Assembly: GCA_013374505.1 (NCBI GenBank)
Contig: QENJ01000001.1
Coordinates: forward strand, 1 to 36,224
DNA length: 36,224 bases
Direction: 5' to 3'
DNA from: Candidatus Methanophagaceae archaeon
Lineage (GTDB): Archaea > Halobacteriota > Syntropharchaeia > Alkanophagales > Methanospirareceae
Shown here: positions 1 through 36,224 of the stretch, in pieces
Numbering within the stretch: the first letter of the stretch is position 1
Layout: the number at the start of each line of letters is the position of its first letter
Program-made: the position numbers and the translations under genes
Notes under the pieces: model-generated
Database searches by the model: none
Told to the model about the DNA's origin: nothing
Seen by the model: only the letters and a program-made list of their open reading frames with translations

Positions 1-1007
1 GTGGCGAGGTGAAAATAACACAGGATTCCACGACAAAAGAAGTGATAAAAGCACCGGATTTGTCGGATTTGCCGATACTAACACATTTCCGGGACGATGG
101 TGGCACGTACATCACGGCAGGTATAATCGTGGCTGAATTGGACGGTGTTCGGAACGCATCATTTCATCGGATGATGGTACTAGATGAGAAGCGGTTGGCT
201 GTAAGGCTTGTTCCCCCACGTCACCTGTATAAGATGCACCGTGAAGCGATAGAAAGCGGTGAGAACTTAAAAATTGGAATTGCCATAGGTGTTAATCCTT
301 TGATCCTTTTAGCAGCCGCAACAAGGGTGCCACCGGGCAAGGAGTTTGAATACGCATCGGCATTGCAGAAAGAGCCGGTAGAGCTTTTCACTCTGGATAA
401 TGGCGTGGCGGTACCACATGCGGAAATCGCTTTCGCGGGATTCATAGGTGAAGACCGAGCGAAGGAAGGCCCGTTTTTGGATATTACCGGTACGTATGAC
501 AAGATAAGAGAGGAACCGGTTATCACGCTTACACGGATGTACCATCGAAAAGACCCGATTTATCACGCTATACTGCCTTCGGGCTCGGAGCACAAACTGC
601 TTATGGGTGTGCCATATGAACCTTTGATATTTAGAGCGGTGGAGCGTGTGGCACGAGTGCAGAACGTTCTTTTGACCGATGGCGGGTGTTGCTATTTGCA
701 TGCGGTGGTGCAGCTAAAGAAGATGGGCGAAGGCGAGGCGAAGAATGCTATTATTGCAGCTTTCGCGGCACATCCCAGCCTAAAACGCGTTGTCGTTGTG
801 GATGACGATATAGACATATTCAACATGAATGAGGTAGAGTATGCGATAGCGACACGGGTTCGCTGGAATGAAGATGTGGTGCTCATACCAGGCGTGAAGG
901 GGTCGTCACTTGACCCGTCCGCCAAAAACGCGCTTACCACGAAGGTAGGTATAGATGCAACTAAAGAATTTGGAGAAGAGGCGAGATATGAGCGGGTAAT
1001 CACATAG
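1..1007 (+). CDS. UbiD-family (prFMN-dependent) decarboxylase, 5' end cut by the window edge
   Basis: The frame is open from base 3 to the stop at 1005-1007. The translation carries UbiD-like blocks (LTHFRDDGGTYITAGI, ASFHRMMV, GVPYEP, GIDATKEF). About 80-100 N-terminal residues are expected upstream. An archaeal role as anhydromevalonate-phosphate decarboxylase is inference only. Confidence 0.75.
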   Translation, partial: GEVKITQDSTTKEVIKAPDLSDLPILTHFRDDGGTYITAGIIVAELDGVRNASFHRMMVLDEKRLAVRLVPPRHLYKMHREAIESGENLKIGIAIGVNPLILLAAATRVPPGKEFEYASALQKEPVELFTLDNGVAVPHAEIAFAGFIGEDRAKEGPFLDITGTYDKIREEPVITLTRMYHRKDPIYHAILPSGSEHKLLMGVPYEPLIFRAVERVARVQNVLLTDGGCCYLHAVVQLKKMGEGEAKNAIIAAFAAHPSLKRVVVVDDDIDIFNMNEVEYAIATRVRWNEDVVLIPGVKGSSLDPSAKNALTTKVGIDATKEFGEEARYERVIT

Positions 1008-1097
1008 TAAGGTATTGCATGTCCTATCGATAAAGCCTATTGTATCCACCTCTTGAACACTGAAAGAAGAAAATGAATATGATCATGAGTTTATGAA

Positions 1098-1907
1098 TTA
1101 TGATAAAGTTCTGTAGAATTTGCCATAGCCATCATTCTTTTTTACTTCTTCAATAGCTGCACTTGCTGCTTCACTCAATATGCTCTCCGCCTTTTTGTAA
1201 TCAGGTGCTGTAATACGCAGTTTATACTTCGGTGCACCGATGTAGAAACATTCCAGCTTAAGCCCGTTTGTATCCGAGGGTTCACTTTTTATCGTCTCTT
1301 TTGCTTTTTTCAGTGCTGCCTTTAATATGTCCACACCGTTAGGCAAGGGGCACGTCAGCTCCATATATCCTGTTATTTGCACCGATGGCAATTTAACGTT
1401 TGCAAGAGCCACTTCATGTATTGCATCTGCGACTTCTTCTTTTATTCCAAGTGCAGTCAGTACGCTTTTACCACCCCTTAAAATTTCATGGAAGGCATCA
1501 TATAGTCCACCATAAGCATCCACCAATTCCAGTTCGATGGTGCCGAGCTCCTCTTTGCTCAGTTCAATAGTTGCGGACGCAGCCACAAGAGCTAGCCATT
1601 TTCTCGCTTTCTTCTCGTTCTTCCACGCTTTTATTCGCTCCCGCCTTTGCCCTTCCTTCACCGCTTTCAAGGATAAATCTATATGTCCCCTCTGTGCATC
1701 TACATTTAATACCTTGCATACAATCTTTTGGTTTTCTCTTACGTAATCCCTCAGATGTTTCACCCAACCAGTGGCTACAGCGGATATGTGGATAAAACCT
1801 TCCTTACCGTCATACTCATCAAGCGTAGCGAATACACCAAAAGTCTTAAGCTCCTTTGCCGTACAAACTACAAACTCACCCGTCTCTGGCCAATCCTCTT
1901 TTACCAT
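1098..1907 (-). CDS. eif2a: translation initiation factor aIF-2 alpha subunit
   Basis: 269 aa with an N-terminal S1 domain (PETGEFVVCTAKELKTFGVFATLDEYDGKEGFIHISAVATGWVKHLRDYV). It lies directly downstream of rpl44e-rps27e, as in the conserved archaeal operon. Confidence 0.9.
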   Translation of the reverse strand: MVKEDWPETGEFVVCTAKELKTFGVFATLDEYDGKEGFIHISAVATGWVKHLRDYVRENQKIVCKVLNVDAQRGHIDLSLKAVKEGQRRERIKAWKNEKKARKWLALVAASATIELSKEELGTIELELVDAYGGLYDAFHEILRGGKSVLTALGIKEEVADAIHEVALANVKLPSVQITGYMELTCPLPNGVDILKAALKKAKETIKSEPSDTNGLKLECFYIGAPKYKLRITAPDYKKAESILSEAASAAIEEVKKNDGYGKFYRTLS

Positions 1908-1935
1908 CTAATATTGCTCATTCTCCCACTTGTTG

Positions 1936-2115
1936 TTACTCGAGAAATTCTATTATTCGAGCTCTTATCTCCGCCTTTCCACCTCGCGGCTCAACCAAGG
2001 TACTCCCACAGACATTGCATCTCACTGTTGTGGATGCGTGGTCGAATATGACCTGCTCATTTTCACAATCATCGCATCTTACCCTTACGAATTTACTATT
2101 CGGCTTTCCTTCCAT
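1936..2115 (-). CDS. rps27e: ribosomal protein eS27 (S27e)
   Basis: 59-codon ORF below the track length cut-off, translated by hand: MEGKPNSKFVRVRCDDCENEQVIFDHASTTVRCNVCGSTLVEPRGGKAEIRARIIEFLE. It has a CxxC...CxxC zinc ribbon and sits between rpl44e and eif2a. Confidence 0.85.
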   Translation of the reverse strand: MEGKPNSKFVRVRCDDCENEQVIFDHASTTVRCNVCGSTLVEPRGGKAEIRARIIEFLE

Positions 2116-2202
2116 ACTTATACACCCTCCTGTTTCAGAAACTTTTCTTAAAGAAAAACGTGTTAACTAGATTTTGTCTTTCTTATGATTACCTTTACAC
2201 TT

Positions 2203-2481
2203 TTAGTCCATGAGTTCCAGCTTAGATACACGGAAACCCGACTTCTGATGCGCTTTTTTACATTCCGTACACCTATATTTGAGAAAAACCTTCTTCGTTG
2301 GTTTATCTCCACCAGGAACCTTGGAAAACTTACCACTATTACCTATACCAGACCTGCGTTTCTTTTGCCGTACTATCCAGCTCAAAGACGAGGCTCTACC
2401 CTTTTTCACTTTATCCACGTCATGTATCGTATGCTTCTTGCAAAACGGACAAAGAATCCGCACTTTCTTCGGCATCTTCAT
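2203..2481 (-). CDS. rpl44e: ribosomal protein eL42 (L44e)
   Basis: 92 aa and basic, with CPFCKK...CTECKK zinc-ribbon pairs. The sequence [20 protein letters not shown]...[11 protein letters not shown] is typical of L44e. Confidence 0.9.
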
Positions 2482-3134
2482 TTCTCTATTTCTCCTTCGT
2501 TACTTCCTTCCTTTTTGCCTTCAAACCTCACTGCAACCCCCCTCTTACACAGTATCTCTGCATTGGTCTTTGGCAGCATAATAACATCTTCTTTTCTCAC
2601 CTTATAAATCCTTCCATCTGTACCCATAAAAGTTGGTATATCATCCAATACCCGGACTATGTGCAGCGGTTCTTTATCCTCACTTTCTACAATCGTAGCG
2701 TCTTTTTCGACTGTGGAAACGGTTGGATGTGCTGCTTTTTCTTCTGTACTCTTTATCAGTTCCCGCTTTTCCTCTTTACTCTCGCCCCATATTGACGCGA
2801 ATATTCTCTCCCGGCTTTCGTCCACATGACTTTTTACCGCTTCAAATAGCAGTCTCTCCTCGTCCATCATCCCCTTAGGCTGTGTACTCATACCCGAACT
2901 GGCAAGTTTTATTATCTTCCCTATGCGTCTCTTGATTATATCCTCCACCTTCGTCCGCGCATTCTTTATCTCGTCTCCCACAAACCCCTTCCGGTTTTCA
3001 TCCGCTTCTCGTTTCTCGTCTTCTAACTTAGTTATATACGTACTTACGTCTTCAAAGAATGTTTCCGGTAAATCCTGCAGTGATGCCGTGTTCCTTTCCT
3101 TATACAATAGTTCCCAGAGCGTCTCTATGTCCAT
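2478..3134 (-). CDS. GINS complex subunit (Gins51/Gins15-like)
   Basis: The N-terminus ([35 protein letters not shown]) and the C-terminal B-domain-like block ([42 protein letters not shown]) match archaeal GINS architecture as I remember it. A 4-nt overlap with rpl44e suggests one operon. Confidence 0.6.
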
Positions 3135-3146
3135 AAACTTTTGGTT

Positions 3147-4277
3147 TTATTCTGATATAGCGAGGTCTTCATAATCGCTCACATCATAATCCCCTTCATA
3201 ACTAAATTCTACTTTGCTTTGTTTAATTATCTCATCCAAAATATCGCCCAAATATTCCTGTGCAATCGCTTCCTCAAGTCGCTCTATGAGAATAGGAACA
3301 TTTATTATTTCTTCAATACAGCCCATATATCGTGAAACGATAGCTTTGATTGAATACTGCTCTTCGGCTTGCTCTTCTATTTTCCGTTTAAGTGTTGAAA
3401 TCAAGTCCGAAGATTTTATTACAAATGTTATGGGATACTTTTCAATTTTATCTATATCCAGAAAATATTTGTTTACATCTACGGTTTCAGTTACCTGAAA
3501 AAACCGTCCTAAAGGTTTCATTACAAAATCAATACCACCATCATTCGCGTTTGTGCGACCCGTTTTGTAAAGATTTAAATTATCTTCTTGAATTTTGTCT
3601 ATCTCAAACCCCCAATAAATATTCTGGTTGTGATAATAATACTTTAATATGCTATAACTTACTATTTCAAATATTCTTGCATCTATCGCTGGTTCCACTA
3701 AACTACCAATGAAATCAATTGACTCTTTATCCGTTAATTTTTGAGCACGCTCACAAAATCGAATAAAATTTTCAAAAGCGTCTTTTTTAGTTTCGATATA
3801 AACATCAATAATCTGTATTATTGCTTTCGCTAAATTGTGGTCTGTCCCATCAACTTTAATCTTTATTAAATTCTCATTAAACCAATATCTATTTGTTTTT
3901 AAGTCTCTTAAGATAGGGATATAATCACAAGTGGGGAAACATTTTTTAAATTCTTGATTCATCCGGTGGTTTAAAGCGTGATTCTGAAGCTTTTGCCCGA
4001 ACGGTAATTCACGTTGTCTTTTGAAAAGGTTTGTAAAAATAGCGCCTTCATATTCAGTATATTCCCCTGTTTTGAGAAAGCCTTTTGAGATATAGTCTTC
4101 AACCAGTACATATATAACATATAAGTTTGCGAAACTACCTCTCGATTTTGAGCCTTTACTAGCGGATTTTGTCTTTATGTTAAGATATTGAATAATCGGA
4201 CTTTCAAGGAATACTTTGTCTGATAAAACACCAAAATCATTTCTCAAAATCTCATTGATTTTTTTTAGTAAATTCAT
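3147..4277 (-). CDS. putative type II restriction endonuclease (PD-(D/E)xK, Mrr-cat-like core)
   Basis: 376 aa, 12 nt downstream of the co-directional DNA methyltransferase. The pattern FEIVSYSIL...NDGGIDFVMKPLGRFFQVTE resembles the FE...DGGID...QxK nuclease core. The region is markedly AT-rich. Confidence 0.5.
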   Translation of the reverse strand: MNLLKKINEILRNDFGVLSDKVFLESPIIQYLNIKTKSASKGSKSRGSFANLYVIYVLVEDYISKGFLKTGEYTEYEGAIFTNLFKRQRELPFGQKLQNHALNHRMNQEFKKCFPTCDYIPILRDLKTNRYWFNENLIKIKVDGTDHNLAKAIIQIIDVYIETKKDAFENFIRFCERAQKLTDKESIDFIGSLVEPAIDARIFEIVSYSILKYYYHNQNIYWGFEIDKIQEDNLNLYKTGRTNANDGGIDFVMKPLGRFFQVTETVDVNKYFLDIDKIEKYPITFVIKSSDLISTLKRKIEEQAEEQYSIKAIVSRYMGCIEEIINVPILIERLEEAIAQEYLGDILDEIIKQSKVEFSYEGDYDVSDYEDLAISE

Positions 4278-4289
4278 GTTCCATTATTT

Positions 4290-5150
4290 TTAGTCCTCCA
4301 CGAGATTTAATGTTATTTGTCCTTTATCCCTCGGTCGCTCAAATGACCTCCGTTCTTTTTGAAGTGGCAGTCCATTGTATTCAGACAGTATTCGCAGTCT
4401 TCGTAACCCTATTTTCACGTATTCTTCCTGCATTTCTATGCCGATTGATTTTCTTTTAAGCTGCTTTGCAACAAACGAAGTCGTAAAAGTGCCAGAAAAG
4501 GGATCAAGTACAATATCTCCTTCGTTGCTACTCGCTTTGATGATTCTTTCTAATAACGCTGTTGGTTTCTGTGTAGGGTGATTTTCGTATTCTGCCATAC
4601 GATATCTTACTCTTGGAATTTCCCATACATTGCCAGGGACTTTCTTAGAGTTATATACCGTTGGCATAGATTTTCGATAGTCAATTAATTTCCTTACGGC
4701 GCCGGTCTTTGCCTCAACTGAAATATCCTCAGAATTGAAGGTATAATTATTCTTATCTTTAACACAGTGCAGTATTGGTTCATATAACGATCCAAAGTAG
4801 TTCTTTGCCTGTACACCAGAACTGTCGTAATACCAAACAATCCGGGACAGTATTGTAACTTTATCCCTGAGAAAGAGGTCAAAGTAAGGCATGTGTTGTG
4901 TTGCGGTCATTACGTACATGCTCCCGTTACTCTTTAATTTCTTAATACATAATTCTAACCACTTATAACACCATTTCAAGTATGATTCGTCAGAATCCCA
5001 TTTATCGGGTAAGTCCATAAAGTTTTTACCGATATTATACGGTGGGTCAGCAAAGATAAGGTCAATTGAGCGATTAGCAATCTCACCCGTCAAAATGTCT
5101 AACACATCGCCTAATATTATCCTATGTCCTTCTTTTTCAAATTTCCCCAT
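4290..5150 (-). CDS. beta-class exocyclic-amino DNA methyltransferase (N6-A or N4-C)
   Basis: Motif IV (IFADPPYNIG) lies near the N-terminus and motif I (VLDPFSGTFTTSFVA) near the C-terminus. This IV-TRD-I order defines the beta class. 286 aa. Confidence 0.85.
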   Translation of the reverse strand: MGKFEKEGHRIILGDVLDILTGEIANRSIDLIFADPPYNIGKNFMDLPDKWDSDESYLKWCYKWLELCIKKLKSNGSMYVMTATQHMPYFDLFLRDKVTILSRIVWYYDSSGVQAKNYFGSLYEPILHCVKDKNNYTFNSEDISVEAKTGAVRKLIDYRKSMPTVYNSKKVPGNVWEIPRVRYRMAEYENHPTQKPTALLERIIKASSNEGDIVLDPFSGTFTTSFVAKQLKRKSIGIEMQEEYVKIGLRRLRILSEYNGLPLQKERRSFERPRDKGQITLNLVED

Positions 5151-5241
5151 TCTTCACCTTAAAGTAATATCGTACAGCATAACAATATCTAAAGATATAA
5201 CGTTAAATATTTTTGGATACAAGGTTACGTAAACAGGAAAT

Positions 5242-6459
5242 ATGAAACTATTCCGTACGCTGATCTCATGGGATAACGCATTAAAAACCGTTTTAGCACA
5301 CGCAAAACAGACAGGAAAAGAGACAATACACTTTGACGAGTCCGTTGATAGAATACTGGCAGAAGATATTCGGTCGCCCATAGACAGCCCGCCTTTTGAC
5401 CGTGCTGCTATGGATGGTTATGCGATTAAAGGGCAAAACTCTTTTGGTGCAACGCCAAATAACACCGTGCTTTTGAAGAGAACAGAACTAGCAGGCGAAT
5501 CCGAAAAAGATGTGGAAATATGTGAGGGCGGTTATTTGCCTATACAAACCGGGCAGTCAATGCCGAAAGGCAGTAATGCCGTGGTTATGCTGGAGTACAC
5601 AAAGGAGATCGCGACTAAATTGGAGATTTACAAACCCGTCACACCCGGTAAGAACGTTTCGCTCAAAGGCGAGGATGTGAAGAAGGGCGAGCGTGTGTTA
5701 CAAGAGGGTAAGGTGCTGAGAGCTCATGACCTCGGTATGCTTGCTGCACTCGTTAAAACGCGGGTGAAGGTGTATAAAAGAATGAAAGTCGGGATATTTT
5801 CCACGGGTGACGAGCTTTCGGACCCTAAGAACTTGGCCGAAACAGAGAAGAAGATAGCAGATGTGAATAGTTATGTCTTAGAAGCGTTGGTAAAGAAGAT
5901 AGCGAATCCGTACAGGATAGGCATATTTAAGGACGATTACGAGAAGATAAAGAACGCGATAACAACTTCGTTGACGCTTTGCGATGCGCTACTAATAAGT
6001 GGCGGGAGTTCAGTAGGCAAGAAAGATTTTATCGCAGATGCTGTAGGAGACTTGGGTGAGCTTCTGTTCCACGGCGTGGCTATTCGACCGGGCGAGCCTA
6101 CAGGTTTTGGCATCATAAACAACAAGCCCGTTTTCGTGCTGCCGGGCTATCCCGTAGCGACAATATCAGCATTCGAAATGCTCGTAAGACCGTTTTTGTA
6201 TGCTACACATGGCGTTAAAGAAGATAGCCGTAAATTATTCGCGGTGACAAGGAAGAAAATACCTTCTGCAGTCGGCCGGAGCGATTTTGTTCGTGTAAAG
6301 CTTGTTTGTTCAGAAGATGAGTTTTATGCGGATCCCATAAGAGTAAGTGGTTCTGGTATTTTATCCAGCATGACGAAATCGGATGGGTTTGTGATAATAG
6401 CGGAGAATAGAGAGGGTATGGAAGAGGGGGAAAAGGTGGAAGTGAACGTATGGGTTTAA
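5242..6459 (+). CDS. moeA: molybdopterin molybdenumtransferase MoeA
   Basis: 405 aa with MoeA blocks: DSPPFDRAAMDGYA, IFSTGDEL, ISGGSSVGKKDF, RPGEPTGFG, LPGYPVA. Confidence 0.85.
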   Translation: MKLFRTLISWDNALKTVLAHAKQTGKETIHFDESVDRILAEDIRSPIDSPPFDRAAMDGYAIKGQNSFGATPNNTVLLKRTELAGESEKDVEICEGGYLPIQTGQSMPKGSNAVVMLEYTKEIATKLEIYKPVTPGKNVSLKGEDVKKGERVLQEGKVLRAHDLGMLAALVKTRVKVYKRMKVGIFSTGDELSDPKNLAETEKKIADVNSYVLEALVKKIANPYRIGIFKDDYEKIKNAITTSLTLCDALLISGGSSVGKKDFIADAVGDLGELLFHGVAIRPGEPTGFGIINNKPVFVLPGYPVATISAFEMLVRPFLYATHGVKEDSRKLFAVTRKKIPSAVGRSDFVRVKLVCSEDEFYADPIRVSGSGILSSMTKSDGFVIIAENREGMEEGEKVEVNVWV

Positions 6460-6550
6460 TTCTCCTGCTAGCCTTTAGTCGGTTATATTTCAAACTCAGC
6501 CGTGTTTTTGATATAAACATTTAATTAAACGTTTTGTAAAGTTAAGAGTG

Positions 6551-7855
6551 ATGAAAGTAGCAGTGCGACAGTCAAAGATAAAAGGCGAACTAAATGCGCC
6601 ACCTTCTAAAAGCTATACGCATAGAGCCATTGCAATCGCCACGCTTGGTGCTAAGAGCGATATTTTCTATCCGCTTATCTCTGAAGATACAAAAGCTACA
6701 ATTAACGCTGCTAAATGCCTGGGTGCGATTATAGAATATGAACCGGGAAGTAATAAAATAGCGATAGACGGCGTGGAGGGCGAACCAGAGACACCCGAAG
6801 ATGTAATAAACGTCGAGAATTCGGGCACTACTCTGAGGTTCTTCACAGCGATTTCTGCGTTATGCGAAGGTGCGGCAGTTCTAACAGGTGACGCATCGTT
6901 AAGGACGAGGCCGAATACACCACTGCTAAAATCTTTGAACGACCTTGGCTCGGAAGTGTTCTCGACTAAAGGAGATGGTACTCCCCCACTAGTAGTAAAA
7001 GGCAAGTTGAAAGGTGGTGAAACAACTATGGATGCGTCCATTAGCTCTCAATTCATATCGGCATTGCTCATCTCATGTCCGCTCATCGAGAAAGGGTCAT
7101 ACATCCGTGCAAACAATCTTGCGTCTGTGCCTTATATGCAAATGACATTGGAGGTGCTGGCGCAAGCCGGAGTGGAAATACCTGTTTCACGTCTGGATAC
7201 GGACGGGAACGACTATGTGTTCGACATTGAATGCGGAAAAAGCTACGGGTTACGGGAGTTTACGGTGCCCGGCGATTTTTCGTCCTCGTCCTATCTCTTA
7301 GCAGCGGCAGCACTCACCGAGTCGGAGATAACGGTAGGGAATTTGTTCCCGTCTGCGCAAGGAGATTCCCGAATTGTGGAACTATTGGACAATATGGGCG
7401 CAGATATAAGCTGGTCTAAAGAAGAAGGGCTTGTAACGGTAAAAGGGGTTAAAGGAGACGGTTTACGAGGTGTGAAGGTGAATATGCGAGCGAATCCGGA
7501 TTTAGTGCCGACAGTCGCGGTATTAGCTGCGGTTGCCAACGGCACCACGGAAATAACGGATGTTGGACATCTGAGATATAAAGAGACCGATAGGTTGATG
7601 TTAGTGGCTGAAGAGCTGAGAAAGCTGGATGCACGAATAGAAGAGAAAGAAGATGGGCTGCTGATAGAGGGTAAAGCGTTAAAAGCAGCGAAGGTGCATT
7701 CTCACGGTGATCATAGGTTGGCAATGGCGTTGACCCTAGCTGCGCTTTGCACACGTGGCGAAACGGTTATAGCAGATGCAGATTGTGCAAAAGTGTCGTA
7801 TCCCACGTTTTTTGATGATATGTGCAGTTTGGGTGCCGATATAATTATAAAATGA
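6551..7855 (+). CDS. aroA: 3-phosphoshikimate 1-carboxyvinyltransferase (EPSP synthase)
   Basis: PPSKSYTHRA, ENSGTTLRFF, LRTRP and RYKETDRL motifs. The ATG at 6551 is preferred over the GTG at 6548. Confidence 0.9.
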   Translation: MKVAVRQSKIKGELNAPPSKSYTHRAIAIATLGAKSDIFYPLISEDTKATINAAKCLGAIIEYEPGSNKIAIDGVEGEPETPEDVINVENSGTTLRFFTAISALCEGAAVLTGDASLRTRPNTPLLKSLNDLGSEVFSTKGDGTPPLVVKGKLKGGETTMDASISSQFISALLISCPLIEKGSYIRANNLASVPYMQMTLEVLAQAGVEIPVSRLDTDGNDYVFDIECGKSYGLREFTVPGDFSSSSYLLAAAALTESEITVGNLFPSAQGDSRIVELLDNMGADISWSKEEGLVTVKGVKGDGLRGVKVNMRANPDLVPTVAVLAAVANGTTEITDVGHLRYKETDRLMLVAEELRKLDARIEEKEDGLLIEGKALKAAKVHSHGDHRLAMALTLAALCTRGETVIADADCAKVSYPTFFDDMCSLGADIIIK

Positions 7856-8178
7856 ATAGTGGATGCTCAGAATATCGGTGTGAGATGGGCACGTGAAGGA
7901 CTCTGTGCTTACTGGTTCCTTATCCCGCCAGATCTCAACAAGCAGGTGTATTAACCCCCTCCATCAACCACACACAAATCATTATCTTATCACTCTCCAA
8001 CCCATCAAAACAGCATTCTACAAACGCGGCATATAAAACGAGATCTTGTAATCACGTAGAACCTGAAATAAGTGCCAAAAAACCGAAAGATTTATAAACG
8101 ATACTTCTTATATCTTATTCATGTGATTCAAGTGAAAACGCCGCTGATGCTGGACGTCAAGACCGGAGATGGGGGTTT

Positions 8179-8436
8179 GTGCGAAACGTGCTTGCGATAT
8201 TCGAGCAACGGAAAGTGCGAAAAATAGTCTCTGAATTTGGAATAAAGACGCTAAATAGGACAATAGCGGTGTTGAAGGTTGCGATACCAGTCATGTGCTT
8301 CAAGGAGTGCATAGCCTTCGTGATAAGTGAATTGAAGGATAAAGCATCGTTAAGAGAGTTTACAGGCGTGCATAATGTCCCTGATGCAGGAGATGTTGGC
8401 TCTCTGGTATCTTGCGTGGTATTTAAAGATAACTAA
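8179..8436 (+). pseudogene. N-terminal fragment of a DDE (IS4/IS5-superfamily-like) transposase
   Basis: 85-aa ORF ending LREFTGVHNVPDAGDVGSLVS. This overlaps in homology with the LPKSRDVYRLLSRFT segment of the 8779 ORF, which suggests two decayed copies or a disrupted gene. Confidence 0.4.
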
Positions 8437-8469
8437 AACAAGCATTTATAATCTGTTAATCAGCAAATG

Positions 8470-8800
8470 GTTATTTAAGCATACCCCTATATTGGAATTA
8501 GCAGACAAACTCTGTAATGTGTTAACTGCTATTTTTGATGGAGATTATTCTAAAAGAGAAGCGTAGCGTAAGATTGATCGTTAGAAGAAGCGAGCCATAA
8601 GTGTGGATTGACTTGCTTAATAGCTTTTTATCGACATTGGATACGTGGATAGAGGGGATTACAAACTACGTTAGTAACCTGCAAACGGAGGGCTTTAATG
8701 ACAAGATTAAGGTGATTAAGCGGCGTTGTTATGGGATTCTAAACGTTAAACATCTGTTCCAGCACATACACCTGGATCTTGAGGGTTATTCTTTATTTGA
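8470..8800 (+). pseudogene. C-terminal remnant of an ISL3-family transposase (frameshifted)
   Basis: ILELADKLCNVLTAIFDGDYSKREA, then after a frame change WIDLLNSFLSTLDTWIEGITNYVSNLQTEGFNDKIKVIKRRCYGILNVKHLFQHIHLDL. TEGFNxKIKVIKRRxYG is the characteristic ISL3 C-terminal signature. Confidence 0.6.
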
Positions 8801-9483
8801 CTGTTTTATCAAGGAGATATGTTCAACGCGAATTACCAAAGAGCCGAGATGTTTACAGGCTTCTGAGCAGGTTTACGGTTGAACAGTTTGTGGATATGGT
8901 GATGAGAATCGCAAACGCCGTTTGCGGGAAGCAAAAGAGCGGAAGAATGATGATAATTGGAGATACGATCAATTTGACGGTGAATATCAATTGGTTCAGA
9001 AAGAAGTACAAGAAGGAGATTTTAAAAATGGAGGGCTACAAATGGGCGTATTCTAAGTTTAAAGGCTATTATATCTGCATGAAGCTCGCTTTTGCCATGG
9101 AATACCCCTCGTTAAAGCCTTTAGCGTTTCTTGTCTTCCCAAGTGGTCCCCGTGACTTAAAAATCTTTGATAAAATCGTAACTGAACTAATAAGGCGTAG
9201 AAAATTGAGAAAAGGTGATTATTCCCTGTTAGACCGTGGATTTTGTGCTTACAGACATTATACAGATGGTTCACTCAAATACGGCATCGTACCGCTGATA
9301 TTTCTGCGGAAGAAATTTAAACTCGAAAAAGTGTTGAATAGGATACAGCTCACTTTAAACTTCTTTAATGACAGTCCACGCCGCGTGAAGAATAAAATAC
9401 GGCAGTTAAAAGCTGTCCTCGTGGAGTTCAAGCAATATATCCTTAATTGGGAGCATTTTAAGCCAAAGAGGTCTTTAATATAG
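8779..9483 (+). pseudogene. truncated DDE transposase (catalytic D, D region present, E region missing)
   Basis: MMIIGDTINLTV (first D), GYKWAYS, and SLLDRGFCAYRHY (second D). The ORF stops after 234 aa, before any E/K-R motif. Confidence 0.5.
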
Positions 9484-9707
9484 AATGTTTTTAAAGTGCT
9501 AAATTGCTCGGCACACTCATATCCCTCTGCTTTTCGCCCTCATCGCTTTTCATTTCAACTCATATCATCGTTATTACGTGATTGCTCCTTATTACATAGC
9601 TAAAGAATAGGAAAGCTTTTTATAGCAATCGAAAGCTTTTTATACCCAGTGATAAATATATTAGTGCTAAATAGGCATAGTAGCTTTAGTATATTGAGGG
9701 AAAAGAT

Positions 9708-10028
9708 ATGGTAGCGAATCCAGATGAATCTAATGCAAAAGGGCATAGTGATAGAATTGAGATAGGCGGAAAAGCAAACAAGTCTGTTATTGTTCCGGTA
9801 GAAGACTTCCTAGATGTAGTATCGGAAAAAACAGGGTGGACACATCATGCATTATTATATGAAAAAGACATTGGTCAGGTAGAGGTTCGACTCAAGATCA
9901 AAGCAAAAAGACCATTGCCACTAAAGATTATAAAGCGCGGAAAGTCAAGAAACAGTTTATATAAATTTGTATCACTTGAAGCGCGAAAGTGGAACCACGA
10001 CTTGATAACCACTCTAATAGAAAAGTAA
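9708..10028 (+). CDS. hypothetical protein (106 aa), first gene of an orphan cassette
   Basis: ATG start with a purine-rich stretch (GAGGGAAAAG) upstream. No family recognised by eye. Confidence 0.5.
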   Translation: MVANPDESNAKGHSDRIEIGGKANKSVIVPVEDFLDVVSEKTGWTHHALLYEKDIGQVEVRLKIKAKRPLPLKIIKRGKSRNSLYKFVSLEARKWNHDLITTLIEK

Positions 10029-10059
10029 AACACGCGAGGAGGGGGGTATAAGAACACGC

Positions 10060-10515
10060 ATGAGTGGTGATAATAGTGATGAAGCGCTTTCTCCAAAACT
10101 GTATAAAAAGTTAAAGGAAACTTTGGGAGATAATTACCAGTATGCTACGCAGGTTGTAACATACGCCGAAGTACAAGGATCTGAATTTGAATACACTGGA
10201 ATGGCAGAATTTAGAGATGCACTCACTCACGTTAAACGCGCAATTGATACTGACGATGAATCTAAGGCTTTTAATGAGTTGAATAGTGCTTCCGAACATA
10301 TTCGTCGTGCTGCTGTTGAAAGCATGCAAGAATATGTAGAAGGTAAATATGCTTCTATCAAGCGTAGTAGATCATATTTGAATGTAAGAAATAGAGAACA
10401 TATCTCTAAATTGGAGAGGAAAATTAAGGAGAACATTTTTCATGGACGTAACGCTAAACCATATAAACACTGGAGAGAAGCAATAGGCTATTTTAAAGAA
10501 GCTGAAAAATACTAG
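10060..10515 (+). CDS. hypothetical charged, probably alpha-helical protein (151 aa)
   Basis: GAGGAGGGGGG lies about 20 nt upstream of the ATG. The gene starts 31 nt after the previous gene. No family recognised. Confidence 0.55.
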   Translation: MSGDNSDEALSPKLYKKLKETLGDNYQYATQVVTYAEVQGSEFEYTGMAEFRDALTHVKRAIDTDDESKAFNELNSASEHIRRAAVESMQEYVEGKYASIKRSRSYLNVRNREHISKLERKIKENIFHGRNAKPYKHWREAIGYFKEAEKY

Positions 10516-10532
10516 ATCAATTGGAGGAAGAA

Positions 10533-10628
10533 GTGCCTCCAATAGACGTACGTGTCAATCAATTGAAGCTTTTGATTTATCTCTTAATCGCAGGGGTAAC
10601 AGGGTATTTGATTGCGGCAATTGAGTAA
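10533..10628 (+). CDS. putative 31-aa single-pass membrane peptide
   Basis: Hand-translated VPPIDVRVNQLKLLIYLLIAGVTGYLIAAIE. GTG start with GGAGG 5 nt upstream. Below the track cut-off. The stop is 1 nt before the next ATG. Confidence 0.3.
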   Translation: MPPIDVRVNQLKLLIYLLIAGVTGYLIAAIE

Positions 10629-10629
10629 A

Positions 10630-10947
10630 ATGTTGCCAGATATTATTAATTTGGGGTTTTTGGGAGGACTTGTCATAAGTTTTGTTTCGTATATTGAGAC
10701 AATTACAAACGTTCAACCTGAAATGGATATAGAAACGTCTAATGAAACCGTGCAGATTTGGGAAGATATTTGGAAAACTTTTGAAATTAAACGTTTAGCC
10801 CTTTGCATTGTTCATGCACTTATTGGAGGTATATTTGTATATGTAATAAATCCCCAATCACCTCTACTCGCCTTTTATCTAGGAATGACTGCATATCCAA
10901 CAGTATCCAAATTTGCTGCAGTATTACATGTAAACAAACTTGCATGA
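10630..10947 (+). CDS. small membrane protein (about 105 aa, roughly three hydrophobic segments)
   Basis: The ATG at 10630 is preferred over the track's TTG at 10612. Hydrophobic stretches include LGFLGGLVISFVSYI and LALCIVHALIGGIFVYVI. Confidence 0.45.
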   Translation: MLPDIINLGFLGGLVISFVSYIETITNVQPEMDIETSNETVQIWEDIWKTFEIKRLALCIVHALIGGIFVYVINPQSPLLAFYLGMTAYPTVSKFAAVLHVNKLA

Positions 10948-11282
10948 CCTACTTCGCAATGCCTGCACGGTTAAACGGTGTTTTATATCTGCATGAATCC
11001 AAGAAGGTTTATACCTTATGCCTTTATCTCTACTCACATCGTTTTGCGCTCATCCCATCGCGCGCCCTCCCGCCTACGGATGCCTTTGAATTTATTTCTG
11101 TTCAAGATTTATCTTCAATTAGATTAATCATTTTTTGTCATGGGATTGCAAAAAAAAAAATGCTATTAAAACTTTAGGTGCAACTTCTTGACTTTAGGTG
11201 CAAAAGTGATTTTTAGTGCAAAGCCGCCGAGGGCGTAAAATATAATTACCAATCGGACTGGAACTTCCTGCTTGCCACGGTT

Positions 11283-11810
11283 ATGTATGACAAGGGTACT
11301 CCATCCACAAAAGGTAAGAATTTCCTGCGTTACCTAAAAGAAGATTTAGGCTTTGAAATTGACCCTCATGCTCATGAAACGCAATACAATTATGCTGATG
11401 TTCTCTACTTGATTGAAGCATTGGGGGTTTCTGTTTCTCAAACAGTGGGCGGATTTTGTGCTGCGCCCCCTGAGTCTTCAAAATTGGAATATCTCTGGGT
11501 ACCTATCACTGGCTGGATTTATCCTGACTACACATGGCAGCCGGATTTTCTTTGGGGTGACGCCACATGTCATCACATAGATGAGGACAGTCTCTGGATT
11601 TCTGGTATCTGGAAGCCACAGGATACTAAACATTTTTTGGTACATGATGAAGATGCTCCGCTGCCTTGTTTCGGTGGTTACAAAAATTCCTGGCAAATAC
11701 ATCCTACACACGAATTAAAAGCAGAGGATGGAATAATCAGATGCGATAAAATTATAGACGCAAATGGAAAGGTATATTATGATTGGATACCAGTCATTAA
11801 ACTGGAGTAA
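11283..11810 (+). CDS. hypothetical protein, possibly a 5'-truncated remnant
   Basis: 175-aa Trp/His-rich ORF (DPHAHE, WGDATCHHIDED) with no recognisable family and no convincing ribosome-binding site. Confidence 0.35.
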   Translation: MYDKGTPSTKGKNFLRYLKEDLGFEIDPHAHETQYNYADVLYLIEALGVSVSQTVGGFCAAPPESSKLEYLWVPITGWIYPDYTWQPDFLWGDATCHHIDEDSLWISGIWKPQDTKHFLVHDEDAPLPCFGGYKNSWQIHPTHELKAEDGIIRCDKIIDANGKVYYDWIPVIKLE

Positions 11811-11924
11811 CCGCTCAAGGAAGAGCTAATCCCGAAGTCGCGGGAATAGAATGTTTAGAAAAGGAATAAACATAAGAATAGAAAGGAAGAAATTAATAGC
11901 ATCAGAAGCTAATGTATAGATAGC

Positions 11925-12656
11925 ATGGGCAATAGAACAAGCGCAAAAGGCAAAACCGCTACGATATTAAGCGTTGGAAACGAGCTATTAAGCGGAGATG
12001 TTGTAGATACCAATTCCGCGTGGCTTGCAAAGAAGCTTTCAACACAGGGAGTACTCGTAGAAAAGATAATGGTGGTAGGAGATGACGTGGAAGCGATAAG
12101 CGCCGCGTTAAAAAGTTGCAATTCTGAGTTCGTGTTTGTCATGGGCGGGTTAGGACCAACGCATGACGATATAACGAGAGACGGCGTGGCAAAAGGAGTG
12201 GGTAAGAGCTTAGAAAGGAACGAAACAGCGGCGAGTGTGTTAACAGATATTTATGGGCTGAATGATTCACTATTAAGAATGGCGGACTTCCCTATAGGTT
12301 CAGAGGTTATAGCGAATCCGATAGGCGCTGCGCCCGGCTTCAGAGTTGACAACGTAATTGTTTTGCCGGGTGTGCCTAAAGAGATGAAGGCTATGTTTGA
12401 AGCTATTGCTTCGTTTTTCCGCGTTGAAAATGCGATAAGAGCAGAAAAATGGATAATGACCGATAAACCGGAAGATGAGATCTTGGATGCACTGAACGAA
12501 GCGGTAAAGATGTTTACAGACGTAAATATAGGCTCTTACCCGTACTTAAACGGTAAGGGCGATGAAAAAGGCTACAAATCGCGTATAAAACTGTTATCTA
12601 CGGACCTTGATGCACTAAAACGTGCGAAAGAATGGTTAGAGGAGAGAATATGTTAG
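11925..12656 (+). CDS. CinA N-terminal-type / MoCF-binding domain protein (COG1058-like)
   Basis: TATILSVGNELLSGDVVDTNSAWLAKKL...FVFVMGGLGPTHDDITRDGVA...LPGVPKEM is the canonical MoCF_biosynth/CinA-N pattern. Confidence 0.75.
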   Translation: MGNRTSAKGKTATILSVGNELLSGDVVDTNSAWLAKKLSTQGVLVEKIMVVGDDVEAISAALKSCNSEFVFVMGGLGPTHDDITRDGVAKGVGKSLERNETAASVLTDIYGLNDSLLRMADFPIGSEVIANPIGAAPGFRVDNVIVLPGVPKEMKAMFEAIASFFRVENAIRAEKWIMTDKPEDEILDALNEAVKMFTDVNIGSYPYLNGKGDEKGYKSRIKLLSTDLDALKRAKEWLEERIC

Positions 12657-13870
12657 AACTAGGTACTTTTAACGTAAAGGACGTACTCGTGGAGATGAAG
12701 GACCTATCGGACTCGATGTTAGACCTCGCGTATTCCGCGGTTCTGTACAGCAACCCGGAGATAGCAAAAGAGGTGTTTAAGTTAGAGGAGAGGATGCACT
12801 CGTTATTATATAAGATGCGAATAGCGATAATGTTAGGTGCGAGGAACCTGGAAGATGCGATTGAATTCTCAGGAATATTGCAGATAGCATCGGCAGCGGA
12901 GAAGATATCCAATGCCGCGGGCGATCTAGCAAAAGTAGCGGAATCTGTGGATATAACACGTTATCTCGATCGTAGTGATTTTGAAGAGGCGGTAGTAAAC
13001 GTAAAGATAACGCCCGCTTCGGTATTGAAAGATAAGACTTTGAAAGGTTTGAAGCTTGAGACAGAAACGGGCATGAGCGTATTAGCAATAAAAAAGGAGT
13101 CAAAGTGGATATATTTACCGGATGGTGATGAGAAGTTGTGCGAAGGAGATCTAGCGATTATTTCCGGGCCAACTGAGGGTATACCTGCGTTCTGTAAGAT
13201 GGCAACAGGCCAGGAGTATAAGGAAAAGGAAGAGGAGGCGGAAGATGCAGGAGAGCCAGATATTAAAAGCAAAATGGTAAGAGAAGAGATTGCGGACCTC
13301 ATAGCAGATATGAAAAACATGTCAGAGCTGATGGTGGGTCTTGCGTATTCCGCAGTCATGTTCGAGAACAAAGAGATAGCGGAGGAAGTGAAGGACATGG
13401 AAGAGTCTATGGACCGGATGAGGGATGAACTGGAGATATTGGTGATAAAAGCGGCGCGAGGCATAACGAAGAAGACTACTTTTGACGAACTCAGGGGTTT
13501 GCTGCACGTGGCTACATCATCCGAGATAATATCCGATGCCGCGTATGAGGTAGCCGATGTGGTGATTCGTGATATTCGGCTACATCCGGTTTTTTTAGCG
13601 TCTATAAAAGAATCAGATGAGGTAATTTTAAAGATGGAAGCGAAGAACACAGCCATATTTGATAAGACGCTGAAAGAATTGAGAATAGAAACACGAACCG
13701 GGATGTTTATACTTGCGATTCGGCGATTGGATGGCAAGTGGGTGTACAATCCCGCAGGCAATGCCGTGCTGAAAGCGGGCGATTTGTTAATCATGCGAGG
13801 ACCACGAGAAGGTGAAGAGAAGGTTAGGGAGATTTGCGGGTGTTATGTCACGAATGAGCAGGGCAGTTAG
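12632..13870 (+). CDS. regulatory protein with duplicated PhoU-like + TrkA-C (RCK_C) modules
   Basis: Two internally homologous halves. Each has a helical PhoU-like part (DLAYSAVLYSNPEIAKEV / GLAYSAVMFENKEIAEEV) followed by a TrkA-C beta domain (KTLKGLKLETETGMSVLAIKK / KTLKELRIETRTGMFILAIRR). Confidence 0.75.
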   Translation: MVRGENMLELGTFNVKDVLVEMKDLSDSMLDLAYSAVLYSNPEIAKEVFKLEERMHSLLYKMRIAIMLGARNLEDAIEFSGILQIASAAEKISNAAGDLAKVAESVDITRYLDRSDFEEAVVNVKITPASVLKDKTLKGLKLETETGMSVLAIKKESKWIYLPDGDEKLCEGDLAIISGPTEGIPAFCKMATGQEYKEKEEEAEDAGEPDIKSKMVREEIADLIADMKNMSELMVGLAYSAVMFENKEIAEEVKDMEESMDRMRDELEILVIKAARGITKKTTFDELRGLLHVATSSEIISDAAYEVADVVIRDIRLHPVFLASIKESDEVILKMEAKNTAIFDKTLKELRIETRTGMFILAIRRLDGKWVYNPAGNAVLKAGDLLIMRGPREGEEKVREICGCYVTNEQGS

Positions 13871-13950
13871 AAAAGGCATTATCTCGAGTTCCTAATTCTG
13901 TGGTCTAGAAAATTGCATTTTTATAAATGGAATAGATAGGATATCCAAAA

Positions 13951-15669
13951 ATGATAAACCTCGACATAGCACGGATTTTTGCAGAGATTGCCGATATATT
14001 AGAGGTGAAAGGCGCGAATACGTTCAAAATAAGAGCGTACCGGCGTGCAGTTGCGACTATTGAATCCTTACCGCAGGACTTGAAGGTAATTGCGGAACGA
14101 GGCGGCGTCAAGGAATTAAAGAAGATACCGGGTGTCGGAGACGCAATCGCAAAGAAGATAGTGGAAATAGTAGAAACCGGGGACTGCAAGAGCCATATAG
14201 AACTGAAACAGGAAGTGCCACCGAGTTTACTTGAACTATTAGCCATTCCACGTGTCGGCCCGAAAACATTAGCAAAGTTGCATGCCGAGCTTGGAATAGA
14301 TAGTATATCTGATTTAGAGGAAGCCGCAAAGTCGCATCAGTTGGAAGATCTTCCGGGATTAGGTACCAAAGTAGAAGAGAATATATTGAAAGGTATAGAG
14401 CAATACAAGCGGTATCAAGGTCGTGTATTACTTTCCAAAGCGCTACCATATGCCGAGTCAATAGTGAACGACTTGAAGAAGCTGGACGTAGTGGAAGATA
14501 TAACAATTGCGGGTAGTTTACGCAGGATGCGTGAGACTGTGGGCGATATAGACATTTTGGTAGTCTCGAATAGCCCGAAAGAAGTGATGGATACGTTCAC
14601 AAGCCTTGACGGTGTGGAAGATATAGTGGCGAAAGGCGATACGAAGTCAAGTATTGTGATACGTGGTATGGACGTGGATTTACGTGTGGTCGGTGCCGAG
14701 TCGTTTGGCGCAGCGGCTCATTATTTCACGGGTTCCAAGCATCACAACATACGAATACGCGAATTAGGCATGAAGAACGGGTTAAAGATAAACGAATACG
14801 GTATCTACAAAGGCGATGAGCGGATAGGTGGTAAAGAAGAGCTGGAAGTGTTCAAGAGCGTGGGGCTCACATATATCCCACCGGAGTTGAGAGAGGACCG
14901 TGGCGAGGTAGAAGCCGCTAAGGACGGTAAAATACCGGAACTGATTGAGATTAGCGATTTGAAAGGCGATTTGCACGTGCATACCCGCTGGAGTGACGGT
15001 AAGAACAGTATAGCGGAGATGGCGGAGGCGGCTATCGCATTGGGTTATGAGTATATCGCAGTAGCGGACCATTCGCCCGCGGTCGGCATTGCGGGTGGGA
15101 TGACTGAGGATAAGATAGCAGAGCGACAGATAGAGATCGAGATTGTGAACACGCGATTTGAGGCTGAAGGCACAGGATTCAGGGTTTTGTCCGCGGCTGA
15201 GGTAGATATAAAGTCGGATTTCTCTATGGACTATAAAGATGAGATATTGAAGGATTTGGATTTGGTTGTGGGTGCGGTGCATTCAAAATTCTCACAAGAC
15301 CGAGACACGATGACAAAACGAATTATAACTGCTATGGAGAACCCGCATGTGGATATAATCGCGCATCCCACGGGTCGTATTCTTGGAAAAAGAGAGCCGT
15401 ATGATGTGGATATGGCGCAGCTTATGGAGACAGCAAAGGCTACGGGTACTATCCTGGAACTTAATTCGTTTCCTAATCGGCTGGATTTGAAGGATGTGCA
15501 TTGTCGTATGGCAAAGGATTATGGTGTTTCAGTTGCGATTTCTACGGATTCGCATAATGCGATGCAGATGCGGGATGTGATAAGATATGGTGTGGCAACT
15601 GCACGGCGTGGCTGGCTCGAGGCTAAGGATGTGGTGAATACAAAGGTGTGGGGAGAGGTGCTGAAGTAA
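13951..15669 (+). CDS. polX: family X DNA polymerase with C-terminal PHP domain (PolX)
   Basis: HhH motifs (IPGVGDAIAKKI, PRVGPKTLAKL), the Pol-beta nucleotidyltransferase motif GSLRRMRETVGDIDILV, and the PHP domain DLHVHTRWSDG...ADHSP...HPTGR...STDSH. Confidence 0.9.
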   Translation: MINLDIARIFAEIADILEVKGANTFKIRAYRRAVATIESLPQDLKVIAERGGVKELKKIPGVGDAIAKKIVEIVETGDCKSHIELKQEVPPSLLELLAIPRVGPKTLAKLHAELGIDSISDLEEAAKSHQLEDLPGLGTKVEENILKGIEQYKRYQGRVLLSKALPYAESIVNDLKKLDVVEDITIAGSLRRMRETVGDIDILVVSNSPKEVMDTFTSLDGVEDIVAKGDTKSSIVIRGMDVDLRVVGAESFGAAAHYFTGSKHHNIRIRELGMKNGLKINEYGIYKGDERIGGKEELEVFKSVGLTYIPPELREDRGEVEAAKDGKIPELIEISDLKGDLHVHTRWSDGKNSIAEMAEAAIALGYEYIAVADHSPAVGIAGGMTEDKIAERQIEIEIVNTRFEAEGTGFRVLSAAEVDIKSDFSMDYKDEILKDLDLVVGAVHSKFSQDRDTMTKRIITAMENPHVDIIAHPTGRILGKREPYDVDMAQLMETAKATGTILELNSFPNRLDLKDVHCRMAKDYGVSVAISTDSHNAMQMRDVIRYGVATARRGWLEAKDVVNTKVWGEVLK

Positions 15670-17232
15670 TCGGACACTATTGAGTTATTATGGGCATGCC
15701 TTTGGGCAAACTAATTATTTGGAGTTCCCCAAAGTGTTTGGGCTATTGTAACCTATAATACTCGCATTGTCAAGTAAGAAAGAATTTATTATGCAGGACA
15801 ATTAAATTTATTGACGGCGATACCAGTGATATTCATACACCAGATACTCACAACAGTTGACGATATAACAATTGCGGGTAGTTTACGCAGGATGCGTGAG
15901 ACTGTGGGCGATATAGACATTTTGGTAGTCTCGAATAGCCCGAAAGAAGTGATGGATACGTTCACAAGCCTTGACGGTGTGGAAGATATAGTGGCGAAAG
16001 GCGATACGAAGTCAAGTATTGTGATACGTGGTATGGACGTGGATTTACGTGTGGTCGGTGCCGAGTCGTTTGGCGCAGCGGCTCATTATTTCACGGGTTC
16101 CAAGCATCACAACATACGAATACGCGAATTAGGCATGAAGAACGGGTTAAAGATAAACGAATACGGTATCTACAAAGGCGATGAGCGGATAGGTGGTAAA
16201 GAAGAGCTGGAAGTGTTCAAGAGCGTGGGGCTCACATATATCCCACCGGAGTTGAGAGAGGACCGTGGCGAGGTAGAAGCCGCTAAGGACGGTAAAATAC
16301 CGGAACTGATTGAGATTAGCGATTTGAAAGGCGATTTGCACGTGCATACCCGCTGGAGTGACGGTAAGAACAGTATAGCGGAGATGGCGGAGGCGGCTAT
16401 CGCATTGGGTTATGAGTATATCGCAGTAGCGGACCATTCGCCCGCGGTCGGCATTGCGGGTGGGATGACTGAGGATAAGATAGCAGAGCGACAGATAGAG
16501 ATCGAGATTGTGAACACGCGATTTGAGGCTGAAGGCACAGGATTCAGGGTTTTGTCCGCGGCTGAGGTAGATATAAAGTCGGATTTCTCTATGGACTATA
16601 AAGATGAGATATTGAAGGATTTGGATTTGGTTGTGGGTGCGGTGCATTCAAAATTCTCACAAGACCGAGACACGATGACAAAACGAATTATAACTGCTAT
16701 GGAGAACCCGCATGTGGATATAATCGCGCATCCCACGGGTCGTATTCTTGGAAAAAGAGAGCCGTATGATGTGGATATGGCGCAGCTTATGGAGACAGCA
16801 AAGGCTACGGGTACTATCCTGGAACTTAATTCGTTTCCTAATCGGCTGGATTTGAAGGATGTGCATTGTCGTATGGCAAAGGATTATGGTGTTTCAGTTG
16901 CGATTTCTACGGATTCGCATAATGCGATGCAGATGCGGGATGTGATAAGATATGGTGTGGCAACTGCACGGCGTGGCTGGCTCGAGGCTAAGGATGTGGT
17001 GAATACAAAGGTGTGGGGAGAGGTGCTGAAGTAATCGGACACTATTGAGTTATTATGGGCATGCCTTTGGGCAAACTAATTATTTGGAGTTCCCCAAAGT
17101 GTTTGGGCTATTGTAACCTATAATACTCGCATTGTCAAGTAAGAAAGAATTTATTATGCAGGACAATTAAATTTATTGACGGCGATACCAGTGATATTCA
17201 TACACCAGATACTCACAACAGTTGACGATATA
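14497..17232. repeat. head-to-tail tandem duplication, unit 1365 bp, two copies identical at every point compared
   Basis: 14503-15867 recurs at 15868-17232. GATATA is present at 14497, 15862 and 17227. The sense and antisense ORF translations of the two copies are identical. Confidence 0.9.
15811..17034 (+). CDS. chimeric ORF: symporter N-terminal leader (17 aa) fused in frame to PolX residues about 184-572 (palm/thumb + PHP)
   Basis: Product of the tandem duplication. It begins MTAIPVIFIHQILTTVD, identical to the start of the 17176 gene, then continues DITIAGSLRRMRETVGDIDILV... identical to polX. It has the same upstream 141 bp as the symporter. Expression and even the reality of this ORF are unverified. 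Confidence 0.45.
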   Translation: MTAIPVIFIHQILTTVDDITIAGSLRRMRETVGDIDILVVSNSPKEVMDTFTSLDGVEDIVAKGDTKSSIVIRGMDVDLRVVGAESFGAAAHYFTGSKHHNIRIRELGMKNGLKINEYGIYKGDERIGGKEELEVFKSVGLTYIPPELREDRGEVEAAKDGKIPELIEISDLKGDLHVHTRWSDGKNSIAEMAEAAIALGYEYIAVADHSPAVGIAGGMTEDKIAERQIEIEIVNTRFEAEGTGFRVLSAAEVDIKSDFSMDYKDEILKDLDLVVGAVHSKFSQDRDTMTKRIITAMENPHVDIIAHPTGRILGKREPYDVDMAQLMETAKATGTILELNSFPNRLDLKDVHCRMAKDYGVSVAISTDSHNAMQMRDVIRYGVATARRGWLEAKDVVNTKVWGEVLK

Positions 17233-18585
17233 GTCTGGGGCCCTTTTATGATGGCCCTGCTTATAGGGACCGGTATATACCTCACTTTCAAGTTGAAGGG
17301 CGTTCAGGCACGCAAACTGGCGTATGCCTTTCGTCTCATACTCAAACCAAAAGAAGAAGGCAGGGGTGACATATCGCCATTTCGTGCTTTGATGACTACA
17401 CTCTCGGGTACCATAGGCACAGGCAATATCGCAGGTGTTGCCACGGCAATCTCACTTGGCGGTCCAGGTGCGCTTTTCTGGATGTGGTTAACCGCCATAG
17501 TGGGAATGGCAACTAAATTCGTTGAATGTACTCTTGCACTCCATTTCAGGCAAGAACTGCCTGATGGTACCATGATCGGCGGACCATTCTATTATCTTGA
17601 ACGAGGCCTGAAGAACCCGCAATTGGGACTAGTATTGGGTATGGCGTTCGCCATCTTTGGTATCTTTTCGTCCTTTGGCATCGGCAATATGGCCCAGGCT
17701 AACTCTGTATCGCTTGCATTGAAGGATACGTTCAATATACCAGGTATTGTCACGGGCTTGGTATTGGCATTTGCGGTAGGTCTTGTCGTTATTGGCGGGA
17801 TCAAAAGATTAGGGTATGTAGCCGGGAATCTGGTGCCGTTCATGGCTGCTCTTTATATTTTTGCCGCTGTGATTGTTTTGATATTGAACTACGAGAATAT
17901 CCCGGGCGCTTTTTTGCTTATAATAGAGAGCGCTTTGTCAGGCCAGGCAGCAGTCGGCGGATTTGCTGGCGCTACAGTGGCATATGCGGTACGATTCGGA
18001 ATTGCAAGAGGCGTGTTTTCAAATGAGGCAGGCTTGGGCAGCGCTCCGATAGCTCATGCCACTGCCAAGACAAAGCACAGTGTCAGACAGGGCTTGATTG
18101 CCATGTTGGGGCCATTTATTGATACCATTGTGGTCTGTTCCCTGACCGGCCTTGTGATTGTATCCACCGGTGCATGGGAGACGGGCAAGACCAGTACCTC
18201 ATTGAGCATCTGTGCTTTCAACTCACAAATCGGATATGCCGGTGATCTGATAATAACATTAGGCATGGTGCTGTTTGCCTTTACCACCATACTGACTTGG
18301 TCGTTCTATGGCAAACAGTGTCTCGCCTATTTTGTCAAAAAAATGTCAGGGGATGTCGGATTCTACCGTGTCTTCCTCAGAGTATATTATTCGGTCTTCT
18401 TAGTGGCTATCGTCATAGGTACCAGTGTGGTGGACTTTCCAATGGCGGCTACATACCTCGTGGACATCTGGCTGTTCTCTGATATTACTAACGCTTTGAT
18501 GGCAATCCCCAACTTGATAGGGCTACTTCTGTTGAACAGGGTCGTGGTGGGTCTGCTTAAGGATTATTTCAAGTCAGGATTATAG
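17176..18585 (+). CDS. alanine/glycine:cation symporter (AGCS family)
   Basis: FRALMTTLSGTIGTGNIAGVATAISLGGPGALFWMW and SNEAGLGSAPIAHA signatures, with many TM segments. Start is the TTG at 17176 or the GTG at 17191; a stop lies immediately upstream. Confidence 0.85.
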   Translation: MTAIPVIFIHQILTTVDDIVWGPFMMALLIGTGIYLTFKLKGVQARKLAYAFRLILKPKEEGRGDISPFRALMTTLSGTIGTGNIAGVATAISLGGPGALFWMWLTAIVGMATKFVECTLALHFRQELPDGTMIGGPFYYLERGLKNPQLGLVLGMAFAIFGIFSSFGIGNMAQANSVSLALKDTFNIPGIVTGLVLAFAVGLVVIGGIKRLGYVAGNLVPFMAALYIFAAVIVLILNYENIPGAFLLIIESALSGQAAVGGFAGATVAYAVRFGIARGVFSNEAGLGSAPIAHATAKTKHSVRQGLIAMLGPFIDTIVVCSLTGLVIVSTGAWETGKTSTSLSICAFNSQIGYAGDLIITLGMVLFAFTTILTWSFYGKQCLAYFVKKMSGDVGFYRVFLRVYYSVFLVAIVIGTSVVDFPMAATYLVDIWLFSDITNALMAIPNLIGLLLLNRVVVGLLKDYFKSGL

Positions 18586-18604
18586 ATTAAACCCGCTTTC
18601 CGTA

Positions 18605-18865
18605 TTGGATATTCTCTCGGCCCCTTTTAGGGTGCAAGAAAGGATTAAAATTGATAATTGGACGCCGATGCACGCAGATAAGCCGGATTTTAGATATACG
18701 GAATTGACGGAGGCGATTATTAGACTATTCTATCGAGTTTATAATAAACAGGGTTATGGTTTTCTGGAAAAGGTTTATGAGATTGCAATGGTGATAGAAC
18801 TTAATTTTGGCACTAACCCGGAAGTTAAACGTAAGGCATTTGATTTTCTGCGTAAATCCGCGTAA
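18605..18865 (+). pseudogene. internally deleted GxxExxY-family (PD-(D/E)xK, PF13366-like) gene relic
   Basis: TEAIIRLFYRVYNKQGYGFLEKVYEIAMVIEL matches the family N-terminus including G-F-L-E-K-V-Y. The catalytic beta-strand region is missing. Imperfect inverted repeats lie at 18660 and 18866. Confidence 0.55.
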
Positions 18866-18937
18866 ATCTGCGTCCTAAATAGTTAGAACTTGTACTTTAT
18901 ACCACAAGAACAAAAACGGTAGTAGGTTAGTGGACCG

Positions 18938-19822
18938 TTAGATAGTTAATTCATCAGTTTCGGGCGTTGTTAGACTCATGTAGAATCTACTCCACCATAT
19001 AAAGATTAAAGGTTGAATAACGATAATAGATATAGCTATGTGTAAAAACTGCCCCACATATGGTATAAAACCCAAAATAACGCTAACAGCTATGCCTATT
19101 ACAAGCGCGACAAGCCAAAGCAAAAAAACGTCTACTTTATGGTTCCTGAAAAGGTTAAAGCCTTTTTTAACGCCGCCAACTGCTCCAAGGTCGTCTATAA
19201 CAACTGAATAGCGTGGTAGAGCAAATAAAATGCTTATTATTATCATATAGATGCTCATTATCACTAAACCTATCATAAATGTCGCAAATGCCGGCAGGAA
19301 TGCTTCGGGTGTCGGTTCAGAAATTGTTGCCAAAAGTGGAAGTGCATACAATATGCCAGGGATTAGGAATACTAGGCCTACAAGTGAAATTAAACCCACG
19401 ATGAGGTCGGCAAAGAGCAAACTAATGAATTTCCTTCTACCGTAGTCTTTCATGTCGGACATATCGGTTGTGCCTGTTTGTGTCGCCACTTTCGCCATGC
19501 CGATTGCACCGGCGGTGAAGTACGCGCTTATCAGCATCACCAAAATTGCTGTGATTATGACTGCCGCTATAATTATGCCGATATGTTGAGCGAATTGCTG
19601 CGTAAGCGATAGAATAAGTTCAGGTGTGATTCCTTCTGGTTTGCTTAAGTACGGTAGCAAAGAAGGAAGCGAAGGAATTGCTACCAGTACGGCACCGCCG
19701 ATGAGTACAATTGCCACTGCGGACGTTAGTACTGCACTGAACACAAAAGGCAGGCAAATATTCAGATTCGCCTTCCACGTGTCGAACCCTTTTTGTATTA
19801 CACTACCTAGCTCTTCTACCAT
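18938..19822 (-). CDS. polytopic membrane protein, unknown function
   Basis: 294 aa with six to eight long hydrophobic segments. No family recognised. Confidence 0.5.
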   Translation of the reverse strand: MVEELGSVIQKGFDTWKANLNICLPFVFSAVLTSAVAIVLIGGAVLVAIPSLPSLLPYLSKPEGITPELILSLTQQFAQHIGIIIAAVIITAILVMLISAYFTAGAIGMAKVATQTGTTDMSDMKDYGRRKFISLLFADLIVGLISLVGLVFLIPGILYALPLLATISEPTPEAFLPAFATFMIGLVIMSIYMIIISILFALPRYSVVIDDLGAVGGVKKGFNLFRNHKVDVFLLWLVALVIGIAVSVILGFIPYVGQFLHIAISIIVIQPLIFIWWSRFYMSLTTPETDELTI

Positions 19823-20155
19823 AGTTTATACCGTTAAGAGTCAGGAGTATAAAAGGTTATCGTGTTCTCGAAGCGGTCCCACAATCACCAGACAACTTTG
19901 TCATTCTAACACCCACGCACAATTGGAGGTTTTCCATACCCAAAATGTAAAAGTGCAGCTCAAAAATAGTGGGATTGTGGGTAGCATGGAAAATAAGGGA
20001 GGAGTACCAGTCCAAACCAGGTAATCCCGCGTATTCAAGCAGGATGCTGCTAAGACGGGTGTTACAGGCATTTATTGATGCCGTTTGGTTCTCGAGAAAG
20101 ATATAAAAGCAACTCAGTTAGATGTTTTTTATCTGATAGGTTTTTGTTTATTATT

Positions 20156-23100
20156 ATGCCTGCCGACTTGTTCAATGTACGTACTGTTGAGAGGCTTTCG
20201 CGTAAAGTTAAAGTTTCTAATAAGCAGAAGAACGCAGCCAAGTTGTGGTTAATGAACCTTGATGCCGGTAAACTGACGGCCGAGCGCCATAATTATATAA
20301 AATTCGCCAATGTTGTTCTAAGGGACATTCTTGGTTATCCCGAAAGGGAGATTGAAGAATCGTTTGAAAAGGGTGGAGTTGAGTTTTTATTCACAAATGA
20401 GGAAGAACACAAAGTTGTTTGTTTTGAGTTGAAGGGAAGCGATCAGGATCTATTTTCCACACAACATAGAGTGAAGAAAGAGCAGGAGACTCCGATAAAA
20501 CAGACTTGGGATTACATGGGCAAGCACAACCTTGACTACGGAGTGACAAGCAATTTCAGGGAGTTCGTGCTGATAGACAAAAACAAAGGATATTCCAAGG
20601 TTCACAGATTCGACATCACTTCAATAAAATCCGAGCCCACAAAACTCAAGGAATTCATAGCAATATTCTCCAAGAAGAATCTCGTTGTAGATAAGTTTGC
20701 CGAGGTACTCTATAAAGAATCTATAATTGAGGAAAGAGCATTCACAAAAGAATTTTATAAGCTCTTTCATGAAACTCGCCTCATGCTATTAAAAGAATTC
20801 AGTGACCGTGGTGCTACACAGGAACAGGCGATTCATTATGCACAGATTTTTCTTAACCGATTAATGTTCGTTCTTTTCGCAGAAGATACGGGGAAGTTAC
20901 CAAGAAGACTTCCGGAAGAGATGATATTAGAAGTCCTCAAAAATAGACTCATAATAAATGAACAGTCGAATATGGTTTACGAAGCTATCATAGGACTCTA
21001 TCGTCAGCTTGATACGGGGGCTAAAACGCCAGTGGAACTATTTGGTTTCAATGGTGAACTATTCAAAGAGGAGATACCAAGAACATTTTTCTTCTATGAT
21101 ATGAGGGAAGAAAGCTATTTCAAAGACGTTTATCAGCAATCAGCGTTAAAGAAGAGTAAACAACAGGACAGTATTGAATTAAACATTTTATCAAGAGTTG
21201 GTAAGGGTATCTCACCCATAATATCCAATATCCTGCTGATGGCGTCCTTTGACTTTACGACTGAGGTAAATATCAATATTCTTGGTCACATATTCGAGCA
21301 GTCAATAACAGATATAGAAATGTTACAGGAAGGGGAAACCGCGAAACGGAAGAAGGAGGGAATCTACTACACTCCTGAGTATATAACCGACTACATCTGC
21401 CGTAACACTATCATACCGTACTTATCAAAAAATAACGTGGCAACGACAGTAGAAGAATTAATTAACGAACACAAAGATAATTTTGAGGTGTTAGAGAAGA
21501 AATTGAAAAACCTTAAGATACTTGATCCTGCCTGTGGAAGCGGTGCCTTCCTTATCAAGGCTGTTGACGTGCTATTGGAAATCCATAAAGCATTAATCGA
21601 AGCAAAAGCAGTGCAGGGTAAGTACGAGAAAAGAGTTTTGGGTAAAAGAGGGCAAGAAGAAAGATACCTTTCATTCAATAAATACTATGACGAAGACGAA
21701 GCCCGTAAAATAATAGAGGACAATATCTATGGTGTTGACATAAACGAGGAATCTGTTGAAATAACGAAACTAAGCCTTTATCTCAAGATAGCCAGGGAAA
21801 AGAAAAAACTGCTGGACTTATCGAAGAACATTAAATGCGGAAATAGTCTTATAGAGGACCCAGAAGTTGCAGGAAATAAAGCATTTAGTTGGGGAGAAAA
21901 TTTCCCTGAACTATTGAATACAGGTGGATTTGAAATCATAATTGGAAATCCGCCATACATACCTACGGAAACAATGTCTAATCAGGAAAAAAGCGAATAT
22001 CTAAAGAAATTCAATTGTCTTGAAAGAAAATACGATTCATCAATTGTCTTCATCCTAAACTCACTTAAATTACTAAAAGATACCGGATACTTGTCTTTTA
22101 TTTCCTCGGTAACTTGGCACACCGGCGAAAATTACATAAAATTTAGAAAATTTTTACTTGATCACTATGGCATTGAATACCTAATTAATCTTCCTTTTGA
22201 TGTGTTCGAAGATGCGTATGTCGATACGGGTATTTACGCTTTATCTACCAAGAAAAAACAGATAATAAAAGGTTACCAGTTTGACAAGAAGTTTAGAATA
22301 ACCAAAATAGATAAACTTGAATTCAACCAAATAAGATTAGAAGACATTAATCCGCCAGATTACAAAATTATCATCTCAAAAGGGGTCCAGTCAATTCATT
22401 CCAGGATACACAAAAAACCGATAACTGAACTTGGTGATATATCAATATCTGCTCAGGGACTCTCTGCTAGCAGATTCAAATTGTATAGCAAAAAAGAGGC
22501 ACAAACACTTCCGTTTCTGCACAAAGGGCAAGGATACCGGTATAACTTAATAAAAAATGTGATTTTGTATGCCGATGTGTCGAAACACCAGAATTTAGTC
22601 AAATTCTACAAAAAACAACCAAAAATATTCATTCGAAGAATAATTAGTAGACAGAATAGACTAATGTCCTGTTATGAAGAAGACGATCTCGTCACAAAAA
22701 AGGATTTGAATCCATTTATCATAAAGGATTCTTTATTCAACCCAAAGTTCATTTTGGCACTATTAAATAGTTCGTTGATCTCGTATCTTTATACTCAATC
22801 TTCAACAATCGCTTTGAAAGATGATTTCCGACAGACTACATTAGCTGAATTAAAAAAATTACCAATCATACAAGCCGATAGTAACACGCAAGCTATTTTA
22901 GCTTCAAAAGCAGATTCAATGCTTAAATTGAACAAAGAGTGCAATGAAAAGAAGAACAAGTTCCTTAGACGTATTTCTTCTTACTTTGGTATCGAAAAAT
23001 ATTCTAAGAAGTTAGATTCTTTCTGGATGTTCTCTTTTGATGTTTTTCAGAAAGAAGTTTATCGGCTGTCTAAGAAAAAAATGTCTTTGAAAGAGCAGGA

Positions 23101-23251
23101 TGAGTGGGAAGACTACTTCAATGATTACAAAGAAGAGTTAACTGAACTACAGCAAAAAAACGATGAAACCGATAAGGCGATAGACCAAATGGTGTATCAA
23201 CTCTATGAATTAACACCGGAGGAGATTAAGATAGTTGAAGAAGGTTTTTAG
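20156..23251 (+). CDS. type IIG/IIL single-chain restriction endonuclease-N6-adenine methyltransferase (MmeI/Eco57I-like)
   Basis: N-terminal PD-ExK-like block GGVEFLFTNEEEHKVVCFELKG...YGVTSNFREFVL. Gamma-class MTase motif I KILDPACGSGAFL and motif IV IIIGNPPYIP. Long C-terminal TRD-like region with a coiled-coil tail. The ATG at 20156 is preferred over the track's TTG at 20075. Confidence 0.8.
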   Translation: MPADLFNVRTVERLSRKVKVSNKQKNAAKLWLMNLDAGKLTAERHNYIKFANVVLRDILGYPEREIEESFEKGGVEFLFTNEEEHKVVCFELKGSDQDLFSTQHRVKKEQETPIKQTWDYMGKHNLDYGVTSNFREFVLIDKNKGYSKVHRFDITSIKSEPTKLKEFIAIFSKKNLVVDKFAEVLYKESIIEERAFTKEFYKLFHETRLMLLKEFSDRGATQEQAIHYAQIFLNRLMFVLFAEDTGKLPRRLPEEMILEVLKNRLIINEQSNMVYEAIIGLYRQLDTGAKTPVELFGFNGELFKEEIPRTFFFYDMREESYFKDVYQQSALKKSKQQDSIELNILSRVGKGISPIISNILLMASFDFTTEVNINILGHIFEQSITDIEMLQEGETAKRKKEGIYYTPEYITDYICRNTIIPYLSKNNVATTVEELINEHKDNFEVLEKKLKNLKILDPACGSGAFLIKAVDVLLEIHKALIEAKAVQGKYEKRVLGKRGQEERYLSFNKYYDEDEARKIIEDNIYGVDINEESVEITKLSLYLKIAREKKKLLDLSKNIKCGNSLIEDPEVAGNKAFSWGENFPELLNTGGFEIIIGNPPYIPTETMSNQEKSEYLKKFNCLERKYDSSIVFILNSLKLLKDTGYLSFISSVTWHTGENYIKFRKFLLDHYGIEYLINLPFDVFEDAYVDTGIYALSTKKKQIIKGYQFDKKFRITKIDKLEFNQIRLEDINPPDYKIIISKGVQSIHSRIHKKPITELGDISISAQGLSASRFKLYSKKEAQTLPFLHKGQGYRYNLIKNVILYADVSKHQNLVKFYKKQPKIFIRRIISRQNRLMSCYEEDDLVTKKDLNPFIIKDSLFNPKFILALLNSSLISYLYTQSSTIALKDDFRQTTLAELKKLPIIQADSNTQAILASKADSMLKLNKECNEKKNKFLRRISSYFGIEKYSKKLDSFWMFSFDVFQKEVYRLSKKKMSLKEQDEWEDYFNDYKEELTELQQKNDETDKAIDQMVYQLYELTPEEIKIVEEGF

Positions 23252-23310
23252 AAAGTATTTTAAATATCACAGTATTCTTAGTTTTAGTTACAGTGCCAAG
23301 GAAAAGAGCG

Positions 23311-24696
23311 ATGAAAGAAAAGGTAGAATTCTCTGCATTTTCCCCTACGGACTACCGCTATGCCGTGACTACACTAAGCGAGTTCTTATCAGAAGAAGCG
23401 TTTGTGCAGTATAAGGCCAAAGTAGAGGCTGCAATAGCCCGTGGCTTCGCGAACAAAGGCATCTTAAGTAACTACTTATGTGACGAGATATTAGAAGCAG
23501 CATCACAAGTGAATGCAGAAGCGGTCTATGACGAGGAGCAGCGCACGAAACACGACATCAGAGCGTTAGTAAATGTAATAAAGAGTAAAGTAAGCGAAGA
23601 AGCGAAACCATTCGTGCATCTCTGTGCTACTTCGTATGACGTGGTGGACACAGCAAATGCGCTCAGGTACAAAGACGCCGTGAACAAGGTTATTATACCA
23701 GATATGATCGCGTTGGAACGAGCCTGGATAGACCTGGCACGCCGAGAAAAAGACACGTTACAAATAGGTCGCACTCATGGTCAACATGCAGAACCCATCA
23801 CATTCGGATTCGCAGTTGCACAGTACGTGAACCGATGGGGTTCGCAGATATTAAAACTACGGGACACAAGCGATAACCTTCGTGGTCAGTTTTCGGGTGC
23901 TGTGGGTGCGTATAACGCAACGGCGTTGGTTTTTGACGACCCGGAGGAGTTTGAACGTGAGGTTTTGGCTATGCTTGGTCTGCAACCCGCGGCAATATCC
24001 ACGCAGATAGTACCACCGGAACCCATGTCCGATTTTATTCATTCGGTAATATGCAGTTTCTCGGTGTTAGCCAATTTCTGTGACGATATGCGGCATCTTC
24101 AACGGACTGAGATAAGCGAAGTGATGGAGCGAGTAACGGAAGGACAAGTAGGCTCGTCCACGATGCCGCACAAAAGGAACCCCATTGGTTTCGAGGGTGT
24201 TAAGAGCCTGTGGAAGAAATTCATGCCTCAAGTTGTCACTATGCACCTTGACCAGGTGTCGGAACATCAACGCGACCTGACGAATTCCGCGTCACAGAGA
24301 TACATCTCGGAGTTGCTCGTGGTTTTTGACTACTGCGTGACACGGCTGAAACGTATTTCCGAGCGGTTAGTCGTGGATCGAGCGAAGATGCGTGCGAATT
24401 TTGCCATTTCTGAGGATACTATCATCGCGGAGCCGTTATACATACTCCTGTCTTATTACGGGCATCCCGATGCGCATGAATACGTACGGAAGAAGACTCT
24501 TCAGGCTTATAACGAGCAGAAATCGTTGAAGGAACTAATCGAGGCCGAAAGCGATGAAGAGGTTCTGTCGTATATGAAGCGGTTCACGGAGGAGCAGAAA
24601 GCTAAGGCCTTTGATGCCGAGAAATATACCGGGATAGCAGCAGCGAAGGTGGATAAGGTTGCAGATTATTGGGAAGAGAAATTGGGATTGACTTGA
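23311..24696 (+). CDS. purB: adenylosuccinate lyase
   Basis: Fumarate-lyase signature GSSTMPHKRNP, plus TSYDVVDTA and GRTHGQHAEPITFG. The ATG at 23311 is preferred; the alternative is the GTG at 23293. Confidence 0.9.
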   Translation: MKEKVEFSAFSPTDYRYAVTTLSEFLSEEAFVQYKAKVEAAIARGFANKGILSNYLCDEILEAASQVNAEAVYDEEQRTKHDIRALVNVIKSKVSEEAKPFVHLCATSYDVVDTANALRYKDAVNKVIIPDMIALERAWIDLARREKDTLQIGRTHGQHAEPITFGFAVAQYVNRWGSQILKLRDTSDNLRGQFSGAVGAYNATALVFDDPEEFEREVLAMLGLQPAAISTQIVPPEPMSDFIHSVICSFSVLANFCDDMRHLQRTEISEVMERVTEGQVGSSTMPHKRNPIGFEGVKSLWKKFMPQVVTMHLDQVSEHQRDLTNSASQRYISELLVVFDYCVTRLKRISERLVVDRAKMRANFAISEDTIIAEPLYILLSYYGHPDAHEYVRKKTLQAYNEQKSLKELIEAESDEEVLSYMKRFTEEQKAKAFDAEKYTGIAAAKVDKVADYWEEKLGLT

Positions 24697-24803
24697 CAAT
24701 GTTATTTTGTCAATAAAGTTTTATTTTATGGCAAGTGCAGCACAGAGAGCTTATCATGTCTCCACATGAAAACTCAATCATTCACTCGAAAAAGAAAGGA
24801 GCG

Positions 24804-25880
24804 TCACTTATCCAACTCTTGAAGTATCTCATGGAACTTATCTTCACCAATTTCCTCTTTTATTACTGCTAAATTCTTTATTGTTAGTTCAAGGTAAGGA
24901 GACTCAAGCACTTTGAAAATTAACGCAGCATTGGCCAATGCCGATATGGCTTCGTGATATTTCTCTTGCCTATGCTTTATTTGTCCTATCTGTCCTAATG
25001 TTGAAGCAATACCTGACTTGTCGCCAATCTCTTCTTCGATTTTTAAGCTTTTTGTGTAGTTCTCTAATGCTTTTTCGTATTCCCCTTTATCTTGATGAAT
25101 CACACCAATCTCATGAAGTGTTTGAGCTATACCACGCTTTTCGCCAATCTCTTCTTCGATTTTTAAGCTTTTTGTGTAGTTCTCTAATGCTTTTTCATAT
25201 TCCCCTTTAACGGAATGAATCATTCCAATCTGATGCAGCGTTGCAGCAATACCTGACTTGTCGCCAATCTCTTCTTTGATTTTTAAGCTTTTTGTGTAGT
25301 TCTTCAATGCTTTTTCGTATTCCCCTTTATCTTGATGAATCATTCCAATCTGATGCAGCGCTGCAGCAATACCAGACTCGTCGCCAAACTCTTCTTCGAT
25401 TTTTAAGCTTTTTGTGTAGTTCTCTAATGCTTTTTCGTATTCCCCTTTAACTTGATGAATCATTCCAATCTGATGCAGCGTTACAGCAATACCTGACTTG
25501 TTGCCAATCTCTTCTTTGATTTTTAAGCTTTTTGTGTAGTTCTCTAATGCTTTTTCGTATTCCCCTTTAACGAAATTAATATTTCCAATATTATGCAGCG
25601 TTGCAGCAATATCTGACTTGTCGCCAATCTCTTCTTTGATTTTTAAGCTTTTTGTGTAGTTCTCTAATGCTTTTTCGTATTCCCCTTTAACGAAATTAAT
25701 ATTTCCAATACGATGTAGCGCGACTGCTTCATTTCTCCTATTCCCTTTTTCTCTGAAGTATTCATAGAATTCTTTCTGGATATTTAACGCATCATCAAGC
25801 CTACCCCATATTTCACAAACTCTTGCAATGTTTCCACGCTGTATGCTTAGACCTTTCCTCATCTCCAAGCTCCTTTGCAT
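24804..25880 (-). CDS. TPR-repeat array (probably the C-terminal sensor part of the upstream STAND NTPase)
   Basis: Eight 40-aa TPR units, six of them near-identical (GEYEKALENYTKSLKIKEEIGDKSGIAATLHQIGMIHQVK). The reading frame is open only from 25883, and the ORF overlaps the upstream ORF by 68 nt in the +1 frame. Confidence 0.8.
   Translation of the reverse strand: MQRSLEMRKGLSIQRGNIARVCEIWGRLDDALNIQKEFYEYFREKGNRRNEAVALHRIGNINFVKGEYEKALENYTKSLKIKEEIGDKSDIAATLHNIGNINFVKGEYEKALENYTKSLKIKEEIGNKSGIAVTLHQIGMIHQVKGEYEKALENYTKSLKIEEEFGDESGIAAALHQIGMIHQDKGEYEKALKNYTKSLKIKEEIGDKSGIAATLHQIGMIHSVKGEYEKALENYTKSLKIEEEIGEKRGIAQTLHEIGVIHQDKGEYEKALENYTKSLKIEEEIGDKSGIASTLGQIGQIKHRQEKYHEAISALANAALIFKVLESPYLELTIKNLAVIKEEIGEDKFHEILQELDK
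24966..25725. repeat. six tandem 120-bp coding repeats plus a partial seventh
   Basis: The motif tcgccaatctcttcttcgatttttaagctttttgtgtagttctctaatgctttttcgtattcccctt recurs at 25021, 25141, 25261, 25381, 25501 and 25621. Spacing is exactly 120 bp and only a few substitutions are present. Confidence 0.9.
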
Positions 25881-27279
25881 CTTCTATTGCCCTCAAATAA
25901 CATGTCTCTGCAGTATCTAACGAACCGGTATCAAAGGAAAAAATAGCAAGTGCAACATTGTGAGAATAAGACTGCTTGTGTAGTCCTGCATGGTGAAAAT
26001 GATATGCACATCCAAGACCTATCACAAAATCCACTTTTTCCCTTTTTTCTATCGCAATTTTATAACGCTCTTCAAAAAATATGGCGGCATATTCGTGATA
26101 AATCTTCCTGAGTTCGTCCCCCAAGTTCTCATCCCTTACATATTCCTGCATTAATTCATGCTTAAACCATCTTTCTTTATCTCCAGAAAATATCTGTGCT
26201 CGTATTAATCTTCTAATGTGGTTGTCGCACTCTTCTTTTGTAAACTCATCTTCTTTTACAAGTCTTGTGTATCCTTCAAGCGTTAAAGGCTGGAGCAGAA
26301 CCGAAAGCTTACGAGCAAATACTTGTGTATTATCCTCCACCTTATCCAGCCTCTTTTCATAAAAATTGAATAAACTCTTTTTCTTTCCTCCTTTTAACTC
26401 ATCCAAATTTAAATCCTCTGATTGTGAAATCCACTCGTTTAAAACAACAGGGAATCCACCTGATTCTCTTCTTATTTTCCTTAGTTCGGGTTTTAAAAAT
26501 TCCACACCCCTTTCTCTGCGAATCCATTCGCCAATTTCATCCTCTGAAAGCCCATTTAGTTCTGCGATTTTACAGCCCTCATATCCCAACTCGGATTCAA
26601 TCTCTTCATAATGCCTGGCTTCTGCACCTATTTTAAAAGAGGCAATCACATAGACACCTTTTGGCAATCCTCTAACAACACTCAAGAAAAGATCTATTGA
26701 ACTTTTTGTAGCACGCTCAAATTGGTCAATCATCAAAACAATCTTCTTGTTTGTCTTTTGCACCAGAGCACCTAACAAATCCAAATAGAAGTCTGTGAAT
26801 TCTTGTTTATGCTGTGCTATTGTTTCTTCCGCAAGTTCAATAGCCGAGACTGTTTTCGTTTCTTTCCATATCAGTCCTAAAAACTTTAAGGTCGCATCAA
26901 GTTTTAAATCCTTTGACACATCCTTTAACAACGCCTTGACAAATCCGCTTTTTCTTCTCTTTAATACCTCTTCTATGGCATCATCGATATGCTTAAAAGT
27001 AGTTGTTCCTTCTGATTTATCCCTCTCCTCTATTCTGGATAGTAAATCAGCCAAAACCTCCACAAATGGTGTATGTGTCGCTACCACTCCAGGCAATTTA
27101 TAAAACCCGATAATGACATCCTCCTTTGGCTTTACACGATTAGAAAGTTCTTTCATTAAAAGTGTTTTCCCTATTCCAATTTCACCGATAACAATGAAAA
27201 CGCCTTCTTCTTTAGCAGTCAAGAAATTATCAAAATCATTCAGTTCCTTTTCTCTTCCTACAAAGTTAATCGTTGGCAT
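25813..27279 (-). CDS. STAND/AAA-type P-loop NTPase (archaeal-ATPase PF01637-like), no N-terminal effector domain
   Basis: Walker A IGEIGIGKTLLMKEL lies about 30 aa from the N-terminus and Walker B is KKIVLMIDQFERA. A helical/TPR-like C-terminal part (CYLRAIEDAKELGDEE) continues the register of the downstream TPR ORF. Confidence 0.75.
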   Translation of the reverse strand: MPTINFVGREKELNDFDNFLTAKEEGVFIVIGEIGIGKTLLMKELSNRVKPKEDVIIGFYKLPGVVATHTPFVEVLADLLSRIEERDKSEGTTTFKHIDDAIEEVLKRRKSGFVKALLKDVSKDLKLDATLKFLGLIWKETKTVSAIELAEETIAQHKQEFTDFYLDLLGALVQKTNKKIVLMIDQFERATKSSIDLFLSVVRGLPKGVYVIASFKIGAEARHYEEIESELGYEGCKIAELNGLSEDEIGEWIRRERGVEFLKPELRKIRRESGGFPVVLNEWISQSEDLNLDELKGGKKKSLFNFYEKRLDKVEDNTQVFARKLSVLLQPLTLEGYTRLVKEDEFTKEECDNHIRRLIRAQIFSGDKERWFKHELMQEYVRDENLGDELRKIYHEYAAIFFEERYKIAIEKREKVDFVIGLGCAYHFHHAGLHKQSYSHNVALAIFSFDTGSLDTAETCYLRAIEDAKELGDEERSKHTAWKHCKSL

Positions 27280-27297
27280 TTTGTTTCTGGCTGTACA

Positions 27298-27882
27298 CTA
27301 TTCAGATTTTGTTGTTAGTATACATTGTCCTAGAAAATCTTTCGAGAGAATTATACCGCCATCAAAGCTATCAGCTAATCTTTTCGATACATTTTCTTGG
27401 AAATATGCTCCGACAATTCGCTTTCCTGTAAAATCCTTTATTGATTTTACCAAATCAACATAATCACCGTCCCCTCCTAAAAGAACAGCAATTTCGTAAT
27501 GATTTAAAAATGCTTTAGTTATCATATCGACTGCTAAAAGGACATCAACACCTTTTTGGCGATATCTACCATCTTTAGTTTTTATTAATCTTCCAAGTTT
27601 AACTTCATAATCATTGTTCTCTTGTATACGTTCAAAATAGCTATTCTGTTCGTCATATTTTGTATCTTTGTGATCCACGATAGCATCATAATAATAGACT
27701 CTAATTAATTCTGGTTGTATAGGCCCACCCATAGTGGACCAATCAAGGAGGAGAGGTAAAAATGCAAAATCTATATTATAATGACCGAAAACTTTCTTTA
27801 TTCCTTCTCTAAGATATCCACCATCTATGAATATCATTGATGGGCGATATGCTGGAGTTGAACCGGAACCAATTACCGCCAT
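27298..27882 (-). CDS. NYN/LabA-like (PIN-fold) predicted ribonuclease
   Basis: MIFIDGGYL, QKGVDVLLAVDMI and AVLLGGDGDYVDLV correspond to the conserved acidic motifs of NYN/LabA domains. The stop lies 18 nt upstream of the STAND start codon. Confidence 0.75.
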   Translation of the reverse strand: MAVIGSGSTPAYRPSMIFIDGGYLREGIKKVFGHYNIDFAFLPLLLDWSTMGGPIQPELIRVYYYDAIVDHKDTKYDEQNSYFERIQENNDYEVKLGRLIKTKDGRYRQKGVDVLLAVDMITKAFLNHYEIAVLLGGDGDYVDLVKSIKDFTGKRIVGAYFQENVSKRLADSFDGGIILSKDFLGQCILTTKSE

Positions 27883-27955
27883 TTTTATTTCCCTCTTTAT
27901 TCTATTTTATCTTTATAGTGTAAATACCTATAAGTTTGACTTTGTTAACTACAAT

Positions 27956-28072
27956 GTTAAAGAAGGGTAAACAACAAGACCTTGTTGAATCAAGCAGTTT
28001 ATCAAAAGTTGGTAAGGGCATCTCGCCCATAATATCCAATATCATGCTGATGGCGTCCTTTGACTATTCGAC
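27956..28072 (+). pseudogene. 117-bp orphan fragment homologous to an internal part of the type IIG R-M gene
   Basis: Aligns without gaps to 21145-21261 with about 14 mismatches. It encodes KKGKQQDLVESSSLSKVGKGISPIISNIMLMASFDYS versus KKSKQQDSIELNILSRVGKGISPIISNILLMASFDFT. No start codon and no flanking ORF. Confidence 0.75.
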
Positions 28073-28095
28073 AAAAATAAAAAGAATAAGATAGC

Positions 28096-28980
28096 TCATC
28101 GCACTATCTTCGCTATATCTATCTCAATAATATCTTCCGCACCCATGCTCTTCAGCTCAGGTATCAATATATTCACCTCGCGTTTGCTTACTACCGTTTC
28201 CACCGCGTAATACCGCTCGTTACTATCACCGTAAAGCTGAGAGATAGTCGGTTTCTTCATTGCCGGTAGTGTCGACACCAACTCCTTTAGCTTAGCCTCC
28301 GGAACATTCATGCTGAGTAATACCTTACCCCGCGCTTCTATAACGCCGGAAAGCAACGTCTTTATCTCTTCTATCTCGCGCCGTTTCTTTAGGTCGTCCC
28401 AGGAATCCTTATTTACTATTAACTTCGTGGATGATTCTTCTATCGTATCTATAATGCGCCAGTTGTTCTTCCTTAGTGTCTCACCAGTTTCCGTGAGCTC
28501 GACTATGCCGTCCATCATGTCCTTCGCTTCGGTAGCACCGTATGAGAAGAATATCTGCACAGGAATACCGAGTTTGTCGAAGAACGACTTTGTGAGTTTT
28601 GGATATTCCGTGCTTATCTTACTCTGCGGTTTTATATCTTTTGCCGTGTTTATTCCCGCTGCATCTGCTTGCACTGCGAGCACTATTTTTACCGTGCCTT
28701 CCTTCTCCAAAGTTTTGCTGTAGCTCAGGTCTGCTATTTCTACTACGTCAGCACCCCGTTCTTCTATCCAATCTTTACCCGTTATGCCAACGTCGAAATA
28801 GCCTTTCTCGACATATTCCGGTATTTCCTGCGGTCTCAATATCTTTACTTTCTCTATCCGCGGGTCTTCTATCCTCGGATTGTATTCGCGGCTCGTTACT
28901 TTTATCTCCAGGTCGGCCTGCTTGAACAACAGCAGTGTTTGCGCCTCTAAACTGCCTTTCGGTATCACTATGCTTATCAT
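28096..28980 (-). CDS. hisG: ATP phosphoribosyltransferase, long form
   Basis: MISIVIPKGSLEAQT..., DVGITGKDW and the C-terminal regulatory domain. The internal ATG at 28980 is preferred over the track start at 29058. Confidence 0.9.
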   Translation of the reverse strand: MISIVIPKGSLEAQTLLLFKQADLEIKVTSREYNPRIEDPRIEKVKILRPQEIPEYVEKGYFDVGITGKDWIEERGADVVEIADLSYSKTLEKEGTVKIVLAVQADAAGINTAKDIKPQSKISTEYPKLTKSFFDKLGIPVQIFFSYGATEAKDMMDGIVELTETGETLRKNNWRIIDTIEESSTKLIVNKDSWDDLKKRREIEEIKTLLSGVIEARGKVLLSMNVPEAKLKELVSTLPAMKKPTISQLYGDSNERYYAVETVVSKREVNILIPELKSMGAEDIIEIDIAKIVR

Positions 28981-29049
28981 GTTTATCTTTCCTTTTTTGT
29001 TATAAAAGAAGAACAACTTAAATAATGTGAGACGGTATAGCAAATCTCG

Positions 29050-29375
29050 ATGAACCATAAAAAGGGAAAAAATAAATTACAGGACACTGATTCACACAGA
29101 TTAACGCAGATGAAAATTTATAAATGGCGTGAGATAACCGAGAAGATAATTGGAGCAGCATACAAAGTGCATAACACACTTGGTTCTGGTTTTTTGGAAA
29201 TGGTATACCAAAATGCGCTTGTCATTGAGCTTCAAACGCTTGGGTTTCGCGTAGAGGTAAAAAGCCTATAACGGTCTATTATCATGATGAAGTCGTGGGT
29301 ATTTATGTTGCCGATATTATCGTTGATGGAAAAGTCCTTCTCGAAATAATGGATAAAAATAAATCAGTGTCTTAA
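29050..29375 (+). pseudogene. frameshifted and C-terminally truncated GxxExxY-family gene relic inside a 10-bp inverted-repeat pair
   Basis: ITEKIIGAAYKVHNTLGSGFLEMVYQNALVIELQTLGFRVEV, then a stop. After a frame change in an A5 run, homology continues as KKPITVYYHDEVVGIYVADIIVDGKVLLEI. GACACTGATT at 29083-29092 pairs with AATCAGTGTC at 29362-29371. Confidence 0.65.
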
Positions 29376-29478
29376 ATAGAAGGCAGTTATACTTTATATA
29401 CAAAAATAAAAGTTTCTCTGGTCATGCGTTCTTATCTAAAGAGAGATTGTGTGATTAGCTAAACATCTTGCAGGAGAC

Positions 29479-30099
29479 ATGGTAAAACGAACAGAACTGA
29501 CCCGAGACAGATTTTACAAACGTGCGAAAGAGGAAGGTTATAGGTCACGTTCCGCATACAAATTGATGCAGATAGAAGATAGGTTCAAGCTAATAAATAC
29601 GGGCGATGTCGTTATAGACCTGGGCGCCGCTCCCGGTGGCTGGTCACAAGTAGCAAAAACGTGGGTTGGTGATAATGGCGTGGTAATAAGCGTAGATTTG
29701 CAACATATAGAAAAGATAGAGCACGTAGTAATAATAAAGAGCGATATAACGGATGCAGAAGCGACTATAAAAGCGATTAAAGGTACGAATTCTTTGAAAG
29801 GTCGAGATACTGTGGATGTTGTGATTTCTGATGTAGCACCGAACTTATCCGGTAACCGCGATTACGACCAGTTTCGGTCATTAGAACTGAGTAAATCGGC
29901 GTTGAATATCGCAGCGGCACTATTACGAGCTGAGGGTAACTTCGTGACAAAGATATTTCAAGGCGATTACTATAACCAATTTTATAAGGCTGTGAAGGAT
30001 AGGTTCCGGAACACAAAGGCGTATTCGCCCGGAGCGTCTCGTAAAAGAAGTGCCGAGGTTTATGTGATAGGAAAAGGGTTTCGTGAATCAGTACAATAA
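29479..30099 (+). CDS. rlmE: 23S rRNA 2'-O-ribose methyltransferase RlmE/FtsJ
   Basis: RSRSAYKLMQIEDRFKLI, DLGAAPGGWSQV, VISDVAPNLSG and TKIFQG motifs. Confidence 0.85.
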   Translation: MVKRTELTRDRFYKRAKEEGYRSRSAYKLMQIEDRFKLINTGDVVIDLGAAPGGWSQVAKTWVGDNGVVISVDLQHIEKIEHVVIIKSDITDAEATIKAIKGTNSLKGRDTVDVVISDVAPNLSGNRDYDQFRSLELSKSALNIAAALLRAEGNFVTKIFQGDYYNQFYKAVKDRFRNTKAYSPGASRKRSAEVYVIGKGFRESVQ

Positions 30100-30277
30100 A
30101 AAAGAAAGCTTTACCAAAGAAATAATAGACTTTCTATACATTTAAAAATTGGAATTGTCCGTGTGCATCATTTGCGGAGGGGAAGATAGTTAGTAGTGAG
30201 ATTAATATCTTTCTGATATGCCTGAATCACTTCAAGTTCTCACACTAATTATCCTTTTGTACTCCTTTTCACCAAGC

Positions 30278-30589
30278 CTAAAGCCGACTGCCATGAGGTC
30301 CTCTATGGATTGCTTTGAATCTCAATGTCTTAAGGTCTTTTTCGGCATCCTTTGCAGTATAATCTATTGGAATACCTTTTTCATTCAGTATCATCAGCAT
30401 CTCCCACTTATTTCGTGCACCCGCGACTTCTGCCGCTTTGCCAAGTGATAATTTACCTTCTTTATATAGTTCTGCTGCTAATGGACGTCTGATGAACTCA
30501 TCGAGCTCATCTTCTTTTAGCTTTGTCGCAGTCAAAAAAGAACAGGGTAATTTGACCGTTGCTTCTAATGTTTCCATGCTCATCACCAA
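30278..30589 (-). CDS. UPF0175-family putative antitoxin, orphan (no DUF3368/PIN partner downstream)
   Basis: LAAELYKEGKLSLGKAAEVAGARNKWEMLMILNEKGIPIDY is the typical UPF0175 HTH-like core. Only 178 nt of non-coding DNA separate it from the rlmE 3' end. Confidence 0.6.
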   Translation of the reverse strand: MVMSMETLEATVKLPCSFLTATKLKEDELDEFIRRPLAAELYKEGKLSLGKAAEVAGARNKWEMLMILNEKGIPIDYTAKDAEKDLKTLRFKAIHRGPHGSRL

Positions 30590-30781
30590 TAGTTGATTAG
30601 GTTTTATAGGTTATTAAATCTTGCCTGCAAGGTATGTATGCGGGAAAAAAACGGAAGTTTTTACGATGGCTTTCACGATATGATTTTTTTGGTTGTATCA
30701 ACCCCTGCGAATTTCGGAGGAAGGGGGATATGAAAGAAGATTGTGATAAATAACCTTTCTTTAAACCTTTTAAGAAAAGGT

Positions 30782-31212
30782 TTATGTTGGAATTTTTTGA
30801 AACCCCATTCCAACTTGCGAGAAATGGTCATCTTCTGTAATAATATCGGTGATTCCTATCTCCGCCATGACTACCATTGTAGTCAAATCGGTAAAGGAGA
30901 TCCGCGGCTTGTCCTTAAACTTCATTCTCAATTCTTTTGCTTTCTCGAATCTTTCTGCAGTGATACGCTCTAAACGGAGGTAACCTTCTTTAATAGCAAG
31001 GTCTATTACCTCAAGCGAGTCTTTAGCTTCTGTGAAAGGCACCCGCCGGAAAAAAAGGGTAAAAGTTTCATCCAGAACATAATCTGTAGTGTAACTTACA
31101 CCTTTTTGGTCGTTCCACGACGAATAAAAGTTTGTAAGCACTATATGCCTTGGCTCACGCTTATTTCCCGGGACTATCCAACCCAACCCCAGGTGTCAAT
31201 GAAAAGTTTCAA
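30782..31212 (-). pseudogene. vapC: PIN-domain VapC toxin disrupted near its 5' end by a 5-bp tandem duplication
   Basis: A TTG overlapping the antitoxin stop opens MKLFIDTWGWVG*. The rest (GWIVPGNKREPRH...TTDYVLDETFTLF...FTDLTTMVVMAEIGITDIITEDDHF) is in another frame. Removing one GGTTG copy (31179-31188) restores a single frame. Confidence 0.55.
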
Positions 31213-31463
31213 TCTTCCTCACCGTAGAGTATTTCGTCAATCTTGTGGGCAAAGGGTTCAACTGATACCCCCCCTATGTATTTCAGTATGGGGTCTTTTT
31301 TGGGGTCTAATTCTAATTCTTCCGCCTGTTCTTCTCGCTTCTCTCTTGCCAAAAGATAGCCCACGAAATCAAATACTTCTACGAGTTTATCTTCTGAAAG
31401 ACGCTCTAAAGCTTCTTTGACTACCTCTTCTAATACCTGCCTTTTATGCAAAGCATTTTTCAT
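31209..31463 (-). CDS. putative antitoxin of the adjacent VapC (DUF2281-like)
   Basis: 84 aa and acidic, immediately upstream of and overlapping the PIN gene. LVEVFDFVGYLLAREK resembles DUF2281-type antitoxins. Confidence 0.5.
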   Translation of the reverse strand: MKNALHKRQVLEEVVKEALERLSEDKLVEVFDFVGYLLAREKREEQAEELELDPKKDPILKYIGGVSVEPFAHKIDEILYGEED

Positions 31464-31611
31464 CTATCTTCTCATCTCCACCAAATAGGTGTTTAGCGTT
31501 TTCTCCTTATTTGTCGTTGTCACTATCTAAACAGAGTGTTTTAGCACTTTATAAAAAGCATAAAACGTTATATTTATTAGAACAATTAATAATATACACA
31601 AGGGTGTAAAA

Positions 31612-31839
31612 ATGAGTGCCAGGACCTTATCTTTATCGGAAGAGGTATATGCAAGGTTGGACGCAGAAAGAGAAGAAGGGGAAAGTTTCAACGATGTCAT
31701 CACGCGGTTAACCGATAAGAAAAAGCTGACGAATATAGTTGGATTCTTAAAAGAAGAGGGTGCTGAAGAGATGTGGCAAGTTATCGAGGCGATGCGAGAA
31801 AAGAGCAGAGGTCGAACGTTGAGGTTAACAGAAGGATGA
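31612..31839 (+). CDS. vapB: VapB-type antitoxin (archaeal DUF217-like family)
   Basis: LSLSEEVYARLDAEREEGESFNDVITRL is the conserved N-terminal ribbon-helix motif of this family. ATGA overlap with the next ORF. Confidence 0.6.
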   Translation: MSARTLSLSEEVYARLDAEREEGESFNDVITRLTDKKKLTNIVGFLKEEGAEEMWQVIEAMREKSRGRTLRLTEG

Positions 31840-31955
31840 TAGACCCAGAAGATGCTATGATTGCCGGGATTGCTTTGATTAATGATGAATCTGTTCTCAC
31901 TAGAAATGTTGAACATTTCTCTCGCATACGTGACCTGAAAATCGAGACATATTGA
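31836..31955 (+). pseudogene. VapC (PIN) relic: start codon fused to the last 35 or so residues by internal deletion
   Basis: MIDPEDAMIAGIALINDESVLTRNVEHFSRIRDLKIETY keeps only the C-terminal PIN motif (D..IAa.A......lvTrN...F). The N-terminal catalytic Asp/Glu region is absent. Confidence 0.55.
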
Positions 31956-31958
31956 ACT

Positions 31959-32192
31959 ATGCGAAAGCTAAAAATCGAAACTATGCCGAATTTGGAATCG
32001 CGTCCAGGAGAGGAGTGGATAGAAGTGCCCGAAGGACTGCATGCTAAGTTTGTTTACCGTGTAGACCGGGAGATTTCTCTTGCCCAAGTTCGGCAGGAGT
32101 TATCTTCAATTGAAGGTAATCTCTTGGAGATAATTTCCAAGCAACGTGAAGAGCGAGGATGCGTTTTCTCATCTCATCGGGCTCTTCTCTAA
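31959..32192 (+). pseudogene. deletion derivative of the 32784-33499 TA module (antitoxin 3' half fused out of frame to an internal PIN segment)
   Basis: 32063-32160 is homologous to 32937-33034. 32157-32192 is homologous to 33211-33248. About 181 bp are missing between two GGGATG repeats of the intact copy. Confidence 0.6.
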
Positions 32193-32279
32193 TGATGAAA
32201 GGGTTAAATTCAAATAAATCAAAATTTGATATCATCTGGAACTTGAATAAACCGTAAAAAAGGAGGAAGGAATAGAAAA

Positions 32280-32504
32280 ATGGGAAGCGAAACGATAACT
32301 CTGACAGAAGAAGCGTATAATCTATTGATACAACAAAAAGGAGATAACGAAAGCTTTGCTGATGTAATAATCAGGCTATCAAAACGAGGTAAATTAAAGG
32401 ATTGTTTTGGTGCTTGGGATATGGATGACGATGAGGAAAAAGCGATGTTTGCAAATTTGAGAAAGTTCTGGGAAAAAAGCGAACTGCGTGGGGTAAAGCT
32501 GTGA
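32280..32504 (+). CDS. vapB: VapB-type antitoxin (same family as 31612)
   Basis: ITLTEEAYNLLIQQKGDNESFADVIIRL. GTGA overlap with a PIN N-terminal fragment. Confidence 0.6.
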   Translation: MGSETITLTEEAYNLLIQQKGDNESFADVIIRLSKRGKLKDCFGAWDMDDDEEKAMFANLRKFWEKSELRGVKL

Positions 32505-32623
32505 AGTGTTTAGATACAGACTTCCTTGTGGCTATTTTAAGAGGGAAAAACGCTGCAAAATCAAAGATGGAATCGTTAGATGCTGAGGGGCATAATGCAA
32601 CCACTACGATAAATGCATCATAA
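32501..32623 (+). pseudogene. VapC (PIN) N-terminal fragment, truncated after 40 aa
   Basis: Hand-translated VKCLDTDFLVAILRGKNAAKSKMESLDAEGHNATTTINAS*. The LDTDFLV motif with the first catalytic Asp is present and the rest of the domain is missing. Confidence 0.55.
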
Positions 32624-32783
32624 AAGAATAACGGGATTGCAGATAGAAAACAGGTATTTTTAAAAAATCCTGCCTTTTTTTTATCGGATGTTTTGGTCTA
32701 ACGTGATTGTGAAACAGTCTCTCTGATCGTTGCATGGTACTCGATTATAGTATATTTAAGGTGACTAAAAATATAGAAGTAAT

Positions 32784-33035
32784 ATGGTATCAAGTGGAAC
32801 AGTGGCTGAGGGAGAAATAGTATCTAGGATAAAAAGTTTAGGGAAAATAGAGATAAGAGAAGTGCTGGATTTTATTGATTCTATTCAAGAAAAGAAGGAG
32901 GCGGAGCCATTCATTTGCTACATAAAAGAGAAGGCGGACCGGGAGATTACTCTTGCCCAGGTTCGGCAGGAGTTATCTTCAATTAAAGGTAATCTCTCGG
33001 AGACAATTTCAAAGCAACGTGAAGAGTGGGGATGA
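32784..33035 (+). CDS. putative antitoxin of the intact VapC
   Basis: 83 aa. Its stop overlaps the vapC ATG (ATGA at 33032-33035). Confidence 0.5.
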   Translation: MVSSGTVAEGEIVSRIKSLGKIEIREVLDFIDSIQEKKEAEPFICYIKEKADREITLAQVRQELSSIKGNLSETISKQREEWG

Positions 33036-33499
33036 AGACTTATTTTTTAGATACCAGCGCTTTGGTCAAACGGTATCATCAGGAAGTAGGAACCGAAGTT
33101 ATTGATAAAATATTTGGAGAAGAGGATAAAGAGCTATTCATTTCCGACCTTAGCATTATCGAATTCCATTCAGCTATTGCTCTGAAAGTTAGGACGAGAG
33201 AAATTTCCCGGGATGCGTTTTCACATCTCATCGGGCTCTTCTCTAATGAACTCGATGTCGGGTTATATCGGGTAATGCGGATAGATGAAGCAGAAAAGCA
33301 AGAAGCAGTGGAATTATTGACTAAATATGGATTGGGTTACGCTCTCAGAACGTTGGATAGCTTGCAACTTGCAGCTATGGAATCCGTAGGTAAAGCGAAT
33401 GTGGACTGGGTTGTCTGCGCGGATGCACGATTTTGCGAGGTTATTCGATTGCAAGGCTTTCAAGTTATCAACCCTGAAGAAAGCGTAAGAAATGTGTAA
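33032..33499 (+). CDS. vapC: PIN-domain toxin VapC (apparently intact)
   Basis: MKTYFLDTSALVKRY...SDLSIIEFHSA...LRTLDSLQLAAM...VCADARF covers all four acidic PIN positions. Confidence 0.8.
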   Translation: MKTYFLDTSALVKRYHQEVGTEVIDKIFGEEDKELFISDLSIIEFHSAIALKVRTREISRDAFSHLIGLFSNELDVGLYRVMRIDEAEKQEAVELLTKYGLGYALRTLDSLQLAAMESVGKANVDWVVCADARFCEVIRLQGFQVINPEESVRNV

Positions 33500-33876
33500 G
33501 ATACCTGTATTTAAGGGCATTGATGAAGCAGCAGAATTCGGGGATACTCACGATACAGTACGTAAACGAATTTGGATCGTTTCCGCGACCTGCGAAATCC
33601 GTGTGAATGTTTGCATGTCGTTCAGCATATGTGCGACCGCTACAAAAAATTAGAAACATGTTAAATTAAATTTACAATAATTGTAAGTAGCTATCACACC
33701 AGGTTTTGAAATAACGTTTGTAATGCGTAAAACACGAATCAAACGTTTATAAAAACTTTATTTGTTAGAAAATCAGATAAAAACCGAAAAGCATTTATAG
33801 TGATAACATCTAAACTATCTTTTGTTAGAAGCTAAAGGACGTATGGCGGCATACACGGTAGCAGATAGCACGTGTA

Positions 33877-33903
33877 AAACCTTTCTTTAAAAAAGAAAGG
33901 TTT
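33877..33903. other. perfect 12-bp-stem palindrome AAACCTTTCTTT-aaa-AAAGAAAGGTTT
   Basis: Read directly from the sequence. A related hairpin AAACCTTTT-aag-AAAAGGTTT sits at 30763-30783, preceded by AACCTTTCTTTA. Confidence 0.6.
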
Positions 33904-34090
33904 AGCGTTACCAACGAAATATGCAGTGAAAGATGAAGAACACAAAACGAGACAAATGAAATGTTTTCCGGTAATATACAAGGGGGGTTGTTAGCACGTT
34001 AAAAAAGAGGAAGGTTTTTATAGCGGGTTTGTAACAATTATCTTGTGTGGGTCTAGGGTATGAAAAAATAAGGAGAAGGGGTAAAAGAAG

Positions 34091-36224
34091 ATGGCGACGA
34101 AGATAGAGAAGGTGTTGAGTTGTATTTGCGTAGTCATGATTTTGGTGAGTGTGGTGCCTGTTTCGGTATTTGCGGTGAATAGTGGCACAACAAACGTAAG
34201 TGGTAAATATAATTCTTTTCAGGATTCTAATGAAAAAGTCTCTTCAATGCAAGAAGGGCAAGAGGTCAAGTTCATTGGAACAGCAATTGAATATCATGAA
34301 GGATCCGTCATGCCGGGTGATTTGCCACGGTGGAAAGTAAGCGTGGATGAAATTATCAGTGGGCCTTCTGAACTAAAAGGACACACTGTTTTTGTCGCCA
34401 TCGGTACTGCTACTATAGAACCGGGATATATGGACCCAAACATCAAATCAGGGGATATAGTGAAAGTTTATGGTATATATCGAGAGGTAGATAATGTGTG
34501 GCTAGAAGGTTCTAATTATTATCTCAAGAAAGTATCTTCAGAATGTCTTTCTATAACTGTCTGGACAGACAAGCCCGAATACAAAATCGGCGAGACCGTT
34601 ACGATATACTACCAAACTAATACGGCATGCACGGCAAAACTAACAGTAACAAAACCGGATGGTACGCAAGTTGTGGTTGGGGGACCAAATGATATACCGG
34701 TTTGCACACGATCCAAATCAGCAGCCGCGGGTTATCCAACCGGGACTAGAACTGTTACATTCGAGGCGTGGACAAGTGATGAATCTAAAAAAGCAACTTG
34801 TTATTTTGATGTTGTTGAAGATGAAGAAGAAACGAAACCCGTTCCTAAAATTACTAAGGTCGACATAGACCCATCAACATGCGTCAATGAAGATGAATAT
34901 GCAACAATATCTGTAACCGTGGCGAATAATGGTGGAGCATCAAGCGAAGGCTATATTTCTGTGTCGTTCCCGAATGATGAATACGTATATGTTGTAAGCG
35001 GAACAGGAAACGAGGATAATAAGGTATATCAAAAGGATGATGACCTCATATGGAATAGTGCGGGCGTGCAGATGAAGGCAGTGGACCCTCTTGTTGAACT
35101 TTATGATTCCGATTGGGACGGCGGGCAGCAAGAATTTATCACAATGAACGTCAAACCCAATAGTGGTTCTGACGAGATAGTATTCTATGTGCGAGCGGCA
35201 TTGAAGAACGATGCAGATGGCGATTACGAACGCGATCCGACTTATTCGGGTAATACGGACCAGCAGGGCTGGTATGCTAAGAAATATTCGGTTGATGTAT
35301 GTGACTATGAAAAGGTAAAAATCAGAGGTGAAATCATTGCTGATCAGCCATTTATTTCTTACTATAATTATGATGTCAAAATTGATGAAGTTCTTGAAGA
35401 TCCAACAGGCAACTTACAGGAAGGAGAAACGGTAAATGTTTATGGGCATCTCGATGGCCCTGCTCAGGTTGATGATGTTACTGTAGGGGATGAAGTAGAA
35501 GTTTATGGTGAGTATCGTGGATATGGTGGTGAATATAAACAGATATTCTTGAGCGAGTGGGGTGATAGTAGTTCTGATCATTATGTGAAGAAAATAGAAC
35601 CTTCTTTCGAATTGATTTCTCCAGATCTCACTTCTGAATTGGAACTGTATAAAACTCATAATATACATATTAGAGTTAAAAGTAGTACTACGAAAGGTGG
35701 TACAATAGTTGCTAGCCTAATGTTCACATCTAAATTTGAAAAATCTCAACGAGAGGTAATTATAAATTTAAAAGACGATGATTTTGATGGTATTTATGAA
35801 TATGACTACAGTCTCGAACCTTTTGAACAGATGGCAATGGACTCCGTTAAAAACTCAGTTAAAACAAAAGATGCAGAAGCCTTATATAATAGTATTTGTG
35901 ATTATTTTTCCTCTACAATTGGAACATATAATCTAACACTAAAATATTATGATGAAAGTTCTGAAAAAGCTGAATATTTGGATACACAATCTCTCTCAAT
36001 ATGTTCTCCTTATCTCCGTGGTTATAATTGGAAGTGGGAAATCGAGAAAGTTATTAACGATGATACGTTCCAGCCCCCATCTGAGCGAATGTGGGGCGGT
36101 CACTGGACAACATTAGAGGACGTACAAGAAAGTATGACTGAAACTGTCTTATATCTTTCAGAGGATAATGAAGGTACTGCTTATCTTGATCTATCATTGA
36201 AAGGGGATCCCACGGGAGTTATAG
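34091..36224 (+). CDS. large secreted/cell-surface protein, 3' end beyond the window (at least 711 aa)
   Basis: Not in the ORF track because it has no stop in the window. I translated the whole frame by hand without meeting a stop. GGAGAAGGGG lies upstream. Signal-peptide-like N-terminus MATKIEKVLSCICVVMILVSVVPVSVFAVNS. Beta-rich Ig/CARDB-like segments (ATISVTVANNGGASSEGYISVSF) and two homologous OB-like modules. Confidence 0.7.
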   Translation, partial: MATKIEKVLSCICVVMILVSVVPVSVFAVNSGTTNVSGKYNSFQDSNEKVSSMQEGQEVKFIGTAIEYHEGSVMPGDLPRWKVSVDEIISGPSELKGHTVFVAIGTATIEPGYMDPNIKSGDIVKVYGIYREVDNVWLEGSNYYLKKVSSECLSITVWTDKPEYKIGETVTIYYQTNTACTAKLTVTKPDGTQVVVGGPNDIPVCTRSKSAAAGYPTGTRTVTFEAWTSDESKKATCYFDVVEDEEETKPVPKITKVDIDPSTCVNEDEYATISVTVANNGGASSEGYISVSFPNDEYVYVVSGTGNEDNKVYQKDDDLIWNSAGVQMKAVDPLVELYDSDWDGGQQEFITMNVKPNSGSDEIVFYVRAALKNDADGDYERDPTYSGNTDQQGWYAKKYSVDVCDYEKVKIRGEIIADQPFISYYNYDVKIDEVLEDPTGNLQEGETVNVYGHLDGPAQVDDVTVGDEVEVYGEYRGYGGEYKQIFLSEWGDSSSDHYVKKIEPSFELISPDLTSELELYKTHNIHIRVKSSTTKGGTIVASLMFTSKFEKSQREVIINLKDDDFDGIYEYDYSLEPFEQMAMDSVKNSVKTKDAEALYNSICDYFSSTIGTYNLTLKYYDESSEKAEYLDTQSLSICSPYLRGYNWKWEIEKVINDDTFQPPSERMWGGHWTTLEDVQESMTETVLYLSEDNEGTAYLDLSLKGDPTGVI

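What the first reader, a model, noticed from the sequence alone, without database searches (positions are those of the whole stretch)
14497..17232. Apparently perfect 1365-bp tandem duplication creates an in-frame symporter-leader::PolX(palm+PHP) chimera
14503-15867 is repeated head-to-tail at 15868-17232, an offset of 1365 bp or 455 codons. Every stretch I compared base by base is identical. So are the 390-aa sense translation and two pairs of antisense ORFs (14782-15282 = 16147-16647 and 15292-15501 = 16657-16866). The unit runs from polX codon about 184 (DITIAGSLRR, start of the Pol-beta palm) through the polX stop and the 141-bp intergenic region into the first 17-19 codons of the AGCS symporter gene. 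The breakpoints share the microhomology GATATA (14497, 15862, 17227), with flanks GTgGAaGATATA versus GTtGAcGATATA. Because the junction is in frame, a 407-codon ORF (15811-17034) arises. It has the symporter's upstream region and start codon but encodes the PolX catalytic palm/thumb and PHP phosphoesterase without the N-terminal HhH/8-kDa DNA-binding part. Full-length polX and the symporter both stay intact. This is either a very recent microhomology-mediated duplication, possibly polymorphic in the population, or an assembly artefact.
Basis: seen in the sequence. Interest (0 to 1): 0.65.

Follow-up and report, generated by a model that had tools for sequence, protein, structure and literature searches.

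The report
Tandem duplication is an assembly artefact
The perfect 1.4-kb tandem repeat really is in this contig, but an independent assembly of the same reads and every related genome show one copy, so it is most likely an amplification and assembly artefact, not a new fusion gene.

Summary
Window 14497-15867 equals 15862-17232 with no mismatches: a 1365-nt unit plus a 6-nt GATATA microhomology. This gives an in-frame 407-codon ORF at 15811-17034.

The duplication is not supported outside this contig.
- The window is a complete 36,224-nt contig of an ANME-1 (Methanophagales) archaeon.
- Run X1 (SRR6059492) matches it essentially perfectly. Its depth swings from about 10x to about 104,000x, so the DNA was amplified.
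- Logan's independent k=31 assembly of X1 gives a 9,249-nt contig that equals the window minus one copy. It lacks only the 24 junction-specific 31-mers and is unbroken at both unit boundaries.
- No contig crosses the junction in 12 runs. No indexed run holds all 3 sampled junction-region words.
- Four close relatives (94-97% PolX) carry one polX. Two of them extend past polX and show no second copy.

A direct join 1365 nt back with a 6-nt overlap fits published phi29/MDA chimeras. Such an overlap occurs at only 0.2% of random breakpoints. Most likely a rare amplification chimera was threaded once as a loop by the assembler.

A real minority variant cannot be excluded without raw reads. A fixed duplication is very unlikely. 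polX and the symporter are ordinary genes. Interest is low.

The parts
13951..15669 (+). Full-length polX: family X DNA polymerase with a C-terminal PHP domain, 572 aa. This is a real, ordinary gene.
   Evidence: Pfam finds HHH_8, HHH_5, palm, thumb and PHP. It aligns end to end with T. thermophilus PolX 3AU2 at E = 8e-141. Orthologues at 94-97% identity occur in Methanophagales MAGs.
14497..14502 (+). GATATA microhomology, first occurrence (polX codons 183-184).
14503..15867 (+). Repeat copy 1 (1365 nt): polX codon 185 to the stop, the 141-nt spacer and the first symporter codons. Either copy can be treated as the extra one.
   Evidence: Identical to 15868-17232.
15838..15891 (+). Novel junction: the span covered by the 24 junction-specific 31-mers (starts 15838-15861). 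This is the only sequence in window 6927-17540, the stretch the Logan contig covers, that is absent from the independent assembly of the source run.
   Evidence: One search finds only these 24 31-mers missing from Logan contig L031. No contig crosses this span in 12 runs. No run holds all 3 sampled words of 15833-15896.
15868..17232 (+). Repeat copy 2 (1365 nt).
15811..17034 (+). In-silico chimeric ORF of 407 codons: 17 symporter codons, 2 microhomology codons and PolX residues 185-572. It exists only if the junction is real.
   Evidence: One search lists the ORF. One search finds a truncated palm, the thumb and PHP. No exact product is on record and no cluster like it was found.
17176..18585 (+). 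AGCS (sodium:alanine family) symporter gene. The start is TTG 17176 or the conserved GTG 17191.
   Evidence: Pfam Na_Ala_symp at E = 2.5e-130. Start-codon comparison with L001 and L002.
17035..17175 (+). polX-symporter intergenic spacer (duplicate at 15670-15810). This position varies between strains in relatives.
   Evidence: L001 carries a ~1.9-kb insert here. L013 diverges directly after the polX stop.

Best explanation
The second copy is not part of the bulk genome. The contig was assembled from whole-genome-amplified DNA of an ANME-1 archaeon.

Proposed mechanism (inferred):
1. During amplification, a displaced 3' end finishing in ...GTTGACGATATA (symporter codons 16-19) re-annealed on the GATATA at polX codons 183-184, 1365 nt upstream on a same-sense template, and was extended.
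2. This made a rare direct 'go-back' chimeric molecule.
3. In the assembly graph that junction turns the 1365-nt segment into a simple loop.
4. The original assembler walked the loop once and printed the segment twice. That automatically yields a perfect repeat, an in-frame 455-codon offset and a fused ORF.

Shown here: the repeat is exact. The source run's dominant form is single-copy. The library is extremely uneven and contains at least one other low-depth direct junction. Relatives are single-copy.

Inferred: that MDA was the amplification method, that junction reads exist at low frequency, and that the assembler traversed a loop.
For: 1. Source run. X1 matches window 1-14496 and 17233-36224 with no differences apart from one base inside a repeat array. 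The exact PolX occurs only on X1's Logan contig and on one 20-50 kb contig. The window is a whole 36,224-nt contig.
2. Single-copy form. Logan contig L031 equals window 6927-14496 plus 15862-17540 exactly. Only the 24 junction 31-mers are missing.
3. Graph logic. A k=31 graph of the window branches exactly at the two unit boundaries. Logan contigs are non-branching paths after clean-up, with every 31-mer present once per accession (PMC12424806). An unbroken contig therefore means the junction words were absent or rare enough to be cleaned away.
4. Junction coverage. The junction is crossed in none of X1, X2, X9, X11, X16, X17, X19, X25, X26, X27, X28 and X31. Each shows polX upstream sequence before 15855 and the symporter continuation after 15867. 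No run holds more than 2 of the 3 sampled junction-region words.
5. Amplification. X1 depth ranges from about 10x to about 104,000x within this one contig. Another low-depth direct joint, 29067->32844 with a 4-nt overlap at depth 4.2, lies in the same contig.
6. Provenance. MDA-amplified single-aggregate ANME-1 assemblies made by JGI are documented in PMC9012536.
7. Chimera properties. About 15% of MDA chimeras are direct, with 2-21 nt of complementarity at the junction (PMC1855051). The overlap peaks at 6 nt and joined segments lie 0-5000 nt apart (PMC4595205).
8. Relatives. L001, L002, L004 and L013 (94-97% PolX) each hold one polX. L002 runs polX, 150 nt, symporter.
Against: Raw reads of X1 could not be inspected. 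Only Logan contigs were available, and they show presence, not absence, and give no local depth. A doubled coverage over the unit or a minority junction therefore cannot be excluded.

The link between X1 and the published MDA single-aggregate data is inferred from depth profile, year, size and taxon, and is not documented: the accession appears in no searchable paper. The assembler used for the contig is not known.

Direct chimeras joining segments less than 10 kb apart were the rarest MDA class, 11 of 475. The same 6-nt microhomology signature is also what a genuine in-vivo microhomology-mediated duplication leaves.
Confidence: 0.78

Rival explanations
1. A real but minority variant. A microhomology-mediated tandem duplication (replication slippage or template switch between the two GATATA sites) arose in vivo in a sub-population of the cells or genome copies in the sampled aggregate. 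The assembler then promoted it into the consensus.
For: The 6-nt microhomology is non-random (0.2% expected). De novo microhomology-mediated duplications with 4-25 nt arms are reported in bacteria, archaea and fungi, typically in very small sub-populations (bioRxiv 10.64898/2026.02.28.708716). The Logan contigs do not exclude a rare junction.
Against: There is no positive evidence. The junction is absent from every contig set examined, and both copies are 100% identical. In an amplified library, chimeric junctions are frequent: about 1 per 10-22 kb of product, or 6% of read pairs. They are therefore a far commoner source of such a join. Even if real, the duplication would be a transient sub-clonal allele.
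Confidence: 0.12
2. A real duplication fixed in this genome. The k=31 Logan assembly merely collapsed the two identical copies.
For: Logan keeps every 31-mer once. Two identical copies would therefore always be printed once.
Against: Collapse does not remove the junction. A fixed duplication would give junction 31-mers at about the flank depth (about 350x) and would break the contig at 14497 and 15867. Instead the contig is continuous through both boundaries and no junction contig exists. That clean-up removes only low-relative-coverage links is my recollection of the Minia/SPAdes heuristics. It was not tested here.
Confidence: 0.03
3. A pure software artefact with no junction-bearing molecule at all. 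Examples are two overlapping contigs concatenated without merging, or a gap-filling or scaffolding error.
For: Perfect identity of the copies is what any software duplication gives. The assembly pipeline is unknown.
Against: Unmerged concatenation of overlapping contigs predicts no microhomology, yet 6 nt are shared (P = 0.002). De Bruijn or overlap assemblers need joins far longer than 6 nt. There are no Ns and no other such repeat in the contig.
Confidence: 0.07

Closest known systems
phi29 / multiple-displacement-amplification chimeras (Lasken & Stockwell 2007, PMC1855051; Tu et al. 2015, PMC4595205)
   Same: The join connects two nearby segments of one locus, 1365 nt apart. It has a 6-nt overlap, which is the modal overlap length reported. 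The library has extreme coverage unevenness and holds another low-depth direct junction.
   Different: Most MDA chimeras are inverted. This one is direct, the minority class. The junction reads themselves were not seen here, so the link is by signature and context only.
[quoted passage not shown]
   Same: It is a head-to-tail duplication bounded by a short direct repeat (GATATA), with perfect copies, as expected for a very recent event.
   Different: The junction is not detectable in the dominant DNA of the source run or anywhere else. No population or phylogenetic support exists.
Bacterial/archaeal PolX with PHP domain (e.g. Thermus thermophilus PolX, PDB 3AU2)
   Same: The full-length gene at 13951-15669 aligns over residues 2-570 at E = 8e-141. 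It has the GSxRR motif and the catalytic Asp pair D199/D201 (ttPolX D198/D200).
   Different: Nothing notable for the intact gene. The hypothetical chimera would lack the 8-kDa and fingers HhH domains and the first ~25 profile positions of the palm.

Membership tests
Genuine genomic tandem duplication (fixed in the sequenced genome) | Junction sequence present at a depth comparable to the flanks in the source reads. | tested here: not met
   The independent k=31 assembly of the source run lacks all 24 junction 31-mers and is unbroken at both boundaries. Only contigs were available, not raw reads.
Genuine genomic tandem duplication (fixed in the sequenced genome) | Doubled read depth over the repeated unit. 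| not testable with these tools
   Logan contig depth is a flat mean per contig. Raw reads of this 2017 run are not held.
Genuine genomic tandem duplication (fixed in the sequenced genome) | Seen in independent samples or relatives. | tested here: not met
   None of 12 runs crosses the junction. No run holds all the junction-region words. L001, L002, L004 and L013 each hold one polX. No chimera-like protein cluster was found.
Microhomology-mediated tandem duplication (signature only) | Short direct repeat at both ends of the unit, retained once at the junction. | tested here: met
   GATATA lies at 14497, 15862 and 17227. P(6 nt or more) = 0.002 for random breakpoints. MDA template switching leaves the same signature.
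MDA (phi29) chimera propagated by an assembler | Library made from amplified DNA, shown by extreme coverage unevenness. | tested here: met
   X1 depth is about 10x to about 104,000x along this one contig. The library method itself is not on record.
MDA (phi29) chimera propagated by an assembler | Junction geometry within the published range: short overlap and nearby segments. | tested here: met
   The overlap is 6 nt and the distance 1365 nt. Published values are an overlap peak at 6 nt, distances of 0-5000 nt and direct chimeras at about 15%.
MDA (phi29) chimera propagated by an assembler | Junction reads present but rare, and clonal in their start and end positions. | not testable with these tools
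   Raw reads are unavailable.
Family X DNA polymerase with PHP domain (gene 13951-15669) | HhH 8-kDa and fingers, palm with GSxRR and the DxD catalytic pair, thumb, and C-terminal PHP with the HxH motif. | tested here: met
   Pfam domains. End-to-end alignment to 3AU2. The motifs GSLRR, GDIDILV, DVDLRVV and DLHVHT are visible in the translation.
AGCS sodium:alanine symporter (gene 17176-18585) | Full-length match to the Na_Ala_symp family. | tested here: met
   PF01235 at E = 2.5e-130, profile positions 4-381 of 392.

The most novel reading that the evidence does not exclude
The junction is a real microhomology-mediated 1.37-kb tandem duplication, segregating or very recently arisen in an ANME-1 population. 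It would place an N-terminally truncated PolX (partial palm, thumb and PHP exonuclease) behind the symporter's promoter and start codon, while leaving both parent genes intact.
Probability: 0.12. Interest if true: 0.3.

Novelty: not a real feature. Interest (0 to 1): 0.07.

Why it matters
The main value is as a caution. Perfect tandem duplications in contigs assembled from amplified single-cell or single-aggregate DNA can create convincing in-frame fusion genes that then enter protein databases. Comparing such a contig with an independent k-mer assembly of the same run is a quick way to flag them.

If the junction were real, it would be an example of gene birth by duplication in an uncultured methane-oxidising archaeon. 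It would still probably be only a transient sub-clonal allele, encoding a polymerase fragment that has lost its DNA-binding domains and part of the palm.

Tried and rejected
1. An exact-product look-up of the 407-aa chimera found nothing on record. This is weak evidence, because a gene caller may have chosen another start.
2. A 65-aa junction peptide searched against the 5.8-billion-protein set gave only 2 candidates and no hits. It did not even recover PolX, so the query was too short for the word index and the result is uninformative.
3. The full chimera search returned only normal PolX proteins of about 572-588 aa. The one short hit, P0018 (396 aa, starting MEKITIAGS, almost at the junction position), looked like a second breakpoint. 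It proved to be a gene-calling artefact of a 100-N scaffold gap inside a normal polX.
4. A literature search for the run accession found nothing, so the amplification method is inferred, not documented.
5. I considered that the contig might be a fosmid insert, given its ~36 kb size. The >8000-fold depth range and the 5.3 Mb of contigs in X1 (the run also holds the window's words at 100%) fit an amplified mini-metagenome better.
6. I considered that the very deep 28-34 kb region might be a mobile or circular element. It encodes HisG, FtsJ and toxin-antitoxin genes with no integrase or tRNA. Amplification bias is the simpler reading, and I did not pursue it.
7. The Rfam and tRNA scans of the window found nothing.
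8. I did not predict a structure for the chimera, because the molecule is probably not real.
Full report
**Observation**

The repeat is real in the sequence. Window 14503-15867 is identical to 15868-17232 (1365 nt, 0 mismatches). The run of identity at offset 1365 is 1371 nt long (14497-15867 = 15862-17232). A 6-nt GATATA is therefore shared by the three boundaries, with unlike flanks GTGGAA and GTTGAC on the left and ACAATT and GTCTGG on the right.

Pfam confirms HHH_8, HHH_5, palm, thumb and PHP for PolX, and Na_Ala_symp for the symporter. PolX aligns end to end with Thermus thermophilus PolX 3AU2 at E = 8e-141.

Two details need correcting.
- The break falls about 25 profile positions inside the Pfam palm model, not at its start.
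- The TTG at 17176 is TCG in the close relative L002, whereas a GTG at 17191 is conserved. The symporter may therefore start five codons later, which is still inside the unit.

**Where the window comes from**

The closest PolX genes (94-97% identity) lie in Methanophagales (ANME-1) MAGs and cold-seep metagenomes. The protein search shows that the window's PolX sits on a contig of exactly 36,224 nt, so the window is a whole contig.

One public run, X1 (SRR6059492, a 2017 marine sediment metagenome with 5.3 Mb of Logan contigs), holds all sampled words of the region. It matches window 1-14496 and 17233-36224 with no differences except one base inside a repeat array. Its depth along this single contig ranges from about 10x to about 104,000x. 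Unamplified DNA of one genome cannot produce that range, but whole-genome amplification typically does.

MDA-amplified, FACS-sorted single ANME aggregates from Hydrate Ridge, assembled by JGI, are described in PMC9012536 and include several ANME-1 genomes. That X1 belongs to this data set is my inference. The accession is cited in no searchable paper.

**The decisive comparison**

Logan assembled the same run independently with k = 31. Its 9,249-nt contig (L031) equals window 6927-14496 joined directly to 15862-17540, base for base. Within that span, the only window 31-mers it lacks are the 24 that start at 15838-15861, which are exactly the junction-specific words.

Logan keeps each 31-mer once per accession, so it could never print two copies. 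But its contigs are the non-branching paths left after graph clean-up. A graph built from the window itself branches precisely at the in-boundary (14497/15862) and the out-boundary (15867/17232). A duplication present in most molecules would therefore have broken the contig at both places and left a junction contig. Neither is seen. The junction words were either seen at most once or were rare enough to be cleaned away.

That clean-up removes only links of low relative coverage is my recollection of the Minia/SPAdes heuristics. The Logan paper says only that Minia3 follows SPAdes-like simplifications.

**Elsewhere**

A 64-nt query centred on the junction has three sampled index words, and no run holds more than two, X1 included. 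X1 contains every non-junction word, so the word it lacks must be a junction word.

I laid contigs of 12 runs on 15760-15970: X1, X2, X9, X11, X16, X17, X19, X25, X26, X27, X28 and X31. In every one, the sequence before 15855 is polX upstream (...GCTGGACGT) and the sequence after 15867 is the symporter continuation (GTCTGGGG...). In X1, X16 and X19 a single contig carries both sides in single-copy order, 1153 nt apart.

Among related loci, L002 runs polX, 150 nt, symporter. L001, L004 and L013 each hold one polX. No chimera-like protein exists in the 5.8-billion-protein set. The one short candidate, P0018, is a gene-call artefact of a 100-N scaffold gap.

**What the junction is**

A shared 6-mer at a random pair of breakpoints is expected only 0.2% of the time. 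This argues against a blunt software concatenation and for an annealing or template-switch event.

Two processes leave that mark: in-vivo microhomology-mediated duplication, and phi29 template switching during MDA. Published MDA chimeras have these properties:
- They occur about once per 10-22 kb of product.
- About 15% are in direct orientation.
- They show 2-21 nt of complementarity at the junction (PMC1855051).
- In Illumina data the overlap peaks at 6 nt and the joined segments lie 0-5000 nt apart (PMC4595205).

The junction here is direct, 1365 nt back, with a 6-nt overlap, so it fits. The same library also contains another low-depth direct joint with a 4-nt overlap in this contig (29067->32844, depth 4.2, in a region of about 9,000x or more).

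Genuine de novo microhomology-mediated duplications exist in archaea but sit in very small sub-populations. In an amplified library they are much rarer than chimeras.

The most likely story is therefore as follows. A rare chimeric molecule added a back-edge to the assembly graph, turning the 1365-nt segment into a simple loop, and the assembler traversed the loop once. Perfect identity, the in-frame offset (a one-in-three chance) and the fused ORF then follow automatically. The loop-traversal step and the existence of junction reads are inferred, not shown.

**If it were real**

The unit does carry the symporter's upstream region. That region is conserved from about 17105 onward in L001 and includes a start codon, so the ORF could be expressed.

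Its product would keep the GSxRR motif, the Asp pair D199/D201, the thumb and the PHP domain. It would lose both HhH DNA-binding domains and the first part of the palm, replaced by 17 hydrophobic residues. A functional polymerase is doubtful.

**Verdict**

| Explanation | Probability |
|---|---|
| Amplification chimera propagated by the assembler | about 0.78 |
| Real minority variant | about 0.12 |
| Software-only error | about 0.07 |
| Fixed real duplication | about 0.03 |

polX and the symporter are ordinary genes. Interest is low.

Noticed in passing
L001:4198-6122 (equivalent to window 17035-17104); also L013 after its polX stop; window 17032: The polX-symporter spacer varies between strains. 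L001 carries a ~1.9-kb insert with small antitoxin-like ORFs (RHH_1 at 5140-5340, UPF0175 at 4388-4927 on the minus strand). L013 diverges exactly after the polX stop. X1 itself has a contig that joins at window 17032 from unlike sequence.
   Followed up: partly
window 18605-19000 and 29050-29271: Two truncated PDDEXK_3 (GxxExxY-type) gene fragments. The segment 18628-19000 is 10-100 times deeper than its flanks in three unrelated metagenomes (up to about 29,000x in X3). Many contigs end at 18844, 18847 or 18901, which suggests a highly multicopy short element in these communities.
   Followed up: partly
window 28011-34350: X1 depth jumps to 9,000-104,000x, against 139-1,300x on either side, with sharp edges. 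The region encodes HisG, an FtsJ methyltransferase and a cluster of toxin-antitoxin genes (UPF0175, two VapB-like, PIN). No integrase or tRNA was found, so it is probably an amplification hot spot, but an extra-chromosomal copy was not excluded. A low-depth direct joint 29067->32844 (4-nt overlap) lies inside it.
   Followed up: partly
window 24949-25848: A tandem array with a 120-nt period and about 80% identity between copies. It is the coding sequence of TPR repeats in a 358-aa protein (24804-25880, minus strand). Next to it lie an AAA_16/STAND-like ATPase (25813-27279) and a NYN-domain protein (27298-27882).
   Followed up: yes
window 20075-23251; 21145-21270 vs 27956-28081: A 1058-aa MmeI/Eco57I-like type IIG restriction-modification enzyme. 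A 126-nt piece of this gene recurs at 86% identity 6.8 kb downstream, just before the deep region.
   Followed up: no
window 17176 vs 17191; L002:4634 region: The symporter's TTG start is TCG in L002, while a GTG five codons downstream is conserved in all three loci and is the likelier start. L002 also reads GCTATA where the window has the GATATA microhomology.
   Followed up: yes
window about 8600-9480 (L031:1675-2557): Two adjacent short genes with transposase-fragment hits (DDE_Tnp_ISL3 and a weak DDE_Tnp_1), probably a decayed insertion sequence upstream of the locus.
   Followed up: no
L032:1569-1668: In an ENA metagenome scaffold, a 100-N gap inside a normal polX makes the gene caller emit a 396-aa 'thumb+PHP only' protein (P0018). 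It starts almost at the same residue as the window's junction, which is a coincidence and not a second breakpoint.
   Followed up: yes

Follow-up and report, generated by a model that had tools for sequence, protein, structure and literature searches.

A NYN-domain nuclease gene beside a frameshifted, candidate NLR-like STAND NTPase-TPR gene at a variable locus of ANME-1 archaea

Organisation of the locus

The window analysed here is a stretch of 36,224 nucleotides (contig QENJ01000001.1, positions 1 to 36,224) from a Candidatus Methanophagaceae archaeon. The block under study lies on its minus strand between purB and hisG and, on sequence grounds, is composed of two genes, of which the second one is disrupted. 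Its features and those of its surroundings are as follows.

20075..23251, plus strand: intact MmeI-like type IIG restriction-modification gene (Pfam Eco57I, N6_Mtase, MmeI_Mtase, MmeI_hel, TaqI_C)
23293..24696, plus strand: purB, adenylosuccinate lyase (Pfam Lyase_1, ASL_C), convergent with the STAND-TPR gene
24804..27279, minus strand: single STAND NTPase-TPR gene, frameshifted, 824 aa after removal of one base (homologue alignment)
24804..25851, minus strand: TPR sensor part of this gene (Pfam TPR_12, TPR_MalT; continuity with the NOD in homologues)
24804..25880, minus strand: third ORF of the preliminary description, 358 aa, starting at an internal ATG at 25880
25000..25720, minus strand: six tandem TPR units of 120 nt (40 aa) (TRF)
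25813..27279, minus strand: NOD part as the window reads, 488 aa, last ~15 residues out of frame (Pfam AAA_16, ATPase_2; Foldseek)
25852..25860, minus strand: frameshift site GAGGAAAGG, one extra A compared with relatives (DNA alignment with L001 and L002)
27280..27297, minus strand: 18-nt spacer between the NYN and NTPase genes, without room for a separate promoter
27298..27882, minus strand: intact NYN/LabA-like PIN-fold nuclease gene, 194 aa (ORF list; Pfam NYN)
27883..27946, minus strand: NYN upstream region, presumed promoter and 5' region (DNA homology to relatives)
27957..28079, plus strand: MmeI-type restriction-modification relic (tblastn, blastn)
28096..29058, minus strand: hisG, flanking the NYN gene

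The preliminary description had recognised three packed ORFs in this block. Their coordinates, their lengths of 194, 488 and 358 aa, the 18-nt gap and the 68-nt overlap were all recovered, but not their status as three separate genes, the NTPase and TPR ORFs forming a single one. The block was indeed AT-richer than its flanks (GC 0.34-0.39, against 0.44-0.49 in purB and hisG), and both the nearby type IIG restriction-modification gene and the relic of a second one at the upstream end of the operon were found again.

Gene purB marks a conserved chromosomal locus, with synteny in L009, L057, L069, L082 and L088. Adjacency of hisG to the NYN gene was encountered only in the window, relatives displaying DUF131, NifU or an IS fragment at this place. 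Whatever the flanking context, the NYN upstream region was conserved between the window and its relatives, and DNA homology to L001, L057, L009, L069 and L088 stopped at window positions 27926-27946. The relic, which corresponds to residues 358-398 of the restriction-modification protein and shares 92% DNA identity with the L001 gene, is joined to this upstream region; the identical junction occurs in L085, where a longer relic lies beside an ISL3 transposase fragment. The intact restriction-modification protein was 85% identical to that of L001 over residues 1-715, while no match to the latter was reported for its C-terminal specificity region. An orthologue of this gene directly adjoins the NYN/STAND-TPR pair in L001 and L003.

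A single NTPase-TPR gene with a frameshift

DNA alignment revealed GAGGAAAGG in the window where L001 and L002 display GAGGAAGG, a 1-nt insertion with the extra A at 25854-25856. Deletion of one A produced an 824-aa ORF that aligned end to end with intact homologues of 744-824 aa. These run uninterrupted over the site (...ELGDEEG(I/R)AIQRGN...), and NTPase and TPR were fused in all close homologues. The 68-nt overlap was accordingly rejected as a junction between two genes. Since removal of one A restores a protein matching intact homologues, the block holds two genes, the second being either a pseudogene or affected by a sequencing error.

Unless the extra A is such an error, the STAND-TPR gene of the window is a recent pseudogene, from which a NOD lacking its sensor, but probably no TPR protein, would be made. 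A sequencing or assembly artefact, in an organism possessing the intact 824-aa gene, is less likely than not. The restored ORF matches the intact L085 orthologue in length and contains no further lesion, the extra base sits in a short A run, and the gene is intact in all close full-length homologues and in all close relatives retrieved at the DNA level (L001-L005, L069, L082, L085). However, the run consists of three A's only, which is atypical for a homopolymer error. Decoding of the shift by programmed +1 frameshifting, a minor variant of the same idea, is very unlikely: the extra base was present in no homologue and GAA-AGG-U corresponds to no known slippery motif.

The ATPase core and the TPR sensor

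Walker A (GEIGIGKT, residues 32-39) and Walker B (VLMID185) were found as previously claimed, near the N-terminus and within LMIDQFE, respectively, and both are invariant across the family. Walker B reads D185-Q186-F-E188, likewise an invariant motif, the residue following its aspartate being Q and not D or E. Pfam matches exceeded the cut-offs for AAA_16 (52.2 bits, cut-off 32.6, E 1.3e-13) and ATPase_2 (38.2 bits, cut-off 33.2, E 1.8e-9), and profile searches also returned weak NACHT, NB-ARC and nSTAND matches. The NOD model, of only moderate confidence (pLDDT 64.9, best TM about 0.45), retrieved MalT (8bob_C, 5e-7, TMq 0.46) and PH0952 (6mfv_A, 2.5e-6, 0.45) as top Foldseek matches, with Orc/Cdc6 proteins lower at 1.7e-4 or worse (0.26-0.32). 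A candidate GxP motif (G275-x-P277) and a candidate WHD-like histidine (W371-F372-x-H374), both invariant in 19 sequences, fall in helices at the expected places of this model. The profile and fold matches support a STAND-like ATPase (NBD-HD-WHD), as the preliminary description had proposed, rather than a plain AAA+ or Orc/Cdc6 protein. A conventional Orc/Cdc6 identity was rejected on account of its weaker structural matches, the lack of any Orc/Cdc6 profile match in Pfam or NCBIfam, and the TPR array that comes after the ATPase.

Once the frameshift is removed, the TPR repeats (TPR_12, E 3.5e-71; TPR_MalT, 2e-15) are continuous with the NOD. The anticipated array of 40-aa repeats was recovered by TRF as a period of 120 with six copies and 89% matches. 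Units averaged 80% identity to one another, variation being concentrated at 15 of the 40 positions and strongest in the last dozen residues. Unit number also varied among strains, as indicated by homologues of 744, 784 and 824 aa, which differ in 40-aa steps. The TPR part diverges faster than the NOD (80.8% versus 92.4% identity), and non-synonymous to synonymous codon differences, as plain counts, amounted to 67:19 in the TPR part and 36:21 in the NOD. In fungal NLR sensors, strong conservation among the repeats of one protein has been described as a hallmark (PMC4986451).

The NYN nuclease

The first ORF matched Pfam NYN (PF01936) with E 6.6e-15 and 56.3 bits (cut-off 24.2). Its acidic motifs, already noticed by eye, are retained: D20, D66, D113, D138 and D140 were invariant in an alignment of 30 sequences, and the AF2 model (pLDDT 89.8) displayed a PIN-like fold. 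The best Foldseek match was VPA0982 (2qip, 2e-11), with which it shares the GDGD motif, and the NYN domain of MARF1 was retrieved at 2e-5. By analogy with MARF1 and other characterised members, the protein is a putative RNase. It is a bare 194-aa domain without adaptor or extra domain and diverges at about the rate of purB, like a core gene. The PADLOC candidate HEC-09 was matched at E 1e-13, but only over profile positions 42-184 of 203, which leaves the N-terminal HTH-like region uncovered; moreover, the orthologues lie between DUF131 and purB and not in a defence system. By sequence and gene order, the window NYN gene is orthologous to a stand-alone gene that is conserved beside DUF131 and purB in ANME-1.

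A family without fused effectors

The NOD begins at residue 6 of the window protein, which ends ~50 residues past the last TPR-like unit, and Pfam revealed no effector or output domain at either terminus. The same held for 29 of the 32 full-length family representatives, in which the NOD starts at residue 2-12, and none of the 32 was fused to NYN. The absence of an N-terminal effector domain, as previously described, is therefore the norm within this family of ANME-1 and Bathyarchaeota, to which, metagenomic sequences apart, it is confined. Member P0199 displays the order NOD-TPR-TIR-Mrr_cat, with TIR and Mrr at the C-terminal side; both domains belong to the effector types that Avs-like proteins typically carry. 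More distant relatives comprise P0272 (Trypsin-NOD-TPR) as well as BTAD and LuxR (GerE) regulators.

PADLOC produced only domain-level or weak matches, in line with the initial impression that no named defence system is present: no Avs model was matched at E <= 0.01, and the best matches of the ATPase were PDC-S20 (2e-4) and HEC-02A (3e-4). The expected accessory character was borne out by the surroundings of the gene in ANME-1, which include restriction-modification genes, an IS fragment and toxin-antitoxin genes, and its presence or absence is polymorphic within closely related ANME-1 lineages. Neighbours of the Bathyarchaeota homologues were ribosomal-protein, eIF2-gamma, NrdD, aminopeptidase and DNA polymerase genes. 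With these housekeeping surroundings and the distant BTAD and LuxR relatives, a non-immune signalling role is conceivable.

Association of the two genes across genomes

Four states of the same ANME-1 locus were encountered: DUF131-NYN-purB (L009, L088; also NYN-purB in L057), DUF131-NYN-STAND-TPR-purB (L069), DUF131-STAND-TPR-purB without NYN (L082), and rearranged versions (the window, L001, L085). The genes are likewise uncoupled in L089. The pair lies on the same strand in the window, L001, L002, L004, L005, L084, L085-87, L069 and L059, with a spacer of 16-20 nt in every pair-bearing lineage, and remains together in four flanking contexts (hisG/purB, DUF131/purB, NifU/RM and IS-fragment/peptidase). 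In L082 the STAND-TPR gene is preceded by ~70 non-coding nt with a TATA-like AAATTTAGATAATA, an upstream region that the paired form of the ATPase gene seems to have lost. Both this apparent loss and the persistence of the pair in four contexts fit functional coupling.

Outside ANME-1 the association was not retained. No NYN gene was found near the STAND-TPR gene in any of nine intact Bathyarchaeota loci (up to 8 kb of flank). NYN homologues were detected in at least 266 species genomes, and 79 of 80 fetched NYN loci of other species lacked the ATPase within 5 kb, the exception being L099. L099 is the same contig as pair-bearing L059. A second juxtaposition of the two types of gene occurs in Bathyarchaeota BA2, a decayed copy of the ATPase gene there enclosing a different NYN gene. 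The preliminary description had expected conserved synteny and held that its absence elsewhere would speak against a joint module; pairing was observed in some ANME-1 lineages only, so that this expectation largely failed. Contigs alone were compared, and in genomes such as L082 a NYN protein could act in trans from elsewhere.

Interpretation

The reading preferred here, with modest confidence, is that the NYN gene is an ordinary, vertically inherited stand-alone RNase gene of the LabA/MARF1 type, the STAND-TPR gene encodes an accessory NLR-like sensor, and the former is not the dedicated effector of the latter. TPR units of ~80% identity, their variable number and the relative bearing TIR and Mrr make an NLR-like sensor role plausible, and the family most likely acts as such a sensor in genetic conflict. 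The two genes, 18 nt apart, are probably co-transcribed, and their pairing in ANME-1 looks like the outcome of an operon fusion or of gene order preserved at a variable locus. The STAND-TPR protein would consist of a MalT/PH0952-like NOD (NBD-HD-WHD), an arm and a hypervariable TPR sensor. As in STANDs that have been characterised, a ligand bound by the TPR face may release autoinhibition and allow ADP to be swapped for ATP, and the ATP-bound NOD may then form a multimer platform. As no effector is fused, output would proceed via a partner recruited in trans or via sequestration of the bound ligand.

A dedicated role of NYN as this partner, put forward in the preliminary description, is unlikely; evidence for a dedicated sensor-effector pair did not emerge, and the lineage-specific pairing is compatible with co-transcription. 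A two-component NLR/Avs-like module, in which STAND-TPR multimerises upon sensing an invader and then switches on the co-transcribed NYN RNase in trans, is accordingly regarded as improbable. It would account for the tight spacing of the co-directional pair in many ANME-1 loci and its survival in four contexts, yet all pair-bearing loci belong to ANME-1 and may share a single origin, and the same locus harbours NYN without ATPase (L009, L057, L088) or ATPase without NYN (L082). The adjoining restriction-modification genes or relics, the effector-less ATPase and the second juxtaposition in BA2 also favour it, against which stand the nine Bathyarchaeota homologues and 79 of 80 NYN loci in which the other gene is missing. 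Catalytic residues of NYN are intact and some CRISPR type III-B loci encode NYN nucleases (bioRxiv 10.1101/270033), but neither protein carries an adaptor or extra domain, NYN diverges at about the rate of purB, and the window combines a disrupted sensor gene with an intact NYN gene. The match to HEC-09 is likewise counterbalanced, HEC-09 having conferred protection from none of the phages tested (bioRxiv 10.1101/2024.01.29.577857).

It is also rather unlikely that both genes serve cellular, non-defence functions, NYN in RNA processing or turnover and STAND-TPR as a signalling or scaffolding switch comparable to the regulators MalT, AfsR and PH0952 but acting via protein-protein contacts, with restriction-modification proximity a coincidence in a rearrangement-prone region. 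This would agree with the housekeeping neighbours in Bathyarchaeota, with transcription regulators as nearest solved folds (PMC6468293), with BTAD or GerE output domains in distant relatives, with a well conserved NOD (82% identity between the window and L069, purB 76%) and with the lack of any PADLOC match of the ATPase better than 2e-4. Against it, the gene is polymorphic in presence between close lineages, is repeatedly adjoined by restriction-modification genes, a relic or an IS fragment in ANME-1, and has a relative with TIR and Mrr domains. Its homogenised TPR units, variable in copy number and with fast non-synonymous change, would be unusual for a housekeeping regulator, and the protein lacks a DNA-binding or other output domain.

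Beyond the preferred reading, two bolder proposals, taken jointly, appear quite improbable: that an operon fusion in ANME-1 coupled an effector-less NLR-like STAND-TPR sensor with the NYN RNase already resident there, the two polypeptides forming a sensor-executor immune module, and that the ANME-1/Bathyarchaeota family represents archaeal NLR-like receptors that signal without fused effector, their presence or absence being a long-standing polymorphism at a housekeeping locus. If true, STAND-TPR polymorphism would be kept in archaea in a manner analogous to that of plant R genes.

Comparison with known systems

In multi-gene STAND conflict systems, such as AVAST type 1 and Aravind-type ternary systems, effectors are separately encoded and components are paired by adaptor domains or strictly conserved operons, the ternary type displaying effector-associated adaptor domains. 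The idea of the preliminary description, sensor and effector on separate polypeptides of one operon, resembles this arrangement. The window pair differs in having no adaptor domain and an operon that is not conserved outside part of ANME-1. With Avs/AVAST proteins the window protein shares a STAND core, a C-terminal repeat sensor, an accessory distribution and proximity to restriction-modification genes, but neither a fused effector nor a PADLOC match to Avs at E <= 0.01.

The order NOD-arm-TPR sensor is common to the window protein, MalT of E. coli and PH0952 of Pyrococcus horikoshii, and the working is probably the same, with inducer-controlled ADP/ATP exchange and multimerisation. MalT ends in a LuxR DNA-binding domain and PH0952 begins with an ArsR-like one (PMC6468293), whereas neither terminus of the window protein bears an output domain. 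The window protein further differs from both by ~90 inserted residues that separate Walker A from Walker B and are modelled as helices of low confidence, by its D-Q-F-E Walker B and by internally homogenised TPR units.

Fungal and bacterial NLR-like proteins with conserved TPR, ANK or WD repeats (PMC4986451) normally possess N-terminal effector or signalling domains, unlike the window protein; common to both are ~80%-identical units in polymorphic number, and the concentration of variation at 15 of 40 unit positions is a further likeness. The window NYN protein shares its fold and acidic active-site residues with HEC-09, the NYN domain of MARF1, LabA and VPA0982 (2qip). HEC-09 is extended at its N-terminus by an HTH-like region and was found within Hma systems (bioRxiv 10.1101/2024.01.29.577857), while the window NYN is a bare domain with orthologues at a conserved DUF131-purB locus.

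Gene model

The window, a complete contig of 36,224 nt, is ANME-1 (Methanophagales) DNA. The closest homologues of its proteins belonged to 'Candidatus Methanophagaceae archaeon ANME-1 ERB6' and to Methanophagales MAGs. The three minus-strand ORFs of the preliminary description, with their 18-nt gap and 68-nt overlap, were found exactly as reported, and so was the AT-rich composition of the block (GC 0.34-0.39 vs 0.44-0.49 in purB and hisG). The corrected gene model and its context are as follows:

20075-23251, MmeI-type IIG restriction-modification (RM) gene
23293-24696 (+), purB
24804-27279 (-), STAND-TPR gene, consisting of an ATPase part (NOD, i.e. NBD-HD-WHD) and a TPR sensor
27298-27882 (-), NYN gene
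27957-28079, relic of a second RM gene (123 nt, RM residues 358-398), just upstream of NYN
28096-29058 (-), hisG

Pfam assigned the 194-aa ORF to NYN (E 6.6e-15), the 488-aa ORF to AAA_16, ATPase_2 and KAP_NTPase, with sub-threshold matches to NACHT, NB-ARC, nSTAND1 and nSTAND6, and the 358-aa ORF to TPR_12 and TPR_MalT. All close homologues of the 488-aa ORF were fused NTPase-TPR proteins of 744-784 aa, and homology to it ended ~15 residues ahead of its stop codon. Across this junction homologues read ...AIEDAKELGDEEG(I/R)AIQRGNLARV..., while in the window this stretch was divided between two consecutive frames, ...AIEDAKELGDEE and GLSIQRGNIARV; at the DNA level, GAGGAAAGG in the window aligned with GAGGAAGG in two related loci (L001 and L002). 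Removal of one A (25854-25856) restored a single ORF of 824 aa, which aligned over residues 1-824 with its homologues and equalled in length the intact L085 orthologue (824 aa). The NTPase and TPR ORFs are one gene carrying a 1-nt insertion. The features described for the module were real; the count of three genes was not, the module being composed of two, the second one frameshifted.

The insertion was the sole lesion found in the gene, which must therefore be either a very recent pseudogene or the product of a sequencing error; the latter is conceivable, if somewhat doubtful. As sequenced, the gene would yield a NOD deprived of its sensor; barring an error at the extra base, we regard the gene as non-functional. 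Programmed frameshifting was also envisaged and rejected as very unlikely, because the extra base was absent from all relatives; the site does not correspond to a known slippery sequence either. Opposite-strand ORFs within the block (e.g. 26795-27103 and 27113-27463) were taken as shadow ORFs of the minus-strand genes. No part of the window matched an RNA family of Rfam. In a scan for sigma-70 promoters and terminators, promoter-like sites were fewer than in shuffled sequence and terminator-like sites about as frequent; the scan, not applicable to archaea, was disregarded.

The ATPase and its family

The model of the ATPase was of moderate quality (pLDDT 64.9), a helical stretch between Walker A and Walker B (residues 84-149) being poorly predicted. 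Foldseek ranked MalT (8bob, 5e-7) and PH0952 (6mfv, 2.5e-6) first, followed at lower ranks by RdrA, Orc/Cdc6, Dark and plant NLRs. Residues invariant in the family were GxGK[ST], D185-Q186-F-E188, a GLPL-like G275-x-P277 and an MHD-like W371-F-x-H374. Taken together with the MalT-type TPR array, structural ranks and motifs support a STAND-like ATPase, not an Orc/Cdc6 protein, in agreement with the initial assignment. By sequence alone, matches of the NOD profile to PDB chains were confined to the P-loop region of Clp/Hsp104 and ABCE1 and were uninformative for class.

An exhaustive profile search (E <= 1e-30, clustering at 50% identity) gathered 77 clusters. The NOD started at residue 2-12 in 29 of the 32 full-length members and none of these 32 contained an NYN domain; absence of a fused effector, already proposed for the window protein, is therefore the norm for the family. 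Members with a taxonomic name were Bathyarchaeota. A first genome scan, run with an alignment of the entire NOD, was swamped by the generic P-loop pattern, most matches being unrelated bacterial AAA_16 proteins; it was rerun with the C-terminal half of the NOD. Outside ANME-1, genome scans detected the family in Bathyarchaeota only. The gene model is corrected and a small uncharacterised family defined. One family member, protein P0199 (E 2.6e-43; L094 574-3792), displayed a NOD-TPR-TIR-Mrr_cat architecture, the more distant P0272 a Trypsin-NOD-TPR architecture, and still more distant relatives were BTAD- or GerE-type regulators. P0199 originated from a metagenome of the TANS21-1 sample series, as did locus L082.

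The NYN protein

The AF2 model of the NYN protein was confident (pLDDT 89.8), its best structural matches being VPA0982 (2qip, E 2e-11) and the NYN domain of MARF1. An alignment of 30 sequences showed D20, D66, D113, D138 and D140 to be invariant and D119 to be almost invariant. The window protein displayed GDGD where most relatives displayed GDDD; since 2qip also carries GDGD and the aspartates are invariant, the catalytic site looks intact. PADLOC matched the protein to HEC-09 at 1e-13, at the domain level only; in the study that tested it, HEC-09 did not protect against any of the phages used (bioRxiv 10.1101/2024.01.29.577857). According to identity matrices NYN diverged at about the rate of purB, as would be expected of a core gene. 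In Methanophagales CSMAG_2415 (L059/L099 8001-8454) the NYN gene was mosaic relative to that of the window: identity was 61% over residues 1-148, which included an internal gap, and 90-96% over residues 149-194 and the beginning of the ATPase, which hints at recombination within NYN.

Association of the NYN and STAND-TPR genes

A single ANME-1 locus, extending from DUF131 to purB and compared with window 23293-28095, differed in gene content between lineages:

L009 and L088, DUF131-NYN-purB
L057, NYN-purB
L069, DUF131-NYN-STAND-TPR-purB
L082, DUF131-STAND-TPR-purB, without NYN

The 5' end of L082 encoded the DUF131 C-terminus (94% identical to L009), followed by ~70 nt of non-coding DNA with a TATA-like element and then by the ATPase start. 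L069 and L088 differed by a clean 2.38-kb indel bounded by the stop codons of NYN and purB. The empty spacer common to L088, L057 and L009 was first read as a simple insertion of STAND-TPR into an ancestral NYN-purB junction. This reading was dropped, as purB identities grouped L069 with L088 and L057 (86-91%) and L082 with L009 (89%), so that presence or absence of each gene varied within closely related lineages. Since it varied inside each purB-defined lineage, the locus states suggest an old polymorphism, recurrent loss or inter-lineage recombination, all equally possible.

Outside ANME-1, nine intact Bathyarchaeota STAND-TPR loci sat among housekeeping genes, their flanks of up to 8 kb yielding no NYN match. 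Conversely, at least 266 archaeal and Dehalococcoidia species genomes contained NYN homologues; among 80 fetched loci, this ATPase was found within 5 kb of NYN only on the ANME-1 contig L099 (the contig of L059). In ten archaeal NYN loci inspected the downstream gene was convergent in eight, the other two ending at a contig edge, and no neighbour recurred (one AbiEii, one glutamate-synthase-like protein, the rest unannotated).

Bathyarchaeota BA2 (L081 3845-5561, LIHK01000006.1) harbored an ATPase homologue that is a pseudogene with an NYN gene inside it. ATPase residues 1-44 were followed by an intact same-strand NYN gene of 173 aa, by ATPase residues ~118 to 374 and by RFC genes; the break lay directly after the Walker A codons, no TPR was found in the decayed copy, and the NYN protein was a different one, 30% identical to that of the window. 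It is an odd second juxtaposition of NYN and ATPase, in the form of a disruption.

Wherever the two genes were paired their spacer was always 16-20 nt, and they are likely co-transcribed. The pair was kept in four flanking contexts, namely hisG and relic/purB (window), DUF131/purB (L069), NifU/RM (L001 and L084) and IS fragment and relic/peptidase (L085). Because an 18-nt spacer offers little target for breakpoints, this persistence is weak evidence for coupling; even so, a facultative functional link is conceivable. The comparative evidence speaks against an obligatory pairing, and the dedicated module proposed at the outset, with NYN as an effector encoded in trans, was not supported because synteny failed outside part of ANME-1. 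That NYN serves as the STAND-TPR effector within ANME-1 is, in our estimation, improbable.

Genomic surroundings

The nearby RM gene and the relic on the promoter side of NYN were both real. Residues 1-715 of the window RM protein (20075-23251) were 85% identical to those encoded by L001 3741-6962 and L003 2494-5637; BLAST reported no match between their C-terminal specificity (TaqI_C) regions, and DNA homology ended at window position 21954, which suggests a swap of target-recognition domain between strains. The lineage of L001 and L003 lacked purB and the DUF7847 gene between STAND-TPR and RM genes and retained only small fragments (46-71 aa; L001 7216-7580, L003 6118-6473) of the Na+/alanine symporter, which was intact in the window (17176-18585, 469 aa). 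In L085 (6444-6929) and L086 (269-754) an ISL3-family transposase fragment abutted a longer RM relic (211 nt) immediately upstream of NYN, suggesting that an IS-mediated rearrangement moved the pair. A different, Eco57I-type RM gene lay two genes downstream of NYN in L089 (2257-5583), an ANME-1 lineage with NYN and without STAND-TPR; the NYN neighbourhood thus draws RM genes repeatedly.

A cluster of small toxin-antitoxin-like genes occupied window positions 30278-33499:

30278-30589, UPF0175
30782-31186, 134-aa ORF, no Pfam match
31209-31463, DUF2281
31612-31839 and 32280-32504, two small ORFs with similar N-termini, T.(S/T)L(S/T)EE.Y, which may be antitoxins
31959-32192 and 32784-33035, two related small ORFs with the common motif ...LAQVRQELSSI.GNL.E.ISKQREE
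33026-33499, PIN

In the following ~2.7 kb (33500-36224) no ORF exceeded 84 aa, and neither a CRISPR array, another repeat family nor an Rfam match was found; the skews in GC and AT nevertheless resembled plus-strand coding sequence. The stretch may represent non-coding DNA or a gene in an advanced state of decay.

Possible role and comparison with known systems

The six 40-aa TPR units of the window averaged 80% identity to one another. Variation affected 15 of 40 positions and was strongest in the last dozen residues (...IA.TLH.IG.I...), which we read as TPR helix A; orthologues measured 744, 784 or 824 aa, i.e. steps of one unit. Between the window and L085 identity was 92.4% in the NOD and 80.8% in the TPR region, and a crude count gave non-synonymous to synonymous codon differences of 36:21 and 67:19, respectively, to which relaxation in the broken window copy may contribute. 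ANME-1 STAND-TPR genes adjoin MmeI-type RM genes, an RM relic and an ISL3 fragment, and the window also holds toxin-antitoxin genes at 30.2-33.5 kb; RM and toxin-antitoxin genes have been reported among the structural variants differentiating ANME-1 genomes (PMC13385816). The accessory status originally proposed holds, and an NLR-like role is plausible. The family could quite possibly act as a conflict or immune sensor, a reading we hold tentatively; a non-immune signalling role seems unlikely. By analogy with characterised STANDs, a ligand would bind the TPR face and relieve autoinhibition, ADP would be exchanged for ATP and the NOD would multimerise. As no effector is fused, output would consist in recruitment of a separate protein or in sequestration of the ligand.

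Should the family prove to be an immune sensor, it would represent an archaeal NLR-like receptor without a built-in effector, raising the question of how such receptors give output. A comparative test would then be readily available in the four natural allelic states that one ANME-1 locus displays (NYN only, sensor only, both genes and rearranged). Practical value is modest, the window copy being disrupted, the NYN link weak and the class of STAND ATPases with TPR sensors well known. A DNA-binding output domain is present in both PH0952 and MalT (PMC6468293); the window ATPase has none. Fungal NLR sensors display repeats that are highly conserved internally and polymorphic in number (PMC4986451), and STAND-TPR shares both traits. 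The protein is a new, uncharacterised, effector-less variant within the large class of STAND ATPases with TPR sensors.
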